64,000 nucleotides of DNA from Pristiophorus japonicus (lineage: Eukaryota). Under the pieces are notes generated by a model that worked only from the letters and a program-made list of their open reading frames with translations, was not told the origin of the DNA and searched no databases. Of the stretch, positions 1 to 64,000 are shown piece after piece. The position numbers and the translations under genes were made by a program. The first letter of the stretch is position 1, and each line of letters opens with the position of its first letter. Location: assembly GCF_044704955.1 (NCBI RefSeq), contig NC_091989.1:104346001-104410000 (forward strand), in the 5' to 3' direction.

Positions 1-730
1 AACTTTAATCTACATGTAGTATGGGCAAACCAAACTGGTAGCAATACGGTGGAGAGGGATTTCCTGGAGTGTATTAGGGATGGTTTTGTAGACCAATATG
101 TCGAGGAACCAACAGGATGGCTGGCCATCCTCGACTGGGCAATGTGTAATAAGAAAGGACTAATTAGCAATCTTGTTGTGCGAGGCCCCTTGGGAAGAGT
201 AAACATAATATGGTAGAATTATTTATTAAGATGGAGAGTGACACAGTTAATTCAGAGACAAGGCTCCTGAACTTAAGGAAAGGTAACTTCGATGGTATGC
301 GATGTGAATTGACGAGAATACACTGGTGAATGATACTTAAAGGGTTGACCGATGGATAGGCAATGGCAAACATTTAAAGATCACATGGATGAACTTCAAC
401 AATTGTACAACTCTGTCTGGAGTAAAAACAAAACGGGGATCATGGCTCAACCGTGGCTAACAAGAGAAATTAGGGATAGTGTTAATCGAAGGAAGAGGCA
501 TATAAATTGGCCAGAAAAAGCAACAAACCTGAGGACTAGGAGAAATTAAGAACTCAGCAAAGGAGGACAAAGGGTTTAATTAGGAGGGGAAAAATAGAAT
601 ATGAGAGGAAGCTTGCTGAGAATATAAAAACTGACTGCAAAAGATTCTATAAATATGTGAAGAGAAAAAGTTTAGTGAAGACAAACGCAGTTCCCTTGCA
701 GTCAAAATCAGGTGAATTTATAGTGGGGAA
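1..730 (+). mobile_element. CR1 LINE ORF2 fragment (endonuclease-RT linker), family A, cut by window start
   Basis: Translates to pieces such as WQTFKDHMDELQQLY and QPWLTREIRDSV, matching the CR1 copies at 8345-11415 and 53430-58036. Confidence 0.85.
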
Positions 731-2546
731 GAGTCACTAAAGTAAATGTTGGTCCTTTAGAAGATGAGAAGGGGGATTTAGTAATGGGAAATGTGGAAAT
801 GGCTGAGACCTTAAACAATTATTTTGCTTTGGTCTTCACAGTGAAAGACACAAAAACCATGCCAAAAATTGCTGGTCACGGGAATGTGGGAAGGGAGGAC
901 CTTGAGACAATCACTATCACTAGGGAGGTAGTGCTGGACAGGCTAATGGGACTCAAGGTAGACAAGTCCCCTGGTCCTGATGAAATGCATCCCAGGGTAC
1001 TAAAAGAGATGGCAGAAGTTATAGCAGATGCATTCGTTATAATCTACCAACATTTTCTGGACTCATGGGAGGTACCAGTGGATTGGAAAGCAGCTAATGT
1101 AACACCTCTGTTTAAAAAAGGGTCAGACAAAAGGCAGGTAACTACAGGCCAGTTAGTTTAACATCTGTAGTGGGGAAAATGCTTGAAGCTATCATTAAGG
1201 AAGAAATAGTGGGACATCTAGATAGGAATAGTGCAATCAAGCAGACGCAACATGGATTCATGAAGGGGAAAACAGGTTTAACTAATTTACTGGAATTCGT
1301 TGAGGATATAATGAGCATGGTGGATAGAGGTGTACCGATGGATGTGGTGTATTTAAATTTCCAAAATGCATTCGATAAGGTGCCACACAAAAGGTTACTG
1401 CAGAAGATAAAGGTACGCGGAGTCAGAGGAAATGTATTAGCATGGATCGAAAATTGGCTGGCTAACAGAAAGCAGAGTTAGGATAAATGGGTCCTTTTCA
1501 AGTTGGAAATCGGTGGTTAGTGGTGTGCCACAGGGATCAGTGCTGGGACCACAACTGTTTACAAACCTGGAAGAGGAGACAGAGTGTAGTGTAACAAAAT
1601 TTGCAGATGACACAAAGATTAGTGGGAAAGCGGGTTGTGTAGAGGACACAGAGAGGCTGTAAAGAGATTTAGATAGGTTAAGCGAATGGGCTAAGGTTTG
1701 GCAGATGGAATACAATGTCGGTAAATGTGAGGTCATCCACCTTGTTAAAAAAAACAGTAAAAGGGAATATTATTTGAATGGGGATAAATTACAACACGCT
1801 GCGGTGCAGAGGGACCTGGGGGTCCTTGTGCATGAATCCCAAAAAGTTAGTTTGCAGGTGCAGCAGGTAATCAGGAAGGCAAATGGAATGTTGACCTTCA
1901 TTGCGAGAGGGATGGAGTACAAAAGCAGGGATGTCCTGCTGCAACTGTACAGGGTATTGGTGAGGCTGCACCTGGAGTACTGCATGCAGTTTTGGTCACC
2001 TTACCTAAGGAAGGATATACTAGCCTTGGAGGGGGTACAGAGATGATTCACTAGGCTGATTCCGGAGATGAAGGGGTTACCTTATGATGATAGATTGAGC
2101 AGACTGGGTCTTTACTCGTTGGAGTTCAGATGGATGAGGGGTGATCTTATAGAAACATTTAAAATAATGAAAGGGATAGACAAGATAGAGGCAGAGAGGT
2201 TGTTTTCACTGGTCGGGGAGACCAGAACTAAGGGGCACAGCCTCAAAATATGGGGGAGCCAATTTAAAACCGAGTTGAGAAGGAATTTCTTCTCCCAGAG
2301 GGTTGTGAATCTGTGGAATTCTCTGCCCAAGGAAGCAGTTGAGGCTAGCTCATTGAATGTATTCAAATCATAGATAGATAGATTTTTAACCAATAAGGGA
2401 ATTAAGGTTTATGGGGAGCGGGCGGGTAAGTGGAGCTGAGTCCACGGCCAGATCAGCCATGATCTTGTTGAATGGCGGAGCAGGCTCGAGGGGCTAGATG
2501 GCCTACTCCTGTTCCTAATTCTTATGTTCTTATGTTCTTATGTTCT
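731..2546 (+). mobile_element. 5'-truncated CR1 LINE (RT and 3'UTR), family B
   Basis: RT motifs KSPGPDEMHPRVLKE, QHGFMKGK, KFADDT, LYSLEFR; 3' tail of TTCTTATG repeats ending ~2546. Confidence 0.9.
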
Positions 2547-3291
2547 AATGCAATGAAACCTGGGTGTCATGCTACATCAGTCATTGAAAATTGGCATGCA
2601 GGTACATTAGGCAGTGAAGAAGGCAAATGGCATGTTGGCCTTCATAGCTAGGGGATTTGAGTATAGGAGCAGGGAGGTCTTAATGCAGTTGTACATGGCC
2701 TTGGTGAGGCCTCACCTGGAATATTGTGTTCAGTTTTGGTATCCTAATCTGAGGAAGGACGTTCTTGCTATTGAGGGAGTGCAACGAAGGTTCACCAGAC
2801 TGATTCCCGGGATGCCCGGACTGACATGTGAGGAGAGACTGGATCGATTGGGCCTGTATTCACTGGAGTTCAGAAGAATGAGAGGGGATCTCATCAAAAT
2901 ATATAAAATTCTGACAAGACTGGACAGGTTAGATGCAGGAAGAATGTTCCCGATATTGGGGAAGTCGAGACCCAGGTGTCACAGTCTAAGGATAAGGGAT
3001 GAGCCATTTAGGTCCGAGATGAGGAGAAACTTCTTCACTCAGAGAGTTGTTAACCTCTGGAATTCTCTAGCGCAGAACATTGTTGATGTCAGTTTGTTAG
3101 ATATATTCAAGAGGGAGTTAGATATGGCCCTGATGGCTAATGGGATCAAGGGGTATGGAGAGAAAGCAGGAAAGGGGTACGGAGGTGAATGATCAGGCAT
3201 GATCTTATTGAATGGTGGTGCAGGCTCAAAGGGCCGAATGGCCTACTCCTGCACCTATTTTCTATGTTTCTATGTTTCTATGTTTCTATGT
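2547..3291 (+). mobile_element. CR1 LINE 3' end, family A
   Basis: ORF 2614-3192 (RPHLEYCVQFW...RRNFFTQRVVNLWNSL); (TTTCTATG)n tail at ~3258-3291. Confidence 0.9.
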
Positions 3292-5950
3292 TTACAACCC
3301 TCTGAGAGAAGAAATTTCTCCTGATCTCTGTTTTAAAAGGGTGGCCCCTTATTCTAAGATCATGTCCTCTAGTTCAAGTCTCCCCCATCAGTGAAAACAT
3401 TCTCTGTGCGTCCACCTTGTCAAGCCCCCTCATAATCTTATACATTTTAATAAGATCACCTCTCATTCTTTTGAATTCCAGTGAGTACAGGCCCATCTTA
3501 CTTAAACTTTCCTCATAAGTCAAGCCCCCCATTCCCGGATTCAACCTCGTGAACCTTCTCTGAACTGCCTCCAAAGCAAGTATATCCTTTCATAAATATG
3601 GAAACCAAAACTGCACGCAGTATTCCAGGTGTGGCCTCACCAATACCTTATTTAGCTGTATCAAGATTTCCCTTCTTTTATTCACCATTCCCTTTGCAAT
3701 AAAGGCCAAGATGCCATTGGCCTTCCTGATCACTTGCTATACCTGCATGCTATCCTTTTGCATTTCATGCACAAGTGCCCCCAGCTCCCGCTGTACTGCG
3801 GCACTTTGCAATTTTTCTCCATTTAAATAATAACTTGCTCTTTGATGTTTTTCTGCCAAAGTGCATGACCTCATGCTTTCCAACATTATACCCCATCTGC
3901 CAATGTTTTGCCTACTCACTTAGCCTGTCTGTGTCATTTTGCAGATGTTTTGTGTCCTCCTCACACATTGCTTTTCCTCCCATCATTGTATTGTCAGCAA
4001 ACTTGGCTACATTACACTCAGTCCCTTCTTCTAAGTCGTTAATATAGAATTGTAAATAGTTGGGGTCCCAGCACTGATTGCTACCACACCCCACTAGTTA
4101 CTGATTGCCAACCAGAGAATGAACCATTTATCCTGATTCTCTTTTCTGTTAGTTAGCCAATCCTCTATCCATTGCTAATATATTACCCCAAACCCCGTGA
4201 AATTTTATCTTGTGCAGTAACCTTTTGTGTGGCACCTTGTCAAATGCCTTCTGGAAGTCCAAATACACAACATCCACTGGTTCCCCTTTATCCACCCTGT
4301 TCGTTACTTCCTTGAAGAACTCCAGAAAATTCGTCAAACATGACTTCCCCTTCATAAATCCATTCTGACTCTGCCTGACCAAATTTTGCTTTTCAAAATG
4401 GCCTACTCCTGCTTCTTTAATAATGGACTCCAACATTTTCCCAACCACAGACGTTAGGCTAACTGGTCGACAGTTTCCAGCTTTTTGTCTGCCTCCTTTT
4501 GTAAATAGGAGCATTACATTTGCAGTTTTCCAATCTGCTGGGACATCCCCAGGATCCAGGTAATTTTGATAAATTACAACCAATGCATTCACTATCCCTG
4601 TCGCTACTTCTCTTAAGACCCTAGGATGCAAGCCATCAGGTCCAGGGGATTTGTCTGCCTTTAGTCCTATTATCTTACTGAGTACCACGTCCTTAGTGAT
4701 TGTGATTGTGTTAAGTTCCTCCCCTCTATAGCCCCTTGGCTATCCACTATTGGAATATTGTTAGTATCCTCTACCGTAAAGACTGATACAAAATATTTGT
4801 TCAGAGTTTTCCCATCTCCATGTTCTCCATTACTAATTCCCCGGTCTCATCCTCTAAGAGACCAACATTTACTTTAGCCACTCTTTTGCTTTTTATATAT
4901 CTATAGAAACTCTTGCTATCTGTTTTTATATTTTGTGCTAGTTTACTTTCATAGTCTGTCTTCCCTTTCTTAATCATTTTTTTAATCGTTCTTTGCTGGC
5001 TTTTAAAAGCTTCCCAGTCTTCTGACCTTCCATTAGTTTTGGCCACTTTGTATGCCCTTGTTTTTAATTGGATACTGTCCTTAATTTCCATACTTAGCCA
5101 CAGATAGCTATCCCCTTCCTCTTCACTGGAATATATTTTTCTTCAGAGTTGTGAAATATCTCCTTAAATGTACACCACTGGTCATTAATCGATTTTCCCA
5201 GTCCACTTTACCCAACTCTGCCCTCATACCTCATTAGTCTCCTTTATTTAAGCTTAGTATGCTGGTTAGAGATCAAACTTTCTCACCCTCCATCTGGATT
5301 TGAAATTCAATTATGCTATGATCATTCATTCCGAGGGGTTCCTTTACTAGGTGATTGTTTATTAATCCTGTCTCATTACACAGGACAAGATCTAAGATAG
5401 CCTGCCCCCTGGTTGGTTCCGTTACATACTGTTGAAGGAAACCATCCCTTATGCACCCTATGAACTCCACCTCAAGGCTATCCTGACCAATTTGATTTGT
5501 CCAATCAACATGGAGGTTAAAATCACCCATGATTATTGCTGTTCCTTTTTTACAAGCCCTTACTATCTCCTAGTTTATGCTCCGACCAACAGAGCTGCTA
5601 CTGTTAGGGGACCTATAGACTTCGCCCACCAGTGACTTTTTTCCATTATTGTTGCTTACCTCCACCCAAACTGTTTCAACACCCTTATCATTTGATCCAA
5701 CATCGTCTCTTACTATTGCAGTGATTCCATCCTTTATCAATGTAGCTACCTCACCTCCTTTTCCTTTCTGTCCGCCCTTCCAGATTATCAAGTACCCCTG
5801 AATATTTAATTCCCAGTTCTGGTCACCTTGCAACCACGTCTCTAAAATGACTATCAGATCATACCCATTAGTCTCAATTTGTGCGTCAACTCATCTATTT
5901 TGTTACAAATGCAACGTGCATTTATACAAAGTTCCTTTAAGTTTGTTTTT
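3292..5950 (-). mobile_element. CR1 LINE ORF2 (APE endonuclease and RT), degenerate
   Basis: Minus-strand ORFs with [34 protein letters not shown]. Confidence 0.9.
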
Positions 5951-6341
5951 TTCCTCTTCTAAACGGGTTCGGAAAATTGTTGTACAAAGCACACAGCGAA
6001 CAGTTACATAAGGAAAGCAGAAAATCTTTCCACTCCTCAGCCCTCGCACCATTCACCGCGATTAATGCAAAATTCACCCTAGCCGATTTTTAAAAGGGGG
6101 AAATGGAGTTTGAAGCTGCGTTATAGTAAAGTAAGAAATATTCAAAATCAGATTCCACTTCGTTTGTGCATTTCATGCGTTCGGTGAAACAAATGCTGAT
6201 ATAATTTAGCGGTGTGCAGATATTAATTGTGGCGTCATATTTCAATAACACTGACTGAAGGTCGCGCAAACACCAAATAATTTTACTGACCAGAATATTC
6301 ACTGTTCATTTTAGAATGATTGCTAACGGGAGAATCGTGCG

Positions 6342-6440
6342 TTCTTCTTCAATAATGCCATCGTATATTTTACTTCTTCCTAAACAGGTAGTCCTTAGTT
6401 AATACAGCACTGCAAACAATGCAGAATTCCCTCAGTACCA
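6342..6440 (-). mobile_element. Short fragment of a Deu-domain (SacSINE1-like) SINE
   Basis: Reverse complement resembles the SINE at 52537-52930 (ctgagggaattctgcattg...gaagaaga). Confidence 0.45.
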
Positions 6441-7444
6441 TATATTATATCCGTGCACACCACCTGTCAACTTTACCATTAAACATTCCTATACCCGCCT
6501 TTAAAATGGCATTTTTTTCTTTAAGTTTTTCAAGCTGTAAATATGTCCTCTCCGCGTTAGACTCATTGCAGCGCCGTCACTGGCAGGAGGGCATAATTGC
6601 AGCCTAACGGGTTTAGATTGGAAATGTTAATTATACAAGTAAATTCTACCGGACAGAATGTGTACGACTTTGAATGGCATCGAGATAGATATGGATGGAC
6701 CAGTACAAATATCACACAGCCTCTAACCCTGCTTCACCTGATGACTAATCACCAGTTTGACACGCCTTGTGCAGTGCTATGGGAGATTGGCAGTTTTTTA
6801 AGAAAATTTACCTAAACTTAAAAAAATGGTAGATTTACATAATATAAGCAGAGCAAATTACTTATGACCAGTTGCGCTACAAGAAGACAATAGGCCTTCG
6901 TGAACAGGGTCATATCATTCTGTGGAATATTTCAGCAGCTCCTGTTGCTGAACATTAATTTTCCTACTTAGAAACAGGATGAGGACGGGAGTTCAAGTTA
7001 CATTAAAATTAATTAAAAGGGGCAATTTTCCTCTTCTTGTACTTGGAAAAGAGCGCTGGGACTTGCAGCCCAGTTCTTCCCGACCATTTGAACCAAGCTT
7101 ACCCTAGCCCACTCCAAACTATACTGCGAAACCCTGAGAAACCATTCACGTACTTCAGACCCTGATCCATTTCCCAGTGCGTCCTGGTCCTATGACTGGC
7201 CCGAATTCTGACCTGATTCAATGGGAGAACAAACATGCGGACAATATTTTTCCAATTATTTGTTGAATTCGATGGCTGCCTAATAGCAGAACCGTCATCA
7301 AATTTCACTTCACAGACGAAAGCTATTTTGTGAACCACCAGTCACAGGATGTGAAACGTCATTGATGCGCATTTCAGATTAAACTTCTTATAGGGCAAAC
7401 ACACGGTCAATACAGTCAATGAACAGTTGAATCTTTTGCTCGGG

Positions 7445-7505
7445 ATGTTGTGGACTGTGAAGTTTCTGTTCCTGTTCCTATCTCTGCCGGGGATCATTTA
7501 CACAG
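7445..7505 (+). CDS. IgSF receptor gene 1 exon 1: signal peptide MLWTVKFLFLFLSLPGIIYT
   Basis: ATG at 7445, hydrophobic 20-mer, phase-1 donor G|gtatct at 7506, in frame with the V exon. Confidence 0.85.
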
Positions 7506-7689
7506 GTATCTATTTATTCTGTACCCAACTGTCCAAATAAAAAAAATCCTAAGTAGTTACCACACCAATTGAATGAAATGTCGTTTGTCCGTCTGTAATC
7601 TTCTTTTTCCTTTGCATTCCCATGTATAAATGTGCTTCTGGATCCGCATAGAATACAATTGACCAAACTTTGAATATGTTTTCTAACAG

Positions 7690-7998
7690 CTTCGATCAGC
7701 GTGTCCCAATCTCCCGAACAAGTAAGTAAATTAAGGGGGACAAACATCACCTTTTACTGCGTAATCCCCCTTTCTCATGACAATTCGGGGGTAGAAGTGC
7801 GTTGGTGGAAACAGGGTGAGAATGAATATGTACAAACAGGAGCCGATAACAGAAAACGAGTCGGTGTCAAAAATAAAGGAGGCGGTTTCTTTGAGTTGCT
7901 GAGCGTAACTATCCAGGACACTGGAATCTATCATTGCGCAGTGATCCGTCAGGGAACAATTATTGGAAATGGAACAGGATCACATCTAACTGTGATCG
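7690..7998 (+). CDS. Gene 1 exon 2: Ig V-set domain with germline-joined J-like strand
   Basis: Acceptor aacag|, 309 nt, phase 1-1; motifs TNITFYC, VRWW, DTGIYHC, GNGTGSHLTVI; donor gtaagt. Confidence 0.93.
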
Positions 7999-8344
7999 GT
8001 AAGTGACCGGAGTGAGCGGGAAGGATCACATGTACCAAATGTAATAAGGATCATGTTTTGTCATTGTTTGATTGCATCCGCTTTGATATTATAAAACGTA
8101 TATTTGTACATTAAGAGTGAAACTTTGCACACAATTGCTAATTATACGGCAAAATATGACATTTAATTTTCTGAGTTGTGTAAAATGACATCAATATTAC
8201 CCAGAGTAATTAACATGCTACTAAAGCAATGTACTGCGGATGTTGAAAATCTGAAATATAAAAAGAAAATGTTGGAAATATTCAGCAGTTCGGGCATCTG
8301 TGGAGAAAGGAACAGTGTTAACGTTTCAAGTATATGACCTGTAG

Positions 8345-11300
8345 CATAGAAACATAGAAAATAGGTGCAGGAGTAGGCCATTCGGCCCTTCTAGCCTGCA
8401 CCGCCATTCAATGAGTTCATGGCTGAACATGCAACTTCAGTACCCCATTCCTGCTTTCACGCCATACCCCTTGATCCCCCTAGTAGTAAGGACTTCATCT
8501 TACTCCTTCTTGAATATATTTAGTGAATTGGTCTCAACAACTTTCTGTGGTAGAGAATTCCACAGGTTCACCACTCTCTGGGTGAAGAAGTTCCTCCTCA
8601 TCTCGGTCCTAAATGGCTTACCCCTTATCCTTAGACTGTAACCCCTGGTTCTGGACTTCCCCAACATTGGGAACATTCTTCCTGCATCTAACTTGTCTGA
8701 ACCCATCAGAATTTTAAACGTTTCTATGAGGTCCCCTCTCATTCTTCTGAACTCCAGTGAATACAAGCCCAGTTGATCCAGTCTTTCTTGATATGTCAGT
8801 CCCGCCATCCCGGGAATCAGTCTGGTGAACCTTCGCTGCACTCCCTCAATAGCAAGAATGTCCTTCCTCAAGTTAGGAGACCAAAACTGTACACAATACT
8901 CCAGGTGTGGCCTCACCAAGGCCCTCTACAACTGTAGCAACACCTCTCTGCCCCTGTACTCAAATCCCCTCGCTATGAAGGCCAACATGCCATTTGCTTT
9001 CTTAACCGCCTGCTGTACCTGCATGCCAACCTTCAACGACTGATGTACCATGACACCCAGGTCTCGTTGCACCTCCCCTTTTCCTAATCTGTCACCATTC
9101 AGATAATAGTCTGTCTCTCTGTTTTTATCACCAAAGTGGATAACCTCACATTTATCCACATTATACTTCATCTGCCATCTATTTGCCCACTCACCTAACC
9201 TATCCAAGTCACTCTGCAGCCTCATAGCATCCTCCTTGCAGCTCACACTGCCACCCAACTTAGTGTCATCCGCAAATTTGGAGATACTACATTTAATCCC
9301 CTCGTCTAAATCATTAATATACAGTGTAAACAGGGGCCCCAGCACAGAACCTTGCGGTACCGCACTAGTCACTGCCTGCCATTCTGAAAAGTACCCATTT
9401 ACTCCTACTCTTTGCTTCCTGTCTGACAACCAGTTCTCAATCCATGTCAGCACACTACCCCCAATCCCATGTGCTTTAACTTTGCACATTAATCTCTTGT
9501 GTGGGACCTTGTCGAAAGCCTTCTGAAAGTCCAAATATACCACACCAACTGGTCCCCCCTTGTCCACTCTACTGGAAACATCCTCAAAAAATTCCAGAAG
9601 ATTTGTCAAGCATGATTTCCCTTTCACAAATCCATGCTGACTTGGACCTATCATGTCACCTCTTTCCAAATGCACTGCTATGACATCCTTAATAATTGAT
9701 TCCATCATTTTACCCACTACTGAGGTCAGGCTGACTGGTCTATAATTCCCTGTTTTCTCTCTACATCCTTTTTTAAAAAGTGGGGTTACATTGGCTACCC
9801 TCCACTCGATAGGAACTGACCCAGAGTCAATGGAATGTTGGAAAATGACTGTCAATGCATCTGCTATTTCCAAGGCCACCTCCTAAAGTACTCTGGGATG
9901 CAGTCCATCAGGCCCTGGGGATTTATCGGCCTTCAATCCCATCAATTTCCCCAACACAATTTCCCGACTAATAAGGATTTCCCTTAGTTCCTCCTCCTTA
10001 CTAAACCCTCTGACCCCTTTTATATCCGGAAGATTGTTTGTGTCCTCCTTAGTGAATACCGAGTCAAAATACTTGTTCAATTGGTCTGCCATTTCTTTGT
10101 TCCCCGTTATGACTTCCCCTGATTCTGACTGCAGGGGATCTACGTTTGTCTTTGCTAACCTTTTTCTCTTTACATATCTATCGAAACTTTTGCAATCCGT
10201 CTTAATGTTCCCTGCAAGCTTCTTCTCGTACTCCATTTTCCCTGCCCTAATCAAACCCTTTGTCCTCCTCTGCTGAGTTCTAAATTTCTCCCAGTCCCCG
10301 GATTCACTGCTATTTCTGGCCAATTTGTATGCCACTTCGTTGGCTTTAATACTGTCCATGATTTCCCTTGATAGCCACGGTTGAGCCACCTTCCCTTTTT
10401 TATTTTTACGCCAGACAGGAATGTACAATTGTTGTAGTTCATCCATGCGGTCTCTAAATGTCTGCCATTGCCCATCCACAGTCAACCCCTTAAGTATCAT
10501 TCGCCAATCTATCCTAGCCAATTCACGCCTCATACCTTCAAAGTTACCCTTATTTAAGTTCTGGACCATGGTCTCTGAATTAACTGTTTCATTTTCCATC
10601 CTAATGCAGAATTCCACCATATTATGGTCACTCTTCCCCAAAGGGCCTCGCACAACGAGATTGCTAATTAATCCTCTCTCATTACACAACACCCAGTCGA
10701 AGATGGCCTACCCCTAGTTGGTTCCTCGACATATTGGTCTAGAAAACCATCCCTTATGCACTCCAGGAAATCTTCCTCCACCGTATTGCTTCCAGTTTGG
10801 TTAGCCCAATCTATGCGCATATTAAAGTCACCCATGATAACTGCTGCACCTTTATTGCATGCACCCCTGATTTCCTATTTGATGCCCTCCCCAACATCAC
10901 TACTACTGTTTGGAAGTCTGTACATAACTCCCACTAACGTTTTTTGCCCTTTGGTGTTCTGCAGCTCTACCCATATAGATTCCACATCATCCAAGCTAAT
11001 GTCCTTCCTAACTATTGCATTAATCTCCTCCTTAACCAGCAATGCTATCCCGCCTCCTTTTCCTTTTATTCTATCCTTCCTGAATGTTGAATACCCCTGG
11101 ATGTTGAGTTCCCAGCCCTGATCATCCTGGAGCCACGTCTCTGTTATCCCAATCACGTCATATTTGTTAACATCTATTTGCACAGTTAATTCATCCACCT
11201 TACTACGGATACTCCTTACATTAAGACACAAAGCCTTCAGACTTGTTTTTTTTAACACCCTTTGTCCATTTAGAATTTTGCTGTACAGTGGCCATTTTTG

Positions 11301-11415
11301 TTCTTTGCCTTGTGTTTCTCTGCCCTCCACTTTTCCTCATCTCCTTTCTGTCTTTTGCTTTTGTCTCCTTTTTGTTTCCCTCTGTCTCCCTGCATTGGTT
11401 CCCATCCCCCTGCAA
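8345..11415 (-). mobile_element. CR1 LINE (near-complete ORF2) in intron 2 of gene 1
   Basis: APE motifs (CLNVRSI, ITETW, SDH) and RT ORF 8926-9879; catagaaa tail; candidate TSD GTAGCAT at 8341-8347 and 11416-11422. Confidence 0.92.
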
Positions 11416-12059
11416 GTAGCATGTTACTGGATTCATCTCAAAAAATATTTCTTTACATCAGACGTCTGGTGATGGAAGTTGCAGAACAAATTCCAAATAT
11501 ATTGATGACTGGCTGAAAATATTTTCTTTTAATGCCCCACTCCAGTCATATACACGATTCTTGCTCCATTTTAGATAATCTGTTTTCCCCGTCGCTGTAA
11601 GTGAGGTTTGACTTTCTCTCTTATGAAATTAATGATAATATACTGACAGGTTGATTCCCGTGACGGACTTCTAATCAGTGTAAATTAACTGTTCATCAAT
11701 GGATTCACTCAAAAAACTGGACCTCGATTGCCGCGTCTTTCACCTCCAATACATAAACCATTTCCAGGGACTGTTGTTGCCGCCTTTTGACACTGAAGAG
11801 AATGTAATTTCGCAAATCGGTTATCATGCTCCGGCTGTGTGAGCTGTCCGACATTCACTTCGCCCCTGCTTTATTATCGGCAATCGACATATAATATTTA
11901 TTTATCTCCTGGGGAGCTGGGGAGACAGACAGACCGAGAGTTAAGAACAAACAGGGAACGACTGAGGATACCATTCATCTCCCATAATTTGTATGTAATA
12001 CACCCCACCCCCCACCGCCCCACCCAGTAATCTGATTTCCCCCATTCTCTGTTCCACAG

Positions 12060-12386
12060 CTGCCCCAACTCCATTGAAGATTGTCTCCAGGACATCCAAG
12101 AGCAATTCATCTGCGTCTCTGTCTCTTGTGTGTGAAACGGCGGAGTTTTACCCGGGCGATTTAACACTCGTTTGGTATAAAAATGGCACTAAAACCGCAA
12201 CTGGGATTAATTCCAATAAACGGAAGAACACTGAGGGACTGTATGAAATGTCCAGCTCTTTGGAAGAGACGCAGCCTGAGCCGAACGGGGCAGTTTACAT
12301 CTGTTTGGTGATTCATACCACCCTCGGGACACCCGTCATTGCCATCCACACTGTTAGCAATTGCGATACACGTACGCGGCCAACAG
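12060..12386 (+). CDS. Gene 1 exon 3: Ig C1-set domain
   Basis: Acceptor ccacag|, 327 nt, phase 1-1; LVCETAEFYPGDLTLVWYKNG...YEMSSSL...YICLVIHTTL (C1 signatures FYP and YxCxVxH); donor gtgagg. Confidence 0.93.
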
Positions 12387-13515
12387 GTGAGGTCAGCTGC
12401 TGTAAATTCTGAAAGGGTATTTTATAAAGTTGTTAGTATTAATAATCATAAAGATAGTTAGGGAAACACCGCCCGGGATATATCAAAGAATAGAAAAAAA
12501 TTATGTTTCAATCTAAAAATATTGACCGAGACTTGTGTAAAACCAGAAGTAATATTATCGCCCTTCACCCAGAAGCTGCTTGCTAAACCTCGACGACTTC
12601 CAAATTGCAAAAAATACATGAGCAGGTTGTGTAGCTCTTCCATCCAATTATTTTACATGTCGTGTTTATTATTAAACATTCAAATGTGTCCTCTTGTTAA
12701 ATCGATTTTATTCTTTCTCATTATCTGGTTTCCTTACATGAGCTGCAGGACCAGAAGCGGCAGTTCTTTTGTCCGCCTCGCGTGTCGGCCAGTGCGGCTC
12801 CTGATCCCGGCCTTTGTTGGGCAATTCACTCTGAATTGGTCAAGAATTAGCCTTGCGGACTGGCCGTAGCGCGAACGCTCCATGATACAGAGATTTGGAG
12901 CGGGAACCCGTTTTATACAATTCATTCCGACTGAGACCCAGATCTGTTTGCACTACAATCGGTTACAAGACGTCAGTTTATTAAAACCTACTTTTCTGTA
13001 AATAACAAATACACGAGTGCGAGTTTCCTTTCCCATTCAGGGACAGTTTTACTTCAGTAAATATATTGCAGAGAATCGCATTTGCATTTTAACCCAATTG
13101 ACACAATCGTCTTTTCCTTCGGCAATGGCGAGTCACGTGTCACTGAATGACCGCAATGTCATCAAACAATAGTTTAATAGCAAAAGAAAAGTCAACCACA
13201 AAAACAAGCCTTTCTGTCCATCGAAAATTATTCATCTGGACTTCTAACTCTCCCAAACCAATGCTCACAACAAATTTAACCGATAATTCCCCCGCAGATT
13301 ATTCAGGCCGAGCATAAATCTTTAAAAGAAGTTCTTTTTGATATCGGACATAAAAAGATAAATTAGGATTATTTTCAAATGCCCCTTTCTCGTGCTATAC
13401 TGCGTAGTTGCTGGAAATATGAGCAGTATTTTAACCAACAAATAATCCTGAGGTCTCTTTTCAGGTAACCACAGCCACAAATTAGAAATCAGTATCTATC
13501 CTTTTAATCTTGCAG

Positions 13516-13626
13516 ATCTTGATGGTAAATATGGTTTCATCTGGAGATCTGGGTGTGCGCTGGGTGGATTGGCCTTTCTGGTGTTCATGATCATCATTGG
13601 GACGAGGTGGCGTTTGAAGAATAAAG
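13516..13626 (+). CDS. Gene 1 exon 4: transmembrane exon DLDGKYGFIWRSGCALGGLAFLVFMIIIGTRWRLKNK
   Basis: Acceptor ttgcag|, 111 nt, phase 1-1, hydrophobic stretch followed by basic stop-transfer residues; donor gtaagt. Confidence 0.88.
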
Positions 13627-14269
13627 GTAAGTATTACGTTAAGCGTTTGATATAATACAAATCTTTAGAGGGATAGCGAGAGCGTCCTGGGCGGCGCAGG
13701 AGGACGATTATTACTTAAAGGTTAAGGTTATATTATGGGATGTCACAGAACAAAAATCATTTGTTGCAAACTGCACTGAATTTTTCATCTTACAATGGAA
13801 GAATAATCACGGAATGAGACAATAACGGATCTGATCATCTGGATATTAAAAGCGGAAATTCTCACTTTGTGGCAGATGATAAGTGAAATCTGATCGATTG
13901 TTTCATCACTTTAAGGCCTGTGACTAGTTTGGGTAAAGTGCTGTCAGTGTCCAGTCACGAGTCGATGTAAGGACTGTTGATGGTTACAGTGATTGGGATT
14001 TGCAACACAGCCCGAAAAATGTGCTATCACAAAATAACTGCGGATGAGGAAAGCGATTTGATCCACCCCGACAAATAGAATCTTTCCCCCAGTGTAGAAT
14101 CCAGCTGTCTGTTAAGAGGTCCCAGGTCGTTTGTCTCATTTGCTGTATGTGGAAATTTGTTCCTCATGTTGATCTCCCTGCGAAGAAAAAATTCCTGATG
14201 TCATGCGTAAAATTCACGTTCACTAGATTTTAGTTCAGGCCTCGCAGTTAAATATCTGGCACTGTACGG

Positions 14270-14670
14270 GTACGGTAGTGTAGTGCTTATGTTACTGAAC
14301 AATAATCCAAAGCTCTAGATTTATAACCCACAGAATGTCGGGAAGGGGGAGACGGGGGCAGGGGGCGACCATGGCATTTTGAGAATTTGGATTCAGTTTT
14401 TAAAATTTGGAAATAGAAAGCTGGTGTCAGGAAAAGACAAGTGATCAGGAAGCTGTCATAAAATGCTACCTAATTCACTAATGTCTTTAGAGACAGAAAT
14501 TTTCCGTCTTTGCCCGGTCTTCACATCAGTTCCACACCAATATAGTTAACATCTAACTGCCCTCTGAAGTAGTCTCGTCGTTCAGTTGTCTAGAAATAAT
14601 GGCATCTAAAGATGGGCAATAAATGCTGCCCTTGTCCGCGACATCTACGTCCTGAGAATGAATGAAACAA
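14270..14670 (+). mobile_element. tRNA-derived SINE nested in an old antisense CR1 remnant (~14000-15170)
   Basis: tRNA-like head (ggtagtgtagtgcttatgttactg) and gaatgaatgaa tail; flanks resemble decayed CR1 3' sequence. Confidence 0.5.
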
Positions 14671-15279
14671 AACTGTGGATTAACTTTTTCTATAAGCTTA
14701 GCTTTCTTATTTGATTCCAAAAGATTATAGCTCAAACGCCTCCTTTCCAGTCTCAAAGTTTATTCAGACTTTCCTCATAACTCAGTCCCCTGACACTGGG
14801 AGACCAGACTGGTGGCTCTTCTCTGCACTGGAGCTAGCGCTTGATCAGTAGTGACCAAAAATTGGTCGCAATGTTCATTGGTCTGTGTGATTAGAGCACT
14901 ATAGAGTTTGATCGTTCCCTCCTGTGACTTTCATTCTACTGCTTTGCCTATGTTGTTCATCAGGCTCTTGGCTTTATCTATTGATGTTCGGCATTGGATA
15001 GGTATGGTTAGCGTCCAATATACTACACTCCTAGATCTCTTTCAGTTACATCTTTAGCCATCTTATTACATGGAATACATGTGCAGTTTAATTTTTCTTC
15101 CTATCTGTAGCGCTCTACTCTTCTTTAAATTGAATTTCAACTGCCATTGCTCTGGCAACTTATATACCTGAAGTCATGTTAAGCTTTACATTGTCTCTAA
15201 AATAGTTTTGAAAGTGCAAACATGGAAACGGAATAAACATTTTAACAATTGAAAGTACTTAAATTCCATTCATTTCCAG

Positions 15280-15323
15280 GTAAACAAGAAAGTATAACAA
15301 TACTAGGCACTCGTGAAGAGCTG
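15280..15323 (+). CDS. Gene 1 exon 5: short cytoplasmic exon GKQESITILGTREEL
   Basis: Acceptor tttccag|, 44 nt, converts phase 1 to phase 0 as exon 6 requires; donor gtaggt. Confidence 0.7.
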
Positions 15324-15844
15324 GTAGGTTCATATCATTTATCCAGGATTAGGGTTCCAATATAAATAAATCTTGTTATGGTGGGGATATTTTATCAAAA
15401 CCTATTTCGCAAAAGTATTTGCCCCACTTTGATGTATCAGTCAAATCGTGTTTTCACACTTGTTGCGAAGCAGGTGTAAGCTATTAAAGAAAGAGAAATA
15501 ATGACATCGGTAGCTTCACTCAACATATAACTAGGTAATAATTATGTGTGCATCCATCTAACCGTTGCTTTTGCAATTTGATATTATATGTCTAAGATGC
15601 TGAAACTACCTATTGTTTCAACATATCTCTAACACTATAATGAAAATCGGCAGGTTGAAATGTAAATTACAATGGACACACTATTTACCGGCCTTAACAT
15701 TCGCAGAACTTTAAATATATTAGCTGTGGTTTCTGCATTTTATTTGCAGCCCAGGTCATTCTGTTTCTTGTTTGATCAGTAGTGTAAATTGGTGAAGGCA
15801 ATGAACAAGCCACATAAAAAACATTTTCTTTCGGGCCCTTGCAG

Positions 15845-15946
15845 GGAGTCAAGGACGACATCGTTGCTTATTCTGCAGTAAATTTGAGCAAAGCCAAGAA
15901 AACGCCAAGACGTAATCATGAAGAGGAGAGGACAACGTACGCTCAG
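15845..15946 (+). CDS. Gene 1 exon 6: cytoplasmic, ITIM VAYSAV and start of ITSM TTYAQ
   Basis: Acceptor ttgcag|, 102 nt, phase 0-0; GVKDDIVAYSAVNLSKAKKTPRRNHEEERTTYAQ. Confidence 0.85.
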
Positions 15947-16136
15947 GTGGGACTGAGAAGTAGATAAGAGAAGAACGCGTGGAGCGCCAACATTAATGTA
16001 AGAGCGGAATATTTGGGGTTGTTCTGACTTTGACCGTGCGTTGTATATAAAACTTTGTGTGTGTTATTCTGACGGCTGCCTTGAACAAACTGATAAAACG
16101 ACCAATCAACAATATTTCCAAACATTGGCATTTCAG

Positions 16137-16304
16137 ATAAAACAAGGGTCAGCCCGGGACAAGATGACCTACGCGACTCTAGAATTGTCTGGCCCCAAGA
16201 AAGCGGGAAAATCTAAAAATAATAAAAGCACAGAATATGCCGAGATACAGACGAAAACCCCAAGTGTAACAGAGGCCGTCTATACTGATACAAGAATGAA
16301 GTAG
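16137..16304 (+). CDS. Gene 1 exon 7: terminal exon with MTYATL and TEYAEI motifs, stop TAG
   Basis: Acceptor tttcag|; IKQGSARDKMTYATLELSGPKKAGKSKNNKSTEYAEIQTKTPSVTEAVYTDTRMK*; joined CDS is 1122 nt (373 aa) with no internal stop. Confidence 0.88.
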   Translation: MKQGSARDKMTYATLELSGPKKAGKSKNNKSTEYAEIQTKTPSVTEAVYTDTRMK

Positions 16305-16390
16305 AGTAATAATCTTGAGCAAATTAATCAGTTTATTGTTGTATATTGATTTATTCCGAAGCCATATCAACTCCACTGATTTCAATGGAA

Positions 16391-16396
16391 AATAAA
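16391..16396 (+). terminator. Candidate polyadenylation signal of gene 1 (alternative at 16603-16608)
   Basis: AATAAA about 90 nt after the stop codon. Confidence 0.45.
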
Positions 16397-17003
16397 ATCT
16401 GGCGGTTTCTATAAAGGGCCGAAGATCCGATGGGTTAGTTTAACGTCCAAGCAGTGAAAGTGTTAATTATCTCCATGTGCAGGTATATCCGTGTTATCCA
16501 ATTATCAAGATGTAACAGATTCTAGTATCATAGTATATAATACAGCTATGATAATTCTTTAATTATTTGGGGATTATTGGTCGGAAATATATAGATGCTT
16601 GTAATAAAACAATTTTCAAGTTAAATCTGCGTTATTTATTATATGACGATTCTATACTATTTCAATTAGAATGATAGGCTAACTGACATGCTGCAACTAT
16701 TTATCATCATATATATAAATGGATGTCTTACATCTCCCGGTTAAAATTTAACGATAGCACATAAGATACATATGTATGGGAACAAAACGGCAAAAACTTG
16801 AGTGCTGACTTCACGAGTTGTGTCACTTTAAACAGCTTCTATTCCAGGTAATGCTCACGGAGTGGAGGACAGAAAGTTTCAATCCATGAATTCGTCCATA
16901 AACTCTCTGAAATTAATTTACGATTGGCGGTACATGAGACACACTTGCTGAACTCTGTGATGGTTGCCAATTTCTTTCGTTGTAGAAAAGATTGAATAAA
17001 CCA

Positions 17004-17432
17004 TTAGAAACATAGAAACATAGAAACATTGAAAATAGGTGCAGGTGTAGGCCATTCGGCCCTTCGAGCCTGCACCACCATTCAATAAGATCATGGCTGA
17101 TCATTCCCTCAGTACTCCTTTCCTGCTTTCTCTCCATACCCCTTGATCCCCTTAGCCGTAAGGGCCATATCTAACTCCCTCTTGAATACATCCGATGAAC
17201 TGGCATCAACAACTCTCTGCGGCAGGGAATTCCACAGGTTAACAACTCTCTGAGTGAAGAAGTTTCTCCTCAACTCAGCCCTGAATTACCTACTCCTTCT
17301 CCTAAGACTGTGTCCCCTGGTTCTGGACTTCCCCAACATCGGGAACATTCTACCCGCATCTAACCTGTCCGGTCCCGTCAGAATCTTATATATTTCTATG
17401 GGATCCCCTCTCATCCTTCTAAACTCCAATGT
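17004..17432 (-). mobile_element. 5'-truncated CR1 3' end
   Basis: (catagaaa)n tail and conserved CR1 3'UTR. Confidence 0.85.
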
Positions 17433-18759
17433 AAGGTAGGTATTTTATCTAGGTATTTTTCAAAATCCCCAACCTCGCCAATGTAGATGTAAGCAGGCTG
17501 TTTGATTTAAAACCTTAACATGCAATAGAGGTTCGATTCTAACAAGCCTAAATGAAAGGCATTGAACTTCAAATACACACTCATTTTAGAGTGGTTCCCG
17601 TGTCAGGAAAGAGACAACCCGTGGTTTTAAATGTTAAATTGAGATCTATTTGGGAAGTAGATCAATTAATTTACAGGGTTAGAAAATTGTGCAACTGACA
17701 CCAGAAGAACGCTAGCCCAGCAGTTCCAATGACCAAGTGTTTGATTCCGAATCTAAAGACCATCCAAGACGAAGTGAATTAGTTACCCCTTGCTTCCTGC
17801 AACTGTCATGGTTGGTTGACTGTGTGCATTATCAAGCAGGAGGATAGGCACAGTACCAAGTGTTTTAGAATGTTAGAGATTAGAAACCGGCCAATCGACG
17901 CACAGAGACTGAAACATTGTTTTTCTCCACATGACATATGTAGCTAATTCTATATTCTTCTTCGCTCTTCGCAATCTTAACTATTCCACTTTTTCCTGCA
18001 ATTCCTTCCCAATTAAAAATATGATCGGCTTGCACAACGGAATGCGGCAGACTACTCCAAATTCGCACACTCTAACTATGGTCTCTGTAAAAAGCATCCC
18101 CATTTTGCGATTATATAAAATGTACGGCTTCTTGTTACCGTCCACCGGCGAGTGGTAATAATTCAACAATCCTTCACAAACTTGAAAACCACTACATGCG
18201 CGTCGTTAATCTTCTCAGCTGCGTTGATGAAAGCCCTAGCTCTCGTGTCTCTCCATAACGTTAACCCCATATTCCTGGTAACACTGTAGCTAACCTATGC
18301 AGCACGCTTTCCATGTTTTTTTTTATCCTTCTTGTGATGGGATGATCATATCAAATCATGCCAATTACAGTCTAACTAAACTCAAATACAACATTACCTC
18401 TATGTTTTTCCATTTTATTCTCCTGGACAGAAACTCAAAGGACTCTTTTCGGCCATTTATGGTATCGCCATTAATGATTTGTGTGTCTGCACACCAAGTT
18501 GAAGGAGTGTTTTGTTTCTCCGCTTTTATCTCCAAAAATATATTGCCAAAGTGTATCTGACTTTTACATCTGTTATTTAACTGCCCATCCAGCGATGCCT
18601 ATCAGTGTTCCGCTGTAGGATTTCACAAGCTTCATCCAAATCTACTTACTTCTTTTCCCATTAGATGTCATCTTCAAATTTCTGTGTTAATCCCTCAATT
18701 CCTGCGGACCGAGAATTTATGCGTGTAGTAAATAAAAACAGCACCAACTCAGGCAGCTG

Positions 18760-19860
18760 TGAAAAAGCATTCGATAAGGTGCCACATAAGAGGATAGTTC
18801 ACAATGTTAGAGCTCAGGCGATTGGGGGTAATATGGTAACATGGATTAAGGAATGGTTAGTGGACAGAAAACAGTGAGTATTAATAAATAGATCATTTTC
18901 GGGAGTGCAGGCTGTAACTTTGTTAGGGCTTGGGCCTGAAATATTTACAATCTATATCAACGACTGAGGGAGGGTTATGCATCCAAGTTTTCTGACGACA
19001 CACAGTCAGGTAGGAAAGTATACTGTGAGTAGGATGCTAAGAGGCTGCAAATGTATATAGACAGGTTATTCGAGCACATGGCAGATGAACTATAATGTGG
19101 GGACGTGTGAAGTTATCAATTTTTGTAGGAAAAATCGAAAAGCAGAATATTGTTTAAATATTGAGAGACTAGGAATTGTTGGTGTTCAGAAAGACCTGGG
19201 TGACCTTGTACACGAATCACAGAAAGTTAACATGTAGGTGCAGCAAGCAATTAGGAAGGCAAGTGGTATGTTATCCTTGATTACAAAGGGATTGGTGTGT
19301 AAGAGTAAATACACCTACTACAATTAAATAGGGCCTTGGTGAAATCACACCTATGATATCCGTACCTAAGGTAGGTTATGCCTGCCTTAAAGGGAGTGCA
19401 ACTCAGTATCACTGGATTGATTCCTGGGATGAGGAGACGTTCATATGGGGAAAGATTGAGTAGTCTAGGCATTTGTTCCCTAGAATTATGAAGAATCATA
19501 GGTGATCTCATTGAAACATACAAAATTATTAAAGGGCTTGATAGGGTAGATGCTCGGAAAATGTTTCCCCTGGCAAGGGAATCTGTAACTAGGGGTCATA
19601 GTCTCAGAATAAGGTGTTGGCCATTTAGGGCTAACATCAGGAAAAGTTTCTTCCTCAAAGGTTTGTAAATCTTTGGAATTCCCTTCCCCAGAATGCTGTG
19701 AAAGCTCAGTCGCTTAGTACATTCAAGAAAGAGATCGTTAGATTTCTGGATACTAAGGGAGCAAAGGATATGGGGATAATGCAGCAAAGTTGAGTTCAGG
19801 TAGATGGTCTTATTGAATAGCAGAACAGGTTCGAAAGGCCGAATGTCCTACTCCTGATCC
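18760..19860 (+). mobile_element. Old degenerate CR1 RT and 3'UTR
   Basis: [10 protein letters not shown] and SKFSDDT remnants with many stops. Confidence 0.8.
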
Positions 19861-20627
19861 AGAAAAATATCGTAAATCTAGGGAGTTCTGGAAAATCAAA
19901 ACCAATGCATTTTCTGTCCCTATAGCCATTCCTTTTAAAACCCTGAGATTTTTACTACATTAACAGGTGTTGCTAAATACTGATACCATCGCGTGCGTTT
20001 CTAAAGCTAAATAAAGAACATGGCTCTGTAGCTCATCTCCGCTGCTGCAGTTCAAGTTTTAAATTTAGCTGTTAATAAGCAACACTCTGAAGACCTCCCG
20101 CGTGTTGCATAGCAACAGTTATTACGCATCATAGTTCATTTCAGGAACAACCAATGCTCACATTAAACGAAGATTCTGTTTCATATTTCCCCTGTAACCT
20201 TTTCTAAACCCACTTTCAACTGGAATCTGGAATCGCGTCACCTTAAGGCGTTTAAGTGTAGAAGTGTATCCCTAAATAGATTTTCGAGCATTTCGTTTAT
20301 TCATCTACACACGAGTTTCAGTACAGTAATATTATCCATACCCCTGACATTTAACACAAATGAACGTATTGCATACTGTAATATTGATCGCATGGGCTTC
20401 CAATATGTAAGTTGTGGACAACTGTCTAAAATGTCACAAGTATTTGGTTAAAATTATGCATATTTTATTCAATCGTCTTTTAATTGTGACAATTTTAAGA
20501 GGAGTACTGCTAATTTAAATTTTCCATTGCTATACACGTTATTGCTGCATGTTGTCCGCGCCCAAGCACTGTATTTCGTAAAGAATTTCTACTGGGACAT
20601 CTTGCCATTCAACTTCATCCGCACCTT

Positions 20628-21826
20628 GGGCTCAATTATCCCAGGCCATTTGTGCCGTTATTTTGGCATCCGCCGTTTTTTCTGGCATAAATATTTAATT
20701 CAAAGTTTCCCCCTGGTTTTTTTGACATCATATCTGTACCAGTTTTCATCATTTTTCGCAGTTTGCCCAAAAAACATGTAATCCTAGGTACGCTTATCAG
20801 GCCGTTCCGAAAAACCTTCTGGTGAGTTAACAGAAAGCAGCACACATTGAGAAATCGGTGCTGATAGACGCCATAGTTTTTCATTTAAGTTTTTGGCGGG
20901 AGTCAAGAACGCTTTAAATTTCCATAATAAAGTTGAATTTTATTACCTTTCAACGGAATACATGGAAGTTTCTTGGATTTCTGAGGTTTTCTTGTTTTTT
21001 TTACTCACATGTTACCACCGAACATCTTCAAGCAGGGCTGGAGAGTCATAGCGTTAGCCATCAGAATTGGCCACACGCCCAGACAAAGGGGCTTGGGGTT
21101 CGGCTGGAAAATAAGCCTAGGGGGGCGGGGAGAGGTGGCGATTGGAAGGCTTCTGCACTGAGCCTGGGGAGGGAGATGCCGATCAGAAGGCTGCACCAGG
21201 CACAAGACTGCAATGAGTTTGGGGCAGGTGGGGAGAAGGGGGGAATTCACAAGGTTGCAATGAGTTTGGGGGAGAAGGGGAGAAGTCGCAAGACTGCAAT
21301 GAATTTGGGGGGAGGGGGAGAAGGGCAGAAGTCACAAGACTGCAATGCATTGGGGGTCAGGGGTGGAAAGGAGAAGGCACAAGACCTGGGTGTGGTCCCT
21401 CCATATAGGCCTTGGGGAAAGAGAACAAAGAATCTGTCCTGTCTGCCTTCTAGCCGTTTTGAGCTTCATGCAAAGCTAAAATGCTCTCACAGCAGTGACC
21501 GCTGTCACACACACAAGTGTCTCTTTAAAAATTCCCTATTGCCAAACTGGAGCTGTACTGTGCATGCACGTCCATTGAAATAATGTCCAAAATGTCACTT
21601 TTTTTCCGTGCATGTGCAGAAGATACGACATTGTTTTTTCAGCGCAGACAGCAGGCTCCAACCGCCCCCCACCCCCCGCAAGGCGACTGGACAAGCTGTG
21701 CAGCACCAAATTTGAATAATACTTCGGGGAAACTTTGGCAAAATATTTCTGGTGCATTTCTGGCTTAGAAAAATGTTCATAACTCTGGCAATACGCCAGA
21801 ACACGGGCTTGGGCAAAATTGAGCCC
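20628..21826. mobile_element. Non-autonomous TIR element (MITE, Harbinger-like ends)
   Basis: Terminal inverted repeats GGGCTCAATT(A/T)T...AAAATTGAGCCC; internal ~40 bp tandem repeats (caagactgcaatgagtttgggg). Confidence 0.65.
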
Positions 21827-22250
21827 CATGAGCTGGACACAGGGTAGAGGATAATTATGATGTCACAGTAGAGGAACGTTCATGTAGAATTCGTGCTTCC
21901 AGGCTGCCTTCAAGCAGCAGTTTAACAGTATACAGTGTCTGAAGAGAGCAGTCAGTCTATAGGTAATCTATTTATAACACTGAAGGCATAATGGATAGCG
22001 AAGAAGAATGCACTTTCTGTTTAAAACAGGCTGTCTTTGAATATTTTCAAGATGATTGAAATGTTAAAGAACACAAATAGAAATAAGTACACAGACCAAC
22101 ACGCTCGCGTGAGTACGTAAGCGTCCACGGGCACACACACACGCTAAATTTATCGTCTCGATGCATACCCAATAGAAAAAGTAAACAGCCCAGAGTATTA
22201 CATAGGAATATAATAAAATTGAAAGTGAATATATCAATAATAAAGGTAAT

Positions 22251-23358
22251 AAGAACATAAGAACATAAGAAATAGGAACAGGAGTAGGCCATATGGCCCC
22301 TCAAGCCTGCTCCACCATTCAATAAGATCACAGCTGATTTAATCATGGAGTTAGTTCCACTTCCCCACCCATTCCCCAATACCCCTTGTTGTTTAAGAAA
22401 CTGTCTATTTCTGTCTTAAATTTATTCAATGACTCAGCTTCCATAGCTCTCTGTGGCAGCGAATTCCACAGATTTACAACCCTCTGAGAGAAGAAATTTA
22501 TTCTCATGTCAGTTTTAAATGGGCAGCGCATTATTCAGGTCAAGCCCTCTAGTTCTAGTCTGCCCCATCAGTGGAAACATCCTCTCTGCATCCGCCCTGT
22601 CAAGCCCCCTCATAATCTTATACATTTCGATAAGATCACCTCTCATTCTTCTGAATTCCAATGAGTAGAGGCCCAAGCTACTCAACCTTTCCTCGTAAGT
22701 CAACCCCCTCATCCCCAGAATCAACCAAGTGAACCTTCTCTGAACTGCCTCCAAAGCAAGTATATCCTTTCTTAAATATGGAAACCAAACTGCATGCAGT
22801 ATTCCAGGTGTGGGCCTCACCAATAACTTATACAGCTGTAGCAATACTTCCCTGCCTTTATATCCATCCCCTTTGCAATAAAGGCAAAGATACCATTGGC
22901 CTTCCTGATCACTTGCTCTACCTGCATACTATGCTTTTGTGTTTCATGCACAAGTACTCCCAGGTCCCGCTGTACTGCAGCACTTTGCAATCTTTCTCCA
23001 TTTAAGTAATAACTTGCTCTTCAATTTTTTCTGCTAAAGTGCATAACCTCACACTTTCCAACATTATACTCCATCTGCCAAATTTTTGCCCACTCACTTA
23101 GCCTGTCTATGTACTTTTGCAGATGTTTTGTGTCCTCCTCACACAATGCTTTTCCTCCCATCTTTGTATCTCAGCAAACTTGGCTACATTGCACCCAGCC
23201 CCTTCTTCCAATTCGTTAATATAGATTGTAAATAGTTGGCGTCCCAGCACTGATTCCTGTGGCACCCCAATAGTTACTGGTTGCCAACCAGCGAATTATC
23301 CCTACTCTCTGTTTTCTGTTCGTTAGCCAATCCTCTATCCATGCTAATATATTACCCC
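22251..23358 (-). mobile_element. CR1 RT 3' fragment
   Basis: (aagaacat)n tail; ORFs 22343-22531 and 22515-22844 are CR1 RT C-terminus. Confidence 0.88.
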
Positions 23359-25229
23359 CTTGACAGACTCAATAGGGGTAAAACTAATGTTTTTTTTCAC
23401 TATCTCTATCTTAACCACCACCAACTCGTTGTAATTTCTCACCAATCCCAAGCAGAAATGTATTTATTTCACCATTCTGTAGTCATGGCGCTAGGTGCAT
23501 TTTACACCGTCATTGCAAATCTGAGTGAGAGCAAGCTGGGCTTTCAGTTACATGCAGTACATGATGCCTAGAGCTGAGAATCAGGACAGACTCTGGTTCC
23601 ACACAAGCAAACGGCTATTCCACTGATAGCGTTATCCCAACTGATCGACGTGAACTAAATGGTAGCGACTGCATTAAATGTTTTAGTGTATATATATAAC
23701 ACATAATTTACACACTGTGCAATTAGAAAGCAATAAGAGTACAGTGATACTGAGAGTGCATGCTGCCCAGCCGTATGAATATTACACATGCAGTCGAGAT
23801 CCATTTGCATTCAATGAGAAACAAAAGGGCAGATACACAAATTCAGCCAGTACAAATTATAAACATAATCAACCCCACGAAAGATCCGTTGGGAAATGTA
23901 TTTTCTATTGTACTTTCATTCCTCAGTTTAGTCACACTCCACGCAGTGTCGAACTCAAGTCTTGTGAGACTAATTCCGCCAGGTCGGTCAATAATTTGGA
24001 TTCAAGCTGCAAAGTTAGCCTGGCTGCCAAGCAGAAACGGTTTGATCGGGATGCTAAAGATAGTAATAATAGTTTATTGCCCATAACTTATAAACCATGC
24101 TAGAGCTGAATGACCAGTTTGAAAATGCCAAAAGAAACTAATATGTCTTTTCCAAGATTCAGTGATTGCCTTATAAAATTGGCTAATATTTTAATAAGGA
24201 ATTCCACTATAAGACGGAGGAACCGCTCTCTGGGGAGGGGCTGTTAGGATATTTTGTTCATTAATAAAGTATTTTTGGTTGGAATGCATCCCCTTTTTTG
24301 TACAAAAGTCTTCTGGGTGACGCTGTCCATGGCTGTCTATACGTAATTCGGGCCGCACTGCTCCTTATAATTCAGGTTAGTAAGACACAATTTGCTTCAT
24401 AGGATCAAAGTTTCTTGAACAAACAACTGAACGCTTCTTGCAGTATCTGGCTAAATAAAAGTCAAACGTTTCTTAAACAGCCTGCCACCCTATTGGACAG
24501 GGCGACACAGAGATGCTTGTCGCAGCGGGAATTTTTCCCCGTCTGTCAACTAATGCAGCAAAGTGAAGCTGCGCGTATATTTAGCTTGTAGCCACAGACA
24601 GTTAGATACGTGCAGCTTTACATGTTCATTCACCTGCAGTCCAGCAAACCTGCAGCGACTACAACTTTTGCAAAGAGAAGTCAAATTAAACCTTATTTCA
24701 CAAATATCTACGAACACGCACTTTTGGTAAAAATACACCCTTAAAATAATCTGAGGAGGTCCTTTCTCTGTGACCTTTAGACTGTTTTACCTTTGAATTG
24801 TTACCGCCAAGTAAGAAGTCCTGCACCTGTTGATATTATGATCAGATTGGGGTTTTTTTTAGCTTTAGAGAAATGCAGGTATTTCAAATAATATCTGCAA
24901 CTCGTTGGTGCTGGGTGGGCAAATGATTCCTGAGGTGCAGTATTCAGTCAAGCAGGAATGTCACTTTTTCTAAGCCCTGTTGCCTGTTGAAATAGAGTTT
25001 GGGGTTCTACAGCCGATCTCAGCTGCAGTGACCTCTGCTTCAATTTGGAGATGTGATCGTTCCTACAATCTGATTATCCACGAATGGACCAGAGAGAGAA
25101 AAATGTAATCTGTGCAGCTAAAACTAGTGCTTTTAATGACCATCAATGTTATCCCTGAGATTAAATAAATCACTGGGAAGTTATTCTGTCTGCTATGAAA
25201 GCAGTGGTGTTGATAAATAGCGATTCAAG

Positions 25230-25462
25230 AAAGGAGGGAGAGAGATAACAGGTAACTACAGACCCGTTAGCCTGACATCATTTGTAGGGAAAATGTTGGA
25301 ATCCATTATTAAGGAAGTGGTCACAGGACATTTAGAAAATCATAATACGATTAGGCAGTCAGCATGGTGTTATAAACGGGAAATCGTGTTTGACAAATGT
25401 ATTAGAGGTTTTTCAGGATGTAACTAGCAGTGTCGATAAAGGGGAATCAGTGGATGTAGTGC
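25230..25462 (+). mobile_element. CR1 RT internal fragment
   Basis: Encodes GNYRPVSLTSFVGKMLESII...QHG...DKGESVDVV. Confidence 0.75.
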
Positions 25463-25472
25463 AGGGGAAGAG

Positions 25473-26658
25473 CTTCTCTTTGTCAACCTTCTTGAACATT
25501 CGAATGGTTTAGTGGTTGCAAGAGCGCTCTACCACAGTGTCCCCACCGCAATCAGCTCTCACCTGGACCTGACTGTTACCTGACAAGGACCAAGTAATTT
25601 AAGATACGGTTTGGTAGACAATAAGTAGAACTATTGTTCTAAGATCGGTTGCTGCATTGTAAATGCACTCTATCAAACATTTCAATTAAGTAAAATAAAT
25701 GTTATATTTAATTGTTATTTATTTCTTCAGTTGTTGAGCAAAGGTAAAGTTAGGGTGCAGAAACATCTAAACCTTTTGAACATTTATCGTTATCTGAAAG
25801 ACCACTTGGTCCATTCTAGCTCAGGCATCGAGAAACCTACACTCCCCTATAACAGCATTTAATTGCCTCTTAAATGATTTCAGAGACACCCCCGCCTCCC
25901 CCCCCCCCCCCCACCACCACCTTTCTCCCCATGAGTACCCCAAGTCCACTTCCATTATCGATCAGTCTCTGTTTAAGGAAAAGCTTTTCCAATTCTGTTC
26001 TCGGAATGGGTGTATTAATTACCTATTTTTAATTGCACTATACAAAGTAGCGGTGGGCTTTTTCTTGAACTGCTACAGTCTTTATGTGGATGGTTTGGTA
26101 GAGAATTCTAGCATATTGATGCAAAGTTGATAAAGGAATGCGATATATATCCAAGTCAGGGTAGTTTGTGACTTGGAGAAGAGCTTGGAGATAATTATGT
26201 TCCCAAGACGTTGCTGCTCTCATCCTGCTCGTTGGTAGAGGTCTAAGAGCTGGGATGTGTTGCCCAGGAAGAACTTCCTTATATCAGTCCGAAATTGGCT
26301 TGCATCCCGGTAGCCAGATAATAGATTTAGTTTACACAGCGTTTGGTAACGATCGTCAGCAGCCGGACTTTTAAACAGTCTGCCTGAAATTTCACTCAGC
26401 ATTGTATTTTCGTGTATTTGAAATAAACATTTGAAGCTGAGAACTGTAAGATATATGAGCTCTGCATGGATAGAATTGTTTTAATCAATGCAATAGTTCT
26501 ACTTATTGTCTGCCAGACCGTATTATATATTGCTTGGTCCTCGTCAGGTAACAGTCAGATCCAGGTGAGAGCTGGGTGCAGTGGGGATACGGTGTTGGGT
26601 AGAGCGCTCTTGCACCCACTAAAACATTCAAATGTTCAAGAAGCTTGACAAAGAGAAG
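25473..26658. repeat. Foldback element with ~165 bp inverted arms
   Basis: 25473-25636 is a diverged reverse complement of 26491-26658. Confidence 0.8.
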
Positions 26659-26704
26659 TCTACAACAGGACGGATCTTGCAACGGGACTGTGATAATGCT
26701 ATCT

Positions 26705-27595
26705 TATAGAATCACAGAATGGTTACAGGAAGGCGGAGGCCATTCGGCCCGTCGAGCCCGTGCCGGCTCTCTGCAAGAGCACTTCAGCTAGTCCCACTCC
26801 CCTGCTCTTTTTCCATAGCCCTGCATCTTATTTCCTTCGGGTACTCATCCAATTTCCAATTCAAAGCCACAGCTGAATTAGTCTCAACCATCCTTTCAGG
26901 CAGTGAATTACAGATCCTAACCATTCGCGGTGTAAAAAAAATTTCCTCATGTGCCTTTGGTTCTTTTTCCAATCACCTTAAATCTGTATCCTCTCGTTTT
27001 TCACCCTTCTGTAATTGGGCACAGTTTCTCTCTATCCACTTTGTCTATTTTGATGATTTTCATGATTTTGAACACCTCTATCAAATTTCCTCCCAAACTT
27101 CTCGGCTCTAAGGAGAACAGCCCCAGCTTCTCCAGTCTATCCACAAACGCCCAGTTTTTCTGCTTCATCAAAGTATCTATCTCATTCATGATCGAGGGAG
27201 CTTTGGCTTTGGTTGCCCTACCTTTCTTCCTCATGTGACTGTACCGAAATCATCTATTTAAAGGCAGCCCGCTGCTCAATTACAGTTTTGCCTGCCAATG
27301 TTTGATTCCAATTTACCGGGCCCAGATCCATTCTCAATCCACTGAAATTGGCTTTCTTCCAGTTAAGTATTTTTACTCTGGATTGCTACCTGTGATTTTC
27401 CATTGCTAGTCTAAGCCTTATGGTCCTGTGATCATGGTTCCCTAAATGCTCCCCTACTGACACTTGCTCTACTTGAGCCACCTTATTCCCCAAAACCACA
27501 TCCAGCAATGCCTCTTTCCTCATTTGCTCAGAAGCGTACTGATCAAGAAAGTTCTCATGAACACACCAGAAATTCATGCCCCTCTCTGCCCTTTA
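26705..27595 (-). mobile_element. Degenerate CR1 fragments (3' end plus endonuclease pieces)
   Basis: DRLEKLGLFSLE, FFTPRMVRICNSLPE, EHLGNHDH remnants. Confidence 0.7.
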
Positions 27596-28283
27596 CATAT
27601 CAAGAAACAATGCAAGACTCGGGCTTCCTATAATTGTACAGATAGAATGTTACGAAACAACAGCTGATTATTCCATGTACATATTATGACAACAGTACGC
27701 TAAGGTTTTATGCACTAATTTCTCAAAAGGAAATTGATGGCAAGGATTTTCATAGGTGACAAATATCACTATAATTAACAGTGTTCATACACTCCTGGCT
27801 CAATTTCGTGCCAAGCTGTAATTTTGCACTCAACAGCTCTGGACTGTCTGTAAACTCCAAGGTCGTCAAGAATTGAAGATGCCCCCATAGCGAGAGAGAT
27901 TCTGATATCACCGACACTCCTGAACAGAACAACAGAAAAGCCTTCTCATCCAACAGTTGTTCTCCTTCTCATCTTCATCCTTTATTTCGCTCGCACCATT
28001 GTTTCCCTATGCTATCAGATTACTGTCAGCTTTGTTCCAAATATTGATGGCTTTTCCTCCTAAACTGCAAATATGTCTTCCAGCAGGCACTTTCTCATTT
28101 CTGCTCTCTCAAACAGTTGAATTCAAGACTTATTCCTTGAAGACCTCCAAACCTTCTCAGTCTTTGCTTCCTCGATTATCGACAGTATTTCAAACCCTCT
28201 GTTGCTATTATTAATCACTGCCTCCTGATGTACCTTTTGCTCGATCTTACATTTTTCAATCTCAAAGGGGACTATGTCCATAC

Positions 28284-31200
28284 TGCCATGTATGTAGATC
28301 ACGTATACTAACTGTATAGTCACATAACGTGTGCCACCAGAGGGCACTGCGGTAGGAGACCTGAGGCTGCCCACCATGCTTGTGCCTCACTCTGGAGTAA
28401 CAATAAATAGGACTAAGGTCAAAACAGCTCAAGTACAATACTAGACCTTGTGGAGTCATTCATAAGAGTATTAAAGACAAAACAACTGGCGATGAGGTTA
28501 TGAACTTTCACACAAAAATCACTAACATTGGTGCATTAGAAAAGTTCTCAGAGGATGAAGATTGGGAAGCCTTTATGGAGTGGCTCAACCAATATTTTGT
28601 AGTAAACGACCTGATAGGCGATGGTCCGGCCAGGCTGGCAGATAAGCGCAGATCCATCCTGTTGACCAGTTGTGGGCCCACAGTCTACGGCCTCGTCAGG
28701 GACTTGCTTGCACCAGAGAAAACAATGACCAAGTCATTAAAGGAGCTGAAAGTACTAATTTGGGACCAAATCAAACTGAAGGAGAGCATCCTCACGGCCA
28801 GGCATCGATTTTCTACACACCGTTGCCCGAGGCCAGGAAATCGCGAAGTATGCTGCCGACCTCAGGAGGCTGGCAGGACACTGTGAATTCGGCGCATCCC
28901 TCATTGATATGTTGTGGGACATCTTTGTAATTGGCATCAGTCATGAGGCCCTTCTTCATAAGCTACTGTCTGCTGAAACAATCGTCACTCTACAGAAGGC
29001 CATCAGCATCAGCCAGGCATTCATGACCTCAAGCTGCAGCTCCAAGCAGATGATGACTTACTCTCAGGACTCAAACCCGGCAAGTACTTTAAATAGAATG
29101 ATGCCTTTCACAGGCAGAACTGTTGAATGTGAATCTGCCCAAGGCAGAGCGTACAGGGTTCCGAGTCCTTTAATGCAGAGTCCCCAATGGGTGCAAACAT
29201 AAGTCAAGTAGCACCATGCTGGCATTGCGGAGGTAATCACAGGGCTCATCAGTGTCAGTTCAGAGACTATGTGTGCAAAGGCTGCAGCACAAAGGGCCAC
29301 CTCCAACGAATGTGCAAAAGAGCTGTGACCCAACACATGGAAGAGGATTCAGCAGATGGCTATGAATCCAGCGCGGATTATGAGGAGATGGCTAGAGAAG
29401 CAGCTCAGTCCCAGGACGAAGTGTATGGAGTATATACCTGCACCATAGATGGTCCTCCAGTGATAATGAAAGTCGAGATAAATGGCATTCCAGACTTCAT
29501 GGAAGTGGACACGGGAACGAGTTAGTCAGTAAAGAGCCAGGAAGCCTTTGAGAGGCTATGGAACGATCAAGCTGAACGACCCAAGCTGGTCCCAGTTCAG
29601 GCAAAGCTGCGCACCTACACCAAGGAACTGATATCAGTTGTTGGTAGTGTGGATGTAAGTGTATCCCATGATGGCGTGGTGCACAATTTACCATTGTGGA
29701 TTGTTTCAGGTGATGGACCAATGCTACTTGGAAGAAGATGGACGGGGAAGATTCATTGGAACTGGGAAGACATCATCCCTCCAGCGATCGACGTCCCCGT
29801 GCTCAGAGGCAAGTCCCCACCTCTGTTGGACAAAGCACCGGAGAGCAGATCCATGCAGTCCTCGAGGCACAGGCCGCTCATGACAACTGCATGGTGATGA
29901 TCAGGCCGAGACGACCCAAATGCACCTTCCCGGTTTCAGTGGCAGGACTCCTGGGGAGACAGATTGGATCCGAGGGCGCCTTCACAGCTTCAGTGTCAGA
30001 ATCCCAGGGAAAGAAGATCGCAGCAGTTGACATCGTGGACACGGAAAAGTTGGTGTCCAAACCACGGGGTGCAGCGCTAATGGAGCAACGACATGTGGTT
30101 CCACGCAAAGAAGACGATTGGGGTAAAAGTAATAAGGCTATTTTAAAGGAAGCCAGCAACCCGCCATTTTTGAATGAACGGCTTGAAATTGGTAACCAAT
30201 GTAAAAGTCCAGCTGTAATGAGCAAAATGTTGTTGAGCGATTTGTCGGGTGCAAATTACAATCAGCCAATGTAACAGGCGAACACCTAATGATTGTATAC
30301 AGGTCCAGCGGGCTACCCAATGCTGTAGCCTGCATCCCCGGGACCAGAACGATGTATCATAAAGTGTGCTCACAGCTGACAGAAGTAGACAAGCCGCAGA
30401 GTAAACGATTCACAGAGAGCAGAGGCACTGGTAGCCTCAGATTGGTTTAACATTGCAGGCACCCGATGGCATAAACCGCCACAAGCTAGAAACAGTAAAC
30501 TGTGCCTATGCTCGCAGTTGGCTATCATCGCCCAACACCCGGGTGGAAAAGGAAGAGCCCACAAACCCACTCGCCACCACAGCAATGCCCAAGATTGAAG
30601 GGTCACCCACAATGGCTCCTCCGAACAGGACCTGAATCAGCCAGGATCCCAAACTAGAGAGTGATCACAACCGTGCCCTCAAGGAAAGCGAGTCAGCAGT
30701 CCCCTGCAAACTGCTAGATAAGACGAGGCAACCCCACCGTCACTTAGACGAAATGCTCACTCACTCAGACCACTTCCCAGGGAGCAGCAGCGACAATATG
30801 CAAATGAAAAACACAGGGATGTCACAGACACATCAGCTGTCTTTGGGCCTACCCGAAACTAGGAGTAATGACAAGAGCCCTGAGCTCCGGCAAGTCGAGC
30901 AAATTGAGCTCACCTCGCCCACAGACCCACTTGCATGGGGCGCCGCCACCAGAAGACCCGGATCTCATCTGGCCATGCTGGAACCAGACTGTGCTTGTGT
31001 ACTTGTACTGATATACCTGTACCGATCATGTAAATGTACCACACAAAAAGAAACGCAACTGTAATCCACCCAACAAATGTACCAAGATGTAAATGTAAAA
31101 CCCATGTGATGAACTTGAATGCAACTTGCATGTAATGGGCCATTAGCATGATCTCTGTGTGGTGGTGGGGGGGGGGGGGCAGGGGGGAGAATGGATTAGT

Positions 31201-31591
31201 CATGGACTCCAAACCAGAAACCACTGGAAACTCCACTGGCAACAAATCTCTCTACCAACCCACCCAAGCTAGAAGTGATCCTCCAATGGTCCACCAGGAA
31301 GAGCAAAGGCCAGATCGCCATCAATGTACGAGTCAATTTGCATAAAAAACTTGGGGGGAAGTGATGTCACGTATGTCATAACTGTTTAATCACATAATGT
31401 GTGCCACCAGAGGGCACTGCAGTGGGAGACATGAGGGTCACATGCATAGGTGTGCAGGGCTCAGTATAAAAGGCTGCCCACCATGCTTATGCCTCACTCT
31501 GGAGTTACAATAAATGGGACTAAGGTCACAACAGCTCAAGTACAATACTAGACCTCGTGGAGTTATTCATAAGAGTATTAAAGACATAACA
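28284..31591 (+). mobile_element. Ty3/Gypsy (Mag-clade) LTR element retaining gag and protease only
   Basis: LTRs 28284-28484 and 31365-31591 (TG...CA); 5-bp TSD CATAC on both sides; PBS TGGCGATGAGG (tRNA-Ser type); PPT before 31365; gag zinc knuckles (CWHCGGNH, CKGCSTKGHLQRMC); protease MEVDTG; no RT motif seen. Confidence 0.92.
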
Positions 31592-32022
31592 CATACAACT
31601 TGGTTTCTGAATTTAGAACAAGTTTAAATGCAGAAGTGCGTAGCATTGTGTTGGGAACATTACAGACCTGTCTTTCACCATTGCAGACGCCCGTCACATT
31701 AAATTGCATTGGCCAGCTCAGTTGACTTTATCAATTATGCTTCAAGTTCAACTTATTATGAAACTTAAATCTACTTTTCAACAGATATGTGGATCTGGTA
31801 TTGTCTTCAAATAACATTGGGTGGGGTGATGGGGCTCAAATGTACACGAAGCACACACCTCCATTTCATTCTTTAAATTCGGCCGTGGGACCACAGTCAC
31901 AGGCGTGTAGTGTCACACGTCATTGTTTCACAATTCACATCAAGTTATGCACAGCGTTATTTCCCCTAAACTATTAGAGTTTCGTGTTTGTTGCCTTCAA
32001 ATGGCCAGTTCCAATCACTGAA

Positions 32023-32077
32023 ATGTCTATGAGACCTGTACTTCTGAGTATAAAGTTCATTGAGATTATTTTCACTG
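32023..32077 (+). pseudogene. IgSF gene 2 exon 1 (leader) MSMRPVLLSIKFIEIIFT
   Basis: Ends IIFT G|gtattt, paralogous to gene 1 IIYT G|gtatct; phase 1. Confidence 0.65.
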
Positions 32078-32170
32078 GTATTTTTTTTAGCTTGTTCTTT
32101 ATCTTTATGTCTCCCTTTCATTCTGAAACTCTCTGTATATAACTATAAAAAATGTTCAGTTTCTTAATAG

Positions 32171-32480
32171 TTGCTGCGGATATACTGTTTGAAGTAACAG
32201 CCCCTGAAAATACCAATTCGATCACTGGTACAAACATTGTCTTTAATTGCACATCATCTATTTTGCAATACAACTCTGATGTGAATATTTATTGGTGGAA
32301 AGTTGGCAAAAAGGAATTGATACAAGCAGACATCAGGAAACGATTTCTTACTGAGAAAGGAAACGCCTCCTTCGAACTCCAGACTATCAACGTCCAGGAC
32401 TCTGGAGTTTATCACTGCGGAGTTACACATCGGGGGAAACAGGTTCGTAAATGAAAATGGATCAAAGCTTGTTGTCACAG
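32171..32480 (+). pseudogene. Gene 2 exon 2: VJ-type V domain with a +1 frameshift
   Basis: GTNIVFNC, IYWW, DSGVYHC; exon is 310 nt against 309 in gene 1; removing one base near 32431-32440 restores HRGNRFVNENGSKLVVT|gtaaga, colinear with gene 1. Confidence 0.85.
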
Positions 32481-32882
32481 GTAAGAACATTGTAAAGAGC
32501 ATATCGGCGTTACAGGGTCAGAGTTATTCAAAATAAATAATGATTTAAATAATGAAGTATCGCATTCCCCACTCTCTCGTGCTTCTTTAACATTTATATT
32601 AGAAATCAAATGGTTCAATTATAGATATTCTCGTTTTAAAACACAATACTTGTAGATCTGTGCGCTGGTTTTGAAACCATCTTAATGGTTTTATTAATCA
32701 TTAGTTCTATAATGTCATGCATGTAAGCTTACGCAGGAAGAATTGTCATGCTATTCAGGTGTGACTACAAATTGTGATAACTTGAAAGGTTTTCAGTATA
32801 AATAACATTTTGATTGGGCTGATTTGAATATATCCTGAACAATTTAAAACAGTAGTTTGATGACCATCTATACTATCAGGCT

Positions 32883-33005
32883 AAGAACAGAAGATCATAA
32901 GAAATAGGAGCATGAATAGGCCATTTGGTCCCTAGAGCCTGCTCCGCCATTCAATAAGATCATGGCTGATCTGATCATGGTCTCAGTTCCCCTTCCCTGC
33001 CCGCT
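32883..33005 (-). mobile_element. CR1 3'UTR stub abutting the broken ERV env
   Basis: cataagaaatagg...gatctgatcatgg CR1 tail, ending abruptly at ~33005. Confidence 0.75.
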
Positions 33006-34297
33006 AGCCTACGATGATCAGCTGTGCCACTACCAGGGCGTGAGAGAGGATGCGGTCCCAGGCTGGGACCTCTACATCCAACCCCCAATCCCACCAGGGC
33101 CTTGAATTTAAGTCAGCTATCTGGGCTCCCAATTTTACTGTTTTTTTGTTGTAGGGTGAAATAATGTTTCTGGGATTTTTGTGCTGCTTTGAACAGATCT
33201 GTCAGGTGCTCTGGTAAAATTGGAATGTGGTATCCGAAATGTGCTGCATAATTGTCCATGCTATTAATCATTGATGCCCCGGTGTTGAAACCGGTAAAAA
33301 CATCATTCCAGATCCCTCTTCTGTGTCTTTTCGGTTTGACGTTGTCTTTGGGTTGTAGACGGTACAGCAAAGTCTTGTTCAAATAGCCAAAATCGAGCTC
33401 GTAGAATGTCCTGAACATTTCTCGAAGGAGAGCCTGGTAGAGGCGTTCTGTCTCTTTTGGGCACCATTCACGAAGGTGCACCTCGGTAAGGTTTCGGATG
33501 ATGGAGGCCACAGTGTAGTGGCCCCCATGGTATAGCAGCTTGTCCGTGGGAACCAAACCAAACCGTACTCTGGTCCCTGGGTGGAGGTAGGGCATCTGTC
33601 CATGTCAGTTGGCTGTGGGCAGGGGCTGTCTGGGGTGTGCGCTTAACTCGGTGGCGTGGATGGAGCTGGGGTGGCTTACTATGCATGCGACCATGCTCCG
33701 GTCCCATCCCATCCCCTCCCCTTCATCCCACCACTGTCAGGAAAACACTATGGAGATGCCTGCCGGGCATATCTTCTCTGATCCCCACATGCACACATAC
33801 ACTCCTAACTCCGCCTCCCACCATTTATCCAAACACACACTCACTCCCCCCTGGGTGTCTGTGATGATCCGGTAGATGCTGTTGTCCAGTCTCTCCTAAT
33901 CTGCTGTCAGGTTTCCCATGTCCTTGCTCAGCTTCCTGAGCCACCATCACCTTCCCACTGGGATGTGCCCCTTACAGGTCAGGCGAACCCTCTTCCCAAC
34001 CACTACCCTAACCCGGGATGCGGTCACCTCAATGCTGGGGCAGGAGACTGATGCTTCCCCATACGTGACCCCGGGGTGGCTGGAGTAGCTAGTGGAATTG
34101 GACCCCAACCACCCTGGCCACCTTCCCCTGTATATGTGGGTATATATTGCGGTCCCCTCTACCCCTGGTGTCCCTTCACCTGTGGTTACAATCGGTGCCT
34201 GCCCCCCTGAGCATCCAAAAATAATGGCTTCTTCAGTCTCTCCCCGGTAGCCTATGCACATTCTGATGTAGGTGCACAGGAGCAGGATTTTCCTCAT
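33006..34297 (-). pseudogene. env: ERV env: signal-like N-terminus, Ig-like domain, RHRVKR and KRHRR furin sites, fusion peptide, internally deleted ectodomain, start of TM
   Basis: MRKILLLC at 34297; ORF 33113-33595 KRHRR|GIWNDVFTGFNTGASMINSMD; frameshifted C-terminus QIADLNSRPWWDW...ILSHALVVAQLIIVG; pyrimidine-rich splice acceptors at ~34441-34467. Confidence 0.75.
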
Positions 34298-35570
34298 CTG
34301 TGGTTCCTCTTCTGAAAGACAAAACCTCATTTGGTTCAAAAACCCTGAGCCCCCTGGCTCATCCCTCCCCCATTTTCCACTCTGTCTACACCTCACATTA
34401 CCCCTGCACGGGTTTAAACTGTGTGTGCCTATCGGTCTGACTGCAAATCACAATTTTACTGTGGAAGTCAAGGGATTTCAATGAATAAACACTTAAAACA
34501 ACAAACAAACCTTACACAAAAGAGGAAGTGAGAGAAAAAAAGAAGTCCAGGCTCCCTATCTTATTGGCTCAAAAGCCTCACTGTTATACTCCCTATATTG
34601 CAGAGGCCACCTGAGCCCCACTACACGAGAGAAATCTTTATATATATATCTGTACACACCTACTGCTCTCCTTTTTAACCTGCTTGCCACCCTTCCCGGG
34701 TGGCTGTGCTAATCCCTGAGATGCTCCTTGGTTTTCCTTTTTTGCGGGGGAATGTAGGGGGGAGACCACCTCTCCTTTGGCCTCTTGGGCCGGACCGACC
34801 TTAGCGGCCCCTCTGTCTCCCCTGCCAAAGTGTCCGCCGAGCTTCGGGTGGTGCTTACTGGGCTGGTACAGCCCTTCACCCTCTCCAGGGATGGCTCACT
34901 GCCCTTGGGAGCAACGAAAATTCCCTTCACTGCCGGGGACTCCCGAATCCTCTGGGGGCTTTGAGTTGTACAAGGGTTCCACCCGAAACCACTCGCAGCT
35001 GATACTCTCACAGCGTTTCCTCAGTACTTCTAGGGACCACTCACTACTGGGACCCGCCGCCACCCCTCTCTCCTGTAGGCTCTGGGCTGTCTGTACCAAA
35101 AGCTAGGCTATCCCCAACAGGCTCCTCACTGTTCGTGGCCCCTCCCGCCGGTACAACCCCTTCCCTGTCAGGAGACTCTCGTTATTCCAGGGACCACTCA
35201 CTGCTGGGACCCGCCACCACTATCTCGCTTGCAGGCTCTGGGCTGTCCGCACCGAAGGCTAGACCAGCCCCAACAGGCTCCTCACTGTTGGCGGCCCCTG
35301 TCTTCAGTACAACCCCTTTCCCGTCAGGAGACCTTGGCTGCGGGGTCACATCCAGTGATTGGCTGCTGCCCTGCACGGCCCTTTTCCCCTAGTACCTCTC
35401 AGGAAAGTAAAACAGGCTGCTTGGGACGGTGGCACCCTTGGCTGCGGAGTCTGAGTGGATCTCCTAACGGGTGGAGGTGAGTCCTCATCCCATATGTAAG
35501 GTGGGAATCCCCCTTCCTGTGGGTCCCAAATCTGTGGGTAATTTGTACCTGTGAAGCAACTCACTGCTCC

Positions 35571-38500
35571 TTATGGTGGGATCGGTGGGGCTGCAGTGAT
35601 GGGCTGGGGGCCTGGGCTTCCCTTCAGGATTATCCCTCCGGGCTGCCCTTTCCCACGAGGTTTTGCCTTGTTGGGGTTAACCAGTTTACATTGGTTAATG
35701 TGAAACCATTTAACCCGGCGGGGCATCTTGACCGTGCATACCACGGGGCTTGCCTTGTCGACAATGCTGTAAGGCCCCATGTATAGTGGCTCAAAGGCTC
35801 TCACCCTGGCAAAGTTGCGGATCATGACCTGGTTCCCCACCTGCCACTCATGGTGTTTGCTCGGTTCCAGCAGCAATCGGTTGGTCTGATGCTGCTTCCC
35901 CATGTTAGTGGCCGCCTGCCGGTGAATCTGCTTGAGGTGCTCCAACAGACTCTTGGTAAAGCGGTCCCTATTCATCTCGATTACCTGAGCTTCCGTCAGG
36001 ACCGAGGCAAGTACATGGGTGGGGGTTCGCATGGCTCTTCCAATCATGAGCTCGTATGGGGAATACCCCGTGCTTTTCGACTGGCTGGCCCGGATCCCCA
36101 CCAAAACCAGGGGCAACCTCTCCACCCACCTCTGCGCAGAATCCCCAGTCTCCTTCCTGAGTTTTTCTTTCAAGGTCCTATTCATACGCTCCACTAGCCC
36201 TGAGGACTGGGGGTTGTAGGCGACGTGCCACTTCCCCTCAATCCCCAGCACCTTAATGGTTGCCTGCATGATCTGTCCCGTGAAGTGGCTCCCCCGGTCG
36301 GACTCCACGTACAGTGGAAGTCCCCACCTGGAGAATACCTCCCTAACCAATATCCTGGCGGTCCCCGCTGCTGTGGCTGTTCGGCAAGGGAAGGCTTCAA
36401 CCCACTTTGTGAAAGAGTCCACCAAAACCAGGCAGTACCGGTACCCTCCCTTAGCCACAGGTAGGGGCCTCTATGTAATCAATTTGTATTGATTGCCATG
36501 GTCCCTCTACCCTTCTTGCATGTCCTAGAGACACCTTTCTTTTCTGGGGATCTGGATTATTGGTTGCACAGACAAGACAGTTCGCACAAAATTCACGGGT
36601 GTCTTCCTGGAGCTGGGGCCACCACCCGACCGTTCCACTCATTGTCAGGTGACCTCCGGTCCGGGGTGTCCAACTCCAGGGCCTGCGTGGGCTTGCTGAA
36701 GGAACTCCCTCTGGTGCCGCTAGGGCACTATCCACTGCTCTCCTTTAAACAACATCTTCTTCCTAACATGGATGCCTGTGCCCCCGTACGGTCCTTTGAC
36801 CTTTTCTCCTGCAGTCAGCTTGTCCATGACGGACTTGAGGACGGGATCTCGCGCCTGTACCTGCTGGAGGTCCGGGGCCAAAGCCACCCCTGTGCTCCCT
36901 TGTGTCCCCTGTCCGCCCGAGATAGCTGCTATGGGGCCTGCCTCGAGCGGGTTCCACTTGGTTCCCGTTCGGGCTGCCTCTTTGGCCAGTTGATCTGCCT
37001 TTTGGTTCCCTGCAGCCCTGGGCCCATGTTTCTAATGGGCCTTTACTTTGTGAATGCAAATTTCTGCCCCGGTCCACACTGCTTTATGGCCAGGGGCTTA
37101 CTGTCTGCAGATGTATACCTGCGACGGGACCAGATGGCTAGGTACTCCGTGCAGGCATTGCAGGTGAACATACTATCTGAAAAAATAGTATAGGGCTGTG
37201 GGAATTCATCGGGGTGGGTGACTACATACATGACTGCCGACAGTTCAGCATGCTGGGCGCTCATGGTGTTTGAGAGCTTTATGGCCCTGGCAATGGCTAC
37301 CTGGGGATCATAAATCCAGCACCCTGTGAGCCTTTCCCCTGCCAACACCATGCTGGACCCGTCAACATAGATCTCCCGGCCGTGGGGATGGATCCCTGCC
37401 CGGAGCCCTATGTCCACATCCCAGACCCCCTCAACGGAGCAATGGTGGGCTTTCCCTGGGTATAGCATGTTGGCTGCTAGTCGGGGCTCACACATCCCTT
37501 TTACTCTCAAATCCATCTGTGAGAGCAGGAGGGTCCAGCAAGCAATGCGTGCGCTGCTCACTGTCCCATCCTTAATTCTCCCATCCAGCAGCATCTGAGT
37601 GGGGGTGTGATGAGTGAGGAGGGTGATTGGGGACACTCCTGTAAACACCTGCAACCACTTCACAGCCAAGTGGGTGGCCAGCAGATGCCTTTCACAGTTT
37701 GAGTAACCCCTCTCAACCTCAGTGAGGACCCTGGAGGAGTAGACCACCGGCCTCAGCTGGCCGTGTCGCTGTTGCCTCAGCACAGGAGTTAAGCTATCCC
37801 CGTTGGCTGCTACCTCCAGGAAAAATTCCTCGCCCTCGTCTACCGCTCCCAGGGCCGGAGCTTTCTGCAGGTCTCCCTTGAGGTGGGTAAACGCTGCATC
37901 ACAGTCCTCATCCCATTCCCACTCCACGCCTTTGCACAGGAGTTGAAGTAGGGGGGCTGCAATGGCTGCGTAATCCTCAATGAAGTCCCTGCAGTAACCG
38001 GTCAGACCCAGGAACGACCTCACCCCAGTAACTGTAGTCGGAGCCAGTAATTCCTGAACTGCCCTCCTCTTAGCCTCATCAATGGCTCTCTCCCCTGCCC
38101 GCACAGTCAGCCCCAGGAGATTTTACCTCTGTCTGGCCGATCTGTGCTTTCTTAGGGTTTGCTTTAAAACCCTCCTTGTGCAGCAGTCCCAACAGCTCTG
38201 CCAGCCGGGGACCGTGCTCTTCCTCCGAATCGGAGAATAGCAGCAGATCATCCACGTACTGGACTAGCTGTCTCGGTCTGCTGAACTCTTTCAGTTAGTT
38301 GGCCATACACTGATGAAAAATGCTCGGACTGTTGTGGAAGCCCTGGTGAAGACAGTTCCAGGTATACTGCTGTCCTTTGAATGTAAAGGCGAATTTGTAC
38401 TGGTCCTCCCACCGCAGCGGGATGGACCAGAACCCATTCGAGATGTCCAGCACCATGAAGACGGCTGCGGACTCGGGGATGGCTGCGACTAGGTTGGCTA

Positions 38501-39260
38501 CGGCTGCCACTGTGGGTGCACAGGCAGGGATATTTTTATTGAGGACTCGGTAGTCCACCGTGGCCCTCCAAGAATTGTCCGTTTTCCTAACTGGCCAAAA
38601 TGGAGAGTTCACATGTGTGGCTATTGGTCTCAACACTCCCTGTCTGACTAGAGATCCCAATGCAACCTCTAGGTCTGCCTCAGCCTCCCTGGGAAAATTA
38701 TACTGCTTCTGGGGCTTAGACATGGGGTCCCCATCTACTCTGACCTCGACCCCATTTACCCGTCCACAGTTGTTTGTGCTTATGCATGGCAAATGCCGCC
38801 AGGTTGGCCCACACAAAAGCCTGATAAATCAACGCGGTGCCGTCTACCAGAGCGCCGAGGTCATATCCCTCCTTCGGCTTTACAGTGCAGAGGGAACCCT
38901 TCCCCTGCTTCCCCCTCCCCGGTGTCAGCTCCGCCCCACATACAGTGCTTCCTCAGGTCGACCAGAACTTTCTGGCCGCTGAGGAAATCTGCCCCGAGGA
39001 TGCCTTTATCCACTCCCTCCCACGACAGAAGGACACACTTTCACATGGTGTGGAGGATGCCTATGTGTATCTGCAGTGGTTTGGAGAAGAAGCTCTCGCG
39101 TTCTTCTCCAGTGAAGCTGGTTAGGCAGTAGGGGATCACACTGGATAGGGGTGAGGTGGTCGGGTCGTCTACATGAACCAGGGTGCATGAGGCCCCTATG
39201 TCCAGCAGATACTCCCCCCGGACCCCCTCAACCACCATCATGACACGCATCATATGTGAC
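35571..39260 (-). pseudogene. pol: ERV pro-pol (protease, RT, tether, RNase H, integrase) with stops and frameshifts
   Basis: LLDIGASCT; LDISNGFWSIPL; QGFHNSP; QYVDDLL (~38241-38261); tether RPVVYSSR; RNase H IYVDGSS/SAQHAEL/FSDS; IN CANCLVC, QIDYI, VDSFTKWVEAFP, SDRGSHF, SSGLVERMN. Confidence 0.92.
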
Positions 39261-39299
39261 CGGGCAGAGGTACACGGGTTCCTTGAGTGGGTGTTGGTC

Positions 39300-41106
39300 T
39301 GAGCCTGAGGGACTTCTCCCCCGGTCACAGCTGCAACCTTCCCAATCTGGGTAAAGAGTGCCTGCAGAGCCGCGAGGAGACCCTCAAGTGGGGCGGCAGG
39401 GCTGGGCACAGCTGGCTAGGGAGGGCTTGCGGCCGCGGGGACTGAGGCTGAGGTGGGGGCCTGTGGATCTCTCTTTTCCTGCCTCGGAGCCCGGCATTCC
39501 CTCTTCATGTGCCCTGTCTCCCTGCACCCGTAGCAAACCACCTCTCTGCCTGCCTGCCAATTCCCTTCTTGTCTCCACTCTCTCTTATCAGAGCCAGGGC
39601 GGATCTCACACACCTTCCCCTTGGTGGGTTTCTCCCTCCCGATTCTGCCATTGCAAAAAGAGAGGGTCAGCTGCCTCAATACCGTCTCCTCAGTGGCTTG
39701 GGGGTCTCTGAAATCTGGGCGCGCAACTCCGGTAGGCTGTTTGCCACCAGTGCACACAGCCAGCGACCACGTCGGTGTGCATCCAGCTGGGTTCGGTCCA
39801 AATTCCCCTCACTGGCTCCCCCATACACTGACCACAGTCGATCAGCGAACGCCCGGGGGTCTCCCCAGGTCTCTGGACAGTGGCCTGTACCCGGTCGAAC
39901 GGAAAGCCATTGTTAAACCCCATGGCCTCCAGGATCTCCTCCTGGAGAGCGGCCACTGTTCGCTGACCCCTCTTGCTCTCAGCAGAGAGAGCCTGACACA
40001 GGGCTGGGTCCAGTGAGAACAGGAGCAATTTGCTCCATTCGGTCTCATAGCAGTCATTTATGTCTCCTACCTGCTCTACTTCCATAAAGTGGAGAGAGGG
40101 GTCTCCGTTTCGGGTAAGTTTATTCACTGGGCCACCATCTGCCGCAGCTGGGTCGCACTGTGGGGAAGCACGTATTCGTTCTGTAGGGGACTCTCAGCCT
40201 GACCCACTGCGGGTGGTCCGAATCTACTCTGCCTGATGGGCACATTGGGGCTGGTCCCGGAGGTTTAGATTCCAGCATTTCGCCCTGCCTCTCCTCTGGG
40301 ATCCCCAATGGGGCTGTGGGAGAGGGCCTGTAGGATTCTTCCTCCCTATCCTCCTCCCCACAGCCTGTTTCACTATGCTCCCCACTCCGCACCTCGGCTG
40401 GGCTGATAAGGCACACCACTCCTTTACTGGGTGCCTTGCTTTCAGCCCAGCCAAGGGCTTTTGCCTCAGCTAGGGCCAGAGCTTTGGTGTCGGGCCGGGT
40501 GGGGATTCGAGTCTCGGGCACTTCCAGAGGTTTTGCTCCGGCTAGAACAAGGACTGCTTTGGCTTCAGCCAGAGCCAGGGTGAGCCGATCAATTTGTTCC
40601 TGAAAGGAACGATGATCCGCCTCTGCCCTGATGTGGCACGCCTGAAGCGCAGCCTGTAGCTGGAGACTCTTACCCTCTCCCAACATTCCCTGGTTCTAAG
40701 CCTGGACAAGTTCCTCCTGCAGTCCTCCGGCATAACCTTTTCCCTCAGTTACCTGGGACTGAAGGCACTCCCTGTGGTTGCGATAGCTTTCTCCATCTCT
40801 CTCTCGTTCCTGCCTCTCCCACTTTAAATCCTGATCCAGCTTTTCCCTTTCTTTGCTGGTCTTTACTCGCTCCTCTCTCTGCTCAGCTAACTCTGTCTGC
40901 AGGATATCTACCTGCCTGTCCAAGACCTGTATTTGCTTCCAAAAGCAAATCAGCCACACTGCCTTTCCCACTGATCTTTTATGATCTTTACTCTGGGTTC
41001 ACCTGGCTGCTGCGTCCTCAGGCCATTCAGCCCTCAGCAGCACCTGCACCCACTTCCTTGAGCAGTTTATCCTTGCTGTTGCACACCTAGCAATCCTACC
41101 CTCCAT
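39300..41106 (-). pseudogene. gag: ERV gag (N-terminal coiled coil, capsid-like region, CCHC knuckle)
   Basis: In-frame pieces from MEGRIARC (41106) through QVLDRQVDILQTELAEQREE...; zinc knuckle CYGCRETGHMKREC in ORF 39416-39757. Confidence 0.8.
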
Positions 41107-41159
41107 TTTATAATCCTCTCCACCAAGACTGACTGTCTCTACACCCTCAGTCACCGCAC

Positions 41160-41177
41160 GTCCCTTCATGGTCGCCA
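41160..41177 (-). promoter_or_regulatory. Primer binding site, tRNA-Arg(TCG) type
   Basis: TGGCGACCATGAAGGGAC one nt after LTR end; 17/18 match to the recalled vertebrate tRNA-Arg-TCG 3' end GTCCCTTCGTGGTCGCCA. Confidence 0.8.
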
Positions 41178-41178
41178 T

Positions 41179-42384
41179 TGTAAGGGGAGCTTGGGGTGTG
41201 AGTTCGAATCCACACCCACCTGGGGTTCTGTACGTGCGATTTATGAGGATGGGTGAGTAATGAGGCACCAGACACAGTGGGTAAGAGTACAAAATGGCTA
41301 ATGTTATTTATTTAGAATAGTAAACACCAAGATAGAGGGCATAGGAAGAGGTCATAAATAGCAGTAATGGCACAATCTCACTCAACAACACGAAAAATCT
41401 TGCAACAGGGAAGGGGAAAATAAGAGGTTAAAACATTCCACTCACACACAACCACACTTCCCACTTCCACCCTTCTTACCAATTCCTATCCTAAATTGAG
41501 TCTGTGAGGGGGTTTGGGCTATACTCAAAATCCTATCAACTCCGGGGTTCTGGGGGCACTTATTTCAGATCGGGGTGCCTCTGGGGTGGGTTTTACGTTG
41601 TTGGTCAGTTCGGTTTTCCTCCTCGATGTTGCGTCGGTTTCTTCTCTTTGCCTTTCGGTTGGCTCCTAAGTAAAAAGCTGCTGGAGTTAAGCACACCTTC
41701 CCCAGAGCGAGGGCCCTGTGAAAAGCTGACTCAGCTCCCAAAAGCTGACTCCAACCTCCAAAAGCTGACTTTCACTGCTCCAAAAGCTGACTCCCACTGC
41801 TGGTTCTGTAGCTCCTATCTTTGTATCTAATTTAGTTCTGGCCTTTCCGCGCTCAAACTCAGTTGGTGGTCCATTGTATAAGTTTGGGCGGGGAGATAGC
41901 TTTGAATATTTAATCAGAAGATGTCACAGGTACAGGTAGGTGTGAGGACAGGGGTATTGTTTCAGTGCACATTGGTGCCTCAACGTCTGCTGGTCCATTG
42001 TAACAGTCCTGCGAATCAATCGGTTTGGGCCTCCTCTTTTATGGGCCATTAGGTAGATGATGGTCCACATTCATTAGAGGTGAGTCATATTTTCAAACTG
42101 GGCCGGGTAGTCGCCATTGGTTCAGGATCTCCCCGCTTCAGGCCCGACTCGACCCCTGATTGGCCTGCCAGAATGCACTTTTCCCCCATTGGCCAGTACC
42201 TCTGTCTCGCTTGTGAGCCAGACTCCACAATGTCGGTATCCGCCCACACATTTCCCAGCCTGTCTGGTCTGAGGATTTTACTTGGCCAAAAATGTTAATT
42301 TAAAATATATAGAATGATCCCATCTTATTTCTTGTCCTTAGGGTGTTCCAATAAAAATGCGGCCATGGTTTTTCGAACCTTACA
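41179..42384 (-). repeat. ERV 5' LTR (~1206 bp)
   Basis: Perfect 7-bp terminal inverted repeat TGTAAGG...CCTTACA; minus-strand AATAAA at 41307-41312; adjacent PBS. No second LTR remains to confirm the boundary. Confidence 0.72.
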
Positions 42385-43320
42385 TTAGACATGTTGCTGT
42401 TTTCCTCAGTATTATGTTTGTAAAACTTCTCGCGCCACCCATTTATTTCATCGACGCTCCATTCATTCCAAACGATGTAACTGCCACTATTTGAAGAACA
42501 TAAGAAATATACAGCTAGTTCTCGGTATCTAACATAACTGGTTTGTATGCTTCCCATTTCACTAGTAGTAGCGATTACAGGAAATGTCCACATATACATT
42601 TGCATTGGAGCAATCAGCACAATCCTTCTTAATTTGACACTTCAGATTAAAGAATTTCCACACTCAAGCCACATACATGTTCTAAGACAATGTAAGCTAC
42701 TTAGCGTTTCGACCATGTCGCGCTAAATCAGCGGTTATTTGATTTGAGAGGAGGTGATAGAGAGGGCACATTGAACGAAGAATGAATATTGATGAATAAA
42801 CTTGGCTTGATGTGAAAAAAATAATTTTGTACAGGACTGTTTTCTGGGTTCCGATATTTACTGAACTTACGGAGTGCACTGGGCGAACTTTCAACTTCGG
42901 CAGGCATATATAATAAATAGAAAGGAAAATCTGGTGGTGGGCAAAACGCGGCCAATGCTATACTGCCAGTTTTATGCCCCACCGAAGTTGAAATTTCCCT
43001 CATAATAAATTAGGGGATGAAATTGGTATTCAGCGGTAGCCCAAAATGGCGGATAGCGATTCAGCAGCCGGTTTTACACTCCTCGCGAGTTTCTATTCCA
43101 TTAGCCCATTTTCCGCCGGGCGATAAGTATAATGACTCCCACCCTTTTCGTTTAGTTTTAAAGAGTGATAAATCAATTTCCATCAGTTAGCAATTTGATT
43201 ACCCATGCTCAACTGGTGTAACCATTTGTGCAGGAATCAGATTCCAATTAGGGCTCTGACTGCCAACGGCATCCTCAACAATGCACAGCCCTATATGTGG
43301 AAGTTATATTAATCTCGCAG

Positions 43321-43440
43321 GTAGTGACTGTACCTCGCCCTCGCATTATTTACAGATCACTGGAGGTGCAGGCTTTGCGGTGACATTTATGGTGCTGCTG
43401 ATTATCATTGGAATGTCATTCACATTCAGTAACTGTAAAG
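43321..43440 (+). pseudogene. Gene 2 transmembrane exon GSDCTSPSHYLQITGGAGFAVTFMVLLIIIGMSFTFSNCK
   Basis: Acceptor aatctcgcag| (gene 1: aatcttgcag|), 120 nt, phase 1-1, IIIG shared with gene 1 TM; donor gtaaat. Confidence 0.8.
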
Positions 43441-43823
43441 GTAAATGATCACCAGGTTGTATAATTTAAATACAAATTACAATGAACATAAAGGGCTAGT
43501 CAGCATGGAGAGAGGCTTGATCCATGCTGTAATTTACTGGTCAGAAGATTTGTTGGCGTGGGAATAGAGCTCTGGTGGGTGTTAAATTTTGAAACTGTGG
43601 TCCGGAAATGCAGTTTTTATATTCGAATAGTATGAACATAAAGATGGATTGTATTTCCGCTGCATTGCCTCCCACCCCCACCTCGATCGAAAATTGTCGA
43701 TAAAATATTCCACATGTTTAAATATACTAGAGGGTGAATATAACTGAAATTCTTCTCATGTTTTTTTAGGCAGAGGTGTCAAACTGTTTATGTTTTTATT
43801 GAGAGCAATATCGCATTAGTATT

Positions 43824-45888
43824 AGCACCAAGCTTATGGTCTACAGGGCAGTAGTGATACACGCCTTCCTATATGGCTCAGAGTCTTGGACTATATACAG
43901 TAGACACCTCAAAGCACTGGAGAAGTACCATCAGCGTTGCCTCCGCAAGATCCTGCAAATCCACTGGGAGGACAGACACACCAACTTCAGTGTTCTCGAT
44001 CAGGCCAATATCCTCAGCATCAAAGCATTGACCACATTCGACCAGCAGCATTGGGCGGGCCACATCGTCCGCATGTCCGACACGAGACTCCCAAAGCAAG
44101 CGCTCTACTCGAAACTCCTACGTGGCAAGCGAGCCCCAGTTGGGCAGAGGAAACGTTTCAAGGAAACACTTAAAGCCTCCTTGATAAAGTGCAACATCCT
44201 CACTGGCACTTGGGGCTCCCTGGCCCAAGACCGCCCTAAGTGGAGGAAGAGCATCTGGGAGGGCGCTGACCATCTCGAGTCTCATTGCTGAGAGCATGCA
44301 GAAAACAAACACAGACAACGGAAGAAGCATGCAGAAAAGCAGACTACCCACCCACCTTTTCCTTCAACTACTGTCTGTCCCACTTATGACAGAGACCATA
44401 ATTCCCATATTGGACTGTACAATCACCTGAGAACTAACTTATAGGGCCCAAGTTTCCACACGCGCCGAGAATGGCGCAGTCCCGACCTGGATGCCCGTTT
44501 TTCGCGCCACAAAGTGCACCTAAAAAAATCCTCCGTATTCTCCACCTCCCTGCAGGTTCTCTGGCCCTCGGCGCAGCGCAGCACGAGCTGTGGGGAGGCG
44601 GAGCCAGGTCCCTGCGCTGAAAACAGTGCCGGGACCTCTGCACATGCACGCTACAGTGGGCATGCAAGTGCAGTAGCTCCAGGCGCCCGAAGCACGCAGC
44701 CCCTAGCACTGGCCGAATGGCCTCACTGGGGCTTCGTGAATAAGGCTCCTCCCACGGCCAGCTCCTGCTTCCCCCCCCCCCCCCCCCCGACCAGACCCGA
44801 CACCCGCTCCCCCCCCCCACTGCCTCCGGACCGGACCCAACACCCACTCCCCACCCCCGACTGGACCCGACCCGACCCCCCCACCCCCGCTCCCGCTCCG
44901 CCTCCCCCCCCCCGACTGGACCCGACCCGACCCGACTCCCGCTCCTGCTCCCGACCCGACCCGCGATCCTGCTCCCCCCGCCCCCCCAACTGGACCTGAC
45001 CCGACCCGACCCGACTCCGGCTCCCGCTCCGCCGCCCCCCCCCCCCCGACTGGACCTGACCCGAACCGCGCTCCTGCTCCCGCTCCCCCCCCCCCCGACT
45101 GGACTCGACCCGACCCGACTCCCGCTCCCCCCCGCCCCCGGACTGGATCTGACCTGACCTCTCCCTCCCCGACCTGACCTCCCCCTCCCTCTCTCTCCCT
45201 CCCTCCCCCCCTCTCTCTCCCTCCCTCCCCCCGACCCGAACCGAACCGAACCTCCCCGACCCGACCCAACGCCACCTACCTGTAAATCTGGTGTTGGGGA
45301 CAGGCCCTGCCTGAAGTCTCGGGCCGGCCCTTTCAGCCTTCGGTCCCGAAAGGCCTGCCTGAAGCACTTTCACACAGGTAGGAAGATGGTTTATTTAATC
45401 TTTTCTTTGCTTACAAATGTTTATTCACGTTGGATTTATTTGTATAATATTTGTATAAGTATGAATAAGGATTTATTATAGAATTTAATGACTTCCCTTC
45501 CCCCCCCTCCCCCCCCACCTCGTTCTGGACGCCTAATTTGTAACCTGCGCCTGATTTTTTAATGTGTAGAACAGGTTTTTTTAGTTCTACAAAAATCTTC
45601 ATTTGCTCCATTCTAAGTTAGTTTGGTGTACGTTTTCACTGTGGAAACTTTGAAATCAGGCGTCAATGTCCGGACACGCCCCTTTTGAAGAAAAAATTCT
45701 GTTCCAAAGTGGAACTGTTCTACCTGACTAGAACCGCAGAAATAAAAATGTGAAGAATTGCGATTTCTAAGATAGTCCGTTTTCCACCAGTTGCTCCTAA
45801 AAATCAGGCGCAAATCATGTGGATACTTGGGCCCATAGAGTGGAAGCAAGTCTTCCTCGATTTCGAGTGACTGCCTATGATGATGATG
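43824..45888 (+). mobile_element. 5'-truncated RTE-clade LINE interrupted by a MITE
   Basis: ORF 43836-44291 LYGSESW...HQRCLRKIL; (TGA)n tail; TSD ATTAGTATT at 43815-43823 and 45889-45897. Confidence 0.88.
44444..45834. mobile_element. Non-autonomous TIR element (Harbinger-like MITE) with GC-rich internal minisatellite
   Basis: TIRs GGGCCCAAGTTTCCACA / TGTGGATACTTGGGCCC; 3-bp TSD ATA; (cccga)n repeats at ~44770-45270. Confidence 0.85.
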
Positions 45889-46002
45889 ATTAGTATTGGT
45901 CAACTAATATCCCACGGCCAAAATCCAGGTTGCGGATTATAATTTTTTTTCGACTTTGCCCTCACTGTAATTTGACATTGGCCATATTTGTTGAATCATA
46001 TC

Positions 46003-49000
46003 TGTTATGTATGAATAAAGAGGCTGACTAGATACTGTGAGCTCAAAGTAAAGTGTGACCTTAGTCTTTTATTGTAGGTCTCCAGAGTGCCTCTCCAGCC
46101 TGTGAGGCCTCCTTAAGTACAGGTGCTCCCAAGAGATTGTGGGATCCCTTGGGACTGCAGGGGGTGAGCCCTCTGGTGGCTACACAAGGTATTTACAGGT
46201 TTACATATATAACAACACTCCCCCCCAAAATCAATAGTGTAACTATTTACAAGGTGAGTCGATCTGGGGCCTTTCTTTCCCTGGTTAATCATCTCGGTGC
46301 AAATGCTGGTTTTGGTGAATCGTTTGTTGGGCCCTCGCTGGGCTGCTGTGTAGCTAGCCTTGCTGGGCTGCCTGGTGTGGTGAGTCATGCTGGGCTGCTG
46401 CTGGTGATGGGTTCTGCTTTGTGGTCAACTGGGGTGTCGGTTGCCACTGGTGTGTGTGTTGGGGGTCAAAGAAGTTAGGGTACAAGGTGGGTTGCTCTGG
46501 ATAGTCCGTGAATCTGAGTTTGGTTTGGTCCAAGTGTTTCCGGTAGATGAGTCCATTTGAAAGTATGACCCTAAATACCCTACTCCCCTCTTTGGCCACA
46601 ACAGTGCCGGGAAGCAACTTCGGACATTGTACATAGTTCAGCATAAATACAGGATCATTGATTTTAATTTCGCGTGACACATTTGCGCAATCATGATATG
46701 TACTTTGTTGAAGCCACCTGCTCTCTACCTGTTCATGTAGATCAGGGTGGACTAACGAGAGCCTTGTCTTAAGTGCCCTTTTCATGAGCAGTTCAGCGGG
46801 TGGAATCCCAGTGAGCGAGTGGGGTCTCGTGCGGTAACTAAGTAGGACTCGTGATAGGTGAGTCTGCAGTGAGCCTTCAGTTACCCTCTTCAAGCTCTGC
46901 TTGATAGTTTACACTGCTCTCTCTCTGCCTGACCATTGGATGCTGGTTTGAATGAGACAGATGTAACATGTTTGATCCTATTACGGGTCATGAATTCTTT
47001 GAACTCGGTACTGGTGAAACATGGCCTGTTGTCGCTCACAAGGACATCAGGCAGACCGTGCGTGACAAACATGGCCCGCAGGCTTTCAGTGGTGGCAGCA
47101 GACGTGCTTGCCAACAATATCTCATATTCAATCCATTTGGAGTACGCATCTATAATCACAAGGAACATTTTATCCAAAAACGAGCCTGCATCGTCGACAT
47201 GGACACTGGACCACGGTTTGGAGGGCCAAGACCATAAACTTAGTGGCACCTTCCTGGGTACATTGCTTAACTGTGAGCACGTGTTACATTTGTGCACGCA
47301 GGACTCTAAGTCCGCATCGATACCGGGCCACCACATGTGGGATCTGGCTATCGCTTTCATCATTACAATTTCTGGGTGAGTGCTGTGGAGATCACTAATG
47401 AAAGTGTCCCTGTCCTTCTTGGGGACCACAACTTGATTGCCCCACAGAAGGCAGTCTGCCTGCATAGACATTTCATCTTTGCGCCGCTGGAACGGCTTTA
47501 TCTCTTTCTGCATTTCCAATGGGACACTGGACCAGCTCCCGTGAAGCACACAATTTTTTAGTAAGAGCAGTAAGGGGTCCTGGCTCATCCAGGTTCTAAT
47601 CTGTCATGCTGTAACGGGTGATTGTTCCCTCTCGACTGCTTCCATTACCATTACTAAGTCTGCGGGCTGTGCCATTTCCACCCCCGTGGTGGGCAATGGC
47701 AGCCTACGGAGAGCGTCGGCACAGTTTTCTGTGCCTGGCCTGTGATGGATGGCATAGCTGCATGCGGACAACTCTGGATGTGGACTGAAGCTTTTGTATT
47801 TATCCCCTTACTTTCAAAAAAGAGGGATATCAGTGGATATGGTCAGTTTCCAATTCAAATTTGAGCCCAAACAGATATTGATGCATTTTCTTTACCCCAT
47901 AAGCACACTCTAACGCTTCTTTTTCAATCATGCTGTAGGCTCTCTCAGCCTTAGAAAGACTTCTGGATACATAAGCAACCGGTTGCAATTTCCCAGATTC
48001 ATTAGCTTGTTGCAATGCACACCCGACCCCATATGACGACGCATGACATGCTAGTAGCAAACGTTTACATGGATCATATAACACAAGCAACTTGTTTCAG
48101 CATAACAATGTTCTAGTTTTTACAAAGGCATTTTCTTGGCTTTTACCCCATACCCATTCATCCCCTTTACACAGTAAGGCATGCAGTGGTTCTAACAGTG
48201 TGCTGAGTCCCAGTAAGTAGTTACCAAAGTAGTTCAGGAGCCCTAGAAACAACTGCAGCTCCGTCACATCTGTGGCCTTGGTGCGTTTTCGATTGCCTCT
48301 GTCTTCGAATCACTGGGCCTGATGCCATCCGCCGTGATTCTTCTCCCCAGGAACTCCACTTCAGATGCCAGGAAAACGCACCTTGAGCATTTTAACCTGA
48401 GCCTCACGTGGGTGACTCGACTAAGAACCTCCTCCAGGTTCTGCAGATGCTCGACTGTGTCCCATCTGTAACCAAGATGTCATCCTGGAAGACCACCGTG
48501 CGCGGGACCGACTTCAGTAAGCTTTCCATGTTTCTCTGGAATATCACCGTGGCTGATCGAATCCCAAACGGGAATCTATTGCAAATGAAGATACCTTTTT
48601 GCGTGTTGCTGCAGGTGAAGCCCTTCGATGATTCCTCCAGCTCCTGCATCATGTAGGCTGAGGTCAAGTCCAGCTTCATAAACAGTTTTCCTCTTGCCAG
48701 CATCGCAAATAGGTTGTCTGCCTTTGGTAGTGGATATTGATCCTGCAGGGAGAAACGATTGATAGTTACTTTGTAATCACCACAGATTGTGATGGTGCCG
48801 TCTCCCTTGAGGACTGGAACAATCGGACTGGTCCACTCGTTGATTTCGATCGGCGAAATGATGCCCTCTCATTGCAGCCAGTCCAGCTCGATGTCCACCC
48901 TCTCTCTCATCATGTATTGTACTGCTTTCGCCTTGTGATGGATGGGTCGCGCCCCCGGAATTAGGTGGATCTGCACTTTTGCTCCTTGGAACTTCCCGAT

Positions 49001-50330
49001 GCCTGGTTCGAAGAGCGAGGGGAACTTGTTTAAGACCTGGGCACATGAAGTGTCGTCAATGGATGAGAGCGCTCGGACGTCGTCCCAGTTCCAGCGTAAC
49101 TTTCCCAGCCAGCTCCTGCCGAGCAGCATGGGACCATCGCCCGGTACTACCCAGAGTGGTAGCTTGTACACTGCTCCATCATAGGAGACCTTTACAATAG
49201 CACTGCCGATTAAGGGAATCAATTCCTTTGTGTAAGTTCTCAGTTTAATGCGAATGGAAGTCAGGACTGGCCTTGAGGCCTTGCTGCATCACAATTTATC
49301 GAAAGTCTTTTTGCTCATAATGGACTGGCTCGTGCCCGTTTCCAGCTCCATTGAAACCCAGAATCCATTTAATTCAACCTTCAGCATTATCGGGAGACAC
49401 TTTGTGGTAAATGTGTGCACCACATATACCTCTGCCTCCTTGGTCTGAGGCTCTGGTTCATCGGGATCCGCCATGCATCGGTTCTCTTTTGCAACATTGT
49501 GGTTTGCAGGATTAGCAGGATTTGCAACTCGCCGGCACATATGTTGTCGGTGTCCTATTGTTCCACAGCCCTTGCAAATGTATCCTTTGAAGCGACATGA
49601 ATTAAAATGATGATCACCCCCACAGCACCAACAAGGTGTTAATGGACTTGCATTCATCACCCTTGATGGTGGACTCTGAGACATCTGCAGACATGCAGCT
49701 GCAGGCAAGTGAGGCCTGCCCTGTACTTTGTCATTTGAAAACAACATCACTTTGTTCACAGTACTTGTAGCAGCACTCGTGTGCTGAGAGATTTGCTTGG
49801 TATTGTCACTGATGGCAATGAACGCGTGGGCTATTGCTATGGTTTTACTCAAGGTTAGGGGCTTTACAGTCAAAAGTTTGCAAAGTATCACTTCATGGAC
49901 AATGCCAAGTATAAAGAAGTCCCTGAGCATGTGCTCCAAATGTCCTTCAAATTCGCAATGTCCTGCAAGGCATCTTAGCTCGAGAACATAGCTCGCCACT
50001 TCCTGGCCTTCAGATCTTTTGTAGGTGTAGATCCGGTACCTCGCCATCAGAGCGCTTTCCTTCGGGTTCAAATGCTCCCGGACCAGTGTGCACAAATCAT
50101 CATACGATTTCTCTGTGGGTTTGGCTGGAGCAAGCAGATCTTTCATGACGCCATGTGCACGTGTGGGATCACATCCCATCCTTGTCGCCAGCTGTTATGT
50201 ATGAATAAAGAGACTGACTAGATACGGTGAGCTCAAAGTAAAGTGTGACCATAGTCTTTTATTGCAGGCCTCCAGAGTGCCTCTCCAGCCTATGTGGCCT
50301 CCTTAAGTACAGGTCCTCCCAAGGGATTGT
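46003..50330 (-). mobile_element. Ty3/Gypsy (Mag-clade) LTR retrotransposon, gag-pro-RT-RH-IN, decayed
   Basis: 3' LTR 46003-46214, PPT 46215-46226, truncated 5' LTR 50193-50330, PBS 50173-50190 (tRNA-Ser); LDLTSAY, FQDDIL, ASSYGVG, IIDAYSKW, ASNGQAE. Confidence 0.93.
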
Positions 50331-51707
50331 TTTTTTCCACGCAGACAGAGAAAAGATGAAGCAAACAATTGTGATGAGTCTGTAAGTTTGTAACATTCAT
50401 CCAATAGATGTTTTAAGCATTATGTGATGATTTATTTCAGACTCCAGCTCCCGCAGTATTTTGCTTTTCTTTTAGTGATAATTTTATTTTGAGCTCAGAA
50501 CATTTCAAATCTATTTCAGACTAAGGTAACACTTCTGTGTGCTTTTCCAATTGACTTACCTTTGAATGGGACATTGAAACCTGTCAGCATGTAGCACTCC
50601 CAAGAAGGTTGGCGCAGAATTCGCACCGAAATCCATTGTCCAGGCTCTAAAGCACTCAGTCTGCCCAGGTCCAGGAGCAGCGCACTTTTTTGTCAGGGCC
50701 AATACCATAGTCTGGGGACACTCTCAGTATATGCCGACTCCGTGGCAGGGTCTAGTGCCCATTTAGAAAGGTAGGAAATTTGAGTGAGGCCCCGGGCAGG
50801 CTCTCAAGCCTTTTGCGGCCATCTAGTCGGTGGAGAGCAGGCAGTCATGGCGAAATCTAATATCTTCTTCTTGTGGCATCCCTGCATCTAGATACTTACA
50901 ATTCTTCGTATAGGAAATGGGCAGGAGACCAGGAGTTCCCTCTCCCACCTAATTACCATGAGTAGGTCGGGCTGCGACTACTGCTGTCCCTAAATCCTAA
51001 TGCAAAGTAACGGGGGTTAGGCCAAGTGTAATTGGTCATTGTCCCAATTTTCCTGACCGATGCACCCAAGGACCGATCATTTCACTCAGCAAAAATATGG
51101 AAAATGAACCTTAAATGAAAATCCCATCTTTGGGTGTGTTATTTTAAAACATCTGAGATTAGCAGTTTCGTTTCAATTAGCCACAGTTCCGCACCAGCAA
51201 CTATTTTCCATCCATTACTCCAGGGCAAGCTCCCCATTGCCCTTGGAAGCCCAGCTTGGAGCCCTGCGAGGACATTTTAAGAGTGACCACGGAAGATTTG
51301 CTGGGGCCAATGGCACAACAGTGAGTGGCCACAAAGTGCGTTCCACCAATTTAACTTGTTTGTGCTGCTGTTATGCAACATGTAAATCTTGCTAAAGGCA
51401 CACAGAATGATAGTTTTACATTTATGCCCCTTGCTTCGGGTACTCAAAGTTGGTTGAGATGGCGTTTTTGAGGTGGATGTAGCAATTCAGTGATTTAGTC
51501 TGCTACAAATACAGAGTAAAGAAGGAAGATAAATATATTTGGGGCTCCTCAAAGTGAAAGAGATATATGTAAAACACTTCGGGCATTAATTACTACCATG
51601 TAACATAGCTGGATGTAGCACACAACTCATTTTACCCTATCGCTGTGCGTAAAATATTTCTTCTCCCAAACTCCAGATGTGCACTTCCAAGTACATAGAA
51701 ATATATA

Positions 51708-52452
51708 GGCGTGAAATTTGCAGTCGGAAGCGTACGTCCAGAGTATGCTTCCGACTGGCTAAACATATCCGCACTTACCTTCAGGGTCCCAGGCTGCTGA
51801 GATATCTAGTCCTCGGCCTGCAGAGGTACGCCTGCGTAAAGACCCACGAATCCCTGGGAGGCGGGACGTTCCGAACCGTCCCTGGAATCATGTGGGCCAG
51901 GTCGCTCGATCAGAAAGAAGGATTCATAATATGCTTATGGCGATTCCATTTATTTACGGAATACCCATAAGCATATTAGGAATATGCAAACAATTAAATA
52001 ATTTAGACAACTGCAATAAAAATAAATGCTACCATTTTCAAAATTAATGGAAAGTCCCTTCAATAAAACAAATACAATAAAATGTAATTTTTTGAAAAAA
52101 TATTTTAAATATTTTAATCCGGGCCAAAATTTGCATAAAATAATTGTATGTGTTTGCACATTTTTTTATTTAAAAATTTTTAATTTAAGATTTATATTAA
52201 CCCTTACACTGGTGAAACCAGACCCTATGCCTGCTTTTACCAGGCATAAAGGTTTCATGGGTATTTGCTGGACAGTAGTTGGGCAAATACTGGGTTTAAC
52301 GAAAGTGATTTTCTGGTTGTTGCAGTACATCTGTCAAGGCAAACAAAAACAGATCGCAAGTTCTGATTTTTCAGGCATGTGCATCGCATTCAGAAACCTG
52401 GATCATGCAGGGCCCTTCTGAAGCCATCAGCAGAACTGGAAAATCTGGGTCA
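51708..52452. mobile_element. Degenerate non-autonomous TIR element
   Basis: Ends ggcgtgaaattt / aaaatctgggtc resemble the GGG..AATT termini of other MITEs in this window; AT-rich core. Confidence 0.4.
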
Positions 52453-52536
52453 TAGTGTCAACAACACTGAAACAGATCATTCGGTCTAACTGGTCTGTGC
52501 CAGCGTTTATGCTTCACATGAGCTTCCTCCCACCCG

Positions 52537-52930
52537 GAGATGTGAGCACAAAATTCTAAGCTGAAACTTGAATGTAGTAATGAGGGAGTGTTGCATTGTC
52601 TTATATATGCAGCGTTAAAAGGAGGCCACATCTGCACTCTCAGGTGGATGTAAAATATCCCATGGCAAGATTTAGAAGAACGGCTTTGGAGTAATCTCCG
52701 GTGTCCTGGCCAAAATGTATCCCTGAATCAATATTACTAAAAAAAAACAGATTTTCTGGTCATTATAACATTGCTGTATGTGGGAGCTTGCTGTGCACAA
52801 ATTGGCAGCCACGTTTCCTATATTACAACAATGACAACACTTAAAAACTATTTAATTGACTGTAACACGCTTTGGGATGTCCTGAGGACGTGAAGGGTAC
52901 TATATAAATGCAAGTCTTTCTTTTCTTTTT
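52537..52930 (+). mobile_element. Deu-domain SINE (SacSINE1/AmnSINE-like)
   Basis: gagggagtgttgcattgtc...ggtgtcctggcc...ttgctgtgcacaaattggc...tatataaatgcaagtctttc tail, recognised from memory of this family. Confidence 0.7.
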
Positions 52931-53429
52931 CCTTCATGTAAGCATCATTAACATATCCTGCTATTTCTTTCTTCCTCATGTGTTTATCTAGCTGCCCCAT
53001 AAATGCAGATATGCTATTCACTCACCAGCTGCTTGTGGTATCACTCTCCAAATTCTTACCACACTTTGGGTAGGTAAGGTTCTTCTGAATCAACTATTGG
53101 ATTTTTTTTAGTGACACCTTTATATTTATGACCTCTAGTTTTGGTCTCCCCTACAAGTGGAAAGATTTTGTTTATGTCTACTTAGCAAATCCTTTCAGAA
53201 TCTTAAAGATCTCCAACAAATCTAGAGAAAAGAACCCCGGCCTGTTCAGCCTTTTTTCGATAGATACATCCTCTCAGTTCTGGTGTCATCATTGTGAATC
53301 TTTTTTGCCTGGTATAGATATTTCCATCTCCCTTGTAACACATCCACCCCTGTGAGGCCACTGAGTGGAAGATTCATCTCTAATTACAGGCACCTTATTT
53401 TTGCTGTTGTAGGCTCTTATCCTATCGGA

Positions 53430-56400
53430 GAGGCAGAGTCCAGAGAGCAGAGTCGGCAGAGGCCTATAAAAGGCCCACACTCAAGGAGTTTGTGAGTCGG
53501 AGAGGCGGGAGCCCAAGGAGCAGAGTTGGCGGAGGCCTATAAAAGGCCCACACTCGAGGAGTTCGGGAGTCCAGAGAGCAGAGTCGGCGGAGGCCTATAA
53601 AAGGCTCACACTCGAGGAGTTCGGGAGTTCGGGAGGCCCAGCCGGTGCAGCTGCAGCAGGGTGAGAAGGCAAAAAAGAAGTGGAAAGAAATCGAAAGTTG
53701 ACGTCACAGCCAAGGAGGTAAGTGATTGGCTGGTGATTGGTGAGTAGTTTTTCTTTTTTCTTTTCTTTATCAGCAAGTAATCTTTAGCATTGTTGTTGCC
53801 AAATTAAGTGAATCTAGGGGTTAAGATATGGTAGGACAGCTCGGACACGTGTTATGCTCCTCCTGTAATATGTGGGAAGTCAGGGACGCTTCCGGTGTCC
53901 CTGACGACTACGTGTGCGGGAAGTGTATCCGCCTCCAGCACATGACGGACCGCGGTGTGGAATTGGAGCTGCAGGTGGATTCACTCTGGAGCATCCACGA
54001 TGCTGAGAATGACGTGAATAGCACGTTTAGCGAGTTGGTCTTACCGCAGGTAAAGGGTACACAGCCTGCTAGTGAATGGGTGACCAACAGAAAGAGCAGT
54101 GCAAAGAAGGTAGTGCAGGGGTTCCCTGCGGTCATCCTCCTGAAAATAGATACACCACTTTGGGTACTGTTGAGGGGGATGACTCAGCAGGGAAGAGCAG
54201 CAGCAGCCAAGATCATGGCACCGTGGGTGGCTCTGCTGCACAGGGGGGCAGGGAAAAGAGTGGGAGAGCTATAGTGATAGGGGATTCGATTGTAAGGGGA
54301 ATAGAGCCGCGTTTCTGCAGCCACAACCGAGACTCCAGGATGGTATGTTGCCTCCCTGGTGCAAGGGTCAAGGATGTCTCGGAGCGGGAGCAGGACATTC
54401 TGAAAAGGGAGGGTGAACAGCCAGTTGTCGTGGTGCATATAGGTACCAACGACATAGGTAAAAAAATGGGATGAGGTCCTACGAGACGAATTTGGGGAAC
54501 TAGGAGTTAAATTAAAAAGTAGGACCTCAAAAGTAGTAATCTCAGGATTGCTACCAGTGCCACGTGCTAGTCAGAATAGGAATCGCAGGATGGCTCAGCT
54601 GAATACGTGGCTTGAGGAGTGGTGCAGAATGAAGGAATTCAAATTTCTGGGACATTGGAACCGGTTCAGCGGGAGGTGGGACCAGTACAAAACGGACGGT
54701 CTGCAGCTGGGCATGACGGGAACCAATGTTCTCGGGAGAGCGTTTGCTCGTGCTGTTGAGGATGAGTTAAACTAACATGGCAGGGGGATGGGAACCTATG
54801 CAGGGAGACAGAGTGAAATAAAATGGAGGCAGAAGCAAAAGATAGAAAGGAGAATAGTAAAAGTGGAGAGTAGAGAAACCCAAGGCAAAAAACAAAAATG
54901 GCCACATGACAGCAAAATTCTAAAGGGGCAAAGTGTGTTAAAAAGACAAGCCTGAAGGCTCTGTGCCTCAATGCGAGGAGTATTCGGAATAAGGTAGACG
55001 AATTAACTGCGCAGACGGCAGTAAATGGATATGATGTAATTGGCATCACGGAGACATGGCTCCAGGGTGACCAAGGCTGGGAACTTAACATCCAGGGGTA
55101 TTCAACATTTAGGAAGGATAGGTAGAGAGGAAAGGGAGGCAGGGTGGCGTTACTGGTTAAAGAGGAAATTAATGCAATAGTAAGGAAGGACATGAGTTTG
55201 GATGATGTGGAATCGGTATGGGTGAAGCTGCGGAATACCAAAGGGCAGAAAATGCTAGTGGGAGTTGTATACAGACCACCAAACAGTAGTAGTGATGTTG
55301 AGGACAGCATCAAAGAAGAAATAAGGGACGTGTGCAATAAAGGTACAGCAGAAATCATGGGTGACTTTAATCTACATATAGATTGGGCTAACCAAACTGG
55401 TAGCAATGCAGTGGAGGAGGATTTCCTGGAGTGTATTAGGGATGGTTTTCTGGACCAATATGTCGAGGAATCAACTAGAGAGCTGGCCATCCTAGACTGG
55501 GTGATGTGTAATGAGAAGGGACTAATTAGCAATCTTGTTGTGCGAGGCCCCTTGGGGAAGAGTGACCATAATATGGTAGAATTCTTTATTCAGATGGAGA
55601 GTGACACAGTTAATTCGGAAACTAGAGTCCTGAACTTAAGGAAAGGTAACTTCGACGGTATGAGGCGTAAATTGGCTAGAATAGACTGATAAAGGATACT
55701 TAAAGGGTTGATGATGGATAAGCAATGGCAAACATTTAAAGAGCACATGAATGAACTTCAGCAATTGTACATCCCTGTCTGGAATAAAAATTAAACGGGG
55801 AAGGTAGCTCAACCGTGGCTAACAAGGGAAATTAAGGATAGTGTTAAAACCAAGGAAGAGGCATACAAATTGACTAGAAAAAGCAACAACCCTGAGGACT
55901 GGGAGAAATTTAGAATTCAACAGAGGATGACTAAGGGTATAATTAAGAGGGGGAAAATAGAGTATGAGAGAAAGCTTCCAGGGAACATAAAAACTGACTG
56001 CAAAAGCTTCTATAAATATGTGAAGAGAAAAAAATGAGTGAAGACAAATGTAGGTCCCTTGCAGTCGGATTCAGGTGAATTTATAATGGGGAACAAAGAA
56101 ATGGCAGACCAATTGAACAAATACTTTGGTTCCGTCTTCATGAAGGAAGACACAAATAACCTTCCGAATGTACTAGGGACAATGGAACTAATGAGAAGGA
56201 GGAACTGAAGGATATCCTTATTAGGCAAGAAATTGTGTTCAGGAAATTGTTGGGATTGAAGGCCGATGAATCCCCGGAGCCTGATAATCTGCATCCCAGA
56301 GTACTTAAGGAAGTGGCCCTAGAAATAGTGGATGCATTGGTGATCATTTTCCAACAGTCTATCGACTCTAGATCAGTTCCTATGGACTGGAGGGTAGCTA

Positions 56401-58036
56401 ATGTAACAACACTTTTTAAAAAAGGAGGGAGAGAGAAAACGTGTAATTATAGACTGGTTAGTCTGACATCAGTATTGGGGAAAATGTTCGAATCAATAAT
56501 TAAGGATGGAATAGCAGCGCATTTGGAAAGCAGTGATAGGATCGGTCCAAGTCAGCATGAATTTATGAAAGTGAAATCATGCTTGATGAATCTTCTGGAA
56601 TTTATGAGGATCCCCTGCCGCAGTGAGTTGTTCATGCCAGTTCATTGGATATATTCAAGAGGAAGTTCGATATGGCCCTTACGGCTAAGGGGATCAAGGG
56701 GTATGGAGAGAAAACAGGAATGGGGTACTGAGGGAATGATCAGCCATGATCTTATTGAATGGCGGTGCAGGCTCGAAGGGCTGAATGGCCTACACCTGCA
56801 CTATTTTCTATGTTTCTATGTAACTAGCAGAGTAGACAAGGGAGAACCAGTGGATGTGGTGTATTTGGACTTTCAAAAGGCTTTTTGACAAGGTCCCACA
56901 TAAGAGATTGGTGTGCAAAATCAAAGCACATGGTATTGGGGGTAAAGTACTGATGTGGATAGAAAACTGGTTGGCAGACAGGAAGCAGAGAGTCGAGATA
57001 AACGGGTCCTTTTCAGAATGGCAGGCAGTGACTAGTGGAGTGCCGCAGGGCTCAGTGCTGGGACGCCAGCTCTTTACAATATACATTAATGATTTAGATG
57101 AAGGAATTGAGTGTAATATCTCCAAGTTTGCAGATGACACTAAACTGGGTGGCGGTGTGAGCTGTGAGAAAACAGGTTGACTTGGACAGGTTAGGTGAGT
57201 GGGCAAATGCATGGCAGATGCAGTATAATGTGGATATATGTGAGGTTATCCATTTTGGGGGCAAAACACAAAGGCAGAATATTATCTGGATGGCGGCAGA
57301 TTAGGAAAAGGGGAGGTGCAACGAGACCTGGGTGCATTGGTTCATCAGTCATTGAAAGTTGGCATGCAGGTACAGCAGGCGGTGAAGAAGGCAAATGGCA
57401 TGTTGGCCTTCATAGCTAGGGGATTTGAGGGAAGGAGCAGGGAGGTCATACTGCAGTTGTACAGGGCCTTAGTGAGGCCTCACCTGGAATATTGTGTTCA
57501 GTTTTGGTCTCCTAATCTGAGGAAGGACATTCTTGCTATTGAGGAAGTGCAGCGAAAGTTCACCAGACTGATTCCTGGGATGGCTGGACTGACATATGAA
57601 GAAAGACTGGATCAACTGGGCCTTTATACACTGGAGTTTAGAAGGATGAGAGGGGATCTCATAGAAACGTATAAGATTCTGATGGTACTGGACAGGTTAG
57701 ATGCGGGAAGAATGTTCCCGATGTTGAGGAAGTCCAGAACCAGGGAACATAGTCTTAGGATAAGGGGTAGGCTATTTAGACCTGAGATGAGGAGAAACTT
57801 CTTCACTCAGAGAGTTGTTAACCTGTGGAATTCCCTACCTCAGAGAGTTGTTGATGCCAGTTCATTGGATATATTCAAGAGGGAGTTAGATATGGCCCTT
57901 ACAGCTAAAGAGATCAAGGTATGGAGAGAAAGCAGGAAAGGGCTACTGAGGGAATAGTCAGCCATGATCTTATTGAATGGCGGTGTAGGCTTGAAGGGCT
58001 GAATGGCCTACACCTGCACCTATTTACTATGTTTAG
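53430..58036 (+). mobile_element. Full-length CR1 LINE (5'UTR repeats, ORF1 zinc finger and SGNH esterase, ORF2 APE-RT), inactivated
   Basis: ORF1 CSSCNMW..YVCGKC and IVIGDSIVRG/VHIGTND; ORF2 pieces 55144-57957; 3'UTR to ~58036. Confidence 0.92.
56612..56820 (+). mobile_element. Short CR1 3' end nested inside the RT of the full-length CR1
   Basis: RT reads LLEF..gagga, then 3'UTR and tttctatg tail, then resumes taactagcagagtagacaag (VTSRVDK). Confidence 0.8.
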
Positions 58037-59329
58037 AAATTGGCCTACGACTGTCCCAAATGTGATTCATGTGGGAAACCCTGGGAGGTGGAGAATAGGA
58101 TTGAGGACATCGATCGCTTCACCCAGGCATGCTTCACTTAGAGGTGGAAGTGTTGAAAATGTAATATATTAATCCATCACAACAGCTAGTTGTTCATTCT
58201 TATATTTTTCATTGTATGTTGTCCTGCGACTAAACTCACTGAAGTCAGAGGTTATACTGTTCAGCCACAGCCAGAATATCAGTGCTTTACCCATAAATTC
58301 CATGCCTTTCCAGGATTAATCTTTGGATTAAACTGGCAGTGCACAACCTAGCAAATGTGAACCTGACCAGAGCTTCGAGTCCTACAAACAGTCAGTGAAC
58401 AAGTCCACCTATTAATAGCACATGTGCCAATCCCTATCTCATCGCCACTGCTGCAAAAACTCTCATCCGCAACTTTGCAACCTCCAGACTGAACTTTCCC
58501 AAGGCCATCACAGCCAACTTTATAAGTTCCACCTTCCATGCACTCACCGAGACCTCCAGTACAACATTCTTGACTTACAAATTGCCATTTAGCGATATCA
58601 CCTTTGAACAATTGTTGGAATATGGAACTCAGTTAATTCTGCTTCTGAAAGGAGTTTATGTTTAGTTCATGCAATATAGGAAAAATCATCAGAGCGAGAG
58701 AGAGATACAGATTTTACTTAGCACCAGCCAGTTGCTGTTTACCAGCTAACTGACCTTGGATATATTTATAATAGAATGTTTAGATTAGAAATGTTACGAT
58801 AAGAATGTCTGGAGACTAGAATGGTTATGCTTACCACGGCAAGGCCACCATGATTTTACATGCATCTAACGTTGTTGACATATGTTGAAGAAAAGGCAGA
58901 GTTGTTTCTTTGGACTATGCAGTAGCCAGAGACTACCATATTCGCAATGCCATTTCCATTTTGATAAGAAAACACTGTATAAATATATATTTTTTCCGTT
59001 GTTCAAGAAGCACGAGAAACGACCAAAGGCTACATTTGCGTGTTCTACCTGTGACTATACTCCGCTTGTAAAATGCTTGTTATGCTGAAGTTAAAGAATA
59101 AAATGATTATAAGCAGAAGACTGAATTCGTTACTACTCAAGCAAACAACAGAACAACAATACTGAGCCTCTGTGCCTCTAGGGGTAAACTTCAAATTCCT
59201 CATCCTTATCTACAAATTCCTCAATAATATCGCTGCACGTTATCCTTCCTCCACCTTTGCTCTCAGCTTAGACTTTCAAAGTTGTCTCACCTCAACATCT
59301 CATTCTTCCCATGCCGCCGTCTTCAACTG

Positions 59330-62095
59330 TTGCAGTCCTTGTGGTGAAGGTACTCCCACAATGTTATTAGTGAAGGAGTTTCAGGATTTTGACCCAGCGA
59401 CGATGAAGAAACAACAAAGTATTCACAGGTCAGAATGGTGTGAAAATTGGAGGGGAACTTGCAGATGATGGTGTTCCCATGAACCTATTGTGTTTGTCAT
59501 TCTTGGTGGTACAAGTTGCAGGTTTGGGAGGTGCTACTGAAGAAGCCTTGTCGAGTTGCTGCAGCGTCTCTTGGAGATGGTACATACTGCAGCCACAGTG
59601 TGCCAGATATGCAGGGAATGAATGTTTAAGGGGTGGATAGGGTGCCATTAGAATGGGCTGCTTTGTCGTGGATGGTATCAAGCTTCTCGAGTCTTTTTGG
59701 AGCTGCACTCATTCAGACAGGTGGAGAGTATTCCATCAAACTCCTGACCTGCACCTTGTAAAAAGACTTTGGGCAATCAGGAGGTGAGACACTTACCACA
59801 GAATACCCAGCCTCTGACCTGCTCTTGCAGCCACATTATTTATGTGTCTGGTCCAGTTCAGTTTCTGGTCAATGGTGATGCCCAGGATGTTGATAATAAA
59901 AACATAAGAAATAGGGACAGGAGTAGGCCATACTGCCCCTCGAGCCTGCTCCGCCATTCAATAAGATCATGGCTGATCTGATCATGAACTCAGCTCCACT
60001 TCCCCACCCGCTCCCCATAACCCTTTATCCCCTTATCGTTTAAGAAACTGTCCATTTATTCAATGGCCCAGCTTCCACAGCTCTCTGAGGCAACGAATTC
60101 CATAGATTTACAACCCTCTGAGAGAAGAAATTTCTCCTCATCTCTGCTTTAAATGGGCAGCCCCTGATTCTAAGATCATGCCCTCTAGTTCTAGTCTCCA
60201 CCATCAGTGGAAACATCCTCTCTGCATTCACCTTGTCAAGGCCCCTCATAATCTTATACATTTCGATAAGATCACTTCTCATTCTTCTGAATTCCAATGA
60301 GTAGTGGCCCAACCTACACAACCATTCCTCATAAGTCAACCTCCTCATCCCCGGAATCAAACTAGTGAACTTTCTCTGAACTGCCTCCAAAGGAAATATA
60401 TCCTTTCGTAAATATGGAAACCAAAACTGCATGCAATATTCCAGGTGTGGCCTCACCAATAACTTATATAGCTGTAGCAAGACTTCCCTGCTTTTATACT
60501 CCATCCCCTTTGCAATAAAGGCCAACATACAATTGGCCTTCCTGATCACTGGCTAGACCTGCATACTATCCTTTTGTGTTTCATGCACAAGTACCCCAGA
60601 TGGTGGCTATTCGGTGAAGGTAATGCCATTGACTGTTAAGGGGCAGTGGTTTGACTCTCACTTGTTGGAGATTGTCAATGTCTGGCATTTGTGTGGTGTG
60701 AATGTTGCGTGCCACTTTTAAGCCCAAGCCTGAATGTCATTCAGATCTAGCTGCATTCAGGCATGGACTGCTGCTTTTTCTGAGTAATTGTGAATAGAAC
60801 TGAACATAGTAATCATCAGTGAACATTCCCACTTCTGATCTTATTATGGAGGGAAGGTCAATGATGAAGCGGCTGAAGATGGATCAGTCGAGGCCACTGC
60901 CCTGAGGAACTCCTACCACAGTATCAAGGGCAGTCACTCGCACCTCACCTGTGGAATTCAGCTCTTTGTCCATGTTTAGACCAAGGCTGTAATGAGGTTT
61001 GGAGCCGAGTGGTCCTGGCAGAATCCAAACTGAGCATCGGTGAGCAGGTTATTGATGAATAAATGAGGCTTGTTCGCACTCTCGATGACACCTTCCATCA
61101 CTTTGCTGATGATTAAGAGTGGACTGATGGGGCAATAATTGGCCAGATTTGATTTGTCTTGCTTTTTTTGGACAGGATGTACCTGAGTAGTTTTGCACAT
61201 TGTCGATTATTGCCAGTGTTGTAGCTATACTGGAACAACTTGGCTAGAGACGCGGGTAGTGCTGGAGCAAAGTCTTCAGCATGCTAGCCAGGATGTTTTC
61301 AGGGCCCAGAGCCTTTGCTGGATCCAATCCATTCAGCCGTTTCCTGATATCACGTGCAGTGAAGCAAATTGGCTGAAGACTGGCTTATATGATGGTGGGG
61401 TCCTCAAGAGGAGGCCGATATGGATCATCCACTCGGAACCTCTGGCTGAAGATGGTTGCAAGCACTTTAGCCTTGACTTTTTCAATCATGTGTTGGGCTC
61501 CGTCATGATTGAGGATGGGGATTTCGTGGAGCCTTCTCGTCCCGTTTGTTGTTTAATTGTCCACCACCATTCATAACTAGATGTGGTAGCATTGCAGAGT
61601 TTTTATCTAATCCATTGATTTTGGGATTTCTTAGATCTGTCTATAGCATGCTGCTACCTCTGTTGAGCATGTATGTAGGCTTGTGTTGCAGCTTCTCCAG
61701 GTTGGCACCTCATTTTCAGGTATGACTGATGCTGCTCCTGTCATGCTCTTCTGCACTGCTCATTCAACCAGGGTTGGTTCCCAGGCTTGATGGCAATGGT
61801 AGAGTGAGGAATATGCTGGGCCATGAGATAACAGATTGTGCTGGATTACATTTCTGCTGCTGCTGATGTCCCACAGCGCCACATTGATGTGAGTTTTCAG
61901 CTGCTAGATCTGTTCTGAATCTATCCCATTTAGCATGGTGGTAGTGCCACACAACACGATGGAGGGTGTCTTCAGTATGAACACTGGATTTCTTCTCCAC
62001 AAGGACTGTGTTATAGTCACTGTTACCAATGCTTTCATGGACAGATACAATGCTACAGGTACATTGGTGAGGATGAAGTCAAGTAGGTTTTTCCT
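59330..62095 (-). mobile_element. Divergent CR1/L2-group LINE, interrupted by a CR1 insertion
   Basis: ORF 60976-61200 ANYCPISPLLIISKVME...QFGF; ORF 61764-62000 VVWHYHHAKWDRFR; host sequence resumes colinearly after 60598. Confidence 0.75.
59897..60598 (-). mobile_element. CR1 RT 3' end nested in the older LINE
   Basis: ORF 60040-60549; aacataagaaatagg tail. Confidence 0.88.
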
Positions 62096-62109
62096 CTAAT
62101 GTCCTTCTA

Positions 62110-63450
62110 GGAAATAGGAGCAGAAGCAGGCCATACAGCCTCTCGAACCTGCTCCGCCCTGAAATAAGTTTTATCTATTGATTTATATATTGATCTCAGT
62201 CTTGAATATGCACATCAACTAAGAATCAAATGCTATCTCGGATAGAGAATTCCAAAGATTGGCATCTCTCTGAGTGAGGAAATGTCTCCTTGTCGCAGCT
62301 CTAAATGGCTGACAACTTATCCACAAATCACGACCCATAGTTCTAGACTCTCCAGTTAGGCAAAACAATGTCTCAGTATGTACCCTGTCAAACCCTCTAA
62401 GAATTTCACATGTATCAAAAAAACTCCAGAGAATATAGGCACATTCTGCTCAATATTTCCCCACAGGACTGAACTTCCATCCCAGGAATCAATATAGTGA
62501 ACCCTCATTGTACTCCTCTAAGGCAAGTATATCCTTCCTCAGGTAAGGAGACCAAAACTGTACACAGTACTCCAGGTGTGGTCTCACCAATGCCCTATAT
62601 AATTGGAACAAGACTTCCTTACTTATATACTCCACACCACTTGAAATAAAGGCTAACATACAATTTGCTGAAAATTACCCATTTAAGCCTACTCTCTGTT
62701 TTCTGTCTGTTAACCAATCCTCAATCAATGATAAGATATTATCCCCAATCCCATGATCTCTTATCTTGCATAACAACCTCTTATGTGGCACCTTATCAAA
62801 TGCCTTCAGAAAAGCAATTATACCACACACTGGTTTCGCCTTACATACCATGCTGGTTAAACCTCCCAAAATCTCTAATAGATTTGCCAAACACGGCTTT
62901 CCTATCATAAAGCCATGTTGACTCTGCCTAATGATACTGTGATTTTGCAAGTGCCCTGTTACCACGTCTTTAATAATAGATTCTAGCAAGTTCCCTACTA
63001 TGGATTTCAGGCTGAATGGCCTATAGTCACGTGTTTTCTCTCTCACTCTCTTCTTGAACAACATTACATTTGTTACCTTCCAATATACAGGGACCATTCT
63101 AGAATCTAGCGAATTCTCGAAGATCAAAACCAATCCATCCACTATCTCTGCAGCCACCTCTTTTAAAACCATTGGATGTAGGCCATTAAGTCCAGGGGAT
63201 TTGTTGGATTTTAGTCTCATTAATTTCTCCCGTACTTTTTCTTTACTAATATTAATTACCTTAAGTCTTCTATTTTGCATCTTCTGCTGTGAAGTTAGAT
63301 ACCAAATATTTGTTTAACATCTCTGTCATTTCCTTATTTCCTCTTATAATTTCTCCATTCTCTGCCTCTAAGGAGCGTGTGTTTACCTTTGCTAATCTCT
63401 TCTGCCTTACATATTTGTGAAAACTATTAAAAGCAATTTTTATACTTCTT
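62110..63450 (-). mobile_element. Degenerate CR1 RT
   Basis: ORF 62675-63280 KSPGLNGLHP...QHGF...KAFDKVPH. Confidence 0.85.
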
Positions 63451-63799
63451 GCATTTATCCTTCAGCTTGGATCTGATGCCCAACTGTGAACTACTTTGTA
63501 ACATTTGCTACAATAAATGAGCTGTATAAATTCAACTTGTCTGTAAATAGGGATAATACATAATTTAACACGCTATAGAAGAATATAGTAGTCATTTATA
63601 TACCAAGATAGCAGCTCTCCATATTGTCACTTCATAGACATGACACTGTCATGAGATAATATAATTTATAAAATGAAAGTCATAAGCAACTGAAGTGTAG
63701 ATACAAAATAGTAAATCCAGCCAATTTTTAAACTAGGCTAGTGCAAGTGAAAAAGTTAAATCAGAAACTTATTAAATGTTCATGTGTATCGTGCATACT

Positions 63800-64000
63800 T
63801 TTTCATGCTATGGGCAATGGAAATCTAGAACTCGCTCTCAAAAAGCTGTGGCTGCTGGGTCAATTGAAATGTTCAAGATTTTAGATCGATAAATATGTGT
63901 TGGGTAAAGTGTTTCAAGGGATATGGTTGCAAAAGCGAGTAAACAAAATTGAGGTACAGTTTAGGTACTAAATCAATGAACAGGATCGAAGGGTTGAATA
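63800..64000 (+). mobile_element. Old CR1 3' fragment
   Basis: Resembles the CR1 NLWNSL/3'UTR region, heavily decayed. Confidence 0.5.

Follow-up and report, generated by a model that had tools for sequence, protein, structure and literature searches.

A seven-exon V-C1 gene and its broken neighbour

The window, by which we mean the whole 64,000-nt stretch of Pristiophorus japonicus DNA that was analysed, contains on its plus strand a gene of seven exons located exactly where the earlier note had placed them. Exon 1 (7445..7505), with an in-frame stop upstream, holds the start codon and a hydrophobic leader (aa 1–20) which is 80% identical to the leader of the horn shark protein P0049. Exon 2 (7690..7998) encodes a germline VJ-type V-set domain with Cys44-Cys103 and a J-like G strand, and exon 3 (12060..12386) a C1-set domain followed by a stalk cysteine, Cys225. 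A transmembrane helix is predicted in exon 4 (13516..13626) from its sequence and from the helix in the orthologue model, and exon 5 (15280..15323) provides a short cytoplasmic linker, 73% identical to that of P0049. Exon 6 (15845..15946) carries Tyr293 (ITIM consensus, VAYSAV) and Tyr316 (ITSM consensus, completed over the exon 6–7 junction), and exon 7 (16137..16304) carries Tyr330 (ITIM-like), Tyr352 (ITSM consensus), Tyr367 and the stop codon. A candidate polyadenylation signal, AATAAA, lies at 16391..16396, with others at 16603 and 16995. The predicted protein begins with a leader and a V-set domain, continues with a single C1-set domain and a membrane helix, and ends in a tail that bears four conserved tyrosine motifs.

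GT-AG borders flank each of the six introns, whose phases are 1, 1, 1, 1, 0 and 0. The donor sites are GTATCT, GTAAGT, GTGAGG, GTAAGT, GTAGGT and GTGGGA, and each of the six acceptors ends in CAG, with pyrimidines at 11–15 of 18 positions. Predicted splicing joins the exons in frame into 1122 nt, corresponding to 373 amino acids and a stop codon as had been proposed, and P0049 is collinear with the product over all seven exons (61%–80% identity per exon, 68% overall). The horn shark entry XP_067905827.1 is 68% identical to the P. japonicus protein. The gene structure is beyond chance expectation, and reading it as an artefact was dropped as the orthologues are collinear. Contigs of two runs from one study (X1 and X2, kind unrecorded, contigs only) contained no joint at the predicted splice sites and left the C1 exon and exon 6 uncovered, which speaks neither for nor against splicing; a break at 13518 in these contigs is a one-base variant and not a splice.

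We considered whether the gene could instead be silent, or a copy that died recently within a birth-and-death cluster, as the neighbouring family gene is frameshifted and has no detectable C1 exon, and a sister V contig of 90% identity varies evenly by codon position (9, 10 and 10 among the 29 places listed). Against this, none of the seven exons is interrupted, their splice sites are canonical, the core Cys and Trp residues and the four tyrosines are all kept, and the terminal branch of the gene is short in both the V-C1 and the V trees (0.10–0.16). We give the silent-copy explanation very little credence.

A second member of the family, missed in the earlier note, lies broken 16 kb downstream on the same strand. 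Its candidate leader exon (32023..32077) is where tblastn with relatives begins to match, and its V exon (32171..32480, 310 nt) has a one-base frameshift and a stop in the G strand. This V domain belongs to a different subtype and groups in the V tree with the second V of P0018 and with P0088 (96/84). The transmembrane exon (43321..43440) encodes no Arg, and no C1 exon was found from the V exon to the transmembrane exon. No other host genes were recognised in the 64,000-nt window.

Domains, tail and a predicted dimer

Exon 2 matched Pfam V-set above the cut-off (E 7.7e-10) and the V domain was modelled by AlphaFold2 with a pLDDT of 92. The proposal of a J-like strand within the V exon, free of rearrangement signals, stood up: the G-x-G-x-x-x-L-x-V strand is encoded inside exon 2, and a scan of both strands for recombination signal sequences, allowing one heptamer and three nonamer mismatches with spacers of 11–13 and 21–24, returned three weak matches at two places (1529, 17849), none of them at or near the V exon. 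A rearranging Ig/TCR locus, which would have such signals and split V and J segments, was therefore dropped. In the family alignment the G-x-G is kept in 63 and 62 of 66 rows. The F/W of the (F/W)GxG J motif is missing and Asn occupies its place in 47 of 66 rows, while the loop between the F strand and the GxG has a fixed size, counting 9 or 11 residues in 54 rows out of the 66.

The best PDB matches of the V sequence were VNAR and light-chain V domains (E ~1e-4), and among the matches listed identity to solved antigen-receptor V domains did not exceed ~25%. In the PDB the V profile matched mostly multi-Ig adhesion proteins. The best 50 rows of VIA-align (Z 14.4–12.6) included skate VNAR, NCAM, CD79b, PD-1, TCR, CD8 and NKp30, the Foldseek match lists were filled by antibodies, and the fold of the V-C1 model matched Ig light and TCR-like chains. 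Fold searches are without power to separate V-set families.

Exon 3 is a Pfam C1-set domain (E 1.1e-11) and it carries a FYP loop, a Cys-to-Trp spacing of 13 residues and CxVxH, all three of the hallmarks given in PMC2785349. By HMM and tblastn it is the only C1 exon of the gene, confirming that a single C1 follows the V domain, and the relatives are likewise V-C1. The F/W of the J motif and the residue after the B-strand Cys are positions used in Fab-type pairing. The Fab-type C1 face is polar in this family, with a hydrophobic residue after the B-strand Cys in 6%.

These features bear on the idea that a germline-joined Ig light-chain or TCR gene became anchored in the membrane and gained an inhibitory tail, which would make the receptor derived and not ancestral. 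The light-chain-like V-C1 fold and the VNAR and light-chain matches of the V sequence would fit, and PMC2785349 does not exclude such an origin for SIRPs either. The low V identity among the matches listed, the absent J aromatic, the fixed loop and the polar C1 face speak against it, and we regard this origin as very unlikely.

In the helix of exon 4 Gly occupies the column where the likely activating sisters have Arg; an Arg is also present two residues before that column, beside a Trp. The cytoplasmic tail is 111 residues long, and Tyr293, Tyr316, Tyr330 and Tyr352 are kept in 9, 9, 8 and 9 of 9 relatives despite an identity of no more than 7%–73% for the tail exons in the same alignment. 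The strict ITIM consensus is matched by Tyr293 alone; Tyr330 has Met at -2. The tail is likely to be of the inhibitory type. The earlier description as a non-rearranging VJ-C1 membrane receptor with an inhibitory-type tail thus agrees with what the sequence suggests, the likeness to SIRP lying in the tail and in the C1 type.

Dimerisation was modelled, without an alignment, on two copies of P0049 (residues 27–232), a stand-in of 68% identity. The dimer score was 0.44 compared with 0.02 for the best control, with contact agreement between runs of at least 88% and pLDDT of at least 83. The mark used for calling a dimer was reached by 21/30 homodimers and 0/23 monomers of a solved microbial set and by 17/29 homodimers and 0/30 monomers from eukaryotes; it was reached by 7/16 among animal proteins and by 1/7 where there was no older solved relative. 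Solved structures include many C1 dimers, so the pass may reflect memorisation by the model. The predicted interface is formed by C1 strands C, C', F and G and by Cys230-Cys230, with the stalk cysteines adjacent, and of the 17 positions in this interface the P. japonicus protein shares 13. A C1-C1 homodimer is therefore predicted by this model through a face which Fab and TCR pairs leave unused. The stalk cysteine is clear in 3 of 63 relatives as well as in the P. japonicus gene, and rays within the subtype lack it. For SIRP-gamma, PMC3716694 reports that the dimer of the crystals was not found in solution.

Probably paired forms in a cartilaginous-fish family

Homologues at E<=1e-10 amounted to 48 proteins, 47 of which have names, and all of these are chondrichthyan (chimaera, sharks and rays). 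In the V-C1 tree the subtype of the P. japonicus gene comprises 10 of 54 rows, sharks and rays included, with support of 100/99 (6 of 59 chosen relatives were left out, their domains not having been cut by the script), and in the V tree 6 of 43 rows with support of 99/99. To judge from these sequences, the subtype predates the shark-ray split. The deep V tree of 31 chondrichthyan and 12 bony-vertebrate rows, chosen from 166 for which a quick tree only was made, gave no resolved placement and neither refuted nor demonstrated a single clade for the family (p-AU 0.46); no mammalian SIRP sequence was among the rows of the V trees.

A division of the family into likely activating and likely inhibitory receptors had been missed in the earlier note. 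Two or more YxxL/I/V motifs were present in 1 of 11 rows with a membrane Arg versus 42 of 65 rows without (Fisher p 7e-4, the rows not being independent). This count started from 84 rows, of which 8 with no detectable helix were dropped to leave 76; it includes several isoforms or near copies and a false helix call in P0001, scores P0018, with its shifted Arg, as non-Arg, and may take some incomplete gene models for short tails. The P. japonicus gene's own subtype holds both kinds, Arg with a short tail in P0014 and P0016 and Gly with a long tail in P0049, P0008, P0009 and P0012, and in the short-tailed sisters the Arg sits towards the helix's outer end. The family splits into Arg/short-tail and neutral/long-tail forms, and it looks like a paired system of likely activating and likely inhibitory receptors.

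The suggestion of an undescribed family held in part. Our literature search, whose scope did not extend to the PRARP, VJC1 and shark NCR3 papers, found no paper on it, and no SIRP or NCR3 match occurred in one supplementary file from the elephant shark genome study, whose main supplementary text is possibly separate. RefSeq, however, contains predictions for dozens of members already, with names assigned automatically (SIRP-, tapasin- and IgL-like), and the V-C1 architecture as such is already known. The family is easy to overlook because databases label its members SIRP, tapasin, CD276, B7-H6 or Ig light chain.

Relationship to known VJ receptors and proposed action

Taken together, we consider it probable that this is an intact germline V(J)-C1 type I receptor gene of an ancient paired cartilaginous-fish family, likely inhibitory and likely acting in the manner of SIRP-alpha. 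SIRP-alpha and SIRP-beta1 (PDB 2WNG; PMC2785349) share with it a J-like V domain followed by a true C1-set domain, the absence of rearrangement, the four-tyrosine inhibitory tail and the existence of inhibitory and activating forms. In the family-profile comparison with solved sequences SIRP-alpha ranked fourth (E 1.8e-31) and with C1 alone second. SIRP clusters headed the ESM feature search at 0.96, tied with unnamed V-C1 clusters, and the ESM Atlas yielded nothing beyond generic V-set, SIRP and unnamed V-C1 clusters.

The gene might accordingly be a true shark SIRP with one C1 in place of two, binding a shark CD47, and many of the automatic RefSeq names are SIRP-like. SIRPs have three Ig domains, V-C1-C1, whereas the P. 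japonicus gene has a single C1. No SIRP V was among the best 50 structural or best 60 profile matches listed, the reedfish SIRP-like V falls apart from the family in a V tree of low resolution, and the family V is not detectably nearer to SIRP than it is to other V domains. SIRP-beta1 pairs with DAP12 through a membrane Lys, where the likely activating sisters here carry Arg. We regard a true SIRP as rather unlikely.

A shark NCR3 (NKp30) family was reportedly published by Kinlein et al. in 2021. Membership in it could be argued from the VJ-type V with its G-N-G-T strand, from the membrane Arg of the sisters, and from a structural match to NKp30 (Z 12.8, rmsd 2.7, 101 aligned, 24% identity). 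NKp30, however, has one Ig domain, as PMC6514059 states, and a membrane Arg with no signalling tail, whereas the P. japonicus gene adds a C1 domain and has Gly and the long inhibitory tail. Published NCR3 is on chr19 in white shark (last listed gene 115.6 Mb) and chr34 in sawfish (19.8 Mb), while the members of the present family are on sequences of 193.5 Mb and 54.0 Mb, respectively, a comparison made on relatives by sequence length only and assuming the same assemblies. UrIg2 is described in PMC12227049 (PDB 9DMX) as V-C1-C2-C3, IgG-like and located in the MHC or an antigen-receptor complex. It shares elasmobranch origin and a non-rearranging VJ plus C1 with the P. japonicus protein, which differs as a two-domain membrane receptor with one C1 and a signalling tail; white shark UrIg2 is on chr27, away from the 193.5-Mb sequence if chromosome numbers are size-ordered. 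As relatives in two species lie off the NCR3-bearing MHC chromosomes, the gene is probably neither NKp30 nor UrIg, and both identities were dropped on architecture and chromosome, NCR3 membership being highly improbable. MHC synteny, which the earlier note had suggested as a check, was thus not borne out for these relatives, and comparing chromosome lengths with the supplementary data of PMC11406177 gave no match.

PRARP (Fu et al. 2019, PMID 30770416) is said to be a non-rearranging VJ-C1 membrane protein with an ITIM/ITSM tail that forms disulfide dimers, and the tetrapod VJ-C1 genes (Ohta et al. 2019) reportedly have the same non-rearranging membrane layout. That the gene is a shark orthologue of these, and so a relative of the non-rearranging antigen-receptor precursor, is possible if doubtful; it would fit with the inhibitory mechanism, the difference being one of descent. 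In favour are the germline VJ exon followed by C1, the membrane anchor, the ITIM/ITSM tail, perhaps the disulfide-linked dimers reported for PRARP, the second rank of UrIg2 in the family-profile comparison and the likeness of the V-C1 model to Ig light and TCR-like chains. The layout is also that ascribed to such genes in two reviews (PMC10751288, PMC11599192). Homologue searches returned no identified PRARP sequence, and a V-profile search (322–2000 aa) gave eight matches, none named NCR3 or PRARP. On the other side, the nearest named bony-vertebrate V matches (11 of 20 hand-picked from 147) were from kiwi, turtle, squamate, lungfish, bichir, reedfish and goby, and of the eight inspected none is a V-C1-TM protein of this type. 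The J aromatic is absent, white shark and sawfish have their relatives away from the MHC chromosome, and the large paired cartilaginous-fish family and four tail tyrosines are further differences.

Returning to the inhibitory receptor that we favour, a SIRP-alpha-like action through recruitment of SHP-1/2 is by analogy the most likely. The V domain would bind a ligand on a cell surface, which is probably a marker of self. The four tyrosines of the tail, which form two ITIM-ITSM pairs, would then be phosphorylated by Src-family kinases, and SHP-1 or SHP-2 would dock on the phosphorylated tail and damp the leukocyte. In SIRP-alpha four ITIM tyrosines recruit SHP-1/2, according to PMC13503985. 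Sisters with a similar ectodomain and a membrane Arg may signal through FcR-gamma or CD3-zeta, the partners named for such an Arg in PMC6514059. The subtype is predicted to homodimerise by the C1 C-F-G face and not by Fab-like V-V and C-C pairing, and the stalk cysteine could lock this dimer.

The proposed relevance to the origin of antigen receptors was not established: the V domain is at most ~25% identical to any solved antigen-receptor V, the J F/W is missing, the relatives are off the MHC and the V tree gives no resolution, leaving the antigen-receptor-ancestor reading unproven. Intact VJ genes of a single exon are looked for as kin of the gene into which the RAG transposon inserted, as set out in PMC12227049. 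PMC2785349 noted that no SIRP gene was then known in animals older than adaptive immunity. A joint reading, in which an expanded and hitherto undescribed paired VJ-C1 family predates the chimaera-shark split, is distinct from SIRP, NKp30, PRARP and UrIg, dimerises by the C1 C-F-G face and reflects a stage before Fab/TCR pairing and before RAG, is in our view improbable. The dozens of family sequences could test a two-domain ancestor common to SIRP, PRARP and antigen receptors. To our knowledge the NK and myeloid receptors of sharks are poorly known, and the family is a candidate missing-self or don't-eat-me system in these animals.

Gene structure, predicted signalling tail and paired forms

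The seven exons described for the main gene (window 7445-16304, + strand) by the earlier note were confirmed exactly where it had placed them, joined across six GT-AG introns of phases 1,1,1,1,0,0 into a spliced frame of 373 residues which ends in the stop codon TAG. Pfam searches identified exon 2 (7690-7998) as a V-set domain and exon 3 as a C1-set domain. The J-like G strand was located inside exon 2 and, in agreement with the claimed lack of a recombination signal (RSS), an RSS scan gave no match near the V exon. The C1 domain fits the three C1-set hallmarks in the available text of PMC2785349 (FYP, a Cys-to-Trp spacing of 13 residues, and CxVxH). As the introns are packed with LINE-type reverse-transcriptase fragments, a plain ORF list contains only pieces of the gene, which explains why the ORF track had shown fragments only. 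Numerous such fragments, which we take to be CR1-like, were observed at window 8345-11470, 700-5900, 54600-58000 and 62675-63313, and a near-full LINE copy sits in intron 2. As far as expression is concerned, this copy is a predicted gene.

The tail of the window protein contains an ITIM consensus at Tyr293, ITSM consensus motifs at Tyr316 and Tyr352 and an ITIM-like motif at Tyr330. Tyr293, Tyr316 and Tyr352 were each conserved in 9/9 relatives tested and Tyr330 in 8/9, with tail identities of 7-73%. The SIRP-alpha tail likewise has four such tyrosines, which dock SHP-1/2 (PMC13503985, available text). The window protein is most likely an inhibitory receptor working like SIRP-alpha: its V domain would bind ligand, the tail would then be phosphorylated and SHP-1/2 recruited. 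The anatomy of the protein and the pairing count given below are observations; ligand, cell type and phosphatase binding are predictions.

Among 84 family rows (aligned sequences), 8 were dropped from the pairing count as the helix was not detectable. In the others, short tails went with an Arg located close to the outer end of the helix: two or more YxxL/I/V motifs were present in 1/11 Arg rows vs 42/65 rows lacking Arg. These counts draw on non-independent rows and include some incomplete models. The membrane Arg of NKp30 and NKp46 pairs with CD3-zeta/FcR-gamma (PMC6514059, available text). The window gene has Gly at this column, and its own subtype contains both Arg/short forms (homologues P0014, P0016) and Gly/long forms (P0049, P0008, P0009, P0012), as would be expected for paired receptors. 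The Arg-bearing sisters would be activating and counterbalance the inhibitory window receptor. The interpretation in the earlier note was supported in part.

Relatives and comparison with known families

A profile search that scored 7998 candidates identified 48 proteins at E<=1e-10. Of these, 47 were named; they came from elephant shark, horn shark, sevengill shark, catsharks, smooth-hound, bamboo and zebra sharks, sawfish, skate, stingrays and devil rays, and carried automatic labels only (e.g. SIRP-, tapasin-, CD276-, B7-H6- or IgL-like). Within a species, the contigs with family members were all of one length, which suggests clusters. The closest full-length match was P0049 (horn shark XP_067905827.1), a protein of 374 aa with 68% identity overall and 61-80% in the individual exons. 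A V-C1 tree built from 54 rows placed the window protein in a 10-row clade (support 100/99), outside a horn-shark/catshark/bamboo-shark subclade; since this clade holds both sharks and rays, the subtype is older than the shark-ray split.

PRARP/VJ-C1 genes reportedly have architectural features which the window gene shares, a resemblance of layout that makes it at most a putative orthologue. As to the possibly undescribed family of the earlier note, the literature searched gave no description of this shark family; the texts or supplements of Kinlein 2021, Fu 2019 and Ohta 2019 may already cover it. Searches of the accessible supplements of PMC3964593 and PMC11406177 were empty. Known joined-VJ proteins include CD79, NITR, SIRP, CD8, NKp30 and PRARP (PMC11599192, available text), and tetrapods are known to have several VJ-C1 genes (PMC10751288, available text). 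A V tree with bony-vertebrate VJ proteins did not resolve the deep branches, so a link to the origin of antigen receptors is no more than a possibility. The V-C1 layout and four-tyrosine tail agree with the proposed SIRP-like or VJ-C1 receptor. The gene does not fit SIRP as defined, given the single C1 domain and Arg rather than Lys in the sisters. The window gene was also found to belong neither to UrIg nor to the rearranging receptors.

NCR3 was rejected on account of C1 domain, tail and chromosome. The accessible supplement of PMC10751288 assigns NCR3 to the MHC chromosome in both white shark (last gene at 115.6 Mb) and sawfish (19.8 Mb). The family members are on sequences of other sizes (193.5 Mb in white shark, 54.0 Mb in sawfish), so the family is distinct from the NCR3 cluster linked to the MHC, assuming the same assemblies. 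In white shark, chr27 carries UrIg2 and the antigen-receptor complex (PMC12227049, available text).

Used alone as a query against 1.84 billion representatives, the V domain gave 147 matches at E<=0.001, of which 20 were hand-picked and named (8 chondrichthyan, 11 bony vertebrate, 1 annelid). The V-C1-TM layout was not found in any of 8 bony-vertebrate proteins inspected. Seven kiwi, turtle and squamate proteins (P0168, P0163, P0098, P0060, P0101, P0177, P0143), auto-named pIgR-, titin-, obscurin- or otk-like, combine ITIM-like tails with VJ-type domains, of which each has one to several. A single clade (97/97) united 8 V domains contributed by 5 of these proteins and may represent another unnamed receptor family. 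Near-identical V domains were observed in P0054/P0011, P0090/P0105, P0116/P0115 and P0139/P0042, one partner having C1 and the other lacking it, which suggests putative isoforms skipping the C1 exon in several species.

Domain models and a predicted C1-C1 dimer

The window V was modelled as a confident V-set fold (pLDDT 92), in which the Cys-Cys span is short at 59 residues. No close relative was found among solved structures (identity <=25%), and VNAR, NCAM, CD79b, TCR, PD-1, CD8 and NKp30 were all within 2 Z units as fold matches. The J aromatic packs V against V in Ig/TCR; this position is Asn in 47/66 family rows.

The P0049 model comprised leader, V, C1, a single helix and a disordered tail. 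Two-copy prediction of its ectodomain scored 0.44 vs 0.02 for the best control, with contact agreement of at least 88% and pLDDT of at least 83. The mark set for this score was reached by 21/30 microbial homodimers and 0/23 monomers, and by 17/29 eukaryotic homodimers (7/16 animal; 1/7 without an older solved relative) and 0/30 monomers. The predicted interface is C1-C1, formed by strands C, C', F and G, and the two stalk cysteines are adjacent; the window protein has the same residue at 13/17 of the interface positions. The A-B-E face of constant domains is the pairing face in Fab and TCR; in this family that face, opposite the predicted interface, is polar. These models support but do not show a C1-C1 dimer for the window subtype. 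The score may reflect solved C1 dimers that the predictor has memorised, a clear stalk Cys is present in only 3/63 relatives, and a SIRP-gamma crystal dimer was absent in solution (PMC3716694, available text). We consider it unlikely that this is a separate ancient VJ-C1 family whose back-face C1 dimer predates Fab-type pairing.

A second family gene and a sister V contig

A second, broken family gene of another subtype is present downstream on the same strand (window 32023-43440, +), with a candidate leader starting at 32023, a V exon (32171-32480) and a membrane exon (43321-43440), which is neutral and includes a stalk Cys. The V exon has a one-base frameshift, which may be either a genuine lesion or an error in the assembly. 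No C1 exon was detected between the V and membrane exons. Its V grouped with a different shark-and-ray subtype (96/84). Between the V and membrane exons is a broken retrovirus-like element (~33100-41300, - strand) with a gag zinc knuckle, reverse transcriptase, two RNase H-type domains, integrase and an env-like frame that matched nothing in Pfam; an LTR pair was looked for and not found.

In X1, a sequencing run of unrecorded kind, record 1 is a 910-base contig which matches only the V exon (window 7691-7994, 90%), with match edges at the exon edges. The 29 listed differences were spread 9/10/10 over codon positions 1/2/3, and the contig may represent a sister copy that is diversifying or dead. 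The second gene and this 90%-identical sister V fit a birth-and-death cluster. Two related broken LTR-retrotransposon copies were also observed at window ~28400-29900 (+) and 46000-50200 (-), the second with integrase domains, as was a G/C-rich low-complexity repeat tract (44434-45400) inside a retroelement remnant.

Follow-up and report, generated by a model that had tools for sequence, protein, structure and literature searches.

The window analysed here, a stretch of 64,000 nucleotides from the sawshark Pristiophorus japonicus, carries on its minus strand a decayed provirus that belongs to a large and very abundant family of shark endogenous retroviruses (ERV). Its parts are listed in Table 1, together with the other features of the window. 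The provirus is truncated at about 33005-33009 and has no 3′ LTR; this end lies ~550 bases from the second of two host V-set exons. The tRNA-Arg(TCG) gene matched by the primer-binding site comes from the same genome, and the zinc knuckle of gag was recognised above the Pfam cut-off (zf-CCHC). The pyrimidine tract and AG that precede env are present in three subfamilies of the family, and are likely, from their sequence and place, to form a splice acceptor.

Table 1. Features of the window (position 1 is its first letter)
Feature	Position	Strand	Remarks
Provirus, decayed ERV copy	42384 to ~33005	-	Order 5′ LTR, primer site, gag, pol, env
5′ LTR, ~1.2 kb	41178-42384	-	93% over 1210 nt with the sequence downstream of a sibling locus's env
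Primer-binding site	41160-41177	-	3′ end of host tRNA-Arg(TCG), one mismatch
gag, broken, bounds approximate	39416-41106	-	Coiled-coil N-terminal part and CCHC zinc knuckle
pol, broken by stops and frameshifts	35571-39415	-	RT (YVDD), tether, RNase H, integrase
Pyrimidine tract and AG, likely splice acceptor	34298-34325	-	Directly upstream of env start
env start, signal-like peptide and conserved ~65-residue arm	34043-34297	-	Arm 34043-34250
Ig-like (V-type motif) domain of env	33740-34042	-	Ig_3 E 8.6e-4, below cut-off
B-strand cysteine (GxxVxLTC)	33974-33976	-	GKRVRLTC; C in 86/91 copies
C-strand tryptophan pair	33941-33946	-	W in 80/91 and 82/91 copies
F-strand ExGxYxC motif	33791-33811	-	ELGVYVC, Cys 33793-33791; C in 90/91 copies; DxGxYxC in two other subfamilies
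Proline-rich linker and F2-like part of surface subunit	33329-33739	-	Stop at 33607
RHRVKR, out of env frame, not the env cleavage site	33639-33656	-	
Furin-type site RHRR, in frame	33317-33328	-	RHRR/GIWND
Fusion-peptide-like segment	33254-33316	-	Ends at junction of ~310-codon internal deletion, which removed the fusion core
Second heptad region and membrane anchor	33005-33253	-	Frame shift near 33145
First host V-set exon	7674-8003	+	Ordinary V-set domain, Pfam V-set above cut-off
Second host V-set exon	32149-32451	+	Ordinary V-set domain, Pfam V-set above cut-off
Second LTR-type element	46002-50330		139-base direct repeats (94%) 4190 bases apart
Integrase frame	46890-47603	-	Inside the second LTR-type element
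Element like a non-autonomous DNA transposon	25473-26658		Inverted repeats of 61 and 104 bases (88-93%) around ~850 bases
Direct repeats	28309-28484 and 31379-31591		~3.1 kb apart, 81-94% alike
RT fragments, probably LINE	4149-4739, 8926-9882, 56160-56888, 62675-63313	both	

The preliminary description of this DNA had reported an immunoglobulin (Ig)-like motif on the minus strand, in frame with the methionine at 34297 and read through two stops. Its three blocks, GKRVRLTC, WW and ELGVYVC, were all located, with 61 residues from cysteine to cysteine, and so were the two stops, at 33949 and 33898. The env frame, which runs from Met 34297 to an end at 33115, has two further stops, one at 33739, just after the Ig-like domain, and one at 33607. 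The motif pattern occurs once in the window and in none of 200 block shuffles, a weak argument since the pattern was chosen post hoc. The furin site had been assigned to RHRVKR, and this had to be corrected, as RHRVKR and the Ig-like stretch are not read in the same frame; a cleavage motif that is in frame is found ~140 residues past the domain. The junction of the internal deletion behind it was located by comparison with longer copies. We conclude that the env copy of the window is dead, and that no fusion-competent protein is made from it.

To which retroviruses the element is related was examined with its RT. Against solved structures, a set that lacks the snakehead retrovirus (SnRV), the best match was foamy virus RT (E 2e-34), followed by MLV (3e-23) and Ty3 (1.5e-19). 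Identities counted by hand over ~136 positions were ~51% with SnRV, ~40% with HERV-L, ~34% with ZFERV-2 and ~32% with Loki-Xla, the reference rows being those of the Wang and Han supplement (PMC7947760; here and below, statements from the literature refer to the accessible parts of the works cited). RNase H motifs are also shared between SnRV and the window element. From these hand-counted identities, we call the element a probable SnRV-like ERV. SnRV uses a tRNA-Arg primer and has a coiled-coil Gag, both in agreement with the shark family; its Env differs by a cytoplasmic tail of 136 residues, versus ~20-25 in the five open copies of the shark family described below. SnRV-like ERVs are known in cartilaginous fish, including lineage I of the elephant-shark CmiERV, and the SnRV-like clade Huo spans all vertebrates (PMC4422223, PMC6001957, PMC12193657).

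Two other assignments were considered and are disfavoured. A foamy virus, in spite of the best structural match of the RT, does not agree with the zinc knuckle in gag nor with the single furin site in env: foamy Gag is described without a Cys-His box (PMC5210030), and the shark Gag has one. The tether and RNase H found in the window pol are common to all retroviruses, and for that reason are not diagnostic of a lokiretrovirus. Lokiretrovirus pol does have a dual RNase H (PMC7947760), but Loki-Xla gave the lowest RT identity of the four references, and none of 6 cartilaginous-fish genomes was positive for lokiretroviruses in that study.

Searches of the host's own genome (5.9 Gb) were made with the front part of env, keeping the best 150 of ~8,000-8,600 first-look candidates, and with the fusion core, keeping the best 150 of ~17,500; these figures are not copy numbers. 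The sampled loci, grouped by their identity to the queries, fall into seven subfamilies, and the Ig-like stretch is present in all of them. It was found upstream in 27 of the 30 loci picked by their fusion core (one being the query's own locus), and the three loci without it are also without the rest of the front end. Eleven further loci out of 11 contain it as well. No sister env devoid of the Ig-like stretch was seen among the matches listed, that is, the best ~150 candidates of each genome search. The preliminary description is thus borne out in placing the Ig-like domain in the N-terminal region of env, and this holds for the whole family. Among proteins, the named matches to the front part came from sawshark, skate and whale shark (the latter covering only part of the domain), and those to the fusion part additionally from catshark; one protein labelled as sawshark is an exact match to the present genome. 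The named matches of word-index protein searches were restricted to cartilaginous fish; the protein searches also returned one unrelated match, of 1055 residues (E 4e-5).

The copies closest to the window, ~93% identical to it in DNA (29 matches), are full of stops and frameshifts. Their fusion core is absent in 30 cases out of 30, and in 29 copies the second heptad and the anchor directly follow the fusion peptide. With a dN/dS of 0.47-0.70 among copies, this subfamily appears to be close to neutral decay. It would have spread after the deletion of the core, therefore without a fusion-competent env of its own. A skate gene model of 516 residues (P0003) contains the arm, the Ig-like stretch, F2, the furin site, the first heptad, the second heptad and the anchor. 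It is core-less like the window subfamily, with a different junction, which points either to a parallel deletion or to an intron of the gene model. Two other gene models, P0004 and P0005, in which pieces of env are joined with a zinc-finger gene and a Niban-like gene, are probably annotation chimeras.

Open env frames were found in younger copies. By hand count, 35 of the best 150 matches lie in stop-free frames of at least 750 codons, a number in which some small contigs may be duplicates. Of six such stretches examined, five contain a single frame of 777-780 codons, and the sixth shifts frame before the anchor. The question of whether other copies are open and continuous with env is thus answered positively for 5 of the 6. 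Their product starts with a signal-like peptide, followed by the conserved arm, the Ig-like domain (in its DxGxYxC version), the proline-rich linker and the F2-like part; then come the furin site, a heptad, a Cys-rich core, a second heptad, a hydrophobic anchor near residue 735 and a short tail. The arm has a single conserved Cys and no family match, and was modelled with a pLDDT below 50. In all five open copies, R-X-[KR]-R occurs once in the ectodomain, at residue 327, well past the Ig-like domain; a minimal RXXR inside the Ig-like stretch is present in only 3 of the 5. With one frame and a single furin site past the domain, the Ig-like domain is part of the surface subunit, and not a separate or separately cleaved protein. 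This runs counter to the preliminary description, which had seen it as a cleavable N-terminal module or a separate secreted protein.

The order of parts in these copies (F2, basic cleavage site, fusion peptide, heptad, Cys-rich core, heptad, TM) is that of an F-type fusion protein. The neighbours of the env body in a language-model atlas are Baculo_F/Gypsy (0.93-0.94) and Fusion_gly (0.91), with 192-203 shared features. The gamma-type CX6CC was found in the membrane subunit of none of the five open copies. Neither Pfam PF00523 nor PDB sequence searches with the whole env or a profile of the fusion part returned an F match. We conclude that the env body is probably an F-type fusion protein, a prediction that draws on one atlas search and on motif order. 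Several blocks also align by eye with lokiretrovirus Env from the Wang and Han supplement (PMC7947760). Lokiretrovirus Env is related to paramyxovirus and pneumovirus F, and shares with the shark Env a signal peptide, one RXKR site, a fusion peptide, a coiled coil and a TM (PMC7947760). It differs by the Ig-like domain of the shark family: the accessible text of PMC7947760 makes no mention of immunoglobulin, Ig domain or V-set, and one lokiretrovirus Env of its supplement begins directly with the F2-like part.

We then asked whether the domain is an Ig fold, using 91 copies, i. e. 100 loci minus 6 duplicates and minus 3 without the Ig-like stretch. The B-strand Cys, the C-strand Trp and the F-strand [DE]xGxYxC stand at V-type spacing; the cysteines and tryptophans pointed out in the window are conserved in the other copies (counts in Table 1), and the Gly four residues before the F-strand Cys is kept in 88 of the 91. 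With Pfam, Ig_3 matched 34 of 40 copies (best E 3.4e-5) and no other family matched more than one copy. The curated cut-off was not reached in any of the 40, the best score shown being 23.8 bits against 30, and V-set and I-set, the families that had been suggested for this check, gave no match to the viral copies. The skate protein P0003 had no Pfam match. A profile of the 40 copies retrieved 18 PDB sequences at E<=10, of which 16 are Ig-superfamily proteins, with CRTAM at positions 11-101 (E 0.012) and FCRL5 for the first half (E 0.006); PDB searches with the whole env or with an N-terminal profile gave nothing useful. In the atlas, the neighbours of the Ig-like stretch include ig, V-set and I-set clusters at 0.88-0.90, the top three being unnamed clusters.

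Structure prediction gave a mixed result. The first AF2 model has eight strands in V-type order, and at least 47 of the 50 matches listed for it are Ig-superfamily chains (Z 5.0-5.7, rmsd ~3, 67-88 residues). A model of the domain alone, whose alignment consisted of own-genome copies without rows from other species, was no better: it was matched best by beta-sandwiches, among them phage tail proteins (best Z 5.1), and Ig V chains appeared between them at Z ~4. Structural Z values below 8 may reflect merely a common arrangement. Both models are of low confidence (mean pLDDT 43.5 and 50.4, no residue above 70 in either), and Foldseek found no match at E 0.001.

Of the 100 copies, 66 have a pair of extra cysteines, one three residues ahead of the B Cys and the other fourteen residues ahead of the F Cys, at positions that we take, by V-domain numbering, to be cross-strand neighbours. 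Younger copies have a CxxC at residues 107-110. This CxxC, and the fact that every single Ig test stays below its threshold, could suggest that a region rich in Cys and Trp, such as the surroundings of a gamma-type CXXC isomerase motif, resembles Ig by chance. Such a motif is ruled out, as its CX6CC partner is absent from the membrane subunit and the first extra cysteine is an Arg in 26 of 29 window-type copies. Several different methods moreover agree on Ig, which makes a chance likeness extremely improbable; on this sequence and model evidence, the stretch very probably has an Ig fold.

Between subfamilies, the dN/dS of the Ig-like domain is 0.06-0.21 (12 of 15 pairs, the other 3 being saturated), to be compared with 0.05-0.10 for F2 (6 of 15 pairs), 0.10-0.17 for the fusion core (6 pairs) and 0.07-0.24 for the arm, which is as conserved as the Ig-like domain. 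These ratios, obtained by NG86 on individual copies (at most 8 per group), are rough, because dS between subfamilies exceeds 1; they indicate that the Ig-like domain was under purifying selection. Trees of the Ig and F2 stretches recover the same subfamilies for 14 of 18 chosen copies, the 4 others having been left out as they had no full match in one part. By this sequence record, the domain predates all the subfamilies sampled and is common to the skate elements. The youngest subfamily has a dS of 0.015-0.039 among copies.

Capture of a host Ig domain had been put forward in the preliminary description, and is not established, since no donor gene reached significance. No host Ig protein was among the 9 matches of a HMMER search of 1.84 billion representatives. 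The request for the closest host Ig-superfamily protein led to CRTAM (E 0.012), FCRL5 being matched over part of the domain only (E 0.006), and to no significant match with one host gene family. The donor hunt went through 30 host C2-set loci, then CADM-like and CRTAM-like exons, and none was significant by the family profile: the V exons of CRTAM-like and CADM-like type in the host genome gave E values of 0.36 (the CRTAM-like exon) to 3, or no score. In these genes the V domain is divided between two exons, and scoring half-domain exons makes this a weaker test. CRTAM may thus be kept as a weak lead, by sequence likeness. The ultimate source of the domain is probably a host Ig-superfamily V domain, acquired before the subfamilies split. 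A more specific scenario, that an ancestor captured the V domain of a nectin-like receptor of the CRTAM/CADM kind, fused it to an F-type protein and used the natural ligand of the receptor for entry, seems to us a long shot; were it true, no older case would be known of a virus making its attachment head from an adhesion domain of the host, and none before it on an F-type scaffold. The host exons, presumably of CRTAM and CADM type by their likeness to the CRTAM PDB row, lie near 201.59 Mb (L162/L172) and near 205.05 Mb (L154/L169), and share their contig with a nectin-like exon (L129).

F-type fusion proteins have their cell attachment supplied by a partner protein or by an added domain. We propose, with moderate confidence, that the family carries an Ig V-type domain inside the surface subunit of its predicted F-type Env, probably as the cell-attachment head. 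Env would be translated from a spliced RNA, enter the secretory pathway and be cut once by furin. Like F2 on F1, the N-terminal product, made of the arm, the Ig-like domain, the proline-rich linker and the F2-like part, would remain attached to the fusion subunit. Projecting from the trimer, the Ig-like domain would bind a host surface protein, replacing the separate attachment protein needed by paramyxoviruses, like the inserted receptor-binding domain (RBD) of foamy Env. The attachment role is probable by analogy with two cases. Gamma-type Envs have N-terminal RBDs of Ig fold that are followed by a proline-rich region, and in one case the RBD is an IgV of SIRP-like type captured from a host (Hotzel 2024); foamy Env, which has no separate attachment protein, differs from F chiefly by its added RBD (PMC11468914). 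The likeness with foamy Env lies in the predicted layout, an F-type scaffold with an added RBD (PMC11468914); in foamy viruses, however, the RBD is inserted within the surface subunit and measures ~330 residues, and Env has a leader peptide and is cut twice by furin (LP, SU, TM), unlike the single ectodomain furin site of the open shark copies.

One observation speaks against a receptor-binding role: the domain is as conserved as the fusion core, which is not always expected under immune pressure. The same constraint would suit a viral beta-sandwich that caps or stabilises the prefusion trimer and is Ig-like by old descent or convergence. So would its many tryptophans and extra cysteines, the donor searches without a match and, in the models, the poor folding of the domain alone; F proteins, besides, already contain a domain II of Ig-superfamily fold (PMC11468914). 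We nevertheless hold a structural cap to be unlikely. The domain has the host-type B-Cys/C-Trp/DxGxYxC signature, and the canonical B-F disulfide is absent from the long-diverged viral RBD-C class (Hotzel 2024); it also lies outside the F core, ahead of the proline-rich linker, and the lokiretrovirus Env that starts with its F2-like part (PMC7947760) does without it. Another role would be that of an immune-modulating mimic, for instance of CRTAM or another nectin-like receptor, displayed on virions and infected cells, with attachment located elsewhere. The best full-length sequence match is indeed the CRTAM V domain, and captured IgV domains can retain ligand-contact residues (Hotzel 2024). 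This match is weak, however, and weaker still for the host's own CRTAM-like exon, and no other attachment gene was seen between pol and env, nor, apart from the short arm, any further addition to env, so that we judge a mimic to be rather improbable.

The idea of a separately cleaved or secreted Ig protein survives in one form, in which the core-less subfamily would shed the arm, the Ig-like domain and F2 as a soluble receptor blocker, to the benefit of the host or of the element. All 30 copies of the window subfamily do keep the front half without the core, and the skate gene model is core-less too, with its other junction. But RHRVKR is out of frame, there is one furin site only, the near-neutral dN/dS and the many stops and frameshifts of the window subfamily are those of decay, and the skate layout may come from a gene-model intron; a shed decoy is therefore highly unlikely. 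The attachment head on the surface subunit is the reading that we retain.

Ig heads on retroviral Env, and the capture of host IgV by retroviruses, are already in print. The closest case is Env-Dbi, or 'RBD-C SIRP-like' (Hotzel 2024, bioRxiv 10.1101/2024.03.17.585361), with an N-terminal IgV that has extra cysteines, as here, and the canonical B-F disulfide that the motif predicts here too, and that is read as a host-captured RBD. Env-Dbi is an alpharetrovirus-like gamma-type Env of mammals whose SIRP donor is plain by BLAST, whereas the shark family has an F-type body and no donor was detected. The RBD-C of MLV/FeLV and HERV-Pb(1) (Hotzel 2024) also places an IgV-like head before a proline-rich region on the surface subunit, but with gamma-type fusion machinery and a modified fold without the B-F disulfide. 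A search of the accessible literature found no account of an Ig domain carried by an Env of F type or by that of a shark ERV. Searched by term, the accessible texts of PMC7947760, PMC4422223, PMC11468914, PMC9040795, PMC5512871, PMC5210030, PMC10699275, PMC12193657, PMC13709493, PMC6001957, bioRxiv 2023.10.26.564294 and Hotzel 2024 contain no such head on such an Env. If true, an Ig head in this place would show that F-type Envs have solved attachment in yet another, independent way, and if a donor were found, host IgV would have been captured by a retroviral env for the second time. For snakehead-like shark ERVs, of which the literature, in its accessible part, mostly reports pol only, the present data also offer an initial view of env, and suggest that F-type Env reaches beyond foamy viruses and lokiretroviruses. 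Its small size and its occurrence in open copies make the fold and the binding of the domain directly testable.

Finally, the two V exons of the window were compared with the viral stretch. The preliminary description had seen little similarity between them and had not implied a local capture, and it was right on both points. One comparison gave no alignment and another E 0.18, and with the viral family profile one exon scored E 5.5, the other being absent at E<=10. With no meaningful similarity to either exon, an origin of the domain from the V exons of the window is ruled out. A simple pattern search found no recombination signals at these exons, which look like exons of the NKp30/NCR3 type; a PDB search with the first of them returned antibody and VNAR chains only.
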